DNA of 58,875 nt from a virus (Duplodnaviria > Caudoviricetes). Positions 1 to 58,875 of this stretch are shown here, piece after piece. Position numbers and translations under genes: made by a program. Positions within the stretch are counted from its first letter, which is position 1, and every line of letters begins with the position of its first letter. Under the pieces are notes generated by a model. The model did not search any database. It worked only from the letters and a program-made list of their open reading frames with translations, and was not told the DNA's origin. The stretch spans positions 1 to 58,875 of the IMG/VR virus record IMGVR_UViG_3300044742_000342; one strand, given 5' to 3'.

Positions 1-2
1 AC

Positions 3-176
3 AGCAGACTTCGAGATCAGGTTTGGTCGATCGCAGCGAGCGTTGAATGGAGCGAAGCAGACTGGAGAGATTTTTACAAAAGCCTTACAGCGGTATTCGC
101 CCGTATTGCCGCACGCCACGCCAAGTCTCGGATCACTCAGGATGTGCCACAGGCGGCTCAGCCCTCACGTCCCTAA
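3..176 (+). CDS. Partial hypothetical protein (5' truncated)
   Basis: Frame 3 open from the window start (SRLRDQVWSIAASVEW...) to TAA at 174-176. Confidence 0.35.
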   Translation, partial: SRLRDQVWSIAASVEWSEADWRDFYKSLTAVFARIAARHAKSRITQDVPQAAQPSRP

Positions 177-204
177 TTATTTCCTTCGAGGCCGTACTAG
201 AATT

Positions 205-495
205 ATGATGAATCACTTTAGAATCCTCAAGGGGATGATACTCGACATCGAAAAGGAGATGCGCGCAGCTGGCGATGGGGATGAGCCCTCACTCAAGGCT
301 GTCATTGACCGGATGCGACAAATCAAAGGCTACGCCGAGGAAGTAGAGGAGGAGGCTTTGTCCGCTCGATTTGCGATCCAACAAATGCAAAAGGATGTCC
401 AACTCCAGCGCCGTATGAATCGTCCACGCTACGACCCATCACAACTTCCCCCAGAGGATGTCGCCGATGACCCGTCAAATCATTGTGGGGAATAG
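205..495 (+). CDS. Hypothetical coiled-coil protein
   Basis: ATG at 205 within track ORF 43..495; helical charged sequence. Confidence 0.55.
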   Translation: MMNHFRILKGMILDIEKEMRAAGDGDEPSLKAVIDRMRQIKGYAEEVEEEALSARFAIQQMQKDVQLQRRMNRPRYDPSQLPPEDVADDPSNHCGE

Positions 496-1267
496 CATTA
501 GCCTGCTGAACTCAGCAGCCCCAGGATGGGCCCACCTAGCCTTTGCTGATCCCCCATTCAATATAGGGTACAAGTATGATCATTATGAGGACAACAAATC
601 CCACGCTGATTATCTCGCCTTCACTCGTGATTGGATTCGGGCAGTTCATCGAAGCCTCGTTCGACATGGAAGCCTATGGATCGCCATTGGAGATGACTAC
701 GCAGCAGAAGTCGTCCTGGCAGCTAAGCAGTCGGGATTCCTGCTTCGCAATTGGGTCATATGGCACTATACATTTGGGCAAAGCACACGTAACAAATTTG
801 CCCGTAGCCATACTCACCTGTTTTATTGGATTAAGGACGCTCGTCAGTTCACATTTAATCCACCGCTTGTTCCAAGCGCTCGGCAATCCGTGTATAATGA
901 CAAGCGTGCAGCACGTGATGGAAAAGTCCCGGATGATGTTTGGTTGCTCCGCCCTTCCGAAGCGGAACAGCAGGGGTTTTTCGCCCCCGACCAAGATGTC
1001 TGGCATCACCCTCGAGTTTGCGGTACCTTCCGTGAACGAGTGGGATGGCATAATTGCCAGATGCCCATGGCGATCCTGAACCGCATTGTAAGTGCATGCT
1101 CAAATCCTAGAGACATCGTCCTGGACCCATTCTCTGGGAGTGGTACTACCTGCGAGAGCGCCCTCAGGCTGGGGCGGCGATTTCTGGGAATAGACATCAG
1201 CCCAGCTTACGCCACCAAATCAAATGAACGACTAGATACCGCCGCCATCCAACTGGCGAGCGAATAG
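458..1267 (+). CDS. DNA N4-cytosine/N6-adenine methyltransferase (beta class)
   Basis: DPPF catalytic motif precedes the VLDPFSGSGTT SAM-binding motif. Confidence 0.92.
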   Translation: MSPMTRQIIVGNSISLLNSAAPGWAHLAFADPPFNIGYKYDHYEDNKSHADYLAFTRDWIRAVHRSLVRHGSLWIAIGDDYAAEVVLAAKQSGFLLRNWVIWHYTFGQSTRNKFARSHTHLFYWIKDARQFTFNPPLVPSARQSVYNDKRAARDGKVPDDVWLLRPSEAEQQGFFAPDQDVWHHPRVCGTFRERVGWHNCQMPMAILNRIVSACSNPRDIVLDPFSGSGTTCESALRLGRRFLGIDISPAYATKSNERLDTAAIQLASE

Positions 1268-1327
1268 CGAACCCGCCATTCGCGTTTACAGCGTTTTTGG
1301 CCCGGCAGCGGCCCCCGCGCCAAACTT

Positions 1328-1356
1328 TTGCTTTTAGACGCTCTTTCGGCCAAAAT
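1328..1356 (+). promoter_or_regulatory. Putative sigma70-type promoter
   Basis: TTGCTT-N17-CAAAAT in intergenic DNA; same architecture as six other sites in the genome. Confidence 0.55.
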
Positions 1357-1450
1357 AGGCCGTTGCGCGGCCCGCTGTTGCGGGGCTATCCGGCGCTTTA
1401 AGCCTCCGCTCCCTCGGCGATTGGGAGCTTGAGGTAAGAAAGGATCGTCA

Positions 1451-2998
1451 GTGAGACCTCTCCTTCCGTGGCAGCACCCCGCCCTTGAATGGGCGTCATC
1501 CCGAGACCATGCCGCACTACTAATGGAGATGAGGCTAGGCAAGGCTATTGTGAGCCCCCGCTGGGCTGCCATTCGTGATGCCCAGCACGTCCTGCTCGTG
1601 ACAGCCCCTAGCGCCATCCCTGACTGGATCACCAATCTAACAGCCGACGGCTTTATCCACTCCTGGCTCCAGGGTTCTGCTGGCGAAAAGTACAACACAG
1701 CCTGCCATCTCTATGATGCCCCCGAATCAGAACAACCCTTCCCGCGATTCTATATCGTGAACACGCAGGGATTATTCCATTCAATCGCCAAGACATGCTC
1801 TCGGTGCAAAGGCAGCGGCCAGCTTGCATATACAGGATTCGTAGGCAATGTGTGTACCCAGTGTCGCGGCAAGGGCAAGCTAAAAGCTAAACCTACCCTT
1901 GGTGGTTGTGCTATTCTAGAGTACGACACAATTATCTGGGATGAAAGTACCAGCATATCCAATCCCCAGGCTCAGATCACCAAGGTCGCGCATGAGCTCG
2001 CTGCTTCCCCTCACGTGCTCCGCCGAATGATCCTTACCGGCGAAATCGCCCCCGAACGGACTCTTGACATATTTGAGCAGATGCGGTGGTGCTACGGGTC
2101 CTTTATGTCCCACACGAATTTCTATGAATGGCGCAATGCCCACTTCATACAGATCAGGTACGACTGGGAACCCATGCCCGGCCACCTCTCCCTCATCCAC
2201 GCCGCTCTTGCTGCCCACAGCTTCAGACTCACGCGCAAGCAGGCTGGCATTGAGAACAACCCGCCACGCTTCCAGCGAGTAGAAGTGAATCTTCCCCAGA
2301 AAGTGCGTGACCCCTACGACTACTTGGAGGAGCACTTCCGCCTTCCACCGGAACTCCTACATTCTGAAGCTGGCAGCTATGATCCGCTAGGGCAGGCTTT
2401 AATAGAGGCAAACGATTCCACAAAGTACAAGCCTGTTGTTCAGACCTGGCTTCGTCAGATCGCAGGCGGCTATCCTAAGCATTGGCCAGTTCTCTGGAGC
2501 GACCACAAGATCGCAGCTCTGCTCGGCCTGCTTAAGCAGCTAGGCAATCAGCAGGTCCCCGTCCTCTTCGCCTTCAACGCGGAGATCACAGCTGTGTGTG
2601 CCAGAATGAAGAACCTACGGATGTCTGTAGAACCATTCGTAGGAGGTACTAAGCCTGAGCTCCGCCGAGACATCCTTCGGCGATTCCAAAGGGGTACCAC
2701 ACAGTACTTGCTTATGCAATATGCAGTGATGGCACATGGCATGGACCTCAGCGCCGCCAATACGATGGTGCGGTTCAGCCTGCCATGGGAGTACAAGCTA
2801 GTAAGTCAAAGTAAGGACCGTCTCTTTAGTCCCCTGCGAGAGAACAATCTGACCTATATCGATATCGTCGCTAAAAACACGGTGGACGAGGATGTGCTGT
2901 CTGCTTCTCTGGAGAAGAGGGGTAATAGCCGATACTTCATGACAAGGATTCAACAGAATTTCTCGGCGAGGCTTCGCCGGAAAGTGAGAGTAGCATGA
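1451..2998 (+). CDS. SNF2-family helicase with DnaJ-type Zn-finger insert
   Basis: EMRLGKA (motif I), DESTSI (II), LTG (III), HGMDLSAA and QSKDR (V/VI); CSRCKGSG...CTQCRGKG insert. Confidence 0.85.
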   Translation: MRPLLPWQHPALEWASSRDHAALLMEMRLGKAIVSPRWAAIRDAQHVLLVTAPSAIPDWITNLTADGFIHSWLQGSAGEKYNTACHLYDAPESEQPFPRFYIVNTQGLFHSIAKTCSRCKGSGQLAYTGFVGNVCTQCRGKGKLKAKPTLGGCAILEYDTIIWDESTSISNPQAQITKVAHELAASPHVLRRMILTGEIAPERTLDIFEQMRWCYGSFMSHTNFYEWRNAHFIQIRYDWEPMPGHLSLIHAALAAHSFRLTRKQAGIENNPPRFQRVEVNLPQKVRDPYDYLEEHFRLPPELLHSEAGSYDPLGQALIEANDSTKYKPVVQTWLRQIAGGYPKHWPVLWSDHKIAALLGLLKQLGNQQVPVLFAFNAEITAVCARMKNLRMSVEPFVGGTKPELRRDILRRFQRGTTQYLLMQYAVMAHGMDLSAANTMVRFSLPWEYKLVSQSKDRLFSPLRENNLTYIDIVAKNTVDEDVLSASLEKRGNSRYFMTRIQQNFSARLRRKVRVA

Positions 2999-3180
2999 CA
3001 AGAGAAGAAGAACAGCGGCTCGTCGAGCAGATCGAATACTTTCGCCGTGACCGAGGACGTCCTAATCTGGACGAAAACGACGGTGATCGGATAGCGGATA
3101 TCATGAGAGAGTTGTTGACTCATGCTCGAACTCAAGCAGATCGCATCACAAAACTGGAGAGGGAGAGGGGGATCCTGTGA
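2995..3180 (+). CDS. Hypothetical protein
   Basis: ATGA/GTGA overlaps with both neighbours. Confidence 0.65.
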   Translation: MTREEEQRLVEQIEYFRRDRGRPNLDENDGDRIADIMRELLTHARTQADRITKLERERGIL

Positions 3181-3656
3181 ACGACAGACAAATGACAATT
3201 GATCCTGGCGTGGGGTCCGGCTCCGGCTGGGTTATCTGGCAGGACAAGGAAACTACAAATGTCATTGATTACGGCTTGGCTGTGGCATCTGTCTCCGTAT
3301 GGTTCAATGCCTGCAACATCGTATGTCAACAGCTCAAGCAGGTAATGCAACAACACCGGGTGCGCCAGGTGATTATTGAGTATCCCCGCTTCATGCAATC
3401 CAATGCGGGCCGACGTACTGCCGAGCGTGGAGATCTGATTAAGCTGGCGGTGCTCACAGGTCGGATATGCCAGGCAGCCACGGATCTCTGTCCACAAGTC
3501 CTGTTCTACGATGTTTCAACATGGAAAGCTCAATGGAGCAAGGAGATCGTAAAGGAACGAGTACTGGAAATCCTTGGCTACGACGCCTGCAAAGGATTTC
3601 ATCGAGACATCTGGGATGCAGCGGGGATAGGTTTGGCAGCGAGAGGACTCCTATGA
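3177..3656 (+). CDS. RuvC-like Holliday junction resolvase
   Basis: IDPG...SGW, IIE, TWK and D-x-x-DA-x-GIG motifs. Confidence 0.72.
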   Translation: MNDRQMTIDPGVGSGSGWVIWQDKETTNVIDYGLAVASVSVWFNACNIVCQQLKQVMQQHRVRQVIIEYPRFMQSNAGRRTAERGDLIKLAVLTGRICQAATDLCPQVLFYDVSTWKAQWSKEIVKERVLEILGYDACKGFHRDIWDAAGIGLAARGLL

Positions 3657-4237
3657 CGCTCAACGTGCTCGAAGAAGTTCGCCGCGTCCATCTTGCCCAT
3701 AAGAATCAATGGGAGCACTGCACATGCTGTAGCATCGGGCATCTCGCCCATCACCATGTATTCGCAAGGGGCACCCTTCCCTGTCGTATACTATTCATCG
3801 GCATCGCCCCCGGCAAGACCGAGAACGTTATGGGCTTCCCGTTTGTAGGTAAGGCAGGACGGCTTCTTGATACATGGCTGATGCGAGCCTCTTTTAAGAT
3901 TGGCACAGATTTTCTTCAGTGCTACGCCATCACTAATCTCACCTTGTGCCGGCCAACGAATAAGTTGGGCGGAGCTAATCGCGATCCTACGGACGAGGAG
4001 ATACGAAACTGCTCGGGACGCCTAGCGGACTTCATCAAGGACATTGCTAAGCCCAAGGTTATCATCACGCTCGGGCGGATTCCTGAACACAACATCCCCG
4101 ACACCGGCCTACGGCAATTCGCCGTTATTCATCCAGCCGGAGTACTCCGCCGTGGCGGGGAGGGTTCAAAGAGTGATTTGGCAGCCTCTGATAAGCTAAC
4201 AGCGTTCTTGGAGAAGGAGTTTAGCAATGGCAATTAG
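3653..4237 (+). CDS. Uracil-DNA glycosylase, family 4 (Fe-S)
   Basis: CxxC, IGIAPGKTE...PFVGKAGRLL, TN-x3-CRP, NRDP, HPA; start set at the ATGA overlap at 3653. Confidence 0.9.
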   Translation: MTLNVLEEVRRVHLAHKNQWEHCTCCSIGHLAHHHVFARGTLPCRILFIGIAPGKTENVMGFPFVGKAGRLLDTWLMRASFKIGTDFLQCYAITNLTLCRPTNKLGGANRDPTDEEIRNCSGRLADFIKDIAKPKVIITLGRIPEHNIPDTGLRQFAVIHPAGVLRRGGEGSKSDLAASDKLTAFLEKEFSNGN

Positions 4238-5357
4238 CATTAAATCTGCCAAGAAGCCCACGCAGTTCTATCCGTGGAAGCTGGACCAGGCCAAAAGCAA
4301 GTGGAACCTATGGGAACACGGCGTGACCTCGAGCTTTCTAAACTGCTGGGTGGAGGACCGTGAACATGCCCGTAAGAACTACGTGGAAGGGTACAGAGGC
4401 GGGACAAATCTCGCTTTTGAGTATGGCACCTGCAATCACTGGATCCTGGAACAGACTTATGCCGACGGCATCTTCTGGGAGAGAATGCCCGTAACAGTGA
4501 TTGAGGCTCGACGGTACATGGAGATGAAGGTTAAGGAGTACCAACTCCTTTATGACAAAACACATCCCGTACAAACAGCCAAGGACCGCGACCGCCAGGA
4601 GCGTGTGTACGGACTTGCAGAAGCTGTAATGCCTTGGTATCTAATGCGGTGGGATGGAGATTTCACCGGCAATTACGCGCAGGGTAACAACACTGTCTCT
4701 CCCAGAGAATGGCTCACCCTCGAACAGGTTTTTAGATTCGACTACATCTATCCCGACGGCAAGCGGTGCCCGCTCCGTGGCAGGAGGGATGGAACATTCC
4801 TCGACAGCAGAAATGGTACGTGGGTCCTCGATACAAAGTGCCGTAGTGTCATTAAAGACGAGGAGGCTCTGGAGACATTGCAGTTCGATATCCAGCAGAT
4901 GCTTTATCTCTGGATTACCCATCTCGAGATGAAGCAGGCAAAGGAGTTGTCTCCGTGGCCTAAGGGTACGTTGATGAACATTATTCGTAGGCCTGGACTC
5001 CGCCAGGGTGTGAACGAGACACTTGGTGCATTCATCAATCGATGTAAACTTGATGTGGCTGGGGAAACCAAAGGCAAGGACAAGGCGACAGGAGAACATG
5101 TGCCTCGGCTTGATCACTACTTCGTTCGTAATGAGATGGTAGTGACACCCATGGAGCTTCTCGAGTGGAAACAAACTCAGCTCGACCCGATTATGCAGGG
5201 CGTGCGGATGTGGTGGGAGGGAACCTTCCCGCATTTTCTCAGTCCTGGTGCTCTCACCACGAAGTATGGTCCTAGCGGAATGTATCGAGCTATCGTGAAG
5301 AAGGATACAAGTACCTATGAGAAACGGGAACATGTCTTCCCAGAACTGGAGATCTAG
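4227..5357 (+). CDS. PD-(D/E)XK (Cas4/RecB-like) exonuclease
   Basis: GT-x-H-x-x-LE, GRRDG, VLDTK, Q-x-x-LY motifs; position next to the Sak4-like gene. Confidence 0.75.
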   Translation: MAISIKSAKKPTQFYPWKLDQAKSKWNLWEHGVTSSFLNCWVEDREHARKNYVEGYRGGTNLAFEYGTCNHWILEQTYADGIFWERMPVTVIEARRYMEMKVKEYQLLYDKTHPVQTAKDRDRQERVYGLAEAVMPWYLMRWDGDFTGNYAQGNNTVSPREWLTLEQVFRFDYIYPDGKRCPLRGRRDGTFLDSRNGTWVLDTKCRSVIKDEEALETLQFDIQQMLYLWITHLEMKQAKELSPWPKGTLMNIIRRPGLRQGVNETLGAFINRCKLDVAGETKGKDKATGEHVPRLDHYFVRNEMVVTPMELLEWKQTQLDPIMQGVRMWWEGTFPHFLSPGALTTKYGPSGMYRAIVKKDTSTYEKREHVFPELEI

Positions 5358-5359
5358 CA

Positions 5360-6286
5360 ATGCCTCAGATGAAAACGACCTTCAGGCTGCCTACGCCGAT
5401 TATTGGCAAAGCTGTCGGCGCTAACGGAGCTCCAACGATAGTTAAGGCGGTGGCTCCTGTTATTGCAAGGCTAGAGCTACCGCTCGAGCCTACAGTACGG
5501 AGTGACGATATTAATGACTACTCCTTCCTCCTTCATGGAGAAAAGAAAATCGGCAAGAGCTCCTTCTCCACAATACCCGATCAGCCGGGAGAACGGGTGC
5601 TCCAGCTTACATTTGATCCTGTTCGCCCAGGCCTTGAGCTCATCCAGAGGCATATGCCTAATTGGACTGTCTTTACACAGTGGATTGTACGACTCGAGCA
5701 GGCTGCCAAGGAAGGAGACTTCCCTTACAAGAGAGTTGTGATTGACGGGGCGGACATTATGTACACCCGGTGCCAGACATGGTCCTGTACAAAGCTGGGT
5801 ATCCAGCACCCATCTGACGAGGGCTTTGCAAAGGGATGGCATCTAGTATCAGATACCTTTGCAGCATGGGTGGATCGGATACTGGCTTTACCGTGCGGTG
5901 TATGGTTCATCTCACACAGTGAATGGAAGGAGATTGACACACGTACTCCAGGCGTGAAACAGACTAAACTCGTACCTCTTATTAGCGGAAAGGGAGAGGA
6001 GATCATGAATGGGCGAGTGGACGGTTGGCTCGCCTATGTGTATGTGGAAAAGAAGCGTGCCCTGATTATTCTCGGCGATGAACGGACAGGAGCTGGGCAC
6101 GACTGTAAGGGACACTTCCTCACGCCCACCGGGGAGCGTGTGGCAGAGATTCCTATGGGGGATAGTGAAGAGGAGGCGTACTATAACTTCGTGCAGGCCT
6201 TTAACAATCAACAGACCTTCACGCATGTGGGTGGCAACATCGCTGCCCACTTCAAGAAGCCGAGGATCGTGATCAAGAAGAAGTAA
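5360..6286 (+). CDS. Sak4-like / AAA_24 ATPase (ssDNA annealing)
   Basis: Walker A GEKKIGKS, VVID, GFAKGW, FISH. Confidence 0.8.
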   Translation: MPQMKTTFRLPTPIIGKAVGANGAPTIVKAVAPVIARLELPLEPTVRSDDINDYSFLLHGEKKIGKSSFSTIPDQPGERVLQLTFDPVRPGLELIQRHMPNWTVFTQWIVRLEQAAKEGDFPYKRVVIDGADIMYTRCQTWSCTKLGIQHPSDEGFAKGWHLVSDTFAAWVDRILALPCGVWFISHSEWKEIDTRTPGVKQTKLVPLISGKGEEIMNGRVDGWLAYVYVEKKRALIILGDERTGAGHDCKGHFLTPTGERVAEIPMGDSEEEAYYNFVQAFNNQQTFTHVGGNIAAHFKKPRIVIKKK

Positions 6287-6319
6287 TCCATTTGAGGCTC
6301 AGCCTCAGGAGATCGTACC

Positions 6320-7222
6320 ATGGCTACTGTATCAAAGCCTGCTGTTCCGACCCGTCCTGCTATTGCCAAACCCGCAGTTGCAGCTCCCGCCATTCCCAGG
6401 CCCGCCCCCGCACCTGCGCGGCCAGCCCCTGCCAAACCCGCCCCTGCTCGTTCTGCAGCCCCTCCTGGCCGTCCGGCAGCGGCGCGCACCACGACAGCGG
6501 CCCCACCTGCCGCCAATGGACTGGATGCCCGCCTCACCGCCATGCGAGCTGCATGGGATAAGAACAAGGAGGCTAGTAAGAACCTCAGCAATTTCGGTAT
6601 CAAGGTCGAAGATGGCCCCTACGTAACCAAGCTCACCGGCGCGGACATTAAAGACACGCCTAAGTGGCTCGGTTGTATCTGGCATTTCACGGTTATCGAA
6701 GGGGATCAGACCGGCGAAGTGATTGACGTGTTGGATGACCTCGGCGACGAAGAGCGCATCGTTCACTTCCAGAAAAACCTCCGGCGCATGGGAGTAGAAG
6801 TGGACGACTTCAATCCGGAAGAAGTACCCAGCATTCTCGAGCAACTCATCGAGGCTGCGCCGGCAGTTCGAATCGTCGTGGGCACATCAAGGAAGACAGG
6901 TTCCCGCTGGGCGAACATTGACATGCTCGTGGACACGTCCGAACCGATGGAGCCTACGGAGCCTGCCGCTGCTGAGGAACCCGCAGCTGAAGGAGCTGAG
7001 CCCACTGAACCTACCGAGCCTACTGAACCCACCGAACCCTCGGAAGAGACGGCCGAGCTCAAGCTCGACGATCATGTCAGCTTCCGTATTAGCGGCGTGG
7101 CGAAGATCGGCAAGGTAAAGAAGTTTAACGACGACGGCAGCGTAAACCTCTTCATCAAGGAAGAAGGCAGAGTTGTCAAGTGCGCCGCCGAGGACATCGA
7201 GGCCCTAGCAGAAGTTGGTTGA
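6320..7222 (+). CDS. Putative ssDNA-binding protein with Pro/Ala-rich N-terminus, EPT repeats and C-terminal SH3/KOW-like domain
   Basis: DGPY OB-fold-like core; acidic linker; position after Sak4-like gene. Confidence 0.6.
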   Translation: MATVSKPAVPTRPAIAKPAVAAPAIPRPAPAPARPAPAKPAPARSAAPPGRPAAARTTTAAPPAANGLDARLTAMRAAWDKNKEASKNLSNFGIKVEDGPYVTKLTGADIKDTPKWLGCIWHFTVIEGDQTGEVIDVLDDLGDEERIVHFQKNLRRMGVEVDDFNPEEVPSILEQLIEAAPAVRIVVGTSRKTGSRWANIDMLVDTSEPMEPTEPAAAEEPAAEGAEPTEPTEPTEPTEPSEETAELKLDDHVSFRISGVAKIGKVKKFNDDGSVNLFIKEEGRVVKCAAEDIEALAEVG

Positions 7223-7250
7223 TCTCCAGCAAAGGGGAGACATCCAGGGA

Positions 7251-7272
7251 CCTGTTCTGTAACCAGGACAGG
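7251..7272 (+). terminator. Intergenic hairpin with TAAC loop
   Basis: CCTGTTCTG-TAAC-CAGGACAGG; no U-tract, so terminator function is uncertain. Confidence 0.4.
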
Positions 7273-7293
7273 CCTCCTTAAAGGAGATCAACT

Positions 7294-7854
7294 ATGACTT
7301 CGCCTTACAAGTTCTATCTTGCTGCCCCTTTCTTCAACCCCGCTCAGGCGCGGATGGTGGAACGGATTGAGAGTCTCTTTGCCCAGAAAGGCGTGGATTT
7401 GTTCAGCCCTCGACAAACTGATCACAATCGAAAAAAGGAGCTAAATGATCAGGATGCCATCGAGATCTTCTCAAATAATGTGGCTGGCGTGAAGACATGC
7501 AGCCATATGTTGGCTGTCCTGGACTGGGCTAACCTACCGGAGATCGAGATATGGACCCTTAAGCACACGCTAATCAGCACATGCGTCGCCCCGCCCCATG
7601 TGCAAACCGAGAAACTTGGCCAACCACTCAACCTGCCGGACACAGGCACTGTCTGGGAAATGGGCGCGGCCTTTGTTCTGGAAAAACCCATCATCGGATT
7701 CACCCTACGTAAGCCCGGCGACAAGGTGAACATCATGCTTACACAGTGCTTGCGCGGTGTGATCTACGGCTTCGACGATCTAATCAATTTTCTTGGCATT
7801 GCTGGTAAAATTGATATGTCATATGCCCAGCTGGGCGTCTGGAAACACCGATGA
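7294..7854 (+). CDS. Nucleoside 2-deoxyribosyltransferase / nucleotide N-glycosidase family protein
   Basis: YLAAPFF, FSPR, DTGTVWEMGAA, KPI motifs. Confidence 0.85.
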   Translation: MTSPYKFYLAAPFFNPAQARMVERIESLFAQKGVDLFSPRQTDHNRKKELNDQDAIEIFSNNVAGVKTCSHMLAVLDWANLPEIEIWTLKHTLISTCVAPPHVQTEKLGQPLNLPDTGTVWEMGAAFVLEKPIIGFTLRKPGDKVNIMLTQCLRGVIYGFDDLINFLGIAGKIDMSYAQLGVWKHR

Positions 7855-8474
7855 ATCTTAACATGCGAGAACTCCTCAACGGCGATATCGTACGACTTCG
7901 GTATGTGTACCGGTACAGCACATCCCGCGTTAGCCACCCGGAGACCGTGGCTGAGCATATGTACTTTGTGGCCTTGTATTCTCTGATGATCAGTAAGTGG
8001 GTACAGACCAACACAACTCTCCGTCCGCTTATAAATGAAGTGCTGAGCAAGGCTATTTTGCACGACATGGAAGAAGCCCGGTCCGGCGATTTCCCCCGAC
8101 CCTTCAAGCACTCCAGCAAGAGACTTCGAACAATGTTGGACGCTGCCAGCCGTGAGGCGATAGAACAAATCATAGGCAAGCTGATGCCTGTCTCTGGGAA
8201 AGAAGAGCATGTGGACAACAATCGCTTGTTTGTCGAGGACTGGGCTAACGCCAAGAATGACAGCCTTGAGGGTAGGATTGTGGAGTTTGCTGACTTCCTC
8301 TCTGTTCTCAGCTTCATGATCGAGGAGGGCTGTGCCAACGGACGTAAGTCAATTGCCCGACATGTGTCGGACATGAGATCCTACTGTGACAACTTTGACG
8401 AGCAGGAGTACGATTTTATTCGCCCCCTTGTGAACCAGGTGGGTGAATTGATGCTGGAAACTTTTGGGAGTTAA
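7851..8474 (+). CDS. HD-domain 5'-deoxynucleotidase (YfbR-like)
   Basis: RY...ETVAEH, ILHDMEEARSGDFPRPFK, AD motifs. Confidence 0.87.
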   Translation: MNLNMRELLNGDIVRLRYVYRYSTSRVSHPETVAEHMYFVALYSLMISKWVQTNTTLRPLINEVLSKAILHDMEEARSGDFPRPFKHSSKRLRTMLDAASREAIEQIIGKLMPVSGKEEHVDNNRLFVEDWANAKNDSLEGRIVEFADFLSVLSFMIEEGCANGRKSIARHVSDMRSYCDNFDEQEYDFIRPLVNQVGELMLETFGS

Positions 8475-8475
8475 T

Positions 8476-8868
8476 ATGGTAGGCAAAGAATTCACAAATC
8501 CTCTTGGGCTGTTCCATGCCGACGGGTCCTTAGACCCTGATAGGAAACAACCTCCTCTTCCCGCTGCCTCGAAAATGGATTCTCCTGCAGTTCAGGAATT
8601 AGAGATGAATGTAGAATCAACTCTTCTCCAGAGGAGGGCGCAGTACGGTGAAACACCATTTACGCAGGAGACTGATGCCGAGATATGGCACGGCTTATTG
8701 CAGAGGCACTTCCAAATCAAGTTGCCGCCGCTGTCTCCGTATATGGTGCCTCTCATGATGACAGCCATTAAGATCGCCAGAGCAGCGGGTCCTTTTCCTC
8801 TTAATGAGGACGACTATGTAGACGGCATCGGCTACCTCACGATTGCCAGAAAGTGCAGGGACAAATGA
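8476..8868 (+). CDS. DUF6378-like helical nucleotide-metabolism protein
   Basis: R-x-x-QYG, AEIW, MM-x-x-x-K-x-AR, D-x-x-D-x-x-GY pattern. Confidence 0.65.
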   Translation: MVGKEFTNPLGLFHADGSLDPDRKQPPLPAASKMDSPAVQELEMNVESTLLQRRAQYGETPFTQETDAEIWHGLLQRHFQIKLPPLSPYMVPLMMTAIKIARAAGPFPLNEDDYVDGIGYLTIARKCRDK

Positions 8869-9593
8869 AGATCCTCCTAACAGGAGCCAGCTACGGGCTT
8901 GGAAAGCATCTGCGCGATGATTTCCTAAAAGCCGGGCACCGCGTAACGGGAATAGGGATTGAGGGACCAGATGTTGTGTGTGACTTTACCAATTTCTGCC
9001 AGCCAGGAAGGTCACAGGAAATTCTGAATGTAATCGCCGAGCGAGGTCCGTACGACATTGTGATCAACAATGCCGGCACTATGCGGCTGAGCTGGTTTAA
9101 GCACTACAAACAGCAGGACCTGATGGAAAGCCTGTATGTGAATCTGGTAGCACCCATCATGATCATGCAGCGGGTATACCTTGAGCAGATCTTTCTGTCC
9201 CCTCCATTTGGAGGCTTCTGGCGGTTCGTGAATATCACGTCTATGGCCGTCAAGCAGCCCGGCCGCGCCTGCGTGGGTTATAATGCCAGTAAGGCTGGGC
9301 TGGAATGTGCTGTACGAGGGCTGGCCCGCGAATTGGCTAACAATGCTTTTATTCTAAGCTCAGTGGCTCCGTGTATCATCGAAGGTACAGCTATGCAAGA
9401 ACGAGGTATGCTCCACCTCATAGGAGCTCGAGGGATGACGCCCACTGAGGCGGAAGCCTATCAAACCTCAAACCCCCTAGGGCGACGCGCTTCTCTGGAG
9501 GAGATAGCTCGAGTGGTAAAATTTGCGGCTTTTGAGTTGCCTCAGGCTATGTCCGGTACAACGCTCTATGTACCGGCAGCAACGGGAGTTTGA
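8865..9593 (+). CDS. Short-chain dehydrogenase/reductase (SDR)
   Basis: TGASYGLG, NNAG, NITS, YNASK catalytic motif, PLGR. Confidence 0.92.
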   Translation: MKILLTGASYGLGKHLRDDFLKAGHRVTGIGIEGPDVVCDFTNFCQPGRSQEILNVIAERGPYDIVINNAGTMRLSWFKHYKQQDLMESLYVNLVAPIMIMQRVYLEQIFLSPPFGGFWRFVNITSMAVKQPGRACVGYNASKAGLECAVRGLARELANNAFILSSVAPCIIEGTAMQERGMLHLIGARGMTPTEAEAYQTSNPLGRRASLEEIARVVKFAAFELPQAMSGTTLYVPAATGV

Positions 9594-9594
9594 C

Positions 9595-9777
9595 ATGACG
9601 GACCGAGAAAAACTTCAGCTCGAGGACCTGCTCAAGATTGCCGAGGAGGATGACTCTCCGCTCAACGACTGGGAGAAAGAATTCCTTGAGGCGCTGGAGA
9701 GCAGGAGCCACTTCACGATGACCGAGAAACAGGCTAATGTTTTCGAGCGTCTAGTCGCCAAGCATTTAAAGGACTAA
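9595..9777 (+). CDS. Hypothetical protein
   Basis: GGGAG-like RBS; LNDWEKEFL...TEKQ pattern typical of small phage proteins. Confidence 0.65.
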   Translation: MTDREKLQLEDLLKIAEEDDSPLNDWEKEFLEALESRSHFTMTEKQANVFERLVAKHLKD

Positions 9778-9778
9778 C

Positions 9779-10897
9779 ATGAGTCATAAAACAACAGTGC
9801 GGTTATTGAGCTGGACAGCCAATCCGATCGAGACCATTTACGCTGAGTGGGTACAGAGTCGAACCCAGGAACCTGTACCTAATCCCAGTGAATTACATCT
9901 GAAGATTGCTCACGAGAAAATGGACCAAAAAATCGCCGGAGTACCACCCGAGTTGGAGGCAAAAATTCTGGACGTATTCGAGAAGGTTGTGGCAATGAAG
10001 ATGCCGCTCGGTGAGTCCATCAGTTTCGTATTCCTCCTAGAGCATGTCCCTGTCGCCCTCCGCGAACAGCTGGTTCGCCATCGAATAGGGCATAAGTTCG
10101 GCGACCGGCTGGGGGCAGATATCATCCCCGATCTTGCTGGCGGAAGCTCGTTCTGGAGCCAGACCACCCGGATCGTGGACATGGGTACTTTTGCTACCGA
10201 CGGGGAGTACCTGACGCCGACATGGCTAGAGGAAAACGGACATGCAGATATGCCAGGATACACCAAAAAGGACGGTCAAGTTGTACCCGATGGTGAATCT
10301 CGTATAGGCTTTGCTGGTAACAGACCGGGAACAATTCAAGAGTTCTACGACAAGCAGATGCTCTGGATCCAAGCAGCCTATCGCCGATTAGTAAAGGCGG
10401 GGATGCCGCTAGAGGATGCCCGGAATATCTTGCCCGTTGCTATGATGCATCGCATGACCTGGACGACCAATCTGCAAGCACTTATGCATGTGCTTTCCAG
10501 AAGATCCTGCTGGCTCGCTCAACTGGGAATGTGGGAGCCTGTCGTGCATGGCATCGTAGAGGAACTGGCAAATCGAATTCATCCTACATTCCGGCGATTG
10601 ATTGATCCGCCTTGCATCAGTGCGGACGGCAATTTTCAAGCCTGCGCCTTCGTGAAGGAGAACGAGGAGATCGCTGGGAATGCAGCAGGGATAGGCAGGG
10701 GCGAATACCCGCCCTGCTCCCTTTGGGTCAATAGGGAGTTTCTACCCAAACATACCCTTCATGCTGGACTGCTGCCTAACCCGGAAAAAGCTGTTGCGGG
10801 TACTGGAAGAGTCCCCCGCTACGAGAAGATGATGACCAAGTACGAGAAGCTATGGGCGCGTGACCCCCGAACAGGGGAGAGAAAGGTGGTGGCATAA
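9779..10897 (+). CDS. thyX: Flavin-dependent thymidylate synthase ThyX-like protein (variant)
   Basis: QLVRHR, SFWSQTTR, EDARNILP, NLQAL-x5-RR-x-C-x-x-AQ. Confidence 0.8.
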   Translation: MSHKTTVRLLSWTANPIETIYAEWVQSRTQEPVPNPSELHLKIAHEKMDQKIAGVPPELEAKILDVFEKVVAMKMPLGESISFVFLLEHVPVALREQLVRHRIGHKFGDRLGADIIPDLAGGSSFWSQTTRIVDMGTFATDGEYLTPTWLEENGHADMPGYTKKDGQVVPDGESRIGFAGNRPGTIQEFYDKQMLWIQAAYRRLVKAGMPLEDARNILPVAMMHRMTWTTNLQALMHVLSRRSCWLAQLGMWEPVVHGIVEELANRIHPTFRRLIDPPCISADGNFQACAFVKENEEIAGNAAGIGRGEYPPCSLWVNREFLPKHTLHAGLLPNPEKAVAGTGRVPRYEKMMTKYEKLWARDPRTGERKVVA

Positions 10898-11136
10898 TGT
10901 CTACTTCAGCCGGAACAAAACGTCATCGAGAGCTTATTGTAAAGTTCTCTGAGCTAGTTGTTAGAGAGCTGAACTCCGACGATCCAGCCAAGAATGGACA
11001 GGAGTTTTTTAGTCGGGCCAAGTCCTTCATGGGTGACGACTACAACTCGCTACTCGGGATGTCGCTGAGAGACATCACTGAAGCTGTGACTATCAGAGAC
11101 CTGGCGGATATAGCTGGTCAGATCAATATGGTGTAG
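10897..11136 (+). CDS. Hypothetical protein
   Basis: TAATG coupling to the upstream stop. Confidence 0.6.
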   Translation: MSTSAGTKRHRELIVKFSELVVRELNSDDPAKNGQEFFSRAKSFMGDDYNSLLGMSLRDITEAVTIRDLADIAGQINMV

Positions 11137-11189
11137 CTATGCTGATGAAATGAAAGCTGTCGAGCAGCCGATCAGCTAGGAGCTAGGGA

Positions 11190-13430
11190 ATGGCGTTCTT
11201 TATCAACAAGCCGAAGCACTTTATCGATGGCAAGCGAATTGCTTTCGATACTGAAACTACAGGCCTTGATCTCTGGCACAACGACAAGCCCTTCGCCTTC
11301 AGCTTTACAAATGAAGCACTCGAGGATGCCTACTTTGAGTTTGACGTAAATCCACTTACGCGTGAGCCTATCATCCAGCCTAACGTTCTGAACAAGATCG
11401 CCAGGCTATTAGAGGATCCTGCCATAACGAAGGTCTGCCACAACCGCAAGTTCGACGAGCGAGCAATGGATCGTGGTTATGGCATTAAGCTTCTAGGCCC
11501 CCGCGCCGACACAATGATCAAGGCCTTCGTATGTAATACGAGGGAGCCTACGCTCGGCCTAAAGTTCCTCGGGGACAAGTATTGTGCCATCAGCAAGCAG
11601 GACCAGCAGGACCTCAAGAAGGCTGTAGTGAGTATGCGCCGCCGGGGAGCCAAAGTGGGGTGGAACATCAAGTTCGATATCGTGAAACAGCCAGACGGGA
11701 CAATCAAGAAAAAAGCCCAGACTGCCGCGGACTACTGGCTCCCTGGCACGATCGCCCGATGCTATCCCGTTATGCTCAAGCCCCTCGAGGACCGCGACTT
11801 GTACGCGGGGTTATGCGGCCTCTACGCCGTAGGCGATACCCAGCGGACAATGCTCCTGGACATGATGTATGAACCCATCTTGGACGAGCTGCACGTTAGG
11901 CATATCTACGAGGATATGGAACTCGCCCTGTACCCGGTGATTTATGACATGGAGACTCGCGGCCCGTGCACTGACACGGCTGTTCTCGATAGGCAAATGC
12001 ATGATTCCAAAGCAGTTATGGACGAAATCTATCCGCGCCTGGCCGCTGTCGCTGGCGAGGGGTTTCGCCCCTCAGCTGCCGACGACGTAAGGAGACTCTT
12101 CTATGAAGTCCTCGAATTCCCGATCAAGAAGTGGACGAAGGGCGGCAAAGAAACTGTCAAGGACAGAAAAACTGGAGAAATCCGGGCAAAAACCCAAGCC
12201 GAAATCGACGCCAAAAAACAACCCGCCGTCGATAAGTTCGTTATCCTTGACCATATCGATGATCCAGTTGTTAGAGACCTTGCCATCTGGAAGGGTAATA
12301 ATACGGCGTATACTGGATTCTTCTCTAAGTTCCGCCGCCAAAGTATTCCTGATACGTTTGGTGGACAGACAGCTCTGCATTGTGAATATAGGCAAGTCGG
12401 AGGAGACCAAAAGGGCGACCGTGGAGGAGTTGCAACGGGCAGGCTCTCTTCAGCTAATCCTAACTTGCAGAATGTGATGACGCCTGAGAACACGATGGCC
12501 GTGCATCCCCTGCATGTCCGCCCCGCTTTCATCCCTAGACCTGGAATGTGTTGGCTGTGCATTGACTACGAGGGTATGGAAGTATTCGTATATGCTATTG
12601 TATCCGGCGAACCCACAATGATGACCGCTATCAATGCCGGGCGTAGCATTCACGATGAGATGACCAATACCGTCTGGGGCGGCAAGGACAATGAGGAGGC
12701 TCTGAAACAGGCCATCCGTGCCCTGTCCCTGGACGGTACTGGTATGCATACGTCCGAGGGGGTGGACACTTTCTGGAGAGAGTTTGGCATTACCGACAAG
12801 AATGTACTCACACTGACTCTTCCCAGAAAGTACCAGCTCGCCGACATCTGGTTGAGCCGATATGACTACGATCAAGTCCGAGCCCAGGCAGGTGTGGGCA
12901 GGAAGAACTCCAAAACAACTATCAAGTCCCTAACCTTCCTAAAGATCTACTGCGGCGGAGCTGAGAAGGCCACCCTCCTTTTGAAGTGCCCAATCGACGA
13001 AGCCCAGCGAACCCTGGACTTGTACGATACAAAGTTTCCTCGTATCAATGAGTACAATTACGAGCTGATCGCCGAGGCCAAAGCCAACGGCTTTATCACC
13101 AGCCAGTGGGGTCGGCGACTGGAGATCAATCCGGACAAGCCCTATCAGGCTGTGAACTATATGATTCAAGGCTCTTCCGCGGACCTGATGAAGATGTCGC
13201 TGATTCGCCTTGACAAGTGGTACAAGGAATCCGGATTTAATGCGTACCTGCTTTTAACCATCCACGACGAGATCGTAACAGAACTCTCCTACGCCGAACT
13301 CACCAAGCCCTTTATCCGAGAGGCCTGTCGAATTATGTGTGACACACAGGGGGTCTTCCCAATTCCAATGAAGGTCGAAGCGAAGGTCGTAACCGACAAT
13401 TGGAGCATTAAGAGAAAGGTCGCTGTGTAA
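11190..13430 (+). CDS. polA: Family A DNA polymerase with 3'-5' exonuclease
   Basis: FDTETTG, HNRKFD, ATGRLSSANPNLQN, motif A IDYEGME, IQGSSAD, motif C TIHDE. Confidence 0.95.
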   Translation: MAFFINKPKHFIDGKRIAFDTETTGLDLWHNDKPFAFSFTNEALEDAYFEFDVNPLTREPIIQPNVLNKIARLLEDPAITKVCHNRKFDERAMDRGYGIKLLGPRADTMIKAFVCNTREPTLGLKFLGDKYCAISKQDQQDLKKAVVSMRRRGAKVGWNIKFDIVKQPDGTIKKKAQTAADYWLPGTIARCYPVMLKPLEDRDLYAGLCGLYAVGDTQRTMLLDMMYEPILDELHVRHIYEDMELALYPVIYDMETRGPCTDTAVLDRQMHDSKAVMDEIYPRLAAVAGEGFRPSAADDVRRLFYEVLEFPIKKWTKGGKETVKDRKTGEIRAKTQAEIDAKKQPAVDKFVILDHIDDPVVRDLAIWKGNNTAYTGFFSKFRRQSIPDTFGGQTALHCEYRQVGGDQKGDRGGVATGRLSSANPNLQNVMTPENTMAVHPLHVRPAFIPRPGMCWLCIDYEGMEVFVYAIVSGEPTMMTAINAGRSIHDEMTNTVWGGKDNEEALKQAIRALSLDGTGMHTSEGVDTFWREFGITDKNVLTLTLPRKYQLADIWLSRYDYDQVRAQAGVGRKNSKTTIKSLTFLKIYCGGAEKATLLLKCPIDEAQRTLDLYDTKFPRINEYNYELIAEAKANGFITSQWGRRLEINPDKPYQAVNYMIQGSSADLMKMSLIRLDKWYKESGFNAYLLLTIHDEIVTELSYAELTKPFIREACRIMCDTQGVFPIPMKVEAKVVTDNWSIKRKVAV

Positions 13431-13669
13431 TGATAACCCTGAACGAGTACCAGAAGCTGATGATCAAACATAGTAGTACGCGATTAAATGCCGGGTCAAT
13501 ACGGCAGGAGATGATGCAAACAATCAACGCTCTCGGCTTTGCCAAGAACGACGAGGAGCTGCGCGATTCTCTGGGGGAGATCCTGAGATTGGTCGCTGTC
13601 TATGCAGGCGGCAAGTTGATTGCATTGGACGACGTCGTGGACAAGAGCGTCAAGAAGGCCCAGGCCTAG
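13430..13669 (+). CDS. Degenerate MazG-like helical protein
   Basis: LNEYQ...LGEIL...LDDVV resembles MazG, but the acidic catalytic pattern is incomplete. Confidence 0.4.
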   Translation: MITLNEYQKLMIKHSSTRLNAGSIRQEMMQTINALGFAKNDEELRDSLGEILRLVAVYAGGKLIALDDVVDKSVKKAQA

Positions 13670-13677
13670 GAGTCCTA

Positions 13678-14049
13678 ATGCAGTTGTCGCCGCGTAAAGC
13701 TGCTGAAAGAACTAGAAAGCGTAAGGAAATCGGCATTTATGCCGAAGCCCATCCAGGTACATGCCAAAAGGTCCTGGCTATAAAGTTCGATGTCTCTCAG
13801 CAGCAGGTGTCGATCGCCTTAAGACAGCATGGAATCAGAACTCGCAAGGTACGTAAGGACGCCATGACGGTGAAGCCGGACTCATTTGTGCAGTGCTTCA
13901 TCTGTTTACACATAGTGGACAAGCGAACGGGCTGGAAGCTCTGTAATCGGTATGCTCACCCGATGTGTGTCAAGATCATTGCCGAGTCAGTTGTTGAGCA
14001 AGTTGAAATGAAACGAGCAAAGGAGCTACATGGAAAGGCCCCCGGATAA
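13678..14049 (+). CDS. HTH DNA-binding protein with C-terminal Zn-binding motif
   Basis: QKVLAIKFDVSQQQVSIAL HTH; CFIC...HPMC. Confidence 0.65.
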   Translation: MQLSPRKAAERTRKRKEIGIYAEAHPGTCQKVLAIKFDVSQQQVSIALRQHGIRTRKVRKDAMTVKPDSFVQCFICLHIVDKRTGWKLCNRYAHPMCVKIIAESVVEQVEMKRAKELHGKAPG

Positions 14050-16108
14050 ACTTAAACCTTTCCTTTGTCATGGGCTGGAACCAATTGACGTGGCAGGTAA
14101 CAACACCATCGCCAATTGTCCAATTTGTGGCAGAGAAGGTCATTTCTATGTCAACAACGAGACCGGGCAATGGGATTGTAAGTCCTGCCTAGCCAATGGC
14201 AATGTTCATGCATTCCTACATCTGGTGATAAAGGGGCATCTTGCTGCCACAACCGAGGATCAATACAATTGGCTGGCTTCAGTCCGTGGTATTCCACCGG
14301 GCATATTCCGGTCCAACGACGTGTGCTTTAATGGGGTTGAATGGCTAATTCCCTGCTATAATGAGAATGGCACAATCATGGACATCCGCCGTTGGGACGG
14401 CCAGAATCGGCTGATGAGCACGGACGGCTGCAACCTCAATGTGTTTCGCTACCGAGAATTGTATAAATGCGGTTACCACCAGCGGGTGTGGATATGTGAG
14501 GGCGAATGGGATTGCATGGCGATGCAATGGATGCTCAAGAAGGTCCATCGCTTTCTTGACGTCCCTGTGGGCATCCCCGGCGCAGGGACATTTAAGGACA
14601 AGTGGTGTGAAGCCTTCCGTGGTAAGCACTCCACCTTCTGCTATGATAATGACGAACCAGGGGACAAGGGGTCCCTCCGCGCCTCGGCGAAGCTCTTAGG
14701 TACCGCCGCTAAGATAGACTTTCTCTGCTGGCCTAAGACACGACCCAATGGCTATGACGTAAGGGATTTTGTCTGCGAATCTCTGGGGAAAAATGAGAGT
14801 GCCGACAAGGCGTTTGAATTATTTCAGAAGCTGATCAAGCCAAAACATCGGTTAGACACATCTTCTCCAGAAGGTGGCGCGAAGCCCGTAGGAATGAAGC
14901 CCGCTGGATTCAAGGAGGTTGTCGAGGAGTTCAAGAAGTGGATTGAAGTGGACTCTGAATTTGAGACAGCCCTGGCTGTGGCTTTGGCTGTGTGTCTGTC
15001 TAACGAGGTACCGGGTGAGCCCTTGTGGTTTTATCTTGTGGCTCCGCCCGGTGGAGGCAAGAATGTAATCCTGATGGCTTTACAAGAATCTCACCGTACC
15101 GTATTCCGTAGCTCGCTTACCCCCGCCAGCTTGGTGAGCGGATTTAATGTCCATCCTGATCCCAGTCTGCTACCGCACCTTAACGGCAGGACAGCTATAT
15201 TCAAGGACGGTACCGAACTTCTCGCTCTGCATCCGGATGCTCGGAAAGAAGCTTATGGCATTCTGCGAGGCGCGTATGACGGTAGGGTGACACGATCGTG
15301 GGGCAATGGCGTAAAACGGGACTACAAGATTCATTTTAACATGCTCGTGGGCATCACCCCTGCTATCCATGGGGACAACCAAGCTTCGATGGGTGAGCGA
15401 TTCCTCAAGTTCAATATGTCCCAAAATGGTGTGGACGAAAGGGACAAGATTCGAATGGCTATCAAACAAATAACCAAGGAAGTCAAGATGGAGCAAGATC
15501 TAATTGGCGTATGTCGCCGGTTCATGTTGCAGGATGTAGACTACGTCAAGCTTCGTCCTATCAGCACCTCGTACGAGGAAAGGATTATTTCTCTCTCACA
15601 GCTTGTGAGCATCCTTAGAGCTCAGGTAGACCGAGCAGGTTATGGGCGGAATGATATTCAGTACAGGCCTGTGCGAGAGGTAGGTTCCCGAGTGGCTAAG
15701 GTACTTATAAAGCTGGCGAGGATGCTCTGCTATGTGTATGATGTGCCTTGTGTAACAGAATTCATATACGGAATAATCAAGCGAATAGCCATTGATACCT
15801 GTACAGGCTATCATGTGGACATTGTCCGGGTAATGGCCCGTGCCCCAGACGGCATGAGTCGAGAACAGATAGCCACCTACTCCAAGATCCCCCTTGGCAT
15901 GATCTATACAAAGCTGGATGACCTGGAGCAGCTCAACATCGTGGAAAAGAAGAAGACGGACAGGCCAAAGGGTTACCGAGGGATGCTCCCTACGATATGG
16001 GTACTAACCAAAACAATGGCCGGTTTGTGGAATAAATCCGTGGCTATAAGGGTTACAGCGCCGCCCCGCGCAGCCCAAACAGGCTCAACAAGCCGGCAGG
16101 GGGGATAG
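14030..16108 (+). CDS. Primase-helicase (Zn finger + TOPRIM + P-loop ATPase + wHTH)
   Basis: CPIC...CKSC, CEGEWD, CYDNDEPG, APPGGGK. Confidence 0.9.
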   Translation: MERPPDKLKPFLCHGLEPIDVAGNNTIANCPICGREGHFYVNNETGQWDCKSCLANGNVHAFLHLVIKGHLAATTEDQYNWLASVRGIPPGIFRSNDVCFNGVEWLIPCYNENGTIMDIRRWDGQNRLMSTDGCNLNVFRYRELYKCGYHQRVWICEGEWDCMAMQWMLKKVHRFLDVPVGIPGAGTFKDKWCEAFRGKHSTFCYDNDEPGDKGSLRASAKLLGTAAKIDFLCWPKTRPNGYDVRDFVCESLGKNESADKAFELFQKLIKPKHRLDTSSPEGGAKPVGMKPAGFKEVVEEFKKWIEVDSEFETALAVALAVCLSNEVPGEPLWFYLVAPPGGGKNVILMALQESHRTVFRSSLTPASLVSGFNVHPDPSLLPHLNGRTAIFKDGTELLALHPDARKEAYGILRGAYDGRVTRSWGNGVKRDYKIHFNMLVGITPAIHGDNQASMGERFLKFNMSQNGVDERDKIRMAIKQITKEVKMEQDLIGVCRRFMLQDVDYVKLRPISTSYEERIISLSQLVSILRAQVDRAGYGRNDIQYRPVREVGSRVAKVLIKLARMLCYVYDVPCVTEFIYGIIKRIAIDTCTGYHVDIVRVMARAPDGMSREQIATYSKIPLGMIYTKLDDLEQLNIVEKKKTDRPKGYRGMLPTIWVLTKTMAGLWNKSVAIRVTAPPRAAQTGSTSRQGG

Positions 16109-16218
16109 AAATGAATATAAGCGTTTTTGAGGGCCAGCCGAAGACTTCCTTCGCCTGCGCTAGTAGGAACCTCTATAACGCATTGCATAGCCCCTTTTTC
16201 TAGTTTGGAGGCTCAAAA

Positions 16219-16497
16219 ATGAGTATACAGGTTCGCAGGGCTCTGAAAAAGTCCAAAATCCAGATGATGCTGGAAGAACGAGTACGTTCCTCCAATCCAC
16301 TTGAGGTATGCTGGCCGGGCCAATTAGCAGGTGGACGGCGACTGATCGGGCAGTGGTGGAGGGTATGGATAGAGGGGCGAACTTGTCAGTACTTTGCGGG
16401 TTATGTCTCTGGTAAGCAGGAGCAGGCCATTGCGCATGCTCGTAAGTACTGGCCGGAGAGTGTAGGCAAATTGGTTCTCACTCCGAGGAATGCATGA
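16219..16497 (+). CDS. Hypothetical protein (paralog A)
   Basis: GGAGG RBS; similar to the next ORF. Confidence 0.65.
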   Translation: MSIQVRRALKKSKIQMMLEERVRSSNPLEVCWPGQLAGGRRLIGQWWRVWIEGRTCQYFAGYVSGKQEQAIAHARKYWPESVGKLVLTPRNA

Positions 16498-16748
16498 ACT
16501 CTTCTTCCCCAGAAAGTCCGTCAGCCCTGGACATCATGTCTGGAACCTACAAAGGGAAGTACTGCGAGGTTTGGCTAGAGGGGACGCACTTTCTGGGAGT
16601 GATGCTTGGATCGGCAAAAGATGTAAAACATAAAGCAGCAGAACTATGGCCGCACCTGGTGGGGCGATTTGTTGTGATTCAAAGGGGTGTTAGACCCATT
16701 CGATTTCCACCCAGCCCGGCAGCCCGGCCACGGTCACGAACCCGCTGA
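16494..16748 (+). CDS. Hypothetical protein (paralog B)
   Basis: ATGA overlap; VW-x-EG...A-x-x-x-WP-x-x-VG shared with paralog A. Confidence 0.6.
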   Translation: MNSSSPESPSALDIMSGTYKGKYCEVWLEGTHFLGVMLGSAKDVKHKAAELWPHLVGRFVVIQRGVRPIRFPPSPAARPRSRTR

Positions 16749-18678
16749 CGGGGTTGGTTGCTCGCAATCGGAACTGGCGTTTGGCATCGCTGTCCACCAG
16801 GTAGCGAATCTCCGGGCTCACCTGGGTCTGGTCCACATTGCCGTCGGTGACCGCCATGGTGCACAGCACGTTGCTGTCCTTGTCGAGGATTTCCAGGGTG
16901 ATGGCCTTGCCGGACTGGCTGGCCAGGGCTTTCCTGATGATCGTGAACTTTCGGACGGTGCAGCCGCGAGGGACCTTGCGCATGTGAGGCACGGTCGGCG
17001 TGCCCGATCCGGTGGTTTTTACTTCGGCTGTCGTCGTGGGCGTGGGCAGGCCATCGTCAACCGTCGTCGGCGCAAGCCGCCACGTCATCACCTTGACGCC
17101 CGGCGCCAGCGATGTGTTGCCGTAGTGGGCGTTCAGGAACACGTCCACCGGCTCCATAGCCGACCCGTTCCAGCAGCCCCGAACCTCGGCGCGGGCGTAG
17201 GCGCTGAGGATCTCGCCGTTGGTGGGGAAATCCCAGCTCAGCTGATCGTAGAACTGTCCGAACAGTTCGCTGTCGGCGATAAGCGTAGAAAGGTGGTAGG
17301 GCAGCACGTAATCCGATCCGCCGACCCCGCTGAACTTGAAGCCCAGCAGCGGCGACAGGCGGGAGTCCCGGATGGTCAGGTGACCCCGTCTGTGCATGCG
17401 GATGGCGTCCGGCACCAGCACGTTAGAGGTCACCGTGGTGAGGTTGCCCTGCATCGTCACGGTGGCCAGTGCGTTCAGCTCCAACAAGCGGCCGTAGGTG
17501 CGGGCATCGGTGGCGACGACGTTGGCGGGATCATCGCCCGGCGCCCGCAGTTCCGGGGCGATGGCGAGAAACTCGAAGTTGCCGTTGTTGGTGCCGATCA
17601 GGCTGCCGTCTCCCGCTCCCCCTTCGACGATCTTGGTCAAGAGCCCGCCGGGCATGCAGATCATGTTCGCACAGTCCAGCTTCAGCTTGCCCCCGGCCTG
17701 GATGAGCATCCCCACGCCCTGCTTCCACACGACAGCGTCCTCAGCGGAGAACGTGGCGGGCCAGTAGGTGTCGCAGGTCACGTTGTTGGCGTCGAAGGCG
17801 GTGATCAGGCGTGTGCCCTGGCCCGGCACGGTCACCAGATGAAGCCCATCGGCCATCGCCGCCGTGAACGTTCCGCCCGGCGAGTTGAGGTTGGTGGTTC
17901 CTGCAGTGGCCGCTGCATCACTGATCGACAGGACCGTCTCCCCGCCCTCAACGTAGAACTCATTGTCGCGCAGCCAGATGTTGACCGCCTGCGGGTTGCC
18001 GTTCATCCAAAGTCCGACCTGACCCGGTCGCACCACCCACTTCACGCGGTTAAATTTGACCTCCGAGACGTTGACAGCGCCAGCAAGTCGCACGGCCGCT
18101 GCGAAGTTTTCAAACGCCACGTCCTCGAAGATGAAGTTCTGAACTCGTCCTCCAGAGCCCGGCTGCTCCAGGTTGAAGCCGCGCTCGACGCGGTTGGCGG
18201 ACACGAATCGGACGTTGCGGATCGCGCTGAACGCGAACAGGTCCTGGTTATCGCACAGCCATTCATCCGTGTTCCAGTCACAGATGATCTCTGCCGATTC
18301 CGGCCCGTCAGAGGTGATGACCAGGCCTCGCAGGCTGACGTCGCCGGTCGTGAGCGTGGGGGTCAAAGCATTGGGGGAGGTGAGGCGGTAGCGTGATCCG
18401 CTTTTGAGATAGAGCGACGGGATGAATCCGCGGAATCCGCTGTCATAGTACGGCGAGGAAACCTTAGCGGCTTCAATGGCGACCAGGGCGGCGGCGAAGG
18501 CTGCATCGGCGGAGGCTGCGCCGGTGGGGTCGGCGTCGAAGTCGTTGACGTTGCAGCTCCCGTTCTGCACCCGGCGCGAGAGCTGGCCGAAGTTGTCCAT
18601 CAGCAGTGACCCGCCTGCGCCGGTGGACGCGGGCGAGGGGAATTGTAACGTGTTACGGGTGATAATGGTTGGCATCAA
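16690..18678 (-). CDS. Tail spike / receptor-binding protein (beta-helix)
   Basis: NVNDFDADPTG..AFAAA pectate-lyase-3-like start; last gene of the tail module; GGAG RBS. Confidence 0.7.
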   Translation of the reverse strand: MMPTIITRNTLQFPSPASTGAGGSLLMDNFGQLSRRVQNGSCNVNDFDADPTGAASADAAFAAALVAIEAAKVSSPYYDSGFRGFIPSLYLKSGSRYRLTSPNALTPTLTTGDVSLRGLVITSDGPESAEIICDWNTDEWLCDNQDLFAFSAIRNVRFVSANRVERGFNLEQPGSGGRVQNFIFEDVAFENFAAAVRLAGAVNVSEVKFNRVKWVVRPGQVGLWMNGNPQAVNIWLRDNEFYVEGGETVLSISDAAATAGTTNLNSPGGTFTAAMADGLHLVTVPGQGTRLITAFDANNVTCDTYWPATFSAEDAVVWKQGVGMLIQAGGKLKLDCANMICMPGGLLTKIVEGGAGDGSLIGTNNGNFEFLAIAPELRAPGDDPANVVATDARTYGRLLELNALATVTMQGNLTTVTSNVLVPDAIRMHRRGHLTIRDSRLSPLLGFKFSGVGGSDYVLPYHLSTLIADSELFGQFYDQLSWDFPTNGEILSAYARAEVRGCWNGSAMEPVDVFLNAHYGNTSLAPGVKVMTWRLAPTTVDDGLPTPTTTAEVKTTGSGTPTVPHMRKVPRGCTVRKFTIIRKALASQSGKAITLEILDKDSNVLCTMAVTDGNVDQTQVSPEIRYLVDSDAKRQFRLRATNPVSGFVTVAGLPGWVEIEWV

Positions 18679-18693
18679 ACTACTCCTTCGGCC

Positions 18694-20277
18694 TCACTCC
18701 GGCATGCTCCACTTCAGGATTGCCGTCTTGCGCAGAATGTAGAAACCGCTGTGGACGATCGAGGTATAGTCTCCGGTGCCCCCACTCGCGGTAAGCGGGT
18801 CCGCCGGTTGGACGAAATTAGGAACGCCGAGCACCACCTCGCCAATCTTCTCCGTCCCGATCGTCTCCCCGTCCGATTCCAGTGATAGCGAGTCGAGCAG
18901 TCCCCACGCGCGGAAGTTTAGCCCAGTCGCGTTAGGGTCAAAGTCATTTACAACGCGGTCTGGCCAGTCAGCCGCCATGTCCTCGTCCGGGTCGTCCACG
19001 TCCACAACTCCCCACCCGTAAAAGTCTGCAGTTGCCGAGAGGAGAGTCGGGTATCCGCTGATTTTGACGTAAGAGTACGCGCCATCGCCGCTCAGCGGCC
19101 CGACGGAGCCGTTGTCGTCGGAGAGCAGTCCTCCGCTCGCCGCCCCGCTGATAATGCTCTGGTATGGAATCTGATTATCAACCGCGACGATGACGGGGAG
19201 TGGAGGATATTCGCCCGTGATGTAGGTCATCGCAGCAGACCACGCATCGTCGTAAGTCGCGTTAGCCTGGCCCGGTCCCCAAAACTCCCCAATGTTCGTC
19301 GCGTTGCGGCTGCCCGCAGCTACGTTGTTTTCGCCCTTATTTGTCCAGGTAAAGCCTGCTAGCGTCCATTGCAGCTCATCAATGGCGGCGTTGATTTGCT
19401 CAAAGATCCACGCCCCAAGGTAGTCGTCTTTCATGAACCTGCCGTAGCGCTTCACCACGCTGGGCTGGATGTTCTTTTTGTCGGCGGGGAATTCGCTGCC
19501 CGTGCGCACGTCGATCCCGTCAGATACAGCCCATTCACCATCCAGGTTGGCGTATACCTCGCCAAAGTGCTGGTCGATAATCGACCAGGTTGAACCATCC
19601 ACGACATTCTCCGCCGGTTCAAACCAGATAGAGGTGTCGTCGCTGTGGGTGACGGTTACTTCGAGAGGCTCGCCTCCGCCCGGTGGGGTAATGGTAATCG
19701 TTCGCCCCCGCCACTTGTTCAGCTCGTGCAGAGGTTCGCGGATGCGGTAGTCACAACTCGCAGCGCTGAAAGGCATCGCTAAATCCCAGCCGATCGTCGC
19801 GCCTGTGTGACTCGTGATCGGCCGCTTGTGCCAGATTGGCGGATCGGAGTCCGGTTCGAGCACTTCGACCATGTGACCGAGCCATCGTCCGCGCTCCGGA
19901 TGGGTCCAGAAGCTGCTGGCAGCTTTACTGCTGTCGGTTAGACTCAAGCTGCTTCCTCCACTGGCGACACCGGTGTGGGTGATGAGCACTCCGCCCCAGA
20001 AGTCCTGGCCGGTGTCGATCAGATAGCCGTTGCCGCCTGAAGTAACCGTTCCTGAGATGTCCACGCCCTGCGGCCCCGTCAGGCTTAAGCCGTCGGGATC
20101 GTGGCCGGTCCAGAAGACGTCGGCGTCACCGATCAGCGTTGGGTCGTTGTGGTTGTCCCCAATCAGACGCGCCAGTCCCGCGACGGCACCACCGTCTAGT
20201 AGCAGGAGGGTGAGCTGCTCCGACGTTAGATCAGAAAGGTGATCAAGGCTTAGTGATCGTAGGGCAAGTGGGATCAT
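18694..20277 (-). CDS. Tail tip/baseplate-associated protein
   Basis: Position in the tail module; acidic, beta-rich. Confidence 0.55.
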   Translation of the reverse strand: MIPLALRSLSLDHLSDLTSEQLTLLLLDGGAVAGLARLIGDNHNDPTLIGDADVFWTGHDPDGLSLTGPQGVDISGTVTSGGNGYLIDTGQDFWGGVLITHTGVASGGSSLSLTDSSKAASSFWTHPERGRWLGHMVEVLEPDSDPPIWHKRPITSHTGATIGWDLAMPFSAASCDYRIREPLHELNKWRGRTITITPPGGGEPLEVTVTHSDDTSIWFEPAENVVDGSTWSIIDQHFGEVYANLDGEWAVSDGIDVRTGSEFPADKKNIQPSVVKRYGRFMKDDYLGAWIFEQINAAIDELQWTLAGFTWTNKGENNVAAGSRNATNIGEFWGPGQANATYDDAWSAAMTYITGEYPPLPVIVAVDNQIPYQSIISGAASGGLLSDDNGSVGPLSGDGAYSYVKISGYPTLLSATADFYGWGVVDVDDPDEDMAADWPDRVVNDFDPNATGLNFRAWGLLDSLSLESDGETIGTEKIGEVVLGVPNFVQPADPLTASGGTGDYTSIVHSGFYILRKTAILKWSMPE

Positions 20278-21848
20278 GGCTCAATGCTAATTGCATCCGG
20301 CCCATCGGAGTTGGGACTGAACGGACTAGGACGGTGCCCGCGACGGTCGTACTCGGCATAGCGCGTGCTCTTGGGGCGCGTGCTCCAGTTGCCAGTGCGA
20401 TTGTTGTCCTCTTCGTCGTCCTCCTCGGGGATCAGCGGCGCATCATCGTTGGCCCGAGTCCAACAGGTCTTGTCATACATGTAACGAAATCGCCGTGGAA
20501 TGTACCGAGTCCAACCCGGCGACAAAATGCCGGAAGGAGATCCGCCATCGAAATACCAATCGTCGTCTCCGTTTACACCCACCAGATGGCCATCTTCGGT
20601 GAGTTCTGTGGTGCCAGATGTCAGCAGCACGTTATCATGGCTGAAGATTGCGTAATCGACCGGGACGGTGAAGCCGTTGCCGGTGCCTAGCAGGATCACG
20701 CTGGTTTCGATTTCCTCATCCTCTTCGGCAGTCACGCCGAAAGTGTGTGAGTTGATGCCAGCGGCCTGCCAGCCCTCTGCCTTCACCATTGTGCGGATGT
20801 CCCCTTCGTAAGCTTCGTACGAGCGCATGTACACGAAATTCACGACGAAGCCTTCGGTGCCGATCTGCGCGCCACGCGGCGACTTATACAACTTCGGGTT
20901 GTAGGATTTGTCGGGCGGAAGTGGCGGATCATCCAAATCGGCGTCGATGTCTGTCCAGAGATCGTTATCGAACAATTGAACAGGATCTTCCCCCAGAGCC
21001 AGAACGGTATCTTCCACGGGAGAAAGTGTTCCGCCCAACGAGTGGTCAGGAAGGTGCGTCTCCACAAACTCAGGCTCGCTACGTGACCACACCCACATCG
21101 GATGATTCGGCCCTGGATGCCAAAGGGCACCGCTGGCCACGATGTTGAATTCCGTATCTATTCCAGGCTCGGGGGATGCAAGCGGGATGAATAGGCGAGT
21201 GGCGTCGCTGTCTGCGATTGCAACTCGAACAAGCTCGCCGCTGGACGTGTAGAGTAAGTCAAAGCCAATCCATGCGCCGTCCGACCAATCCGTAGAGCCG
21301 CGCCGACTGCCGGCATCCGTAATAATCCGGTAGGTCGCGTCCGTGTCCAGGGCTTCCACGGTGCCACTAAAGCGAGAATGGCGCGGCCAAATCGGAATGC
21401 GCTCATGCCACCAAAGCCCGTCGTAGCCAAAGCCCGAGCCGCCAGTAGTGGACTTGGAAATGATGTAATAGTGTTTGCCGACCAAATCGGAGGCGCTGTC
21501 GATGTGTCCAAACGTAATCCACTGCGCAATTACGCCAATGGTGAGCGTGTCGCTGGTGTTGGCGCTGATCCCTAGATGAACGAATTGGTACGGGTCGTCG
21601 TTGCTGCCGCTCAAATCTACGATAACGTCATAGAAAGCGGGTCCACCGCCGCTCCAGTCGCTCCATCTGTTCGCTTCCCAGGTCTTTATGCTGTCTGTCA
21701 GCGTCGTGGCGGTCGCTGCGGTAATCGTCCCGGTGTCCCACTGATGCGACGTGCGCGGCCAGCGCGCTTCGTTGTTGACCGCCTGGTTGCGGTACCAGAG
21801 CCGTCGGCAGATCGCAAAAAGATTCTCCCACTTCCAGTCGAACGCCAT
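20274..21848 (-). CDS. Tail tip-associated protein
   Basis: Position; GT-x-TAAT-x-TTLTD...W beta motifs similar to the neighbouring gene. Confidence 0.55.
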   Translation of the reverse strand: MAFDWKWENLFAICRRLWYRNQAVNNEARWPRTSHQWDTGTITAATATTLTDSIKTWEANRWSDWSGGGPAFYDVIVDLSGSNDDPYQFVHLGISANTSDTLTIGVIAQWITFGHIDSASDLVGKHYYIISKSTTGGSGFGYDGLWWHERIPIWPRHSRFSGTVEALDTDATYRIITDAGSRRGSTDWSDGAWIGFDLLYTSSGELVRVAIADSDATRLFIPLASPEPGIDTEFNIVASGALWHPGPNHPMWVWSRSEPEFVETHLPDHSLGGTLSPVEDTVLALGEDPVQLFDNDLWTDIDADLDDPPLPPDKSYNPKLYKSPRGAQIGTEGFVVNFVYMRSYEAYEGDIRTMVKAEGWQAAGINSHTFGVTAEEDEEIETSVILLGTGNGFTVPVDYAIFSHDNVLLTSGTTELTEDGHLVGVNGDDDWYFDGGSPSGILSPGWTRYIPRRFRYMYDKTCWTRANDDAPLIPEEDDEEDNNRTGNWSTRPKSTRYAEYDRRGHRPSPFSPNSDGPDAISIEP

Positions 21849-21850
21849 GG

Positions 21851-22417
21851 CTAATCTCCTTCCCCCAGCAGGGAGCTGGCCTGGGGCATGTCCCAGGCAG
21901 CGACGTTGTCGGCGACCATCATGTGCACCTGACCTTGCCGGGTACCACGAGACTCGAAGCCTCCACCTAGTCCTAGTACTATCAGCTTGTTGTTAACGTT
22001 GCGATCAACAACCTTTCCGCCTACAATAGCACCAGCCTCCAGAGAGCTCTCCCCAGTCGCGATATCCGGAATAAACCATATAATCAGATCTTCTACTTCA
22101 GAAAGCACTCCCAGATTCGCCTCGATCAAGTCGCCAGTCGCGTCCAGGTTAGGTACACCACTAAATGACTTAGCATTATATCGGCCTGCCTGTCCAGAAA
22201 CCTGGCTGGTTACCTTGCCAAAAACGAGAACCTGACGCTTCCCTATCTCTGGGGATAGTGCAACACTCGTACCGCCGTCTGGCGATGTTGTAACAATGAC
22301 TTGGCCGTCTCCTATCATTGGAGTCAGCTGACGAAGCCGTGCAGAATGGCTAGTTAAAGCGCCTGCTGAGGCTTTCTTGCCTGGTGTGAAATTACCAAAG
22401 TCGTGTCCTTGAATCAT
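21851..22417 (-). CDS. Putative minor tail protein
   Basis: Coupled ORF downstream of the tape measure. Confidence 0.5.
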   Translation of the reverse strand: MIQGHDFGNFTPGKKASAGALTSHSARLRQLTPMIGDGQVIVTTSPDGGTSVALSPEIGKRQVLVFGKVTSQVSGQAGRYNAKSFSGVPNLDATGDLIEANLGVLSEVEDLIIWFIPDIATGESSLEAGAIVGGKVVDRNVNNKLIVLGLGGGFESRGTRQGQVHMMVADNVAAWDMPQASSLLGEGD

Positions 22418-23244
22418 TAGGTGCCTACTCCAAAAACGGTTGCAAAGTTCTGCATTTCATACAAACCCACAGCTACAAAGCCGTTCGAAGTGATCATGGA
22501 CGTTGTATATGCTGTGTTCACCGCAGCCTGAACGAGTGCCGGATTAATATCGCGAGGTGGGCGTCCGGTTTCGTCAATAAAGAAGGCGTAGCTTTTCCAA
22601 TCCCGATGAACTTTGCTGATGAACGACGCCGACACCTTTATTTTGCTAGGTTCGCCAGAACTCGCCTCAGCTCCTACACCCGCGCAAAGCCAGTAACCCA
22701 CCGGCTTGCTGAACCATGTGGCATTGTTCACAGCCCCCACCGCGTTTAGGACCGTCTCACTCGGTCGCACAGAGAGCGTGGCCTGAAGGACGAGTGATCT
22801 CATCGGCTCAAACTTGTTGAATCGCGGATAATCAACAATTGTATTAGTAGCACTCGGCGGTAGATAGTTCACATCAATGGGTATGCCACTAACGTCTAGC
22901 TGCGTTTGTTCTTGTGTCAGTGATGTCTCGTCCCTAACATACCAGCTTGTCTGCGGGAAGAAATCAAATTCCAACGCAAGTGTCTCGTACTTCACACGGA
23001 CAATGGCTGTGTCCCAGAACTGCCCATAGATAGACCGACCAGTCACGATCAGATCGGGATGACTAACATCATATGCTTCTCCCATTATAGGCATGCCAGC
23101 GTCTTCAAGGAGTGCAATGAGTGTTGCCCTAGGGACCGTTCTGTCAAGACCCTGAGCCAATGCACCACGTACTACCGCCAGGTTATTGCGACCTTGCTCA
23201 ATGATCGCGTCGCGAGGACGTTCCCATTTGAACGTTGCAGGCAT
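22417..23244 (-). CDS. Putative distal tail protein
   Basis: First gene after the tape measure; GAVNNATW motif. Confidence 0.5.
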   Translation of the reverse strand: MPATFKWERPRDAIIEQGRNNLAVVRGALAQGLDRTVPRATLIALLEDAGMPIMGEAYDVSHPDLIVTGRSIYGQFWDTAIVRVKYETLALEFDFFPQTSWYVRDETSLTQEQTQLDVSGIPIDVNYLPPSATNTIVDYPRFNKFEPMRSLVLQATLSVRPSETVLNAVGAVNNATWFSKPVGYWLCAGVGAEASSGEPSKIKVSASFISKVHRDWKSYAFFIDETGRPPRDINPALVQAAVNTAYTTSMITSNGFVAVGLYEMQNFATVFGVGT

Positions 23245-23252
23245 AGCCTCTC

Positions 23253-26090
23253 CTAGTTAGCCAAACCGCCAAACTCCTTGTCCACGATCCGCTGAAGCAG
23301 TCCTTCAATTGTTTTAACAGCTGTTGCAATATCCTGCTGGCCATTGGCTTCCACACCAAAGGCCATGTTAGGAGCGTTACCTTCCACTGCCCGATACCGA
23401 TCGAAGATCTGTTGCTTCTCGAACTGCAGGGCGAGTCTCAAATTCATACGGGCATCGGCTGCTTCCTCCGGCCTGTCGCTGCGCATCAGATCCCTAATCG
23501 TTTGTTCACCCTGCCCAGCTAAAGCTGTAGCTGAAGCAGCCAAAGGACTGCGACCGAGTAAGAACTCCAGCCCTGTTCGTTGATAGGACAATCGGGACTT
23601 GATATCTTGCGTAGTGTCACCGAACTGCTGCTGAGTCAGCGCCTCGATCGTATCAAACATGTCCTGAGTCTCGACAACCTGCTGCGCGTGAGACGGACCC
23701 AGGGGTATAGCATTCAATGCCAACTTCCTCTGAGTTTTTACACGAGCAAGCTGAGCGCCAAGGCTATCTCTGGAGAGCAACAGTCGATTTGCTTCGGTTT
23801 GACCTGTTATCTCCAGAGATTGCTGCCCTCGTTCGAAGGCTGTATTGGCATTGAATTCAGCCATTCGTGCCTCGGCGACTTTCGTGATGTTGTCCATTGC
23901 GTCCTTGTCCCCGACATGCTGGGCCATTTGGACAGCGGCATCGGCCAGGATTTGTGCCCTACCAGCCTCCTCGAATCTCCGCTGGGCGCGGAATCCCGAA
24001 ACAATAACCTGGCCACCAGCGTCGAGATCCTGGACATGCTGTTGACGTGTCAGTGAGTACTCAAGCTGCTGTCGTTCCTTGACCTGAGCTGCTTGGACCT
24101 GCGGCAGATTTTGGGGAGCATTTCTAATCACATCTCGGAGCTCGATGTCCTGCGTGTCTTGTAGGGACTGTCTCGCTAAGTCCTTGGGTGATCCGAAAAT
24201 AAGAGCAGCCGCCCGTAGGCCATAGCCGAACACAATGTCGTCGTTGTCTTTCACTCTCTCAGCCCGTTCAAACTGTCTTTGTCGCTCAACCTCGGCAATC
24301 TGTGCGTTGATGGATGTCATTCGGTTCCGCATTGCAACTTGAGCACCTTCGTCGCTGATCACAGGGACTCTAGCATTATAGCCTTGATAGTCTGTGAACT
24401 GCTCCCAATAAGTCTGTGGACGACTTACAGCTAGACTTGTTCCTAATCCGCCTCTCTCCTCAATCAACTTACGGACCTGTTCAGCAGCAGCAGCGTCTGC
24501 TCTGATGTCGGTAACTGCCATTCGTCCTAGAGGTGTAGCAGTTCTTATTGCGTCAGCTAGTTTAACCGATCTATAAGCATCGCTGGTCGCCATCTGGTTG
24601 GTGATTCGAACTTCCTGCATTCTGGATAAATCACGGACTGAAGACGGTCCAACACCAAATGCGTCCAAAGCCATGCCAAATGGCTGGCTGAACACACCGC
24701 CGAACAATTGATCAACTCCCTGCGATGTGACGTGGAGTCGTTCTAGGTCAGACCCTGCTAAAGCACTGTCAATTTCCATTCGTCGAGCGATTTGCTGTGC
24801 TCTGCCTGCTTCCCATAAAGCAAAGACAATTGAGTAGTAGTACGCACGACTTAAACCGCCCATACTACGTCTACCTCTGGCATTTGGACCGTCTGAGCTA
24901 AGATCAACAGTCCTTAGTCCTGGTAAACCACCACCTCCCTGAAATCCAAGCAAAGGTGGACCCCCACCGCCGCCCGATCCACCGCCGCCTGGAGGACCCT
25001 CCAGCAACCCACCCCCTGGTCGAGAAGATATGAATTCTCCTTCGAAGTCGCCCGTCACTGGATTATAACCGCCCCCACCCGGCAGAAATCGTGGGCCACC
25101 ACCCGGCAGAATTGGAATGTATCCCCCAAATCCTCCTCCAGCGCCTCCGCCTCCAGTATATGCTCCGCTGCCACCCCCAGTTGCCGAAACAATACCCGTT
25201 AATCGGGCTAGAGCAGTTCCGAGGTTATCAGCCTCTTGCTGAACCGCGCCGAAATCGACATCCCTACCCCTACCAGTACGAGCTAAATCCATAGAGTTGG
25301 AGTAGCCCTGTGGGAAGCTGGGTCTTATCTGCTCAGGATGCAAATTCATGTACGACGAACCAGGACCTTCGACTGTGTTATCGTATACAAGAGCATCATA
25401 TCCGCTGGACACCAGCTCTTGCCTGATCCTATCCCACCCCCTTTTCTCTGACACACCTGAAAACCACCCAGAGCCCAAACTCTCATCACCTATATCAGAT
25501 AGGTCTTTACCCTTGTGAGGTTTAACACCCTTTATAATCCGATTAAATTGAGTTCCAGATATTGCACCAGTTTCTAGTAGTTGCCTCGCGACCGCACCCC
25601 ACCAGTTTTCGCCTGTGTCTTCAATTCTCGCAGCTTTGTTATACGAGAACTCCACGGGATAGATTCTCATACGACTGCCCCATTGAAAGTCGTCCTCAGA
25701 GCCTATATCCCCATAGTTCTTTTCTAGACCGCTTGCTTGAATAGGTGTGCCGAAATGACTGAATGGCCGCCATTCAGCAATATCTTTTCTTGATCTCGTT
25801 CCATGGAATAACTGAACTCGATTTGCATATCCGACAGCAGGAGGACCGGGCAAATAAATTACCGGTCTAGAGTCCTTAGGACCATACGAATCGTAACCGT
25901 CATCACCAACCGGTCTACTCTCCCCCGGCGCAGGCAAAACTGCCCGAGCCATGGGACCGCCGATCTGCGCACGTCCTTCCATAGAAAACGTCATACCCCC
26001 GGCGAGGTTGGCCTCTCTCCGGCGAGCTTCCTCGTCGAATACAGTCCAATCTCCGATCACCTTAATTACAAGTGGTTCTTCTTCAGGCAT
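23253..26090 (-). CDS. Tape measure protein with N-terminal ADP-ribosyltransferase-like domain
   Basis: Follows the chaperone; helical Ala/Gln/Arg-rich C-terminal half; LFHGT/HFGT/GYDALVYDN-x-x-EG domain; Gly-rich linker. Confidence 0.75.
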   Translation of the reverse strand: MPEEEPLVIKVIGDWTVFDEEARRREANLAGGMTFSMEGRAQIGGPMARAVLPAPGESRPVGDDGYDSYGPKDSRPVIYLPGPPAVGYANRVQLFHGTRSRKDIAEWRPFSHFGTPIQASGLEKNYGDIGSEDDFQWGSRMRIYPVEFSYNKAARIEDTGENWWGAVARQLLETGAISGTQFNRIIKGVKPHKGKDLSDIGDESLGSGWFSGVSEKRGWDRIRQELVSSGYDALVYDNTVEGPGSSYMNLHPEQIRPSFPQGYSNSMDLARTGRGRDVDFGAVQQEADNLGTALARLTGIVSATGGGSGAYTGGGGAGGGFGGYIPILPGGGPRFLPGGGGYNPVTGDFEGEFISSRPGGGLLEGPPGGGGSGGGGGPPLLGFQGGGGLPGLRTVDLSSDGPNARGRRSMGGLSRAYYYSIVFALWEAGRAQQIARRMEIDSALAGSDLERLHVTSQGVDQLFGGVFSQPFGMALDAFGVGPSSVRDLSRMQEVRITNQMATSDAYRSVKLADAIRTATPLGRMAVTDIRADAAAAEQVRKLIEERGGLGTSLAVSRPQTYWEQFTDYQGYNARVPVISDEGAQVAMRNRMTSINAQIAEVERQRQFERAERVKDNDDIVFGYGLRAAALIFGSPKDLARQSLQDTQDIELRDVIRNAPQNLPQVQAAQVKERQQLEYSLTRQQHVQDLDAGGQVIVSGFRAQRRFEEAGRAQILADAAVQMAQHVGDKDAMDNITKVAEARMAEFNANTAFERGQQSLEITGQTEANRLLLSRDSLGAQLARVKTQRKLALNAIPLGPSHAQQVVETQDMFDTIEALTQQQFGDTTQDIKSRLSYQRTGLEFLLGRSPLAASATALAGQGEQTIRDLMRSDRPEEAADARMNLRLALQFEKQQIFDRYRAVEGNAPNMAFGVEANGQQDIATAVKTIEGLLQRIVDKEFGGLAN

Positions 26091-26364
26091 CGGGATCCAC
26101 TTTCTGGGGATAGAGGTGTGGGAAATTCATCTCAACAATTAACCGCGCATTGAGTTCGTCCAGTCTCAGCTGATTGTACGTGTCGTCCGTGGCATTCGAG
26201 TTCACTAAGCCGGCGATTTGATGGGCTGAACGGAGGCGGTACTCGAAGACCGGGACGGTCCACTTTCTCCACGTGCCAGATCCGTAGAGAGCTTCGACGG
26301 TGGCGATGTCTCTCGCCCAGTTTCTTGCGATTTGGGCGCATCGGTTGTCCCGGTAGATGTCAAA
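26083..26364 (-). CDS. Frameshifted extension of the tail assembly chaperone (gpGT-like)
   Basis: -1 frame open for 93 codons from AAACCCTTTG to a TGA overlapping the tape measure start; not in the ORF track. Confidence 0.75.
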   Translation of the reverse strand, partial: FDIYRDNRCAQIARNWARDIATVEALYGSGTWRKWTVPVFEYRLRSAHQIAGLVNSNATDDTYNQLRLDELNARLIVEMNFPHLYPQKVDPDA

Positions 26365-26840
26365 GGGTTTTCACCCCCGTTCTCAGACAGCTTAGACACA
26401 GGCGTTGGATCTCGCATTGAGTTCTCCACGAGATCGGCGATCGCCCACGCAATGCCGGCAGAACGACCTGCTCCGTTGATCTTCACGAGCTGCTGGATCT
26501 CCTCCAGAGAGAGGCTCGGCAGTTCAGGTCCTGGAGTGTTGTCGGGATTGCGTTTGAACGCCTTTGCAGTTGACAAACGGGTAGTCAGGATCCGCTTGAA
26601 ACCCTCGGGTGTGAGGACGAGTTTGCGCATCTCGTTAATGTCCGGAGGTATCGGAGGGTAGAACTGTTTGAACTCCGCCTTGCGCGTATCGTCCAGGTCT
26701 TTGATCGCTTCTTCAGTCCTTGCGGAGGCGATCTCATTCGACCATTGAATAAAATAATCCATGTCGCATCGTTCGACATGGAGTACTTTATCTCCAAGGA
26801 CCACGATAATAGGTGCTGCTGTTGCTTGCAGGAAAAACAT
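26205..26840 (-). CDS. Tail assembly chaperone (gpG-like)
   Basis: Lies between tail tube and tape measure; contains a slippery site. Confidence 0.75.
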   Translation of the reverse strand: MFFLQATAAPIIVVLGDKVLHVERCDMDYFIQWSNEIASARTEEAIKDLDDTRKAEFKQFYPPIPPDINEMRKLVLTPEGFKRILTTRLSTAKAFKRNPDNTPGPELPSLSLEEIQQLVKINGAGRSAGIAWAIADLVENSMRDPTPVSKLSENGGENPLTSTGTTDAPKSQETGRETSPPSKLSTDLARGESGPSRSSSTASVQPIKSPA

Positions 26841-26873
26841 AGTGCTCCTTTGCGGGAGAACGGGTTTAGAAGG

Positions 26874-27278
26874 TTACGGACCCGGCACAACGTCCCAGGT
26901 CACAGTATACGCTGCTTTGGAAATGAAGCGGCCACCTATCCGCATGTTTTGGTTCACCATACGATCGGCGGAAGCTTCAGTAAAATTGGCCTGTAGAGTG
27001 ATTGTACAGCCGACGCTATACGTTGCGACTACAGCGACGTTCTGAGGTGCAGGAATTAGTGGCCCGGAGATTGTGATCTCCTTCTTACCAATTCCTGTCA
27101 GTTCACCCACCAGCTGACTGCGGCCTGGTTCTTGATCCGCCGTACCTTCGATGGAAAACGTATCCGCGTTTGTCATTTCAGTGACTTCACGGATACGGAA
27201 CATGTCGAGTAGCGTCGCATATAGAACACCGGCAATGCTGAAATTGGCAGTGCCATCCTTGCCGTTAATGACTCCCAT
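26874..27278 (-). CDS. Major tail tube protein, copy 2
   Basis: G-x-DG N-terminus, beta-rich, position; ~86% identical to copy 1. Confidence 0.7.
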   Translation of the reverse strand: MGVINGKDGTANFSIAGVLYATLLDMFRIREVTEMTNADTFSIEGTADQEPGRSQLVGELTGIGKKEITISGPLIPAPQNVAVVATYSVGCTITLQANFTEASADRMVNQNMRIGGRFISKAAYTVTWDVVPGP

Positions 27279-27322
27279 AGGAATCTCCTATCAGCCAAGG
27301 CCTATCCACTGACGTGGTTAGG

Positions 27323-27721
27323 CTATGGGGTCTTGTCCCAGGTTACTATATACGCCGCTTTAGAGATAAACCTGCCGCCGATGCGCATGTTCTGGTTAAC
27401 CATACGATCAGCACTGGCCTCAGTGAAATTGACATTCATAGTGATGAAGCAACCAGTACTGTATGTAGCCACGACAGCCACATTCTGCGGCGCAGGAATA
27501 AGGGGTCCGGAAATGGCGAGATCCTTCTTGCCGATGCCCGTCAGCTCTCCCACAAGCTGGCTTCTACCGGGTTCCTGATCAGCAGTACCTTCAATGGAAA
27601 AGGTATCGGCATTAGTCATCTCAGTAACCTCCCGGATACGGAACATATCCAGGAGTGTCCTCTGGGAAACAGTTGCGATTAAGAAGTCGGCTGTTCCGTC
27701 TCTGCCGTTGATCACTCCCAT
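27323..27721 (-). CDS. Major tail tube protein, copy 1
   Basis: As for copy 2. Confidence 0.7.
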   Translation of the reverse strand: MGVINGRDGTADFLIATVSQRTLLDMFRIREVTEMTNADTFSIEGTADQEPGRSQLVGELTGIGKKDLAISGPLIPAPQNVAVVATYSTGCFITMNVNFTEASADRMVNQNMRIGGRFISKAAYIVTWDKTP

Positions 27722-27733
27722 GTTAAATCCTTT

Positions 27734-28180
27734 CTAACCATCGTAGCCGCCGCTTTCGCTACCGGCCACTGGGTCGTCTGCATTCCCCCTAAAGTAGTCG
27801 CGGGCGAGCCTAAGAAAATCGGATCTGATGTACCGATTTATCACTCTCCGAGCTGGCTCCCAGAAAGGCCGTGGGTCCATCTTGAAGGTCCCATTTTCAA
27901 GCCATATGCCGTGGGGAGCGATCTTGCTATCCTGATAGATAGTGAGATCGGCGACATTCTTAGCACGAGCTCGTACTCGGTATTTGATACTTCGCCAGAG
28001 CCTGCTGAACTCCCTACGGGGTGGTTCGCCGGGATCAGAACGGATTGTTAGCGTTCCAATGTGCTGAACCCGCACATTAATCGAATCACGTATCATAGCA
28101 ACGCCCCGCTTGCCGAGCTCGTTCAAGGCGAGCCTGATAGCACGTTTAGCCCTGCCAGATGCGTTGTCAGCGAATCCCAC
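27734..28180 (-). CDS. HK97 gp10-like tail completion protein
   Basis: S-x-PGEPP...L-x-x-SI, LENGT-x-KM-x-PRPF-x-x-PA. Confidence 0.8.
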   Translation of the reverse strand: MGFADNASGRAKRAIRLALNELGKRGVAMIRDSINVRVQHIGTLTIRSDPGEPPRREFSRLWRSIKYRVRARAKNVADLTIYQDSKIAPHGIWLENGTFKMDPRPFWEPARRVINRYIRSDFLRLARDYFRGNADDPVAGSESGGYDG

Positions 28181-28237
28181 GGTTTTTAACTCCTAGGCCA
28201 CACTTTTCCCGGTTGTGCCCGCCAAAACCCCTATAAA

Positions 28238-28513
28238 TCATTGGGGGGGCGTTATCGCGGGTTTGTGAGCCCGCTCAGTCGCAGCTTTCGCCGCAGACTT
28301 CTTTCCGAGGGCAACAGCCTCGTCGAAGGTCTTCGGACCCTGGTCATTAGGGAGCTCCACGACCTCGATATTACGAGCGTCGGGAAACAAATTGAACTGC
28401 TTGTAATGGGCTACGAGGCTTTCGGGAGTATGCAGTCCACCACCCACAGACGCCCTTTTTTCCTTGACGTTTCCGTCTTTGTCCGTAACACGGACCATCC
28501 AATACTGAGGCAT
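28238..28513 (-). CDS. Hypothetical protein
   Basis: TAATG coupling. Confidence 0.6.
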   Translation of the reverse strand: MPQYWMVRVTDKDGNVKEKRASVGGGLHTPESLVAHYKQFNLFPDARNIEVVELPNDQGPKTFDEAVALGKKSAAKAATERAHKPAITPPQ

Positions 28514-29076
28514 TAGCCACCTAAACTTTCTCCGGCGATTTCAACACCCACAGTTATATCGTGATTTACAACCTCCCGTTTGGCGAGATCTTCGTCCTCG
28601 ATATCCTGTGACTGTCGCCGGTCTAGTTGTTCTGATCGAACTTTGACACTCGTAACGTACGAGAGTCCTAGCTTTGGGCCACCCGCTCTTATCGCCTGAC
28701 GCGATTGTGCAGCGAGTCCCGAGCTTTCGTTGAGGCTCAGTAGCTGACTAGTAGTAGTGAGCCTAAATATGTACTCGTGCTTTTCCATCCAGTCGGATGG
28801 ACCACCCGGAGCATGAGTCTGGAACGTCTCACCCTCTGTGTAGAAGCTGAAACTTCCTGTCTTAGTAATCAGGCGAGCAGACGCCCGATCACCATCGGCG
28901 TTGTTAGGCTTGTCAGGATTTTCATCGCCCTCGAGATCATCAAATCTGATCCGGTTACCTTCTGGCACCAAAGCTGCCCATATAGGATCAGCCATCAGAA
29001 GTTGCCAGAGCTTTTGATAAATCTCAAGTTCAATGTTCTTAGCAGCCATTTCTGCTCCTAAACCCCTAGTGGGCAT
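28513..29076 (-). CDS. Putative tail terminator / head-tail joining protein
   Basis: IY-x-x-L...RI-x-F...P pattern; position. Confidence 0.5.
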   Translation of the reverse strand: MPTRGLGAEMAAKNIELEIYQKLWQLLMADPIWAALVPEGNRIRFDDLEGDENPDKPNNADGDRASARLITKTGSFSFYTEGETFQTHAPGGPSDWMEKHEYIFRLTTTSQLLSLNESSGLAAQSRQAIRAGGPKLGLSYVTSVKVRSEQLDRRQSQDIEDEDLAKREVVNHDITVGVEIAGESLGG

Positions 29077-29106
29077 GCACCACTAGGAGCTGCAAAGGAA
29101 CATCCA

Positions 29107-29484
29107 CTACTCATCCTCGGGCTCAGGAGCCTCGCCTTCGCCTTCGGGTTCAGGCTGCGCCGCCTGAATTGCATCGATAATCTGCTCTTTCGTCATCCGG
29201 GTTGTGACCTCGACGTCGGCCTTCTCGGCGTAGTCGAGCAACTGCGCCTTGGTGAGTGTGTTCAGATCCACAGTCTCCTCACCAGTGGTTCCGCCGGAAC
29301 TCACATTCTCTGGACCATTAGGAAGAGGCGACGAGCTTTCAGGATCTTCGGTTTCCTCAACCGCACCAAGACCAAGAAGGCGATTGACGTCAATTCTGCT
29401 TGCAGCCAGCTCCTCACCCGAAACGACTCGGCCAAAGGGATACGGACCGACCATGGTATGCTTTACGAGATAGTTCATTTGCAT
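29107..29484 (-). CDS. Capsid-adjacent protein with HeH/Rho-N-like domain
   Basis: RLLGLGAVE; LTKAQL-x-x-YA...TKEQIIDAI. Confidence 0.65.
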   Translation of the reverse strand: MQMNYLVKHTMVGPYPFGRVVSGEELAASRIDVNRLLGLGAVEETEDPESSSPLPNGPENVSSGGTTGEETVDLNTLTKAQLLDYAEKADVEVTTRMTKEQIIDAIQAAQPEPEGEGEAPEPEDE

Positions 29485-29522
29485 CTCCTAAAAGGGGACG
29501 CCCTTCTCTGGAGGAGAAGAGT

Positions 29523-30575
29523 CTAGACGTTCATTACGACCACTGCCGACGGATAGAAGATCGTCGGGCCACCATTGTGGCCACGATGAATCTCGATATT
29601 CGCCGGAGTACGCTTCTCGGCCAGAACGCCGTTGGCGCGATCGATCGTGTACTGATACGAGCCGGGTTGGAAATTGTTGCTGGCGTTACGAGTGGTAATG
29701 TACTGACCAAGTCGTGCACCAGAAGTACGACGACCAATGACAACGACGAGGTTGTCGGGAATGAACTTCTTGAACGTACCAGCAATTCCGCCCGGAGCTG
29801 CCGGAACATATCCTTCGTCGTACACCTGGACCTTGGGTAAGTTTTGGCCCAGAAGGAACTGGTTGATGTCGTTAAGGGAATTGAACGTACCGCCACTGCC
29901 GATTCTGCGACCAGCCAGGTCACTGGCATTGGTGTTGTTGAGCAGGTTGTTGGCAGTGACGCTGTTCATGTAGGCCGTTGCTCCAGAACCCAGATCAACA
30001 CTCTTCCCGAGGGCCAACTGCTGAACGCTCTGGAAGTTACGCGCGGGCGTAGCCGTGGCAATTGTGCTCCACGGAATGGCCGCCGTAAAGGTCTGGATCA
30101 CATAGGTGTCACTATATCCGATCATGACACCCTGCGGCCCGGCGATATCGATTTTGATCGTGCCGGTTGTGAGGAGCGTCCAGTTCGAGGACTCAATTCG
30201 ATCGAGTTCGCGAGCGATCAATTGCCGTTGAGCGTCAACGACCAGGTCTTGGACGTTAATCGGCACAGCGCTGACATCTACAGAACCTGCACGAATAGTC
30301 AGTTCCTGCTCGGTGATGTCGATGAATTCGCCGAACACACCAGGCTCGTACTCGAAGGTCTTCTGTCCAACTCGATTGACATGGGTGGGTTGACCATCCA
30401 TGCCTCTGAGGTGCTGAAGACCGAAGTAGTTATCCTGCTGTGACCAGCGGACTTTGGCGGCATTTACGGATTGGATAGGCAGCAGTTCGATGCCGACACG
30501 ACCTGCTGATCCACGCTGTACAAGCTCCGGCTCAATTTGCCGAAGCTCGTACGAAGTGGGATAAATGAAAGGCAT
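29523..30575 (-). CDS. Major capsid protein (lambda gpE-like)
   Basis: 350 aa; PWS...TP, VYDEGY...KFIPDN motifs; follows the decoration gene. Confidence 0.85.
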   Translation of the reverse strand: MPFIYPTSYELRQIEPELVQRGSAGRVGIELLPIQSVNAAKVRWSQQDNYFGLQHLRGMDGQPTHVNRVGQKTFEYEPGVFGEFIDITEQELTIRAGSVDVSAVPINVQDLVVDAQRQLIARELDRIESSNWTLLTTGTIKIDIAGPQGVMIGYSDTYVIQTFTAAIPWSTIATATPARNFQSVQQLALGKSVDLGSGATAYMNSVTANNLLNNTNASDLAGRRIGSGGTFNSLNDINQFLLGQNLPKVQVYDEGYVPAAPGGIAGTFKKFIPDNLVVVIGRRTSGARLGQYITTRNASNNFQPGSYQYTIDRANGVLAEKRTPANIEIHRGHNGGPTIFYPSAVVVMNV

Positions 30576-30620
30576 AGGTTTCTCCTTGTGGAAGTTGAAG
30601 CAAAGGGGATGTTGCTCCGA

Positions 30621-31370
30621 TTACGGCAGATGGATGAAGCCGTTAGGCAGGAGCTTAGAACCAGCCCAGTCGGTAAGGATGTTGGCCATTGACCGACCGC
30701 TGGCAGCCGTAGTGGCAACGCGTGCAAATGTCTGGGTGTTGGCAACACCACCATCCGTAGTTGTAGAGGCAACAGAGAACGCTACGCCAGCTACCTTGCC
30801 GGTTAGGACTACGGTAGATGTACCGCTTGCCGTGGCCACACCCGCCAGTTCGTTGTCGGCGTTCCAGAGAGCAATAATGCCGGCGGACACATTTGCGGCA
30901 GTAGTAGCTGTCGCCGTGAACGAAATCGCCTTGGTCGTCAGGTCGGGTCGAGTGTAGGTGAGGGTGAAGATGTCGCCGACCTCGATGGTAGCCGGAGTGA
31001 ACGTATCCACTTCAGCCACAAGTGCTGCCACACCGAGTTCATTGGGGTCAAACACGCCGCTTTCCCACACAGGCATGGTGGTCCAGGGACCGTTGCGCGT
31101 GGACACGGTCGTGGAATCACCAAGATACGCCAGTCCATTAGCGTCGGTCTTGAACGTATACATGGCGATTGCACTGGGGACCTGAGTGCCGTCACCGGCA
31201 CCATTTACGTAAGCGTACATCTTCTGATCGGCAGTCTTCTTCCCCAGAAAAGTGCCTTTGAGGATCGTCAGGTTTGGACCAAAGATCACTGCATTCTGAC
31301 GAGCGTCCTCAGGGCGCTGAGCAGGAGTCAGGATGTCTGCCAGACTGAATTGCTCAATCGTGGTAATCAT
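30621..31370 (-). CDS. Head decoration protein
   Basis: GTFLGK...DGTQVPSAI gpD-like motif; between protease and capsid. Confidence 0.7.
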   Translation of the reverse strand: MITTIEQFSLADILTPAQRPEDARQNAVIFGPNLTILKGTFLGKKTADQKMYAYVNGAGDGTQVPSAIAMYTFKTDANGLAYLGDSTTVSTRNGPWTTMPVWESGVFDPNELGVAALVAEVDTFTPATIEVGDIFTLTYTRPDLTTKAISFTATATTAANVSAGIIALWNADNELAGVATASGTSTVVLTGKVAGVAFSVASTTTDGGVANTQTFARVATTAASGRSMANILTDWAGSKLLPNGFIHLP

Positions 31371-31415
31371 AAAAACCTCTTTCTTCGTTCAGGTTGTTGG
31401 TGAAGGGATGAACGA

Positions 31416-32888
31416 CTACTTCCCAGCACCATTTGACGGCGCGATGCCGACGTGACCCAGGAGCTCGGCCCTGCGATCGGAGGTCATCGGCTTGTCCTCG
31501 GGCTTGTCCTTGCCGGGCTCGGTCCGAGGTGCAGGCTGGCCTGTCGTTTTCGGATCGAGGATGCCGCTGGGCTTGTTCTGCTGAAGGGCAGTCAGCATCG
31601 GTACATAGGGCATCGACCCGTCAGCCAGAGGCGTAAGCATAGCTGCGCTAGGCTGATCGCCAACAATGATCAGCTTCTTCAGTTCGGTGGCCTGAGCGGG
31701 CAGAATAAACTGCTTTTCCACCAGGAGATCGATACGCTCCTGAGCCACCAATGCGCGATCCTTCAGAACCTGGGGATCGATCACCTTGGGCACCTGCTTC
31801 TGAACCGCATCAAGCTGCGTCTTCAGACTGGTGTTGGCCGTCTCCATGTCCTTATTGGCAGTTTGCAGTGCCAACCCTGCTGACAGTAGAAGCTCATCAG
31901 CGTTCTCTGTCGTGATTGCGCTCGTACCCGGCAGTTTCTTAGCCTGGACGAGTTGTTCAGCGGTGAGCATGGTTTTGCTCCTTTTCGCGGTCACTGGTAC
32001 CGTCCCTGGAACAGGACCGCGAGTCACTGATCCAGTACGAACACGTTCGGTCAATGCCTCGTAGGCCTGATCTGCTGAGCAAACCCGATCTACGAGTCCA
32101 ATATCTACTGCCCCCTGCCCTACATAGACGCGCGCAGTAACAATGTCCTTCAATTGTTCCGGCTTGAGTTTCCGGGCCTTTGCAACATCATTTTTGAAAG
32201 GCTCATTGATCTGATGCACAAGTCGAGTTATTTCCTCTTCATGCTCCTTAGTGATCGGCTGGCCTTCCGCTCCTATACCCTTGTACTTGCCGGTAGTGAA
32301 GATCCTGGGTTTCACTAACGATTTCTCAGCCAACTGAGATGAATCAGTTAGTCGAGCCATCGTCCCCAGAGAACCGACCTGTGCCATCGGACCACACGTA
32401 AACACCGGTGCTTGCGTGGCGATCCAGAGCATGCCGCTACACGCCAGGTCCTCAGCATGAACAGCAATAGGCTTGGCAGCGGCAAATCTCCTGATTGCTT
32501 CGGCCATCTCAGGCGTCCCATTGGCTGTTCCTCCTGGACTGTCGGCATCTACGTATACACCCCTTACAGCCGGGTCATTTCTAGCCTGTAAAAGTACATC
32601 ACGCATTTGCATCATACTGGTGCCGCCAAACAGAGACTGGAAAGACGTCGGGTACTTTGTCAGTGGACCCGACATTTGTAACCGAGCAATACCGTTCGCG
32701 TCCACCTTATACGGCTCCTCGGCAAAGGAGTCATTGGCTGACTGACTCCGTTCCTGGTAGATCTGTAGCTGCTTACTCTCCACGATAGCCCACGCCGAGT
32801 TCACCCAGCTGTCCAGATGTTCTACCAGACACAGCCACTGTCCATAAAGCGTATCAATCCGGCATCCTTCTAGATTGTATCTGATCAT
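31416..32888 (-). CDS. S49 prohead protease with C-terminal scaffold
   Basis: DSPGG, ACSG-x-x-WIA, VGSLG, GKYK, GLVD. Confidence 0.9.
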   Translation of the reverse strand: MIRYNLEGCRIDTLYGQWLCLVEHLDSWVNSAWAIVESKQLQIYQERSQSANDSFAEEPYKVDANGIARLQMSGPLTKYPTSFQSLFGGTSMMQMRDVLLQARNDPAVRGVYVDADSPGGTANGTPEMAEAIRRFAAAKPIAVHAEDLACSGMLWIATQAPVFTCGPMAQVGSLGTMARLTDSSQLAEKSLVKPRIFTTGKYKGIGAEGQPITKEHEEEITRLVHQINEPFKNDVAKARKLKPEQLKDIVTARVYVGQGAVDIGLVDRVCSADQAYEALTERVRTGSVTRGPVPGTVPVTAKRSKTMLTAEQLVQAKKLPGTSAITTENADELLLSAGLALQTANKDMETANTSLKTQLDAVQKQVPKVIDPQVLKDRALVAQERIDLLVEKQFILPAQATELKKLIIVGDQPSAAMLTPLADGSMPYVPMLTALQQNKPSGILDPKTTGQPAPRTEPGKDKPEDKPMTSDRRAELLGHVGIAPSNGAGK

Positions 32889-32918
32889 TATGCTGCGCCA
32901 CTTTCTGGAGAAGATGTG

Positions 32919-34427
32919 CTATGCGACTTTCTTGGGACGACCACCTTGAGGTTCGCCGCCGGACGCTTTCTCCTGCTGTCTTGACTTGGCCTTAGCTCGT
33001 TTTTCCTTTGTGGTTGTAACGGCCTGAGCATCGAACGTCTTCTTACGAGTGATCTGGAGCACATCCATTGCCCTGTCCATATCGGCTGTCTTGATGACTT
33101 CTTCCACGACCTCAGGGTCATTAAGGAGAGCAAGCAGGAAGGCCCGGAGAATAGACGTCTTACGGTCAATGAGCGACGGTGTCTTGATGATAATCTTGTC
33201 CACGGCCTTGGCCGAGAAGTTCAGGACTACGAAGTTATTAACAAGACACTGGCACTTTTTTGCAAAGGCTTCGTCCTCAGTCTCGGCAATCACCGTGCCA
33301 GTGTCTGTGTGCACGCCAGCATCCTCCTTGGCGCCATGCTCGGCTTCCAGACCTACACGGGCAGATCGGAGTCCGGCGTTGAACATCAGCTCTTCCTCGT
33401 GCTTCATCTTGTCCAGGATCGGTGACAAGGCCTGGGACTGCTGACCAAAGTCTAGGACATTGATGTTGGTGAGTGATTTACCGGCGAGTTCAATCAGGAC
33501 CTTCATCGCGTCGATGTTGCCTTTGGCATCGGGAGCAAGTCCGAGGCTGGGGAACCATACTCCCGCTGCTCCAGCCGCCAGTGCCTTGATCACGATTTTG
33601 GCATTTTCCTCATAACTCACTTTCGTAGCCTGCCCATTGGCGTCCAATGGTCCCGGAAATGTACCAGCAGGAGACGTGATTACTGTTACGATGCCAGTGA
33701 TCTTGGCACCCAGCTTCTGAAGTTGTTGCGCCGAATCTAACCAGCCGCGCCAGGCCGTCATCCGAGCATTCTCAAGCCATGACCGGCCATAGGGGTTGTC
33801 GCACTCGGGATCATAGGCGTAATGAAAGCCCTTGTACGGCATTGTCAGGTCAATGTATGACTCCCCGCCCTGAGTGCCTTCCGGTACGGCATTGTTACGT
33901 AATCCCGTTATGTTGCCGTACTTGTCCCTGAGCACGTCGGTGATATCCTGAAGGACCGGCTTCACGCGAGCGAGATCATATCGTCCATCCTTGTACTGCC
34001 AGATCTGCTCTCCGCCGCTCCAGCCCATATCTCTCCCAGAGATATAAAAGTCCCTGATCAGATCAGACCGAAGCCGGTTAAATGTAAGCTTGACAGCCTC
34101 CACCCATTCAGTAGGAATACTCTTGTCCAAAGCCTCATACTCCCAGCTGGAGGCCAGGATCGGCGCTGTTGAGATCGCTCTTACCAAGCGCAGAACTGGG
34201 TGCTGGAGCATCCACCTGTACACAGTGTAAGTGCCGGTATACAGATAGTTGTAACCGGGGAACGCCATCGGATTATCAGAGGTTCCCGCATTGGCGAACA
34301 GCATGCTTCCCAGAGCGTAAGCCAGATTCATGATCCTGGCCTTGTCGTCAGGGAGCTGCTTGGCGGTCAGCTCGTCCATTCGATTGGGCGGAGCCTCGTA
34401 CTTGCCCTTTTCAGTCCTAATTGGCAT
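32919..34427 (-). CDS. Portal protein (Mu gp29/DUF935-like)
   Basis: GWS-x-x-E-x-x-W, NPYGRS-x-L, A-x-VH; follows TerL; start set at MPIRTEK. Confidence 0.8.
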   Translation of the reverse strand: MPIRTEKGKYEAPPNRMDELTAKQLPDDKARIMNLAYALGSMLFANAGTSDNPMAFPGYNYLYTGTYTVYRWMLQHPVLRLVRAISTAPILASSWEYEALDKSIPTEWVEAVKLTFNRLRSDLIRDFYISGRDMGWSGGEQIWQYKDGRYDLARVKPVLQDITDVLRDKYGNITGLRNNAVPEGTQGGESYIDLTMPYKGFHYAYDPECDNPYGRSWLENARMTAWRGWLDSAQQLQKLGAKITGIVTVITSPAGTFPGPLDANGQATKVSYEENAKIVIKALAAGAAGVWFPSLGLAPDAKGNIDAMKVLIELAGKSLTNINVLDFGQQSQALSPILDKMKHEEELMFNAGLRSARVGLEAEHGAKEDAGVHTDTGTVIAETEDEAFAKKCQCLVNNFVVLNFSAKAVDKIIIKTPSLIDRKTSILRAFLLALLNDPEVVEEVIKTADMDRAMDVLQITRKKTFDAQAVTTTKEKRAKAKSRQQEKASGGEPQGGRPKKVA

Positions 34428-34428
34428 G

Positions 34429-35814
34429 TTAGTTGCTCCTATACACAGCGACCGCCATTGCCGATGTTGTGACAAGTGTCATGCCGGCGATGTTATCTAC
34501 GTAACACACACCATACCTCATGGTGTCCATCCCATGGTCGTCCTTCTTAACAGGCTCTTCCTTCACCGGCTTGCCATCTTTGTCCTTAGGATACACATAT
34601 CCGTCAAACTCATCCTCTGTCCGATCTGGGAGACCGACAGCTTTAAGTGCCGTATCTTCCTCAACAAGAGAGTCTCGACAGATAAAGAGGGTCGGTCGCA
34701 CATGCTGTTCGTGACGTAGTCGGAGATTGACTGCTTCAATTCCCGGTGTAATTGCTTTATGCGCCGGAATCGTGAAGATGCCTTGTTCGTGGAGCGTAGC
34801 ACGATCTTCAGCGTCATGATCTGATATCGTCGCTTCGTAATTCTCCCCCTCGGAGTACCGACGTATCGTTTGAGCATGATCAGCCACCAGCCTTTTGGTG
34901 AAGTAGATCTGTCGGTACAAGAACATTACGTCGTCAGGACTAATCGCCCACCACTGACATACGAATGGGTTCTTATACCCGAAGTCAATCACCCGTATCC
35001 TGCGCCAGTTGGACTCAATCCTAGGACGCGGCACCATATGGACAAAGGGGTCCCAGCTTTCATATACCATACCCTCTGATGCCGCCCAGATACCTTTACG
35101 AAGGCGGAGGTACCTCGCCCCAGAAAGTCGCTCCAGCCGCCGCATGTATGCTGAGCCATTAGGCGTCATCGTGCCGTCGCGATTGAACAACACAGGGTTA
35201 TCCTCATGCCGGGATAAGAGCCGAGTCATCTTGTCTGTATTGGCTCTAGCATTCAGCCAGTGATTTGGCGAGCCAGGATTACAGTCCAGGATGATTTGCT
35301 GGTACGGCATACGACCATTGCGCAAGCGAGTTGTTAGGCTCTCGTGATCCTCTTCAGTGAGTTCAGTAGCCTCAAAGCCAGCAATGATATCGTACTCAGT
35401 AGACATAATCTTCGAGGCCTTGTCCATACCACCAATGACAAACTCGGAGCCATTAGGGTAGCGATAGGTCTGACGGAGATTTCTTTGAGGCCCACGGAGC
35501 ATGGGAGAGCCCTCGGGAATCACCTTGTCCTCGTAGGTCCAGAGAGCGGACTCTGTCATGCTCTCACGAGTTTTGCGGACGCCAAGCACACGGAGCCTCG
35601 AGTACTTCATACAACAGAAGTTGATCTTCTCCAGGATAGCCCGTGTCTTGCCAGTACCTGCTGGGCCATCCATCAGGATTTCCTCATCACGGCAACTCCA
35701 CAATGTCCGAGCTGCTCCGTAGGCGCAGTAGGCTTTCTGCTTTACCGAATCATACTCCGGTGGAGCCACGCGCGGGCGCTTGCGAACATAAATGGGTGTG
35801 ATCTGCTGGATCAT
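34429..35814 (-). CDS. terL: Terminase large subunit (PBSX-like)
   Basis: GPAGTGKT, FEATE, DCNP, IDFGYKNP, DDHGMDTMRY. Confidence 0.95.
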   Translation of the reverse strand: MIQQITPIYVRKRPRVAPPEYDSVKQKAYCAYGAARTLWSCRDEEILMDGPAGTGKTRAILEKINFCCMKYSRLRVLGVRKTRESMTESALWTYEDKVIPEGSPMLRGPQRNLRQTYRYPNGSEFVIGGMDKASKIMSTEYDIIAGFEATELTEEDHESLTTRLRNGRMPYQQIILDCNPGSPNHWLNARANTDKMTRLLSRHEDNPVLFNRDGTMTPNGSAYMRRLERLSGARYLRLRKGIWAASEGMVYESWDPFVHMVPRPRIESNWRRIRVIDFGYKNPFVCQWWAISPDDVMFLYRQIYFTKRLVADHAQTIRRYSEGENYEATISDHDAEDRATLHEQGIFTIPAHKAITPGIEAVNLRLRHEQHVRPTLFICRDSLVEEDTALKAVGLPDRTEDEFDGYVYPKDKDGKPVKEEPVKKDDHGMDTMRYGVCYVDNIAGMTLVTTSAMAVAVYRSN

Positions 35815-36176
35815 GGGGTCTGAGGATCATTGTCGGCAGTAGGCATGCCGATATAGAGCTTGATGTTGTTGCCTTCGGCGTCGGCGATCCTGGAGGGCAC
35901 TTTGCCCTCTTCGCGGTCGATGAATTCCTTGGAGTGGATGAAACTGCCTCGCTCCATGAACTGAGCGTAAGCATTAGCGGCATCTTCCAGCCGCGTATTG
36001 TACGTTCCGTCAGGCATCCGAGAAGGCTCCATCAGGATCTCACGAACATAGTTCATGAACGTCTTGCGACTGCGCCGCGCCACTTTCTGGGGAAGAGGCT
36101 GCTCGCCCACCTGAATGGACGCAATTGTGGTAGGCTGAGCCCGCTTGACACGAACTAGAATTGTTCGATTGCTCAT
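35811..36176 (-). CDS. terS: Terminase small subunit
   Basis: Directly upstream of TerL; KE-x-x-DR-x-EGK motif. Confidence 0.7.
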   Translation of the reverse strand: MSNRTILVRVKRAQPTTIASIQVGEQPLPQKVARRSRKTFMNYVREILMEPSRMPDGTYNTRLEDAANAYAQFMERGSFIHSKEFIDREEGKVPSRIADAEGNNIKLYIGMPTADNDPQTP

Positions 36177-36901
36177 ACATCCTCCGTAATAACAGAGGCT
36201 GCGCCCACAACTAGATTTCCCCCAGAAGTTGCGTCGGCCACAGCCGGAAGGATTCGAACTCCAGCCCGGTACAGTCCCATTTCATCGTAGGTATTCTTCA
36301 GTAGCTTGCTGATTTTGTTGCCGGTGCGATCCTGGTCGGTCCAACCGCGTACATCGTACAAATCAGCGTAGGCAATGATCATTGCCCAGCGTTTCACCCT
36401 CGGCGGAACAACTCCTGCATTGGGTACAAAGCTGAGGGGGATGGAGTACATGCTGCCTCTGAACGACTCCTGAATTTCGCCGTATGCGTAGTCGAAGGCG
36501 TCTTGAACTGCATTCATGTCTGGGTTGGCATTCACATTCTGCTTGTTGGATGCTATGGCAATGTTCTTCAAACCCCATCGCCGAACAAACTCGTCCCAGG
36601 TGAAGTAGATTGACAATGGGATCGCCAGGACTCCGGTGACATTGAATTCACGACTCTGTGTCACCCCTAAGAAAGTCCAGCGGATCCAGTAGGTGTACGC
36701 AAGGGACGACACTGGTTCAACCAGTCCATACTGGTAAATTCCAGGACCGAGGTTAGGTAAAGGAGTACCAGCTGGTACCAGTACTTGATCAGTATCATTT
36801 CGCTTAATGCCAAATGTGTTGACTGGATCAGCGAACACGACTAAGTCGGCATTGATCATCCCGTCGTCATCTGTCTCATGTGTGAAGATAATATCGATCA
36901 T
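36173..36901 (-). CDS. Head-tail adaptor (Mu gp36/DUF1320-like) with N-terminal extra domain
   Basis: YFT-x-DE-x-x-x-R-x-G, A-x-x-EI...Y-x-x-PL, IA-x-x-x-LY pattern. Confidence 0.6.
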   Translation of the reverse strand: MIDIIFTHETDDDGMINADLVVFADPVNTFGIKRNDTDQVLVPAGTPLPNLGPGIYQYGLVEPVSSLAYTYWIRWTFLGVTQSREFNVTGVLAIPLSIYFTWDEFVRRWGLKNIAIASNKQNVNANPDMNAVQDAFDYAYGEIQESFRGSMYSIPLSFVPNAGVVPPRVKRWAMIIAYADLYDVRGWTDQDRTGNKISKLLKNTYDEMGLYRAGVRILPAVADATSGGNLVVGAASVITEDV

Positions 36902-39510
36902 TAGTTAGTTACCCTCACGATCTGGGTTAGATTTCCGCGATCAGTAATAACATTGGTAATTCCCACGTCATTCTTGGATCCTACCCCTGCGCCTTTGACC
37001 GTGATGATTGTTCCGGAGAACACGCCATCGATTGTGATATCGGTTAGCTCCATAGAATAACGTCGAGTTCCGCCAGGCGGAATATATGTGACTGACCCAG
37101 TGAATGTCGCTGGTCCTGTCAGGAGGGAAGCTGACGCGATGAACTGTGGAGTGACTGTAACAACCGATCCGGCAAGCGTTGCGGTTCCCACAACGAAGTC
37201 GCCGAATGCATCGTAGATTGGAGCTGTGAATGTTACCGAGCCGCTGATCTGAACCGCTGAGCCGAGCACATTGACAGAGCCGAGAAACACGCCTGACGCA
37301 AAGATGGCTGATCCTGCAAGCTCAACAATACCGGCAGTTAATGAGCCTGACGCTGTGTAAGTAGGTGCCGTGAAGGCACTGCTTCCAGAGAGTGCCGTGG
37401 CAGCAACGACTAGAGTTCCTACTCCGGTATAGGTAGGTAACGTGAACGAGGCGCTGATAGATGTCGTGGATGCGGCAACAATTAGATTTCCGGAAGCCGC
37501 AAATTCAGGACCTCCAAATGACACCAACCCAGCCAAGCCTGCTGTACCCACCACAAGACTGGCCGACCCTGTATACACGGGCGCTGTAAATGACGCCGAC
37601 CCAGTCAGCTGAGAAACTGGTGCAACAATAGCGGCCTCTGCCACATTGAAGGCCGAGAATGTAGCATTTCCAGAGTAAGTTGCAGCGGCGATTGTCATCG
37701 CCCCTGAAGCCGTATAAACAGGTGATGTGAAAGTAGCAGAACCAGCAAGAACCGTAACCGGCGAGATCAGTGAGGCTGTTCCCGTGTAGCTAGGTGCCGT
37801 AAAGACCGCAGAACCTGATAATGCAACAGGAGACGCCACCAGGCTACCAGAGGCTGTAAACGCGTCGAAAAATGTTCCTGTCACGGTAGTCGTAACCGGT
37901 CCGACCACGAGGGCAGCTGACCCCGTGTATATTGGGGCAGTAAAGGCGGCTGAAGAAGCAAGAACTGTCGGCGATATTAACAAAGCTGCTGACGCTGTGT
38001 AGGTTGGTACAGTGAAGATTGCCGTACCAGCAAGCGATGTCGTACCGGCGAGTAGAGCACCTGAAGCTGTGTAGATCGGCGAAGTAAATACTGCGGTTGA
38101 CGCGGAAGTTGTCGGTGCGATTAACAGACTTGCTGTGCCGGAATAGATCGGAGCCGTGAATGTCGCTGTGGAAGCGGACGTTGCCGGCGCGATCGACAGA
38201 GCGGCCGTCGCGGAATACACCGGCGCGGTGAACGTGGCGGTGCCTGCTGATGTGGCAGGCGCAACCGCAAGTGCTCCACTGGCCGTATAGATCGGCGCGG
38301 TGAATGTTGCTGTCGATTCTGATGTGGCCGGTGCGGCAGCCAGCGCTGCGCTGGCCGTGTAGGTCGGCGCGGTGAACGTCGCGGTGCCGCTGAAGGTTGT
38401 CGGCGCCACCGAAAGCGCGGCCGATGCGACAGTGACGTCCTGGAGTGCGAAGATTCCCCACTCGCCCAGCGTGAATGTTCCCCACTCCGCCAGGGTGAAC
38501 ATCGCCCAGTTCAGCTGCGTGACCAGCTCAGCCGTTCCCGCTGCGGTCGCCGGTCCGATCGATACCGCGATGGCTCCGCTGTAGACCGGCGCGGTGAATG
38601 TCGCTGTCGATTCTGATGTGGCCGGTGCGGCAGCGAGTGCTCCGCTGGCGGTATAGACCGGGGCGGTGAAGGTGCCGGTGAGCGATGACGTGGCCGGTGC
38701 TGCTGATACTGCGCCGGTGGCGCTGTAGGTCGGCACGGTGAACGTTGCCGTAACCGACGTTGTCGCAGGTCCTGTCGAGCTGGCGATCGAGCCGGTGAAC
38801 GGCACCACGCCCTGCACCACCCACTTGCACGCGCCGGTTTCCGCGGCTGAGATCGTCCCGGTCATGCGCAGGGTGGCCGTCGCTCCGGTGGTGACCAACC
38901 GGTGGCCCAGGTCACCGGACATATCATCGCCGGTGGTCGAGCTGAAATGCGTCGCCGGGGATTCGACGTAGTTGCCGTTCCAGGTGATGGCGCCCGCTGA
39001 ATCGTCAATGCCCGACGTCGGCCGGGTCATGGTGGCCGAGTCGTCGCGAATGCCGATGAGCCCGATCACCACACCACCCGAAGGGACTGCAACCGTGCTG
39101 CTGGCCGAGACAGTCTGGCTGCTGGTGGTCCAGTTGGTCATCGCGGCGGTGACCGTCAGCGGCGTGGTCCAGTTGTCGCTCGCCGCCTTCTGCCAGAGCA
39201 TGATGACGGCGTGGCCTTCAGTAGGATTCGCTGACCAATCGATCGTCGGCGCAGTATCCCCCGATTGCCAGTCCCGATACCAGGCCATCACCTTGACCGA
39301 GCCCGTGCCGTTGCCGGTGGCCACGGCGCCGTCGGTGAACTCCGTTCCGATGGGGATCCAGTCGCTGGGGTCGAGGACGGTGACGGAGAAGGTCTTCCAG
39401 GTGGCGAACAGGAACATACGGTCACCGGCAGCCGGTGAGCCGGGAATGGCGACCGTCCCGTCTACGACAAGTCGCGCCCAGGTCCCTGCGGTTTTGAGGC
39501 TGATGGCCAT
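36901..39510 (-). CDS. Large Ala/Thr/Ser-rich repeat protein (virion fibre-like)
   Basis: Many ~25-aa repeats of type ATFTAPxYTASGALxxAPATS. Confidence 0.75.
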   Translation of the reverse strand: MAISLKTAGTWARLVVDGTVAIPGSPAAGDRMFLFATWKTFSVTVLDPSDWIPIGTEFTDGAVATGNGTGSVKVMAWYRDWQSGDTAPTIDWSANPTEGHAVIMLWQKAASDNWTTPLTVTAAMTNWTTSSQTVSASSTVAVPSGGVVIGLIGIRDDSATMTRPTSGIDDSAGAITWNGNYVESPATHFSSTTGDDMSGDLGHRLVTTGATATLRMTGTISAAETGACKWVVQGVVPFTGSIASSTGPATTSVTATFTVPTYSATGAVSAAPATSSLTGTFTAPVYTASGALAAAPATSESTATFTAPVYSGAIAVSIGPATAAGTAELVTQLNWAMFTLAEWGTFTLGEWGIFALQDVTVASAALSVAPTTFSGTATFTAPTYTASAALAAAPATSESTATFTAPIYTASGALAVAPATSAGTATFTAPVYSATAALSIAPATSASTATFTAPIYSGTASLLIAPTTSASTAVFTSPIYTASGALLAGTTSLAGTAIFTVPTYTASAALLISPTVLASSAAFTAPIYTGSAALVVGPVTTTVTGTFFDAFTASGSLVASPVALSGSAVFTAPSYTGTASLISPVTVLAGSATFTSPVYTASGAMTIAAATYSGNATFSAFNVAEAAIVAPVSQLTGSASFTAPVYTGSASLVVGTAGLAGLVSFGGPEFAASGNLIVAASTTSISASFTLPTYTGVGTLVVAATALSGSSAFTAPTYTASGSLTAGIVELAGSAIFASGVFLGSVNVLGSAVQISGSVTFTAPIYDAFGDFVVGTATLAGSVVTVTPQFIASASLLTGPATFTGSVTYIPPGGTRRYSMELTDITIDGVFSGTIITVKGAGVGSKNDVGITNVITDRGNLTQIVRVTN
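37130..38780 (-). repeat. Degenerate ~75-bp coding tandem repeats
   Basis: e.g. 38293-38340 and 38587-38634 differ at one base. Confidence 0.8.
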
Positions 39511-39517
39511 TTAATGC

Positions 39518-40864
39518 TCAGAGATTCAGAGACTGCCACACCCGGTCCCACTTACTGTCCCCGCCGTGATATTTGAAGCTGATGTAGTCGGTTTTGGCAG
39601 CCGTTGTAGTGAGCGTCGGTGTAACTCCAGCGTTGAAGCGGAACGCGCTACCCCAGGTGATCAGTCGAGTGCCCGTTCCATCCTGGCGAATCCGGTAGGT
39701 GATGACCTTGCCGTCCACGGGGTTGGTGGGATTGTCCATGGTGCGATCGCCGCCCAGCGTGACCGTGAAGGTGCTGGCCAAGGCTGCATTGGTGGCGATG
39801 TTGGCACCGTCGGTCAGAGCGAAGACATCAGGCCAGGTGGTCTCCAGGGGCGACCGCTTCCAGGTGTTGGTGGCGGTGCAGACGTAGATGTAACTGGTGT
39901 CCCAGCAGATTTCCCCCCCTGTACCCGATGCACCAGCCGACGCGGGCGTTTTGCTGTTGACGATCTGGATGGTGTTATTCGCGATCAGCTTAAACGTGTC
40001 CGTTCCAGACACCACGAGCGTGTGCGCACTGGCGTCAAACACCAGCGCCTTGTACGCCGATCCGCCGCGATCGTAGGAGAGGAACTGATTCGCATTGGCT
40101 CCGGCGTTGTAGAACAGCTCAAGTCCGACTCCGGTGGCGAACGTACCGCTCCCGCCGCTGAACCGCACACCGTCCTTGATGTCCACTCCGCCCGCCGCCT
40201 GAATGTCGATCTTGACCGTACCCGAGCGCGAGAACTGCGTTGAGAGTGCGTCGAACGCCAGTGCCAGGTAAGCCGAGCCCGTCCGGTTGTAGCTCAGGAG
40301 TGTCGTGGTGGAAGCACCGGCGTTGTAGAACAGCTCGCCCCCGGAACCGGTGACTCCGGTGGAGGTCCCGCGCACGGTGACGCCCGCACCGGAAACAATG
40401 TCCGACGCGGAAGTAAGCAAACCGGTACTGCTCAGTGTCAGCACTGTCGCGTAGGCACCAACGCCCACGGAGTATCTAAATAGCAGATTCCCGGTCGGTG
40501 CCGCAGCCCCCTGATCGGGAAGCACCTCGGCGATGAAATTGACGGCCTGAGCAGCGGCGGTGGCGTCGGTTTTCCATCCGCTGCCTCTCCAGCGAAGTCG
40601 TGGGCTGATCTGTTGTGCACCCGCAGCAGCAACACCGGAAGTTGATAGGGCGAGTCCGTCGGTGCTGGAAGTCCCAAAACCAGCCGATGGAATCACGAAG
40701 ATCTGACGAGGCGTCAGGACTAGCTGGGCGAATGCTTCATCCACGTCGGCCTCACCGCTGATTCCGCAAACGAAATCAGCCAGCTTGGTGAAGTCGGCAT
40801 CGAGGCCAACTCCACCGGCACCGGTGGGCGTACCATGAATTGTCAGACCCTTGTAGGTTGCCAT
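39518..40864 (-). CDS. Fibre-like virion protein
   Basis: Internal duplication ELFYNAGA...LSY-x-R-x-GSAY; C-terminal TLGGDRT...QDGTG-x-R-x-x-TW fibre-type domain. Confidence 0.65.
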   Translation of the reverse strand: MATYKGLTIHGTPTGAGGVGLDADFTKLADFVCGISGEADVDEAFAQLVLTPRQIFVIPSAGFGTSSTDGLALSTSGVAAAGAQQISPRLRWRGSGWKTDATAAAQAVNFIAEVLPDQGAAAPTGNLLFRYSVGVGAYATVLTLSSTGLLTSASDIVSGAGVTVRGTSTGVTGSGGELFYNAGASTTTLLSYNRTGSAYLALAFDALSTQFSRSGTVKIDIQAAGGVDIKDGVRFSGGSGTFATGVGLELFYNAGANANQFLSYDRGGSAYKALVFDASAHTLVVSGTDTFKLIANNTIQIVNSKTPASAGASGTGGEICWDTSYIYVCTATNTWKRSPLETTWPDVFALTDGANIATNAALASTFTVTLGGDRTMDNPTNPVDGKVITYRIRQDGTGTRLITWGSAFRFNAGVTPTLTTTAAKTDYISFKYHGGDSKWDRVWQSLNL

Positions 40865-40876
40865 GGGAGAGGGGTC

Positions 40877-41296
40877 CTAGAGCTTGTCAGCAGTGATGGG
40901 CTCGCGGTCCAACGCCAGCTCCTTCACGTGCCAGAGCAGGTGGAAGGCGCAGTTGCGTAAGGAGATATCGGTGATCGCCTCGAATATCGTAGCGAACGTC
41001 TCGATTTCGTCATCCCAGGGGATGTACTCGTCCAGCGCCTTGGCGATCGGCGCGTCGAGTGGAATCATCATTGGAGCCGGACGAGTCCTTCCTTCTTTGT
41101 CGGTGATCTCACCCACCGGATGAGGCTCACCAACACCAGTGGAGTCGGGCTGTGTCCACCACCCTTCTGCGCACTTATAGCAGGTGTCCAGCGCTGACCG
41201 AAGCCTTGATTCTGGATCCACTTTTCCGATCAGGACCTTATAGTTCTTCAGCTTCTCGTTGGTCAGAGGGGGTGCAAATGATCCACCAATTCTCAT
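40877..41296 (-). CDS. Hypothetical protein
   Basis: GGAG RBS; in operon. Confidence 0.7.
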   Translation of the reverse strand: MRIGGSFAPPLTNEKLKNYKVLIGKVDPESRLRSALDTCYKCAEGWWTQPDSTGVGEPHPVGEITDKEGRTRPAPMMIPLDAPIAKALDEYIPWDDEIETFATIFEAITDISLRNCAFHLLWHVKELALDREPITADKL

Positions 41297-41333
41297 GGTT
41301 TCTCCTAAAAAGGTTGGCAGGACAAATCAGCGG

Positions 41334-41756
41334 CTAGCTGATTGGTACCGTAACAGTCATCGCGCTAATGGCAATAGTTCCACCAGCCACAATCACGTTA
41401 TTGTTGAAGACGAGGTCGGTGCTGGCAGTACCGGAGTTGCCCTGGCATAGAGCAGCTGTGTCACCCCCAGCTCCAGTATAGATGCGAAAATAGCCAGCGG
41501 TCCCTGAGGCGTCGGCGTTGGTGTCGCTGCCGATGGCGTTGGCGGTTGCCACGCCCGTGGCCGCTGAACCAAAAGCGGGATTGGCAAACAAATTGGTACC
41601 GAGCAGGGTACCGCTGCTGGCATCATTGACATTGGTCGGCTGAGTGCCAGTCCGATGCTCAAGCCGCCCTGGAGGAGTACCACCATCGACTGCGTCCACA
41701 ATGCCGTCACAAGCACCATTACGCATTGTAGTACCAAGTTTGAAGAGCAACGCCAT
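41334..41756 (-). CDS. Putative virion structural protein
   Basis: RN-x-x-x-D, GTQP, GTAGYFRI, GGTIAIS: common small phage structural pattern. Confidence 0.65.
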   Translation of the reverse strand: MALLFKLGTTMRNGACDGIVDAVDGGTPPGRLEHRTGTQPTNVNDASSGTLLGTNLFANPAFGSAATGVATANAIGSDTNADASGTAGYFRIYTGAGGDTAALCQGNSGTASTDLVFNNNVIVAGGTIAISAMTVTVPIS

Positions 41757-41827
41757 ATATGACTCCTAGTTTGAGGAAGGGGGAGGCCACTTTCTGGAGA
41801 AGAGGCTCTAGATCCAATTAGTTCTTA

Positions 41828-43513
41828 TTATTGAAGTGCTGCCTTTGCTGCCGCAACCTTCGCGGTCAGGTCCCTGACCTGCACTTCCAGCTGCATGATC
41901 TTCGCGTCCTTGACTCCGCCCGCCTGCTGAGCCGCCACTAAGTCGGCCTGAGCCTTGGCAAGCTGCACCTTAAGCGAGGCTATATCATCGGTGGGGGGCG
42001 GCACAGTCTTGATCTTTAGATCATTCTCCGGCGCTGTCGTATTCGGATCGCCCGCCACGCGGACTCTGACTGATCCCGTAGCCCCGCCCGTTGATGCAAT
42101 CGCTACGTTGTATTCCCACCCCGGATGCCCGCCAATCAGCACCACCGACTTGTCCGGCGTCTGGCCGATGAGCTTGACCGGATCGGCACCGCTCGAGGTC
42201 TTGGCCGAGATTGCGTAGGGTCCGGCGCTGGCCGTTGACCAGACCAGCGCCAGCGAGCCGTCCGCGTTGGGGGTTGCCGCCACGGTGATGATCTGAACGG
42301 GGGGCTGTTGACCTGTTCGCGGCACTGGTCGCGGGCGGTTGATGTCCCACGTCAAGGCGACGTTCGGGCCGTTGTTCTGGATGTCCGAATGCGCTCCGAC
42401 GCGGGTATTGTTCCCAGGCAGCGGCATGTTGACGATCCGGTTATTCTTGACCTCGCCGCTGGCCCGCGTTCCGTTGATCGGGATCGATAGATTACCGGCG
42501 CCGTCGGGCGAGACGTTCGGGCCGTTGCCGATTATGTAGTTGTCGATGATCTTCTGACGACACCCGCCGCCCTCGCAAGCGACGCGCATCGTTCCGATGT
42601 TCACGCCAGCGGGCAGGCGGCAGTCGATGAAGTTCCGCTGAATGATTTCGTCAACGGATCGCGCGCTTACAATGCTGTAAGCCCAGTTGTCGCCGTTGGC
42701 CTGCGGGTCATTTCCGAACGGGCTGGACTGTTCAAAATAGTTGTCCTCGATCTTGCAGGCTACGTCGCCGTCCTGCTTCTCAATCGCCATGCCGCGAACG
42801 GCTTTGAAGTGGTTGTGATGAATCCAAAGGTCACGCGCCCAGAGCTTCGCGGTGTTGTCGCCGCCTTCAGGGAACGTCGCCTGCTGATCCGCCCCTTCGC
42901 CGAAAATCTTGATGCATCGGCCCCACGATGCTGGCTTGGCCGGGTTGACCGTGTTGAAAAACTGGTTGTACGCAATCTCGACATTTCGGTAGGGCTGTGC
43001 CCCAACGTCGCGCCCGTAAAAGTAAATCCCCGCCCATGGTTCGATGGGGTCGAACACGTTATCGGTGATCTTGCAATCGACGAACCCGCCGCTGCTGTTG
43101 GAACCGATGACCGCCCATTGGCCGACGCCGAATGGCGTACCCGGTTGATTCCGCCCCATGAAGCGATTGCCGACGATCCGCCAGCCGGTCGGATGGAAGT
43201 TATCGAAGCTGCCGACAAGCAACCCCTCGCAGGTGATCCCGGTTATCGTGACGTTGTTCCCGCCCGGCTTCGCGAGGAATGCGTAGGCGTTGTCGCTGGA
43301 CCGGAAGTAACCCGTGATGGTCAACGGCTTGTTGATCGGCACGTTCGTACAGAACGGCACGAGCAATCCGACCTTAACGCCGTTGATCGTATCGCCGGGC
43401 TGCGCGGACTGGACGGCGGCGGCGACGGAATCGCCGGGGTTGACATTGATCGTCGCCGAGCGAGCCTCGCCGGTGATAACCACTATGATCAGTGCGAAGA
43501 GTAGTTTGGTCAT
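41828..43513 (-). CDS. Exported right-handed beta-helix (pectin-lyase-like) protein with C-terminal coiled coil
   Basis: Signal peptide ending A-x-S/A; PGDTI; I-x-x-N-x-F repeats. Confidence 0.75.
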   Translation of the reverse strand: MTKLLFALIIVVITGEARSATINVNPGDSVAAAVQSAQPGDTINGVKVGLLVPFCTNVPINKPLTITGYFRSSDNAYAFLAKPGGNNVTITGITCEGLLVGSFDNFHPTGWRIVGNRFMGRNQPGTPFGVGQWAVIGSNSSGGFVDCKITDNVFDPIEPWAGIYFYGRDVGAQPYRNVEIAYNQFFNTVNPAKPASWGRCIKIFGEGADQQATFPEGGDNTAKLWARDLWIHHNHFKAVRGMAIEKQDGDVACKIEDNYFEQSSPFGNDPQANGDNWAYSIVSARSVDEIIQRNFIDCRLPAGVNIGTMRVACEGGGCRQKIIDNYIIGNGPNVSPDGAGNLSIPINGTRASGEVKNNRIVNMPLPGNNTRVGAHSDIQNNGPNVALTWDINRPRPVPRTGQQPPVQIITVAATPNADGSLALVWSTASAGPYAISAKTSSGADPVKLIGQTPDKSVVLIGGHPGWEYNVAIASTGGATGSVRVRVAGDPNTTAPENDLKIKTVPPPTDDIASLKVQLAKAQADLVAAQQAGGVKDAKIMQLEVQVRDLTAKVAAAKAALQ

Positions 43514-43893
43514 TTGGTCTCCATTGATGAGCCGTTCTCCATCGGTGCCGACTTCCGCGCAGGCAACCCCGTCGCCAGCGTCGCAGCCACGAGCCGCGCC
43601 CGGAGCGTCTGCAATTCCGCGTCCTCAACCTGCTTTACGGTCGTCGGCGAGTTGTGCTCGGGAACTACCGCAGCGATTGCGGGAACCAGCGGCACGTCAG
43701 GGTTTACGCTCGTCATTTTCGCTACCGTCTCAACCGCCGCCACCGCCTCGTGCGAAATCTCCCGAAACGATTGGGCGCGCGAGCGCTCGCGGGCGGCAAG
43801 GTTTGATTTGATGACCGCGATGTATCCGGCGACCATCGCGGCAATCACACCAGGAGCACCGGCGATCAATGCAATGTAAAGTGCGTCGTGCAT
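43510..43893 (-). CDS. Membrane-anchored protein (lysis cassette candidate)
   Basis: N-terminal hydrophobic segment. Confidence 0.6.
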   Translation of the reverse strand: MHDALYIALIAGAPGVIAAMVAGYIAVIKSNLAARERSRAQSFREISHEAVAAVETVAKMTSVNPDVPLVPAIAAVVPEHNSPTTVKQVEDAELQTLRARLVAATLATGLPARKSAPMENGSSMETK

Positions 43894-43924
43894 TTATGTA
43901 ATCCTATAGGATTCGGCGTCACCA

Positions 43925-44113
43925 TTATACAAGGGGTTTGTTGTCCCCTCCCCAGTACTTAACTGCACCGAACAATCCACCGAGTATGGCAACAGCCACA
44001 AAGCACTTGTACATGATTCTTGGAGCCTCCATGTACTCGATCACCCATAGGAGTGCCATAACCAGAACCACATACATAGCTAGGTACAACATAAATAAAA
44101 AGGCAGTTTTCAT
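43925..44113 (-). CDS. Two-TM membrane protein (holin candidate)
   Basis: 62 aa, two hydrophobic helices, GGAG RBS. Confidence 0.55.
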   Translation of the reverse strand: MKTAFLFMLYLAMYVVLVMALLWVIEYMEAPRIMYKCFVAVAILGGLFGAVKYWGGDNKPLV

Positions 44114-44166
44114 GTCAACTCCAAGTTAGATCGTTAGGGACGCCACTTTCTGGAGATGATGCTCCT

Positions 44167-44607
44167 TTAGCCTGTCTTGAACGGCTGAGCCGCAGTGATG
44201 GCGGCGTTGCACATGCGGATGACGATCTCCTGGATCTGTGACGTCGGTATGAGTGGGTTGGGGTCTTGTAGGTCCACATACTCTTCTACCTCATTAAGCA
44301 GCACCCCCACGATCACGCGGATCTTCGCTCGCTTCTTCGGATCAGTGATCCTGCTGAGCACCAGGTTTTCAATTGTGACGCGGAGGTTACCGCTGCCCAG
44401 GTCGCCGCTGGCCACCATTTTGATAAGGGTGGCGGTCTCGATCACTTGCTGGGCTTTTTCAACCTGCTTGCCTTCGTCGTCCTCCAGGCCGACATAGAGC
44501 AGGACTGCGCTATTGGTGCGTCGCTCGAGGGACTGGCTGGCGCAACCTGTGCTGGCTAGAGCGAACAGAATGAGCATCAGAAAGCAGATGTGATTACGAT
44601 TCGTCAT
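44167..44607 (-). CDS. Lipoprotein
   Basis: Hydrophobic leader ending in LASTG-C lipobox. Confidence 0.7.
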   Translation of the reverse strand: MTNRNHICFLMLILFALASTGCASQSLERRTNSAVLLYVGLEDDEGKQVEKAQQVIETATLIKMVASGDLGSGNLRVTIENLVLSRITDPKKRAKIRVIVGVLLNEVEEYVDLQDPNPLIPTSQIQEIVIRMCNAAITAAQPFKTG

Positions 44608-44637
44608 GAGGCTCCTTTGTTAGTTAGTTGATAGCTG

Positions 44638-45147
44638 CTAATTCCACCCCTGGTTGGTGGCCTGTCTGACAAGCAGCTCATTTACGCGAGGCAAATTGCA
44701 AAACTCGCCGTGTCCAGCCGCCACTGTCTCGTCGATCGGATAAGTATCGACTGGGCCGTCGTAGGCCCGTATGATACCGGCGCTACAGGGAAAGATCAGG
44801 TTCATGGGGAAGGGCCGATGAATTGACTTGCAGTTAGGACGGAGTACCTTGGCGTAGATTAGGGTAATGCCACCTATGACACTCTCCTTGTCCACATAAT
44901 CCTCTACGAGACAAGACTCGATCCCTGGGTTTTGATTGTACTCCTCAATCACCTTGTCAGCGCCGAAGCTGTGACCGATCATGCACTTACACTTGAGCCC
45001 CGGCGGTATCGCCGTGTAGGGCACCTGCAGGCTCACGATACCGAAGTTCTTGAGAAACTCGGCCATCGGTTTGTGCGGAAACTCCGGCGAGTCGCCGAAC
45101 CGGTGACCGCTCACGAACACGAAGAGATTAGAGGAGGGGTCGGGCAT
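44638..45147 (-). CDS. Small alpha/beta hydrolase (esterase-like)
   Basis: IGHSFGA nucleophile elbow; late His (AGHGE). Confidence 0.7.
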   Translation of the reverse strand: MPDPSSNLFVFVSGHRFGDSPEFPHKPMAEFLKNFGIVSLQVPYTAIPPGLKCKCMIGHSFGADKVIEEYNQNPGIESCLVEDYVDKESVIGGITLIYAKVLRPNCKSIHRPFPMNLIFPCSAGIIRAYDGPVDTYPIDETVAAGHGEFCNLPRVNELLVRQATNQGWN

Positions 45148-45153
45148 AGGTGG

Positions 45154-45276
45154 TTAGCGATGGCGCCGCTTCTTGATCCTGCTCATGGTTCCATAGATGT
45201 ATGCAGCTCTTCGCCTGCCTTTGAGGCCTTTCTTGGCGGCGGAGCGAGAGAGCTTTCTATGTAGGGCTTTTGGCAT
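45154..45276 (-). CDS. 40-aa highly basic protein
   Basis: MPKALHRKLSRSAAKKGLKGRRRAAYIYGTMSRIKKRRHR; TGATG coupling; below the ORF-track cutoff. Confidence 0.7.
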   Translation of the reverse strand: MPKALHRKLSRSAAKKGLKGRRRAAYIYGTMSRIKKRRHR

Positions 45277-45920
45277 CAGGAGTGCCCTTCGTCCTTAGAA
45301 GAAGAGGGAGGCGATGAGAAATGGCCTTGGCACCGCAGAAGAAGGCGAGGTTCGGGCTGAGGCCTGTCTGATCGGAGGGGAGGCTTGGGCCATTCGGTAC
45401 GCCCCCATAGGACAAGTTTGCGGAAGGACTTGGTGTCAATAACGGCGTCGAAGGACTCGTTCTGGATGATATGGTATAGAGTACGGCCTGGACTGGGGAT
45501 TTCAGGCAGTCCGTCCTCTAGGATCCGAGGTTCGGTGGGATCACGCAAGGTAGAAGACAGGAGGCGGCGATCGCGGCGGAAATCAAGGATCACGTCCTCG
45601 GGAAGGCGGCTGTCCCAGCGGTGCCCCGTCATGATCATGGAAAGAATGGGCTGAGAGCCGGCTTTGAGATGGAAGGAGAGATGGAGAAGAGCCAGAGCTC
45701 GGCGTAGATCGGGATTCTTCGTAGGCTCCTTCTCGAAGGAGGCTAGCTCATGCCAGCTATGGCCCGAGGGATGGTCCTGGAGGCTGATGGACTCCTTGAT
45801 TATGATTGTAATGTTGGGCAGGGGCAAATTGGAGGAGGCGCGCACCCTTGGTGAGTCTTGAGGATCAGGATGAGGATCAGGACGAGAAAGCGGAGAGGTT
45901 AGTTCATGGGGGTTGGACAT
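45276..45920 (-). CDS. Hypothetical protein
   Basis: Long ORF in operon. Confidence 0.6.
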   Translation of the reverse strand: MSNPHELTSPLSRPDPHPDPQDSPRVRASSNLPLPNITIIIKESISLQDHPSGHSWHELASFEKEPTKNPDLRRALALLHLSFHLKAGSQPILSMIMTGHRWDSRLPEDVILDFRRDRRLLSSTLRDPTEPRILEDGLPEIPSPGRTLYHIIQNESFDAVIDTKSFRKLVLWGRTEWPKPPLRSDRPQPEPRLLLRCQGHFSSPPSSSKDEGHS

Positions 45921-46615
45921 AGCGTGATCTGATCGGGTTGAACAGGCATCTCGAGTATACGCCCGAGGAGGGGAAACTCGAGTACCAGATTGCCGGGGCC
46001 ATCATTATTGCTTAGATGACGGCGAAGCGAGCCGGCTATCTCTGGGAGAGATGTCAAATTGGCTTGCCGCCCGTCGTAATTAAATGGCGGAGGCGGAGGC
46101 GGCTGACCGGGCTGACCGGGCTGACCGGGCTGATTGGGTTGTCCTTCGCTTGACGGGGATCGGGTAGATTGATCACAGGCTTCCCAAATTGCGATAAGTT
46201 CGCCGCGGAGCTGAGATTGGAGTTCTGTTAGCAGGAAGCCATTGAGCAGGCGGCGATGGATCGGATTACTTTTGATGATGTCGAATGTAGGCTGAAAGGC
46301 CTCCCGGATACTAATCGGTGAGGATTCAATGTCTTGAAGCGGGGTTGGAGGAGCGACGAACATGAGGCCGGGGAAATAGGTGCGTGAGCGTAGATTTCGA
46401 GACAGGGATCGAAATGTGATGATAGGGAGAAAGTAGGGAATCTCGAGAGGGAGGGCTTTGAGATAGAGGGCCAGCTGCCGCTCCATTGATGCTGTGGTCC
46501 GGGCTACAGCCCAAAGGGGTGATGTCGCAGGATGGGAGCCTATCTCTGTAGGCGCGGCTTGAGCTAACGGGTCCGGGGGGAGGGGGTTGATGCTGGATGT
46601 AACTTGCGTCGCGAT
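45899..46615 (-). CDS. NusG/RfaH/UpxY-like transcription antiterminator
   Basis: WAVART-x-x-x-ERQLA...IPYFLP...FPGLMFV (NGN domain) and LVLEFPLLGR-x-x-x-x-x-V (KOW C-terminus). First ATG is at 46486 but the NGN motif begins upstream; start placed at in-frame ATC 46615. Confidence 0.75.
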   Translation of the reverse strand: MATQVTSSINPLPPDPLAQAAPTEIGSHPATSPLWAVARTTASMERQLALYLKALPLEIPYFLPIITFRSLSRNLRSRTYFPGLMFVAPPTPLQDIESSPISIREAFQPTFDIIKSNPIHRRLLNGFLLTELQSQLRGELIAIWEACDQSTRSPSSEGQPNQPGQPGQPGQPPPPPPFNYDGRQANLTSLPEIAGSLRRHLSNNDGPGNLVLEFPLLGRILEMPVQPDQITLCPTPMN

Positions 46616-46620
46616 GGCGA

Positions 46621-46649
46621 AGTATAGAGGGGGAGAGGTGGGGAGGCAA
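46621..46649 (-). promoter_or_regulatory. Promoter of the late operon
   Basis: TTGCCT-N17-TATACT on the minus strand. Confidence 0.75.
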
Positions 46650-46831
46650 GAGTTTTGCTGAAAATATTTGCGTTCCTAATTATTGGTTCTTGTGTGGGGG
46701 ACGTTTGGATTGTTTTGTCGTACTCTGAACGCATTGCGGCAGGCCACCCGGAAAAAAAGTGAGACCGCCGTAAACCCCGGCCCCGCCGGGGGTTATAGCG
46801 CAAAAAAAAAAAAAAAAAACTTTTTTAGGTC

Positions 46832-46860
46832 TTGCCACCGGGGGTCTTTTCGGCGAAAAT
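46832..46860 (+). promoter_or_regulatory. Early promoter with A-tract UP element
   Basis: TTGCCA-N17-GAAAAT with a poly-A tract upstream. Confidence 0.6.
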
Positions 46861-46864
46861 ACCC

Positions 46865-46965
46865 GGGCGGGGGCGGGGGCGGGGGCGGGGGCGGGGGCGG
46901 GGGGCGGCGGGGGCGGGGCGGGGGCGGGGGGCGGAGAGAAAAAATTTCGGGGCGGGGCGGGGCGG
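46865..46965 (+). repeat. (GGGGGC)n low-complexity tract
   Basis: Directly visible. Confidence 0.9.
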
Positions 46966-47028
46966 AAAAAGTTTTTCCCCCCAAACCCCCCATACCCAAG
47001 AGGGCCGGAAGGCCCGGGAGCTAGAGTT

Positions 47029-47214
47029 ATGGCAGACGACAAGGCTACCGTGTTGGCAAACGCAGCGACCGCCCAGGCGGAGGCGCAAGCCAAGGTCAAC
47101 GAGACCGTGAAAGAGGTCACGTCCGTCCAGAAGAGGCTGGAGAAACGGCAAGGCGCCCTCGCCTTAGCCCAGGCCGCGTACAAGGCCGCCTACGCCGAGG
47201 CGACCAAAAAGTAG
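47029..47214 (+). CDS. Early hypothetical protein (Ala/Lys-rich helix)
   Basis: GGAGCTAG RBS. Confidence 0.75.
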   Translation: MADDKATVLANAATAQAEAQAKVNETVKEVTSVQKRLEKRQGALALAQAAYKAAYAEATKK

Positions 47215-47219
47215 GACCA

Positions 47220-47272
47220 GGCCGGTCCCCGAACCCCCCCTCCCGCAAGGGCGGGGGGGCTGGGGTCTGGCC
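47220..47272 (+). other. Structured intergenic hairpin 1
   Basis: CCCC-GAA-CCCCCCC...GGGGGGG-CT-GGGG with GCAA loop. Confidence 0.7.
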
Positions 47273-47298
47273 CTCAGAGCCAGCCAAGGAGCCTAGCT

Positions 47299-47439
47299 AT
47301 GTTGAAGATCACAGTTATCGCCGACGTTCAAACGGCGACTCAGATCGACGATCTGAACCTCGCCATCCAGGAAGCTGTCCGCAAGTACGAGGGGTACAAC
47401 CCCAGTGTCCAGATCAGTGTTGAGTCCGAGGAAGATTGA
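47299..47439 (+). CDS. Early hypothetical protein (46 aa)
   Basis: AAGGAG RBS; MLKITVIADVQ...; below the ORF-track cutoff. Confidence 0.7.
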   Translation: MLKITVIADVQTATQIDDLNLAIQEAVRKYEGYNPSVQISVESEED

Positions 47440-47443
47440 CCCT

Positions 47444-47478
47444 CCGCCAACCTCCCTGTCCTCGCGGGGAGGCTGCGG
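47444..47478 (+). other. Structured intergenic hairpin 2
   Basis: CCGC-CAA-CCTCCCTG...CGGGGAGG-CT-GCGG. Confidence 0.7.
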
Positions 47479-47510
47479 TCGGCCAATTTCTGGTCGCCAA
47501 AGGAGTTAGC

Positions 47511-47693
47511 ATGAGAGAGATCACCATCTACATCAGCCTCACAGTGAACGACGATGAGGTGACGGAGATCCGCAAGTCACTCGAACCGCTCAAACTGGAC
47601 GAGTACTTCCGGAGTCAGGGTGCTCGGTCAGTGGATGTGTGCAACACCTGCATCCAAACTAATGCCGAAGTACTTCCGCCACCCCATGCCTGA
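47511..47693 (+). CDS. Early hypothetical protein
   Basis: AAGGAG RBS; ATG at 47511. Confidence 0.7.
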   Translation: MREITIYISLTVNDDEVTEIRKSLEPLKLDEYFRSQGARSVDVCNTCIQTNAEVLPPPHA

Positions 47694-47696
47694 CCC

Positions 47697-47733
47697 ACCG
47701 CCAACCGCCCTTCCTCGGAGGGGCGGCTGCGGT
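47697..47733 (+). other. Structured intergenic hairpin 3
   Basis: ACCGC-CAA-CCGCCCTTC...GAGGGGCGG-CT-GCGGT. Confidence 0.7.
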
Positions 47734-47765
47734 TGGCCATGTCGGCCACCAAAGGAGCTAGAGCT

Positions 47766-48038
47766 ATGGAACGTCAAGATATCCAAGTTGGCGAGGAATA
47801 CCTCGTCCGCGAACCCGAGGTAGGCCTCCGGCGCATCCGTGTCGTGGCGGACCGGGGATTCGGCGGGGAGGTCAAAGTGCACCACAACGGATGGACGGCT
47901 GACGTCACCGGCCCGACCCCGGGACGGACGATGCACATCCGCGCCGCCTGCCACTTTATTCGTTCGATCCCGAACGAATCTGCTCTGCCGACGGACTCTC
48001 TGGAGGAGATGTGCACCACCGACCTGGAGGGCACATGA
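47766..48038 (+). CDS. Early hypothetical protein (SH3-like)
   Basis: AAGGAG RBS; DIQVGEEYLV start. Confidence 0.7.
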   Translation: MERQDIQVGEEYLVREPEVGLRRIRVVADRGFGGEVKVHHNGWTADVTGPTPGRTMHIRAACHFIRSIPNESALPTDSLEEMCTTDLEGT

Positions 48039-48268
48039 TCTGGTACTGGACAACCACAACGCCGATTTGCCTAGTCTGTAGATCGGACAGGATTAGGGGT
48101 CTCGGATTCCTGATCCACCTGGACGACGGGTGCGCATCCCTCTACTACGACGACGGGAAAGGAAACGGAGACGGTATCAGCACCGGACCGTCCGTCACCG
48201 AAGCCATGAAAAAGGCCGAAGAAGTTGAAGCCGAGCTATACGCCAAACCATACATTGAGCGATACTAG
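48035..48268 (+). CDS. Early hypothetical protein
   Basis: ATGA overlap; GGAGG RBS. Confidence 0.65.
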   Translation: MIWYWTTTTPICLVCRSDRIRGLGFLIHLDDGCASLYYDDGKGNGDGISTGPSVTEAMKKAEEVEAELYAKPYIERY

Positions 48269-48277
48269 CTCCTTCCG

Positions 48278-48312
48278 GGACCCTGCCGCTTAACGGCGGC
48301 AGGCGTCCTTTA
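48278..48312 (+). terminator. Intrinsic terminator-like hairpin
   Basis: CCTGCCGCT-TAAC-GGCGGCAGG followed by a short T run. Confidence 0.6.
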
Positions 48313-48369
48313 TGTCCAAGCCGGATCTTTCAAAGTTTTTGAAAACGGGTTTGGCCCGCGTTTTGCCTC

Positions 48370-48398
48370 TTGCTTTTTGCGGGGCGGCGCGGGAAAAT
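48370..48398 (+). promoter_or_regulatory. Early promoter
   Basis: TTGCTT-N17-GAAAAT. Confidence 0.65.
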
Positions 48399-48445
48399 AT
48401 CGGAACCGCAAGCGGGGCGGAACCCCCGCAAAAAGGAGCTAGGTT

Positions 48446-48925
48446 ATGACTCAGGTAGTTTTCAGGACCAAGGAGGAGGCCCATGCGTTCATGACGCCAC
48501 TCTTCAATGAGTGGAACGATCTGGACTGCTCGGACCCTAAGCCTTCGGACAACGAACACTATCCCTGGATGCTCGTGATTCCCGCGTCCAAGCACCAAGC
48601 CCAAATTATCCACGCGATGACGCAGGCCTTCCGCTGGGGTATAGAGCTCGGGACGGGGCGATTTAGTTGGTCTGAGATCCAGCAACGATGCACTTGCAAA
48701 GGAGGGGACGGCAACCCTGTCTTCCCGCTCGGCAGTCGGGTTCGCCGATCTGCCTACGATCGGGAAGGCCACCGTCCTCCGCCTCCCGAAATCGGGGCGG
48801 AAGGAAAGGTCGTCGGCTACAACGGCAACGCCGTCATCATCCAGTTCGACGGAGTAGCCTACCCCAGAGAACCCGGCCAGGCCTTGGGGGACTACTTGTT
48901 TGGAGAGGACATCCAGCTGATCTAA
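48446..48925 (+). CDS. Hypothetical protein
   Basis: AAGGAG RBS; C-terminal SH3-like segment. Confidence 0.7.
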   Translation: MTQVVFRTKEEAHAFMTPLFNEWNDLDCSDPKPSDNEHYPWMLVIPASKHQAQIIHAMTQAFRWGIELGTGRFSWSEIQQRCTCKGGDGNPVFPLGSRVRRSAYDREGHRPPPPEIGAEGKVVGYNGNAVIIQFDGVAYPREPGQALGDYLFGEDIQLI

Positions 48926-49079
48926 CCCACAAGGCCCTCAGATGAGTTATAAGCGTTTCCGCCGCCCTAGCCCCCGATCGCCGGGGGCGGCGGCTAGAAA
49001 CCTCTATAACCATTTCTATCCCTGCTACCGGGCCATCTGCGCAAGGGGGGGCGGCGCAGGGGCGAAAGGAGGCTCTCGC

Positions 49080-49799
49080 ATGAGCCAATTCGACATGAAC
49101 AACGTTTTCCAGGCCGTGGCGGATAAGTTCAAGACGTACAAGCAGTTGCTACATGGGACTGCCCAAGGCCGCATCCGCCATTTGTTTGTACATGGCTCAC
49201 CAGGCCTTGGGAAGAGTTTTGAAGCAGAGCAGATCCTGGGGGCGTACTCTCTGGGGAAGAAGATCAGATATCACCGCTCTGCCGGGTACACAACGCCCCT
49301 CAGCCTTTATAATTCGCTATACGAATGGAGAAGGCGAGGAGACGTGCTGCTGTACGACGACTGTGACACGGCATTCCAGTACCCGCAATGCATGAATATC
49401 CTGAAGGCAGCAACGGACACGAAAGAGCGTCGTGTCCTGTCCTGGGGTACGACCTCCAAAGCGGTTCGATGCCGGGAATTCCTGTACGAGGGACAATTGG
49501 TGGTTATCACAAATGTGGATTTCGAGAAGGATCGGTTCTCTGCTCTTACGGATCGAGTTACGAGTTATAACCTGACCCTCAGCCCTGAGGAGGTAGTAGC
49601 TCGAGTCATCGATGTAATCCACAGAGAACCTAAGTACCCTGCGTACCACGACGAGGTTATTGATTGGCTGATTGACAATCATATGGTGCTTGGAACTAAG
49701 TTAACCATCCGGACGGCTGTCAAAGCCCTGGAGCTTGCGGCATATAACCTGGATACATGGAAGGAACTAGCGGCGGCAACGATTCTAGGCGGTCTCTAA
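49080..49799 (+). CDS. AAA+ P-loop ATPase
   Basis: Walker A GSPGLGKS, Walker B LLYDDCD, ITN, DR; AAGGAGG RBS. Confidence 0.85.
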   Translation: MSQFDMNNVFQAVADKFKTYKQLLHGTAQGRIRHLFVHGSPGLGKSFEAEQILGAYSLGKKIRYHRSAGYTTPLSLYNSLYEWRRRGDVLLYDDCDTAFQYPQCMNILKAATDTKERRVLSWGTTSKAVRCREFLYEGQLVVITNVDFEKDRFSALTDRVTSYNLTLSPEEVVARVIDVIHREPKYPAYHDEVIDWLIDNHMVLGTKLTIRTAVKALELAAYNLDTWKELAAATILGGL

Positions 49800-50520
49800 T
49801 AATTGCACGCGGAAAAAACGTGCAGGCGCATCCACAGCCCTATCCCACCCCTCAGCCGTCAATCCAACTATCAGTCGTTTTTCAAACGTTCTAAGTTGTA
49901 AGGTTCAAGGGGGGCCTTACACCCTAAGGGTATATACCCCCCCCCCTTACTGGGGGTAATAACGAAAAGAAAGAACAACTTATCTTTACATTAGCCAGTG
50001 AAGGCCTTTTCAGCTTTCAGGCCGCACTCTGTCACAGGTGCTGCCCCCCCCCTAAAAATACAACACAACTCTCACATATAACCCTCAAATCGCGGAAAAC
50101 CAAAATCAAAAACAACGCATCACCTGAGGAGGGGTAAGGGGGTAATTTCAACAGAATAGTACAACCCTCGTGCAACCATACGCCACATATCCCAACCACA
50201 CATCCAATCAAACCACTTCAATTCACCTGAGTTGTCACATTACGATTTTAGCCACTGGCTTTATAAGCATTTCTCACCAAGTTGTAAGGTTCCAACAGCC
50301 CTAGCCCCCCGCACCGCTAAATAAAGCGCCAATATAACGCCAATACAAGGCCTGCAAAATTCTACAGGGGGTAATTATGCCGGAATATAACAACTCGACC
50401 CCCTTAAACGCGCCTCCTAGGTTGTTCTATTCTGCCGTTATTACCCCCTCCCCCCTCCCCCCCTGATGCGTAATATTTCGCCCCCCGCGCCGCACCAAAA
50501 ATATTACAAAAACGTGCAAA
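49800..50520. other. Putative replication origin with four 28-bp iterons
   Basis: Non-coding; GGGGGTAAT-N14-ACAAC at 49952, 50138, 50367 (+) and 50421-50448 (-). Confidence 0.6.
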
Positions 50521-50526
50521 AAACTT

Positions 50527-50555
50527 TTGCAATTCAACAATTCACACATTATACT
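50527..50555 (+). promoter_or_regulatory. Promoter of a probable leaderless transcript
   Basis: TTGCAA-N17-TATACT, 6 nt before ATG 50562; no SD. Confidence 0.75.
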
Positions 50556-50561
50556 CTCACA

Positions 50562-51887
50562 ATGGCAATACGCATCAGACTACCGCATCCGAATCCAGGC
50601 CTCCGACCAGCAAAGCCAGTAGCCAAGCCCCAACCCCATCCTCGCCCGTTCCATCAGCCGCCTCGTCCAATTCTAGTACAACGGACCCCATCTCGAGAGA
50701 ATCCTTTCCCAGCTCCCGCTCTTGCTCCTGCTCTTGCTTCTGCTCCCTATTCAGGTACTGGTCCTAACCCCATATACGCCATAGGTACTACAGAAGAAAT
50801 CCGCGAAGCTCTTAGGTCCGCCAGCTCTAACTCCAACTCCAATATTGGTGGCTGGTACATGTGTCAAGCTAAATCTCCGTATCACAAGAACCGATTCCTA
50901 GACTTTGTGTACAGAGTGGAAGTCCTCGACGACGGGCGACGCAAGTACCATCCAGATGACGACGTTACTCCGCCCCTGCCTGACTTTAACCCTCGCATCC
51001 ACACCAGTGAACCAGTCCCTGATCTCCGCGCCTACCCTGCCGACCACGATATCTTCAAAAGCCATCGTACCCGCCACAATGACGGCGACAGCAGCTACTC
51101 CCAGGAAAGGCCGCCCCCTCGCTCCAGGCCCCAACCCAACCGTGCCGACACCGACACCGACGATGCGCCGCCCATTCCCAGTAAAGACCTACCTAGAAAG
51201 GTGAGTAAATGCCGTACAAATCTTTCTGATGGCACTCGCGTTTCCTTTACCGGCTTTCTGATTCGTCTCTTTCGACTTAACGAGGAGCTACCTCATAAGG
51301 AGAAGCTAACCGACCAGGACATCCAAGCCCAGATCGCGATCAGTTTCCCGACCCGTGCTCCAGGCGAAAAGGACTACAATCCTAGCTCCTTCAATATTCG
51401 CCAGTTCCGTATGCGATACAATGCCGGACATTTACCTGCCCAGCTTACTGCCAGAGCAAAGAACCCAGCCCGTTCTGCTCTCAACGAAAAGGATCCCTCC
51501 CTTAAAATGCCTCGTCCAGCTCTACACAGCTATCGCTACGTACACACCGTTCATCCTGAAAGCCAGGACCCCATTGTAATCCGCATCGGCTCGTATATGA
51601 AGATCATGGGTTATTTCTATTACACTGACTTCCCTCAGGCATTGCCTCGCGAATTCCATGACAAGGACAACAACTATCGCGGATCATTCCGCAGGTTTCT
51701 TCAGAAGCAGGATGAAGAGCAGCTCAACACACAACTCAAACTCAACCTGGAGGATGCCCGTGCACGTGAACTAAACCTCAACAGCAGATCTTCCCCGTCC
51801 CTCCCAATAACATCCGAGGCAGACCTTCTCCCCGACGAGACAGGCCTTCCTCCCATCTCCGAGAATAGGACATATCACAATGACTGA
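50562..51887 (+). CDS. Pro-rich protein with a domain shared with ORF 57009
   Basis: Start at MAIRIRLP; F-x-x-NE-x-x-P-x-x-EK-x-TD...FP-x-RA...YNAG. Confidence 0.75.
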   Translation: MAIRIRLPHPNPGLRPAKPVAKPQPHPRPFHQPPRPILVQRTPSRENPFPAPALAPALASAPYSGTGPNPIYAIGTTEEIREALRSASSNSNSNIGGWYMCQAKSPYHKNRFLDFVYRVEVLDDGRRKYHPDDDVTPPLPDFNPRIHTSEPVPDLRAYPADHDIFKSHRTRHNDGDSSYSQERPPPRSRPQPNRADTDTDDAPPIPSKDLPRKVSKCRTNLSDGTRVSFTGFLIRLFRLNEELPHKEKLTDQDIQAQIAISFPTRAPGEKDYNPSSFNIRQFRMRYNAGHLPAQLTARAKNPARSALNEKDPSLKMPRPALHSYRYVHTVHPESQDPIVIRIGSYMKIMGYFYYTDFPQALPREFHDKDNNYRGSFRRFLQKQDEEQLNTQLKLNLEDARARELNLNSRSSPSLPITSEADLLPDETGLPPISENRTYHND

Positions 51888-52055
51888 CCCCCATATACTC
51901 TTCGTTGTACTTATCGGTACAGTTATTGGTCTAGGAGTTATCTCTGTCCTCGTGAAGATAATGATCGGCCTAGCCCCAACCTAACGTGTCATAGCTGCAA
52001 CTGCAACAATCCTAACAAAGCAAATTACTGCCGCCGCTGTGGAGCCAAAGTATGA
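51880..52055 (+). CDS. TM peptide plus out-of-frame Zn ribbon (frameshifted)
   Basis: 34-aa TM ORF ending 51984; -1 frame encodes CHSC...NYCRRCG and ends in an ATGA overlap. Confidence 0.4.
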
Positions 52056-52375
52056 AACATCGCTCAATCACCGTAACCGGCGATTACCAAGGACGACCAA
52101 TCACCCGCAATGCTGAACTGATCATCTGCGATAAATGCGGATGTGAGACATTTGTCATATTCGTTCTCCGAGGGTCACATCAGCATATACAGTGCTCCGC
52201 CTGCCATAACACGTACTGCAACGGCCAATGTGCGTTATTAAGCCCGGAAGAAGCCTTTGCCCCTTCCACCCCACTCGGCCATCTCCAGCCCCCAGCGGCC
52301 CAGCCCCCAGATCGCGCCGCCGAAACCTCTATAACTCATTCTACAGCCCCCCCGCCAGTTCGAAAGGAGAACTGA
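52052..52375 (+). CDS. Zn-binding hypothetical protein
   Basis: CDKC, CSAC, CNGQC. Confidence 0.65.
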   Translation: MKHRSITVTGDYQGRPITRNAELIICDKCGCETFVIFVLRGSHQHIQCSACHNTYCNGQCALLSPEEAFAPSTPLGHLQPPAAQPPDRAAETSITHSTAPPPVRKEN

Positions 52376-52438
52376 TGCAATTTCGCCTCAGCTATGCTCC
52401 CCAGAGAATGGGTTCGTCCCTAACCAAAGGTCCACCAT

Positions 52439-52687
52439 ATGCTAGTACTACAACTCAACCATATCGACGATGTCATCTATATCAACATTCCTCCCTCTAC
52501 AGAGCCTCAGCAGGTGTCCATCACCCTTGTTCGCGGCGGTCTTGTGCGCCTTGGCTTTGATGCTCCAAAGCAGATCGCCATCTGCCGCGTCAATGCCATT
52601 GTGAAGGAGCCTCCTCCCCATCGCCTCAATCCCCCCGACAGCTACGTGCCTCGTAGCAGCCACCATAATAGGAAACAACAGCCATGA
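52439..52687 (+). CDS. csrA: CsrA/RsmA-like RNA-binding protein
   Basis: MLVL...I-x-I...VRLGFDAPK-x-I-x-I-x-R. Confidence 0.75.
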   Translation: MLVLQLNHIDDVIYINIPPSTEPQQVSITLVRGGLVRLGFDAPKQIAICRVNAIVKEPPPHRLNPPDSYVPRSSHHNRKQQP

Positions 52688-52974
52688 CATTCTACCTCAG
52701 CTATTCCACCAAATCCGGCGGCTGGCAGGGCCTCGTGGCTCTCACGCAAGCTCCCACAGAACAAATCGCCCGCGCCCGCTTCCAAGCAGCCTTCGGCGGC
52801 TTGTGGTTCTTTCGCTTCTCCCTCTCCTCCGACGACGGCTATCTCCAGAGTGCTCTGCATTTTCCTCTACCCGCCCCTGACGATGTGGGCGTAATGGACC
52901 GCCTTCCCCCCGAGCTGATCGAAGCCCTGGCCCGACCCGACCACTCTTCTTCCCCAGAGGAGGGCGTTACCTGA
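52684..52974 (+). CDS. Hypothetical protein
   Basis: ATGA overlap. Confidence 0.6.
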   Translation: MTFYLSYSTKSGGWQGLVALTQAPTEQIARARFQAAFGGLWFFRFSLSSDDGYLQSALHFPLPAPDDVGVMDRLPPELIEALARPDHSSSPEEGVT

Positions 52975-53019
52975 TGCTCAAACGGCGCGAAAAAAAACAC
53001 GAATTCGCGTTTTTGGGTC

Positions 53020-53048
53020 TTGCTTTTTCGCGCGCGGCGCGAGACAAT
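53020..53048 (+). promoter_or_regulatory. Early promoter
   Basis: TTGCTT-N17-GACAAT; spacer resembles the 48370 promoter. Confidence 0.65.
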
Positions 53049-53108
53049 GTGGGCTGTTTCGGGCGGCGCGCGGCGCGGCCCAAAAAACGGTTCTAACTGG
53101 AGCTAAAG

Positions 53109-53315
53109 ATGACGAGGCCTAGAGCCAAGAGGACGACAGAGAAAACGATCTGTAACGTCTGTGGCAAGACAGTTTATGTTTACCAGATAGATGACATCAA
53201 GTACAGATCAATTCACAACACCCCGCTGTCTCGCGGCGCAGAGGAACAGATCCTCGCCCGCATCGCGAACAGACGCAGGTACCCAATTTGCCCCGGCAGC
53301 AAGGAGAAGATCTGA
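53109..53315 (+). CDS. Small Zn-binding protein
   Basis: CNVC...H...CPGS; GGAG RBS. Confidence 0.7.
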   Translation: MTRPRAKRTTEKTICNVCGKTVYVYQIDDIKYRSIHNTPLSRGAEEQILARIANRRRYPICPGSKEKI

Positions 53316-53785
53316 TGAAATACAGCAACCACGTAATGCAGGCGATTCGCCAACACATGTCCCTAGACAAGGATGATACCTCTGAGGACCGAATAATCGA
53401 GCAAGCCTCCCTCAAATCTGCGCTCGATCACTACTTGTCCTGGGAAGGCATCCACGGCTACACCGATACGGTCCTCGAGATCGTTCGCTCTAATCAGATC
53501 CAGTATCGCCCCTTCAACGACAATGACTACCACGCCTTTGCCGATGCCGCGCCGTTCACCCCGAGCCATCCACCAATGATAGGCTCATTCGAACTGGACG
53601 GGCAGCGCGGCGATATCGTAATAGATCGACTGGGGGTCGGCCTCTTCTGGGGAGAAGATGCTCCCGACGACATCAACAATGCCTCTGGCGGCGGTTGGTA
53701 CTGTGAGCATGGCGGCGTGGCGGTTTTGCTCAAGCCCCAGATGACGTTAGCCGAAATCAAAGCCCTGGGCTTCGAGCCCTGCTAA
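53315..53785 (+). CDS. Hypothetical protein
   Basis: TGATG coupling; AAGGAG RBS. Confidence 0.7.
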   Translation: MKYSNHVMQAIRQHMSLDKDDTSEDRIIEQASLKSALDHYLSWEGIHGYTDTVLEIVRSNQIQYRPFNDNDYHAFADAAPFTPSHPPMIGSFELDGQRGDIVIDRLGVGLFWGEDAPDDINNASGGGWYCEHGGVAVLLKPQMTLAEIKALGFEPC

Positions 53786-53865
53786 CCCCCGGCTCGGCTT
53801 CCTAACCGGAGCCTAGCCGATTAAAACCGTACCCGCCGGATTGCGGGAGCTAGGAGTCAAGGACA

Positions 53866-54099
53866 ATGATGATCAGATTCACGGAAACGAACAAAAACCT
53901 ACGATCTGATGAGCCTGTCCAAACCACGGTACTCATCCGTTCTACGGACATAACTCAGGTCACTCGTGGTAATGGTACTTTAGACGGAAAACCCACCGTA
54001 CAGGTGACCGTCAAGTACTCTACACATACTTGGACGTATGAATTCCTCGGGTCTCTTGAGGAGTTGGAACAACGACTAGAAGTTGTTGTATTCCCATGA
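53866..54099 (+). CDS. Hypothetical protein
   Basis: AAGGA RBS. Confidence 0.65.
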   Translation: MMIRFTETNKNLRSDEPVQTTVLIRSTDITQVTRGNGTLDGKPTVQVTVKYSTHTWTYEFLGSLEELEQRLEVVVFP

Positions 54100-54277
54100 G
54101 AAAGGAAGCCATGAAGTTACAGATGAAAAGCGGATCAGAAGGCCCCCGCCACGACCCCTATGGCTATACCGAATACATCGTTACGTACGATGTCCAAGGC
54201 TACCCCGGCGAGTAACTTAATATTTGCTCGCGCTGTGAGCAAATCGTGAGCTCCGACTTCAACGAAAGCGGGATCAT

Positions 54278-54772
54278 ATGACCACAAAGCTGAAGATATA
54301 TAGCGGCGGTCAGCTTGGCGCAGATCAGGCGGGTCTAGAAGCAGCCAAGTTCTGCAATATCCCCACCGGAGGCTACGCACCCAAAGGCTATCTGACACTC
54401 GTCGGCCCACAGGTAGAACTACTCCAGGGCTATGGCCTAGTAGAATGCCAAGTCCCTGGCTATAAGGCTCGTACATGGGAAAATGTCAAGTCCTCGGACG
54501 GTACAGTCCGGTTTGCCTACAACTTCCAATCCCCCGGCGAGAAATGCACTCTCAATGCCATTTCCTACTACCACAAGCCCTACCTCGATATCGACTACCC
54601 ATTCCTCACGCACAAGTACGAGGACCGGATCGAGCAGTTCATTCGCCAACGCCTGGCTCTCGGTCATGCCATAATAAACATCGCCGGTAACCGTCCCGGC
54701 AAAGGAGTCCTCAGAATGTTTCATTACGACGTCCGCGATATGCTTGTCAATGTCTTCAGGAGGTTTATATGA
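54278..54772 (+). CDS. Circularly permuted YpsA/SLOG (MoCo-carrier-like) protein
   Basis: SGGQ-x-GADQAGL, IPTGG-x-APKG, RT-x-x-NV-x-x-SDGT, NIAGNR. Confidence 0.85.
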   Translation: MTTKLKIYSGGQLGADQAGLEAAKFCNIPTGGYAPKGYLTLVGPQVELLQGYGLVECQVPGYKARTWENVKSSDGTVRFAYNFQSPGEKCTLNAISYYHKPYLDIDYPFLTHKYEDRIEQFIRQRLALGHAIINIAGNRPGKGVLRMFHYDVRDMLVNVFRRFI

Positions 54773-54987
54773 ACCCACGAATCCGCGATGCCTGCTACAG
54801 CACATCCGCCCATAGCGGCGCATCCATCGAGTACGCCGAGGGTGTGCTCCTCGGTCTCGTGGCCGCTCTGATGGACTGCCATCCCTCAACAGCAGGCAGC
54901 TTCGACAAGTCCTGGGCGATCGTAAAAGCGCACCTGCCAGCCGACTACCGTAAGAAATGCGTCCCCGAACCCTGGAGGAACGACTAA
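54769..54987 (+). CDS. Hypothetical protein
   Basis: ATGA overlap; AGGAGG RBS. Confidence 0.7.
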   Translation: MNPRIRDACYSTSAHSGASIEYAEGVLLGLVAALMDCHPSTAGSFDKSWAIVKAHLPADYRKKCVPEPWRND

Positions 54988-54989
54988 TC

Positions 54990-55220
54990 ATGATCGTAAA
55001 GCACCTCAAAACATCAATTGGCGGCGAGGACTGGCAGGCCAATGTAGAGGCTGTCGTCGTTATAGACGAACAGTCCCGACAAATTCAGTTCGGCAGCGTT
55101 CAGGTTAAAAGTACTCAACCTGACCAACTCAACGAGGTCCAGAGTCATGCTCTCTGGCTCCAAGGCAGCGTGCTTGTGGAGAGCCTCGCCAAGGACCCCT
55201 CAAAAGAGTACGAGGTCTAA
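54990..55220 (+). CDS. Hypothetical protein
   Basis: GGAGG upstream; tight spacing. Confidence 0.6.
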   Translation: MIVKHLKTSIGGEDWQANVEAVVVIDEQSRQIQFGSVQVKSTQPDQLNEVQSHALWLQGSVLVESLAKDPSKEYEV

Positions 55221-55222
55221 TC

Positions 55223-55462
55223 ATGATATGCAAATGCAGAAACTGCGGCAAGGTCTACGATGAGTTCAAGTCAAGGGCTGACTGGAAAGGCTACTGTTCT
55301 CAGAAATGCTTTCATGAGAAGGCACGCGAACTAGGCTATCGTAAGCCTGGCAAGGGTCAGACTGACTCCAAGGACGAGGCTATACGCCGAGGCTATGAGT
55401 ATGTTAGAAGTGAGTATGACATTGTGAAACGTGCTAATCAGATCGGAAACGCACCTGTATGA
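55223..55462 (+). CDS. Zn-finger (treble-clef-like) protein
   Basis: CRNCGK...YCSQKC. Confidence 0.7.
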   Translation: MICKCRNCGKVYDEFKSRADWKGYCSQKCFHEKARELGYRKPGKGQTDSKDEAIRRGYEYVRSEYDIVKRANQIGNAPV

Positions 55463-55698
55463 GCTTCTGCAACACATGCCGCCTCCGGATCACGAAGCAG
55501 AAAGTTCTGGATATAATTCCAGGACCTCCGGCGGCGATATCTCTGGGGGAGATCCGGCTGGCGCTTAATCAGCCCCTGTCGGACATTTTAGCGGCCCTTT
55601 ACGATCTCGAGCAGGACGACTGCAAGATCACTCGCCAAGTTATTAACGGGGAGATAGCTATCCCCAGAAAGTGGAGTCGCAGACATGCGGTTAACTAA
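55459..55698 (+). CDS. Possible winged-helix protein
   Basis: SLGEI-x-x-AL...ILAALYDLE pattern. Confidence 0.5.
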   Translation: MSFCNTCRLRITKQKVLDIIPGPPAAISLGEIRLALNQPLSDILAALYDLEQDDCKITRQVINGEIAIPRKWSRRHAVN

Positions 55699-55809
55699 AG
55701 CCTATCTCAGAGCTGAGAAAAAGAAGATCACCGAGGCGTTGTTCGCTATGAAGACGGAAAGTCGCGAGCAGCTAATCCGTTAACCGTCATTCTACAAGAG
55801 GTAGCAGCC

Positions 55810-56547
55810 ATGGAAACATCAGCAGCGATCGAACGCATCCGCAAGCTAATGGCATACGCCTCCGACGGTAGCGCGTCAGAAGGCGAGATCGAGAATGCCC
55901 TTGGCCATGCCAGGCGGCTCATGGATAAATTTAATCTCGAAGAAAAGGACATCGAGTCACCCGCCCGTCGTCAAAGCTTCTACGACGAGATCAAGCAGCA
56001 CGAGGTTTATCAGCGAGCAAATCAGATCGACGAATTCGACCGCTTACTCGCCGTCGTGCCCTGCATTATCTGTGATGTCAAGTCCTATACGAAGCACGAC
56101 TATCGCCCCAACAAGCGAGGCAAGACCTCCCGCATGCAAGTTATGGTGTTCTACGGAGCACCTAGGGATTGTGCGATAGCAGAAGCTCTATATCATGAAC
56201 TGCTTTCCACAATGCGGGCTATGGTTCGCTTTCGATATCCCGATGACTGGCAAAGGCAGTTCTCCAGCTACTGCTACGGCTTTGTGAATCGCCTGACCGA
56301 GCGAGCACAAGAACTCAAGCAGCGAATCCCTCAAGAAGAAGGCTGCACCGCCATTGTAGTGGCTAAGGAGAAGATAATCAAGAACTGGGCCAGCAATAAT
56401 CTTCAGCTGACTAAGCGTAAGCACATATCTCGAGCTGGCGAACGTGTGAACGGTGACGCTTACGACGCAGGCCGTGAGGACGGATCGCGAGTGCATCTCG
56501 GTACAAATGGCATCCAAGGTGGCAGCGAGCCAAAGGAGGTTACCTAA
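55810..56547 (+). CDS. DUF2786-domain protein
   Basis: IERIRKL...E-x-x-x-A-x-x-x-A-x-x-LM-x-K, FYG, AY-x-AG-x-x-DG. Confidence 0.8.
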   Translation: METSAAIERIRKLMAYASDGSASEGEIENALGHARRLMDKFNLEEKDIESPARRQSFYDEIKQHEVYQRANQIDEFDRLLAVVPCIICDVKSYTKHDYRPNKRGKTSRMQVMVFYGAPRDCAIAEALYHELLSTMRAMVRFRYPDDWQRQFSSYCYGFVNRLTERAQELKQRIPQEEGCTAIVVAKEKIIKNWASNNLQLTKRKHISRAGERVNGDAYDAGREDGSRVHLGTNGIQGGSEPKEVT

Positions 56548-57689
56548 TGAGCGCCGCGATCATATCCGCAACCCCAAACGAAGTCTGCCATTCCTGTGGC
56601 TTCCTCGCGCCCAAGCCGCATCTCCTGTACTTCAGCGAGATCGGCCAGCAACATCACTTCTGTCCTGCCTGCGGCCTTGGCCATGGACTACGATGGAAGC
56701 CCTCTACTCCCAGAGAGTGCGACCCTCATGTCCTGCACGTAGATCGCCTGGATCTGTACTGGACTTATGAGGAGGAATACAAGGGGAGGCCTATCTGGCA
56801 GGTTCGTAAGAATGACATCTGGTTAGCGGATAGTAGATCACAAAGTGATTTACTTCCTCTCGCCCTGCTCGAAGTGGCAGCGCAAAATCTTTTTTCAAAG
56901 AACGAAAAAACCTCTTGCAAAACGCCGCCTCTTATGTTACAATACGCTCTGCAAAGTTCGGACACGAAACCGAACGGAACATCCAATCCCTTACACAAGG
57001 AGGCTTCAATGCCTGCCACGATCACTGCTCCGAAGAAAGTTATCTCCAAGCCCAAGGCTCCCGCCAAGCCGGTAGCCCCTGCTCCCGCTGCTCCCGCTGC
57101 TCCCGCTGCGCCCCCTAAGGCCCGCGTGGCTCTTACGGAAGACGAGCTTCAGGCTCTCGTGAACGGGGAGCTCCAGCCCCGTGACAACAAGGGAACCGCC
57201 GATCAGGAGTCCCTCGGTACCACAGATGAGAAGGGACGTCCCAAAGGTCGGCCCATCGGTGTTACCACCGGCCTGCCCATCACGGCGGCATGGAGCTACA
57301 TTTTCCAGGTGAACGAAAAGCAGCCCGTCAACGAGAAGTGGACGGACGAACAGATCTCCGGTTGGATGAAGGAGGAGTTCCCTGGCCGCGCAACTCCTGC
57401 TTTCGATCATCCCGCTGGCTGCCGCGCCGATTACAATGCCGGTAAATTCTCGAAGGGCGTTGCCCCGACTCTCCAGAGTAACCAGTACTCTGCGGATGGC
57501 CAGATCGTAGCCCCTCGCCAGCGCGGCGTGAAGGCTGCTCCCGCTGAGGAATCCGCTGCGCCTGCCCCAGCCCCCGTCGCAGCCAAGCCCAAGGCGGCTA
57601 CCAAGCCTGTTGCGCCCGCAGCTGCTCCGGTAGCGGCCAAGCCCCGTACCGTGATTGCGAAGCCCAAGCCCGCTGCTGTCAAGGCCTAG
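56547..57689 (+). CDS. Zn-finger protein reading in frame into the H1-like protein (long isoform)
   Basis: CHSC...CPAC; GGAGG RBS; no stop before 57009. Confidence 0.55.
   Translation: MSAAIISATPNEVCHSCGFLAPKPHLLYFSEIGQQHHFCPACGLGHGLRWKPSTPRECDPHVLHVDRLDLYWTYEEEYKGRPIWQVRKNDIWLADSRSQSDLLPLALLEVAAQNLFSKNEKTSCKTPPLMLQYALQSSDTKPNGTSNPLHKEASMPATITAPKKVISKPKAPAKPVAPAPAAPAAPAAPPKARVALTEDELQALVNGELQPRDNKGTADQESLGTTDEKGRPKGRPIGVTTGLPITAAWSYIFQVNEKQPVNEKWTDEQISGWMKEEFPGRATPAFDHPAGCRADYNAGKFSKGVAPTLQSNQYSADGQIVAPRQRGVKAAPAEESAAPAPAPVAAKPKAATKPVAPAAAPVAAKPRTVIAKPKPAAVKA
56915..56943 (+). promoter_or_regulatory. Internal strong promoter
   Basis: TTGCAA-N17-TACAAT with extended TG and an A-tract upstream. 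Confidence 0.75.
57009..57689 (+). CDS. Histone H1-like Ala/Pro/Lys-tailed protein
   Basis: AAGGAGG RBS; own promoter and terminator; globular core flanked by AKP-rich tails. Confidence 0.75.
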   Translation: MPATITAPKKVISKPKAPAKPVAPAPAAPAAPAAPPKARVALTEDELQALVNGELQPRDNKGTADQESLGTTDEKGRPKGRPIGVTTGLPITAAWSYIFQVNEKQPVNEKWTDEQISGWMKEEFPGRATPAFDHPAGCRADYNAGKFSKGVAPTLQSNQYSADGQIVAPRQRGVKAAPAEESAAPAPAPVAAKPKAATKPVAPAAAPVAAKPRTVIAKPKPAAVKA

Positions 57690-57709
57690 CTCCCCGCGAC
57701 ACAGCGCAA

Positions 57710-57741
57710 GGAGGTCTCCCCTAACCGGGAGACTTTCTTTT
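57710..57741 (+). terminator. Intrinsic terminator
   Basis: GAGGTCTCCC-CTAACC-GGGAGACTTT followed by CTTTT. Confidence 0.75.
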
Positions 57742-57817
57742 GAGGACCCGGCCATTTCTTGCTCCTGCTAAGCACATGAGTCGAGATGCCGGGTTCCTCT
57801 TTTACCGGAGACGAAAC

Positions 57818-58183
57818 ATGAGCAAGAGTTATCAATTATTAAGTGTTGCTGGGTTTGGATATCGATCCTATGCAGAAGCCGTCGCCGAGCTCGCCGCGCA
57901 GGGGGCGGTGTTGTGGGTGAAGCATGAACAAGGATCAAGGGATACCGTGGTGCGTAGCTTGTCAGAGTTGGCACCCAAGGCCAACAAGCAGGAAACATCA
58001 TGCGATGCTGAAGTGCTTCGCGCCGTACAAGGCGAAGCCGTCACAGACTCAGATAAGTTCGGTTCGGTCTTCCTCTCCCCGCCGCAGCCGCAAACGCCGG
58101 TCCTCGACCTGAGCAGGTTCAGCCCCGTTCCCGATGACCTGGCGAAGATGATCGAGAAGCAGGAGAAAGGACGTGAAGGATGA
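57818..58183 (+). CDS. Hypothetical protein
   Basis: GGAG RBS. Confidence 0.55.
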   Translation: MSKSYQLLSVAGFGYRSYAEAVAELAAQGAVLWVKHEQGSRDTVVRSLSELAPKANKQETSCDAEVLRAVQGEAVTDSDKFGSVFLSPPQPQTPVLDLSRFSPVPDDLAKMIEKQEKGREG

Positions 58184-58389
58184 CTCACAGGACAGCAAAG
58201 CGAATACTGGAATACACTCCGTCGCAGACAACGCACGCGCTCTGCCAGAACATGCTTCGATGGTTCAAGGCAAACCCTGATCGGTGGAAGGAGTTTTCAG
58301 ATTGGAACTTGATGTTCCACCTGAAGCACATGTTCAAAATCAATGGTCCCAAAGATCATGTGAACCGGAAGGATCACCCCAATGTCTGA
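58180..58389 (+). CDS. Hypothetical protein
   Basis: ATGA overlap. Confidence 0.6.
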   Translation: MTHRTAKRILEYTPSQTTHALCQNMLRWFKANPDRWKEFSDWNLMFHLKHMFKINGPKDHVNRKDHPNV

Positions 58390-58875
58390 CACAAAAACGA
58401 CCGACGAGTTGGTGAAGAAAGTGGAGGCTAGAAACGTCAAGCTAAAGCAGATCATCGCCGATCTCATCCCGTGGGTTGAACCGCAGAACGGACCTGATTG
58501 GGCCACGGAATATGGGAAAAAGCGGAACAGACTCAACTGTCAGAAGGCACTTGATTCGGCGTTGGAGGTGTTCCCCCCAACCTACAACGGTTTTGTAGAT
58601 ACGATTGAGTCAGATCAGGACACTAAGGAACTCGCCCGCCGCTGTGCCGAGATGCAGAAGGTGATCGACAAGCTGCCAAAGACGGCGGATGGAGTGCCGA
58701 TTATGCCTGGGATGACGTTGTGGGTTCCGAAGTATGCCACGGATGAAGATTTTGACGACGCAGAATGTTTGGTAACTGGCGTAACGAACTACAACGCTTG
58801 TGGGTATGGCGGTGACGATGAGGAATCTTTTCACACCGCCAACGACGACTGCTTGCCTGGCTGTGACAAAAACAC
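58382..58875 (+). CDS. Hypothetical protein, 3' truncated
   Basis: Open to the window end (MSDTKTTDELVKK...LPKTADGVPIMPGM...). Confidence 0.65.
   Translation, partial: MSDTKTTDELVKKVEARNVKLKQIIADLIPWVEPQNGPDWATEYGKKRNRLNCQKALDSALEVFPPTYNGFVDTIESDQDTKELARRCAEMQKVIDKLPKTADGVPIMPGMTLWVPKYATDEDFDDAECLVTGVTNYNACGYGGDDEESFHTANDDCLPGCDKN

Follow-up and report, generated by a model that had tools for sequence, protein, structure and literature searches.

A translationally coupled nucleotide-pool operon with a long, four-cysteine ThyX variant in an uncultured soil phage: modified DNA base or plain thymidine?

Background

Does a compact gene set next to the DNA polymerase of an uncultured soil phage make an unusual pyrimidine before replication, or does it only supply thymidine? 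The question is raised by a ~59-kb phage sequence (the window, i.e., the whole stretch of 58,875 nucleotides that was analyzed), where genes for a nucleoside deoxyribosyltransferase (NDT), an HD phosphohydrolase, a DUF6378 protein, a short-chain oxidoreductase (SDR), a ThyX-like flavoenzyme and a family-A DNA polymerase (PolA) all lie on the plus strand between positions 7294 and 13669. The original prediction proposed a base-modification cassette. The reading that we place first, tentatively and at slightly less than even probability, is that, ahead of replication, the operon produces a C5-modified deoxyuridylate, either replacing dTMP or in addition to it.

Gene organization of the locus

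All six named domains were recovered in place on the plus strand by Pfam or PHROG matches, and the features considered here are as follows.

458..1267, phage methylase
3467..4237, plus strand, UDG-superfamily protein of the replication module (context; PF03167, E 8.8e−21; in 8 of 47 related loci)
7294..7854, plus strand, nucleoside 2-deoxyribosyltransferase family protein (NDT), 186 aa, internal insert of ~35 aa
7851..8474, plus strand, HD phosphohydrolase of the YfbR/OxsA/DatZ clade, 207 aa, ATG overlapping the NDT stop
8476..8868, plus strand, DUF6378 protein (PF19905); the ORF opens with TTG at 8464, the likely start is the ATG at 8476, 1 nt past the HD stop
8865..9593, plus strand, classical SDR; the ORF opens with GTG at 8853, the likely ATG at 8865 overlaps the DUF6378 stop
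9595..9777, plus strand, 60-aa ORF with no assigned family, between SDR and ThyX
9779..10897, plus strand, long ThyX-like flavoenzyme of the four-cysteine family (PF02511), 372 aa
10897..11136, plus strand, 79-aa ORF with no assigned family, start overlapping the ThyX stop
11190..13430, plus strand, family-A DNA polymerase with 3'-5' exonuclease domain (PF00476, PF01612), 746 aa
13430..13669, plus strand, 79-aa ORF after PolA, possibly a short MazG-like helical protein
14030..16108, plus strand, primase/helicase-like protein at the end of the module (context; weak Toprim and zinc-ribbon primase matches); in 29 of 47 related loci, downstream of PolA

The proposed tight coupling was borne out as well: stop and start codons overlap (ATGA or TAATG) at the NDT/HD, DUF6378/SDR, ThyX/79-aa ORF and PolA/79-aa ORF junctions, the remaining gaps measure 1–2 nt, and the only larger one (53 nt) lies ahead of PolA. 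Within the phage replication module, these genes form a nucleotide-pool operon with translational coupling. As had been stated, the window holds no PurZ (PF00709), Que/Dpd (TGT/DpdA, PF01702) or ThyA (PF00303). A Logan contig from one soil-metagenome run covers positions 6000–12252 with 0 differences, and since this run is possibly the source sample, the match is not independent.

The ThyX variant

The ThyX-like protein matches PF02511 with E 2.6e−19, its 172 matching residues being spread across 119 profile positions, and scores 60 bits against the NCBIfam thyX equivalog TIGR02170, for which the cut-off is 87.9. The best folds retrieved by Foldseek for its AF2 model (pLDDT 81) were those of Thermotoga maritima ThyX (E 2e−8, TM by target 0.66–0.70), and a family profile searched against the PDB reached canonical ThyX with an E-value of only 1e−9. 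The protein shares with the canonical T. maritima TM0449 (numbered with a chain offset of 12, checked against the titles of the E144R and R174K entries) the fold, the RHR motif and the Arg residues aligned to R147 and R174, whereas it is longer (372 vs. ~220 aa) and has two inserts, the first of ~18 aa following RHR, and a four-cysteine module at the C-terminus.

These additions are family traits. Of 214 retrieved sequences, the 199 with lengths of 270–470 aa were kept for alignment; all four cysteines (C244, C279, C289, C313) are present in 194 of them, an insert of at least 14 residues after RHR in 190 and RHR itself in 174, while R100, R215 and R242 are each conserved in 198 and R131 in all 199. 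The family comprises 247 representatives at E ≤ 1e−30 in a 50%-identity library, and a two-pattern scan of 185,579 prokaryotic species genomes found 0 relatives; the long four-cysteine family is apparently confined to viruses. No close cultured phage carries the variant, as only one of 26 matching phage records covers at least 80% of it, at 24% identity. Inteins were present in 6 of the 10 long homologues scanned, which suggests that the gene matters to these phages.

The same protein also lends itself to a plainer account, ordinary dTMP supply with salvage, which we consider a serious contender while still leaning against it. The long ThyX would then be a genuine flavin-dependent thymidylate synthase in which insert and cysteines serve structure, HD and NDT would recycle host deoxynucleotides into dTMP (e.g., any dNMP via dN to dU) or clear the products of host DNA breakdown, SDR, DUF6378 and the small ORFs would be accessories outside base chemistry, and virion DNA would be canonical save for methylation by the phage methylase (458–1267). 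The retained Thy1 fold and RHR motif agree with this account, and because the Arg residues expected to bind dUMP are kept too, the variant could function as a normal thymidylate synthase whose metal site is structural. The window moreover holds no other Thy1 gene, and three other near-complete relatives likewise hold a single Thy1 gene and no ThyA, so that it may simply be the thymidylate synthase of the phage. Salvage leaves unexplained, however, the sub-threshold equivalog score, the near-invariant cysteine module and insert across 199 members, the non-detection of the family in cellular genomes by the two-pattern scan, and the second, divergent ThyX paralogue that four loci carry.

Enzymes encoded around ThyX

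NDT matches PF05014 in two stretches (E 1.1e−16) and phrog_7995 (E 7e−21). An N-terminal A-P-F and the block D116-x-G-T-x-x-E122-x-G are invariant among 15 aligned sequences, and the profile reaches solved nucleoside deoxyribosyltransferases in the PDB (6evs, E 9e−23; 1s2d, E 1e−13). Lactobacillus phage PM411 and Geobacillus phage GR1 also encode NDT homologues, which may speak for salvage. The HD protein matches PF12917 (YfbR-like, E 1.5e−17) and phrog_7076 (E 4e−19), with H36, H71-D72, E75, D80 and D148 invariant in 17 sequences; its profile is closest to Lin2634 (1e−18) and YfbR (1e−17), followed by OxsA (2e−12) and DatZ (6zpa, 1e−8), and its 31.5 bits against the 5'-deoxynucleotidase model of NCBIfam fall short of the cut-off of 122. 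Phage T5 encodes a 5'-deoxynucleotidase though its DNA is canonical, a precedent that counts for salvage.

DUF6378 (PF19905, E 2.1e−10) is modeled by AF2 as four helices (pLDDT 79), had no match at E ≤ 1 among PDB sequences and none by Foldseek (best E 1.7), and in the Atlas falls only into DUF6378 clusters, most of them viral. The SDR (adh_short, E 2.7e−20; phrog_3142, E 4e−25) is intact, as predicted, and its sequence has a glycine-rich motif along with NNAG, Ser and YxxxK; its matches in NCBIfam and the PDB are generic FabG-like ones, none above an equivalog cut-off.

PolA (PF00476, E 6.8e−46; 3'-5' exonuclease PF01612, E 3.6e−14; phrog_17, E 5.5e−79) has its best cultured matches in SP-10 and ViI-like phages at 24–26% identity. 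The variant polymerase of the original prediction is variant only in being divergent (≤ 26% identity to cultured phage polymerases), and it showed no sign of adaptation. Neither 79-aa ORF had a Pfam, PHROG or NCBIfam match and the 60-aa ORF (9595..9777) had no credible Pfam or PHROG match. The ORF at 13430..13669, previously called a degenerate MazG-like ORF, is present, and a MazG-like fold is only a lead for it: its hits to MazG clusters in the ESM Atlas lie below the bars (features 0.89 against a bar of 0.9; TM 0.85, below the naming bar). The helper enzymes of known 5-hmdU routes are missing: the window lacks a dUTPase/dCTP-deaminase fold and a dCMP deaminase, and no dNMP kinase or glycosyltransferase was recognized among the ORFs scanned; the lack of dUTPase, dCMP deaminase and a recognized kinase speaks for salvage.

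Recurrence in related viral loci

The gene neighborhood was compared by tblastn with 47 related loci from IMG/VR, many of which are truncated at a contig end. Gene order was the same, with NDT detected in 21 loci, HD in 24, DUF6378 in 18, SDR in 6 and PolA in 27. Several loci share identical gene strings (L009/L010, L011/L012, L026/L027) and are near-duplicates, so these counts overstate independence. The expected recurrence of ThyX, SDR, NDT and HD together was found in part: NDT-HD-(DUF6378)-ThyX-PolA recurs, SDR as a core member does not. Because just 6 of the 47 loci have it, the SDR is, on gene content, accessory to the cassette, which again suits salvage; wherever both were found, DUF6378 lies immediately upstream of it.

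Could the adjacency come from nothing more than the tight packing of phage early and replication genes? Gene overlap is normal in phages, and neither the small ORFs nor the MazG-like ORF are conserved (60-aa ORF and both 79-aa ORFs, 0 of 47 loci). Against this stands the NDT-HD-(DUF6378)-ThyX-PolA order, kept among loci whose proteins are just 25–45% identical. Judged by this order, the arrangement exceeds chance, and we hold the absence of any functional unit to be very improbable.

Within 3 kb of ThyX, 30 of the 47 loci carry a radical-SAM/SPASM, SAM-methyltransferase, class-III aminotransferase or SDR gene, some of them combining an SDR with one of the other types, while in about 11 class-A loci the surroundings of ThyX hold no tailoring-type gene. 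NDT, HD or a MazG-NT5C fusion was found in 36 loci, and 25 have neighbors of both kinds; all these counts were taken around variant-ThyX genes. The variant-ThyX neighborhoods look like pathways, as far as gene content can indicate, and salvage does not explain why radical-SAM/SPASM, aminotransferase and MazG-NT5C neighbors recur.

The varying tailoring enzymes and the strong divergence from canonical ThyX could also mean that the variant acts on a substrate other than dUMP, either dCMP or a ribonucleotide, as in nucleoside-antibiotic pathways, with NDT and HD processing the product, or DNA or RNA after replication. Nucleoside natural-product pathways pair NDT-family with thymidylate-synthase-like enzymes. 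We consider a substrate other than dUMP improbable: the variant retains the Arg residues that typify ThyX enzymes binding dUMP, the gene lies in the replication module of every locus, adjoining PolA or nucleotide hydrolases, and nothing in the present data points to cytosine or RNA.

Comparison with known systems

The PurZ/DatZ/MazZ/DpoZ systems resemble the locus in joining a synthase, canonical-nucleotide hydrolases and a dedicated PolA, with an HD protein in the DatZ clade; this logic fits the locus as far as its predicted functions go. They differ in that the window has no PurZ, its HD protein is closer to YfbR, Lin2634 and OxsA than to DatZ, and its synthase is of the pyrimidine type. In Wifcevirus (e.g., Escherichia phage kaset), the order ThyX-PNK-FabG-like SDR-polymerase places ThyX and SDR one gene apart beside the polymerase, and the SDR matches that of the window by tblastn. 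The Wifcevirus ThyX, however, is of canonical length (281 aa) with a full Thy1 match (E 2.7e−30), and its 18.5-kb region has no NDT or HD annotated. The available portion of the BASEL paper mentions no DNA modification in Wifcevirus, whose ThyX-PNK-SDR group adjoining the polymerase argues for salvage.

The nearest cultured homologues of ThyX, HD and NDT are found in SP15-like phages; 12 of the 17 phage records matching HD belong to SP-15 (2), LIS04, Carin-5 or Rhizobium RHph phages (8). According to the accessible text of the sources, SP-15, LiS04, Carin-5 and RHph-TM30 fall into one polymerase group, and thymidine-hypermodified DNA is reported for Carin-5, YerA41 and SP-15. By homology, no cultured phages stand closer than the thymidine-hypermodified SP15-like ones. 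Carin-5 has an HD homologue directly ahead of its polymerase and uses a gene annotated thyA, not ThyX. In the Listeria phage LIS04, gp124 (LIS04_124) is a full-length homologue of the window ThyX including the C-terminal extension (hhalign 99.9%, E 2.4e−32), the only cultured match covering at least 80% of it. NDT precedes gp124, separated from it by two small ORFs, and the region also holds PolA; unlike the window protein, gp124 reads R-S-K in place of RHR, has no insert after it and keeps one of the four cysteines, at 24–27% identity.

SP-15 itself carries adjacent NDT (127), small ORF (128), SDR (129) and Thy1 (130) genes, families and order being confirmed by our own Pfam scan. The SDR stop and the Thy1 start overlap, and the replication region that holds them also contains a YfbR-like HD (gene 090) and a family-A polymerase (109). 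An SDR next to a ThyX-like gene therefore has a precedent, and the original view that an SDR has no part in known base-substitution pathways does not hold. SP-15 DNA contains 5-(4',5'-dihydroxypentyl)uracil, said in the accessible part of the source to form before DNA synthesis; there, Kropinski et al. (2018) suggested that gp130 acts as a hydroxymethyl-dUMP synthase and named gene 129 (reductase) and gene 130 as candidate genes. The roles of gp129 and gp130 in dihydroxypentyluracil synthesis are proposed ones, with putative enzymology. The likeness lies in gene families and their order: at the sequence level only NDT matches (E 2e−5), and neither pairwise nor profile comparison detected homology of the window's SDR and ThyX to gp129 and gp130 (E 0.12 and 0.058, hhalign probability 1.4%). 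SP-15 further differs in its 316-aa double-domain NDT, its non-adjacent HD, its 222-kb size and its second Thy1 (gp9), dCMP deaminase and sugar gene cluster.

Proposed pathway

In the preferred reading, a C5-modified deoxyuridylate made before replication, HD would dephosphorylate a canonical deoxynucleotide (in the simplest case dTMP or dTTP), and NDT would swap or remove the base at the nucleoside level (e.g., dT + uracil to dU + thymine), the two jointly depleting the thymidine pool and feeding dUMP. The four-cysteine ThyX would transfer a carbon unit to C5 of dUMP by flavin chemistry, giving a 5-hydroxymethyl or longer product, not plain methyl. The SDR, paired with DUF6378, and present in some relatives only, may trim or reduce the side chain; other relatives have a radical-SAM/SPASM enzyme, aminotransferase or methyltransferase near the ThyX gene, at some loci alongside an SDR. 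The adjacent PolA would incorporate the modified nucleotide. The available text of Lee et al. (2021) describes ThyX flavin chemistry as passing via an exocyclic methylene that a nucleophile could trap. The logic may match that of the dUMP hydroxymethylase routes of SPO1, PhiW-14, M6 and ViI, namely pre-replicative C5 carbon transfer to dUMP, dTTP exclusion and an analogue-accepting phage polymerase; those routes, in the part of the literature accessible to us, use classical ThyA-family enzymes, whereas the window has none.

The idea of a pre-replicative route to an unusual pyrimidine thus gains from the atypical viral ThyX family, the tailoring and hydrolase neighbors and the SP15-like homologues, and the cultured relatives point to modified thymidine, as judged by homology; the kept RHR and Arg residues and the sole thymidylate-synthase-like gene are compatible with plain dTMP. 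The genes of this phage may serve to produce a modified DNA base, or they may only make thymidine.

Cassette layout and genomic context

The window comprises an entire IMG/VR virus record (58,875 bases, completeness rating 95%), and no DNA-level match for it or for the cassette was found among 50,697 deposited phage records. Its replication module spans 1451-16108 on the + strand and encodes, in this order, a helicase, a UDG-superfamily protein, an exonuclease, an AAA_24 ATPase, a conserved protein of 300 aa that matched no family, the cassette, and a primase-like protein. The six genes from which the original prediction had built a base-modification cassette were all recovered by Pfam matches, at the following positions:

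Genes of the cassette, with strand and family match
7294-7854, +, nucleoside deoxyribosyltransferase-family protein (NDT; PF05014, E 1.1e-16)
7851-8474, +, HD phosphohydrolase (YfbR-like, E 1.5e-17)
8464/8476-8868, +, DUF6378 protein (E 2.1e-10)
8853/8865-9593, +, SDR oxidoreductase (adh_short, E 2.7e-20)
between SDR and ThyX-like gene, +, 60-aa ORF
9779-10897, +, ThyX-like protein (Thy1, E 2.6e-19)
between ThyX-like gene and PolA, +, 79-aa ORF
11190-13430, +, PolA (746 aa)
13430-13669, +, second 79-aa ORF, after PolA

Neighboring genes are joined by ATGA/TAATG overlaps or gaps of 1–2 nt, with the exception of 53 nt ahead of PolA. The absence of the known modification synthases was likewise borne out, with 0 matches to PurZ (PF00709) across the 58,875-base record, to the TGT/DpdA family of the Que/Dpd pathways (PF01702) in the window, and to ThyA (PF00303) in the window as well as in four related near-complete genomes. 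Neither a dUTPase fold nor a dCMP deaminase was found in the window, no kinase or glycosyltransferase was recognized in scans of its other larger ORFs, and the names 5-HMUDK and aGPT-Pplase did not appear among the matches of the scanned ORFs, a comparison made by name.

A Logan contig from one soil-metagenome run, which may be the source sample, covers 6000-12252 of the window with 0 differences. Two DNA datasets hold the cassette sequence as contigs (both may be source samples), and no RNA dataset was listed as holding it. That this DNA assembled at ordinary depth speaks, if at all, only weakly against a very bulky modification that would block amplification.

Elsewhere in the window, a DNA N6/N4 methyltransferase is encoded at 458-1267 (+; PF01555, E 6e-49), which indicates that the phage methylates A or C. 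A 164-aa circularly permuted YpsA SLOG-family protein (54278-54772, +; PF12694, E 8e-22), whose nucleotide-binding fold is akin to those of LOG and NDT-type enzymes, is encoded well away from the cassette amid + strand genes otherwise of no known function, and a protein with DUF2786 and DUF7168 domains is encoded at 55810-56547 (+). The G+C content is 0.58–0.63 at 16001-22000 and 38001-48000 vs. 0.51–0.55 in the replication module, and two ORFs of > 560 aa overlap on opposite strands at 16687-18678, one of them presumably spurious.

The ThyX-like protein and its four-cysteine relatives

The ThyX-like protein (372 aa) has the Thy1 fold (PF02511, E 2.6e-19), and the best Foldseek matches of its AF2 model (pLDDT 81) were all T. 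maritima ThyX (E 2e-8, probability 1.00). The sequence is nevertheless a stretched version of the family, as the Pfam match spreads 172 residues over 119 profile positions and the score against the TIGR02170 thyX equivalog was 60 bits (cut-off 87.9), with the alignment restricted to residues 199-249. A profile of 21 sequences recovered solved ThyX chains in the PDB at E 1e-9 only, via the segment that bears R147 and R174 of the solved enzyme, to which R215 and R242 of the window protein align (HMMER alignment to 3g4c). The ThyX signature RHRxxSxxxxSxR is contiguous, whereas here the S-x-x-S-Q-x-x-R block follows an insert of at least 14 residues.

These features are shared by a family. From 214 retrieved proteins, 199 with lengths of 270–470 aa were kept for residue counts: R131 is present in all 199, R100, R215, and R242 in 198 each, an intact RHR in 174, the post-RHR insert (≥ 14 residues) in 190, and all four cysteines (C244, C279, C289, and C313) in 194. 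If R131 is the counterpart of R90 in the solved enzyme, the following residue, Val or Ile in 150 of the 199, would match Tyr91. An equivalence of window residue 80 with the folate-stacking His53 of T. maritima ThyX was rejected, as the chain offset of 12 leads to His59; the His53 region was left unaligned with the window protein by every tool.

The retained arginine set is of the dUMP type and the variant is the sole thymidylate-synthase-like gene, both of which speak for a true, if embellished, thymidylate synthase surrounded by salvage enzymes. The lack of genes for dUMP supply and for a kinase points the same way, and we regard this ordinary explanation as a substantial possibility, somewhat short of an even chance. 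That the variant acts on another substrate seems improbable to us, given how uniformly these arginines are kept.

A scan of IMG/VR with the single ThyX protein as query found no relative, and a word-indexed search returned 90 ThyX-like homologues, all metagenomic or unnamed records. When 1.84 billion representatives were searched exhaustively with a profile, 247 were retrieved at E ≤ 1e-30 (each a cluster at 50% identity), 868 at ≤ 1e-10, and 3780 at ≤ 1e-3. Among 185,579 genomes of prokaryote species, two-pattern scans yielded 0 relatives. The family lacks cultured members, and neither it nor its neighborhoods were found in print in the literature searched.

The window has no Thy1 gene besides the ThyX-like one, and three of the four related near-complete genomes likewise have a single one. 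The fourth (G004, locus L046) has two, and ORF maps show two ThyX-like paralogues in four loci altogether (L028, L029, L036, and L046; e.g., L046:6413-7294 and L046:10007-10963). The second, upstream paralogue is far more divergent, with H-R in place of RHR and no post-RHR insert, and it keeps the four cysteines. Between the paralogues lie a radical-SAM/SPASM protein and small ORFs, accompanied by a NADAR protein except in L029.

Inteins were detected in six of the ten long ThyX homologues scanned (P0124, P0126, P0127, P0136, P0192, and P0195), five of these six with HNH endonucleases; P0192 seems to have two inteins. None of the ten contained an informative extra fused domain that could serve as a Rosetta-stone clue. 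In a maximum-likelihood tree of 24 ThyX-like proteins, 10 of the 21 inner branches were left open, and very long branches led to SP-15 gp130 and to the kaset and LIS04 proteins. Its join of LIS04 with SP-15 is weak (77/79) and was flagged as a long-branch case, and we draw no inference from this tree.

Partner enzymes

The NDT scored 61.5 bits against PF05014 (cut-off 28.8), bears an insert of about 35 aa, and has a D-x-G-T-x-x-E-x-G block of which D116, G118, T119, E122, and G124 are invariant in 15 sequences; the Glu of this block is catalytic. The top PDB matches of its profile were all solved nucleoside deoxyribosyltransferases, and no dNMP N-glycosidase was named among the matches listed (E ≤ 0.01), so the enzyme probably works on deoxynucleosides, judging from these profile matches.

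In the HD protein the metal-binding set H...HD...D (H36, H71, D72, and D148) is invariant in 17 sequences. It scored 64.3 bits against PF12917 (cut-off 25.9) and 31.5 bits against NF003009 (cut-off 122), and thus falls short of equivalog level with E. coli YfbR; the closest profile matches were Lin2634, YfbR, and OxsA, with DatZ more remote. The SDR is intact and generic FabG-like (adh_short 73 bits vs. a cut-off of 26.6; no NCBIfam equivalog reached), and the glycine-rich NAD(P) motif, NNAG, and the Ser-Tyr-Lys triad are all visible in its translation.

DUF6378 is predicted to be a four-helix protein, for which neither sequence nor structure comparison gave a relative of known function (no PDB sequence match at E ≤ 1). 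A MazG-like pyrophosphohydrolase was considered and rejected, the best Foldseek E being 1.7, with a B. subtilis pyrophosphatase at rank 42 (E 9.7), and the PHROG label 'phosphofructokinase' found no support in any other result. The ORF behind PolA, which had been described as degenerate and MazG-like, is present at 13430-13669, and its assignment fared less well: no MazG family match was obtained in Pfam, PHROG, or NCBIfam, and the resemblance appears only as ESM Atlas leads under reporting thresholds. PolA itself is most similar to SP-10 and ViI-like polymerases at 24–26% identity, and at 746 aa it differs from the long UDG-fused SP15-like polymerases.

Gene neighborhoods across related loci

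An alignment-based profile of the ThyX-like protein identified 47 IMG/VR loci, many of which end at contig ends within the region. A tblastn search with the window proteins found NDT in 21 of them, HD in 24, DUF6378 in 18, SDR in six, PolA in 27, and the primase in 29, counts that overstate independence because some loci are near-duplicates (e.g., L009/L010, L011/L012, and L026/L027).

In the first of two settings (class A), which is that of the window itself, the gene string is helicase-(UDG)-exonuclease-AAA_24-conserved protein-NDT-HD-(DUF6378)-(SDR)-ThyX-PolA-primase, encoding proteins only 25–45% identical to those of the window. With such an order kept at this level of divergence, we think it very unlikely that the cassette genes are merely adjacent. 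The SDR invariably lies within the NDT-to-PolA interval and follows DUF6378 directly wherever both occur, from which we conclude that NDT-HD-ThyX-PolA forms the core and DUF6378-SDR an optional sub-module. Ten class A loci have a radical-SAM/SPASM protein (PF04055 E 1e-15, PF13186 E 2e-9) between the HD/DUF6378 genes and ThyX, mostly directly upstream of the latter, and others have a SAM-dependent methyltransferase, a dCMP deaminase, or a NADAR protein.

The second setting (class B; L009, L010, L018, L019, L021, L022, L025, L031, L034, and L037 among others) is found on contigs mostly of 53–116 kb, where length suffices to judge, and its neighborhood is unlike that of class A. At most of these loci, as in L019:9112-13331, ThyX is placed between a MazG-NT5C fusion, which unites a pyrophosphohydrolase with a 5'-deoxynucleotidase, and an aminotransferase of class III (omega-type; PF00202 E 3e-70; under all NCBIfam equivalog cut-offs), and a small P-loop protein also flanks it. 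A weak FAD/NAD-binding protein, CobT-like VWA, AAA_5, and sigma-factor-like genes, and RecA are also nearby.

Within 3 kb of ThyX, a radical-SAM/SPASM, methyltransferase, aminotransferase, or SDR gene is present in 30 of the 47 loci, an NDT, HD, or MazG-NT5C gene in 36, and both kinds of neighbor in 25; three loci in which the ORF caller missed ThyX were scored as none, and the counts refer to the ThyX genes of these loci alone. About 11 class A loci have no tailoring-type gene near ThyX. The rarity of the SDR (6/47) sits well with a plain thymidylate synthase, as does a counter-example among cultured phages. A tblastn search with the window SDR matched 131 phage records, including Wifcevirus, Serratia, and Aeromonas phages, and in Escherichia phage kaset (Wifcevirus, L052:8839-11302) a ThyX of canonical length, a polynucleotide kinase, and a FabG-like SDR lie consecutively beside the DNA polymerase. 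The accessible text of the BASEL paper on Wifcevirus mentions no DNA modification. A ThyX paired with an SDR near a polymerase is therefore, taken alone, no sign of a modified base.

Cultured relatives and their links to hypermodified thymidine

The ThyX-like protein matched 26 cultured-phage records, in only one of which, Listeria phage LIS04, most of the protein was covered (24% identity). LIS04_124 is a full-length homologue (hhalign 99.9%, E 2.4e-32) encoded two small ORFs downstream of an NDT, with PolA in the same region; unlike the window protein, it has R-S-K for RHR, no insert, and lacks three of the four cysteines. GenBank places LIS04 under Thornevirus SP15, and in SP-15 the syntenic genes are 127 (NDT), 128 (small ORF), 129 (FabG-like SDR), and 130 (Thy1), with an overlap between the stop of 129 and the start of 130. 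Gene 090 encodes a YfbR-like HD protein; a Pfam scan confirmed the NDT, SDR, Thy1, and HD families. In the accessible text of Kropinski et al. (2018), gp130 'has no homologs' and is hypothesized to be a hydroxymethyl-dUMP synthase, gene 129 is listed among the candidate modification genes, and evidence is said to indicate that dihydroxypentyluracil is made before DNA synthesis. In the literature we searched, no enzyme has been assigned to this synthesis beyond that 2018 hypothesis.

The original prediction had called the cassette a candidate novel one, with an SDR foreign to the known pathways it named. This does not hold, since an SDR beside a ThyX-like gene was already visible in SP-15, and the cassette is thus not categorically new; a phage nucleotide-pool cassette for a replaced pyrimidine is a known kind of system. 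Direct homology of the window SDR and ThyX to gp129 and gp130 was not borne out (no detectable pairwise homology), and LIS04_124 matched gp130 at E 0.002 only.

The HD protein matched 17 phage records, 12 of which are SP-15 (two), LIS04, Carin-5, and eight Rhizobium RHph phages, and the NDT matched four, Carin-5 among them. Hypermodified thymidine was found in Carin-5 by LC-MS, according to the portion of the Carin-5 paper available, which also describes a polymerase-similarity group of Carin-5, SP-15, YerA41, PhiLo, RP13, RHph-TM30, and LiS04; a 2026 NAR paper, likewise available in part, counts three members with experimental confirmation of T modification, namely Carin-5, YerA41, and SP-15. 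The Carin-5 gene for the HD homologue immediately precedes that for the polymerase, and the thymidylate synthase of this phage is annotated as thyA, unlike the ThyX-type of the window. This annotation, the lack of detectable pairwise homology to gp129 and gp130, and the unlike PolA caution against making too much of the kinship. The Carin-5 'ferredoxin oxidoreductase' beside NDT proved to be related to neither the ThyX family nor the SDR.

Possible function of the cassette

We consider it close to an even chance that the cassette is a pre-replicative pathway to a C5-modified dUMP. HD and NDT would drain the canonical thymidine nucleotides, with the deoxyribose recycled into dU and then dUMP; the ThyX variant would carry out a flavin-mediated carbon transfer to a product other than plain dTMP; the SDR, perhaps together with DUF6378, would finish the side chain, and PolA would incorporate the modified nucleotide. 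This scheme draws on the atypical conserved features of the ThyX protein and the lack of relatives in the cellular genomes scanned, on the pathway-like variable neighborhoods and the paralogues, and on the kinship with genes of T-hypermodified phages. A very small share of our confidence lies with explanations other than those named here.

A wider and more doubtful proposal is that the long four-cysteine ThyX proteins form a new family, widespread in phages, of flavin-dependent synthases that alkylate or hydroxymethylate dUMP at C5, opening thymidine hypermodifications that neighboring enzymes complete. Such enzymes may contain a metal or Fe-S site and would parallel, among ThyX-type proteins, the hydroxymethylases of the ThyA type, and the finishing enzymes would be the SDR in the window and a radical-SAM/SPASM protein, omega-aminotransferase, or methyltransferase elsewhere. 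According to Lee et al. (2021), every known route by which phages modify thymidine in their DNA begins with a ThyA-type enzyme, and entry through a ThyX-type enzyme has been no more than a conjecture, made for SP-15 (Kropinski et al. 2018), as far as the accessible parts of both papers go.

ThyX enzymes can use an aldehyde as carbon donor, and the structural matches of the window protein include solved ThyX entries with formaldehyde and with an N5-carbinolamine flavin. Purely as speculation, the variant might condense a sugar-derived aldehyde with dUMP, for which the deoxyribose released via HD plus NDT would be a candidate source. This would account for the NDT-SDR-ThyX triad and the five-carbon side chain of SP-15, a side chain labeled from ribose according to the title of one paper.

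Implications

Should the family turn out to be plain thymidylate synthases, the cassette would amount to an ordinary operon for nucleotide supply whose ThyX is oddly decorated. If these proteins make non-thymine bases, the DNA of a sizeable fraction of soil phages would have chemistries that standard annotation records as 'thymidylate synthase', it would become possible to test how SP-15 assembles dihydroxypentyluracil, a question 50 years old, and new enzymes for the production of C5-modified nucleotides would be available.
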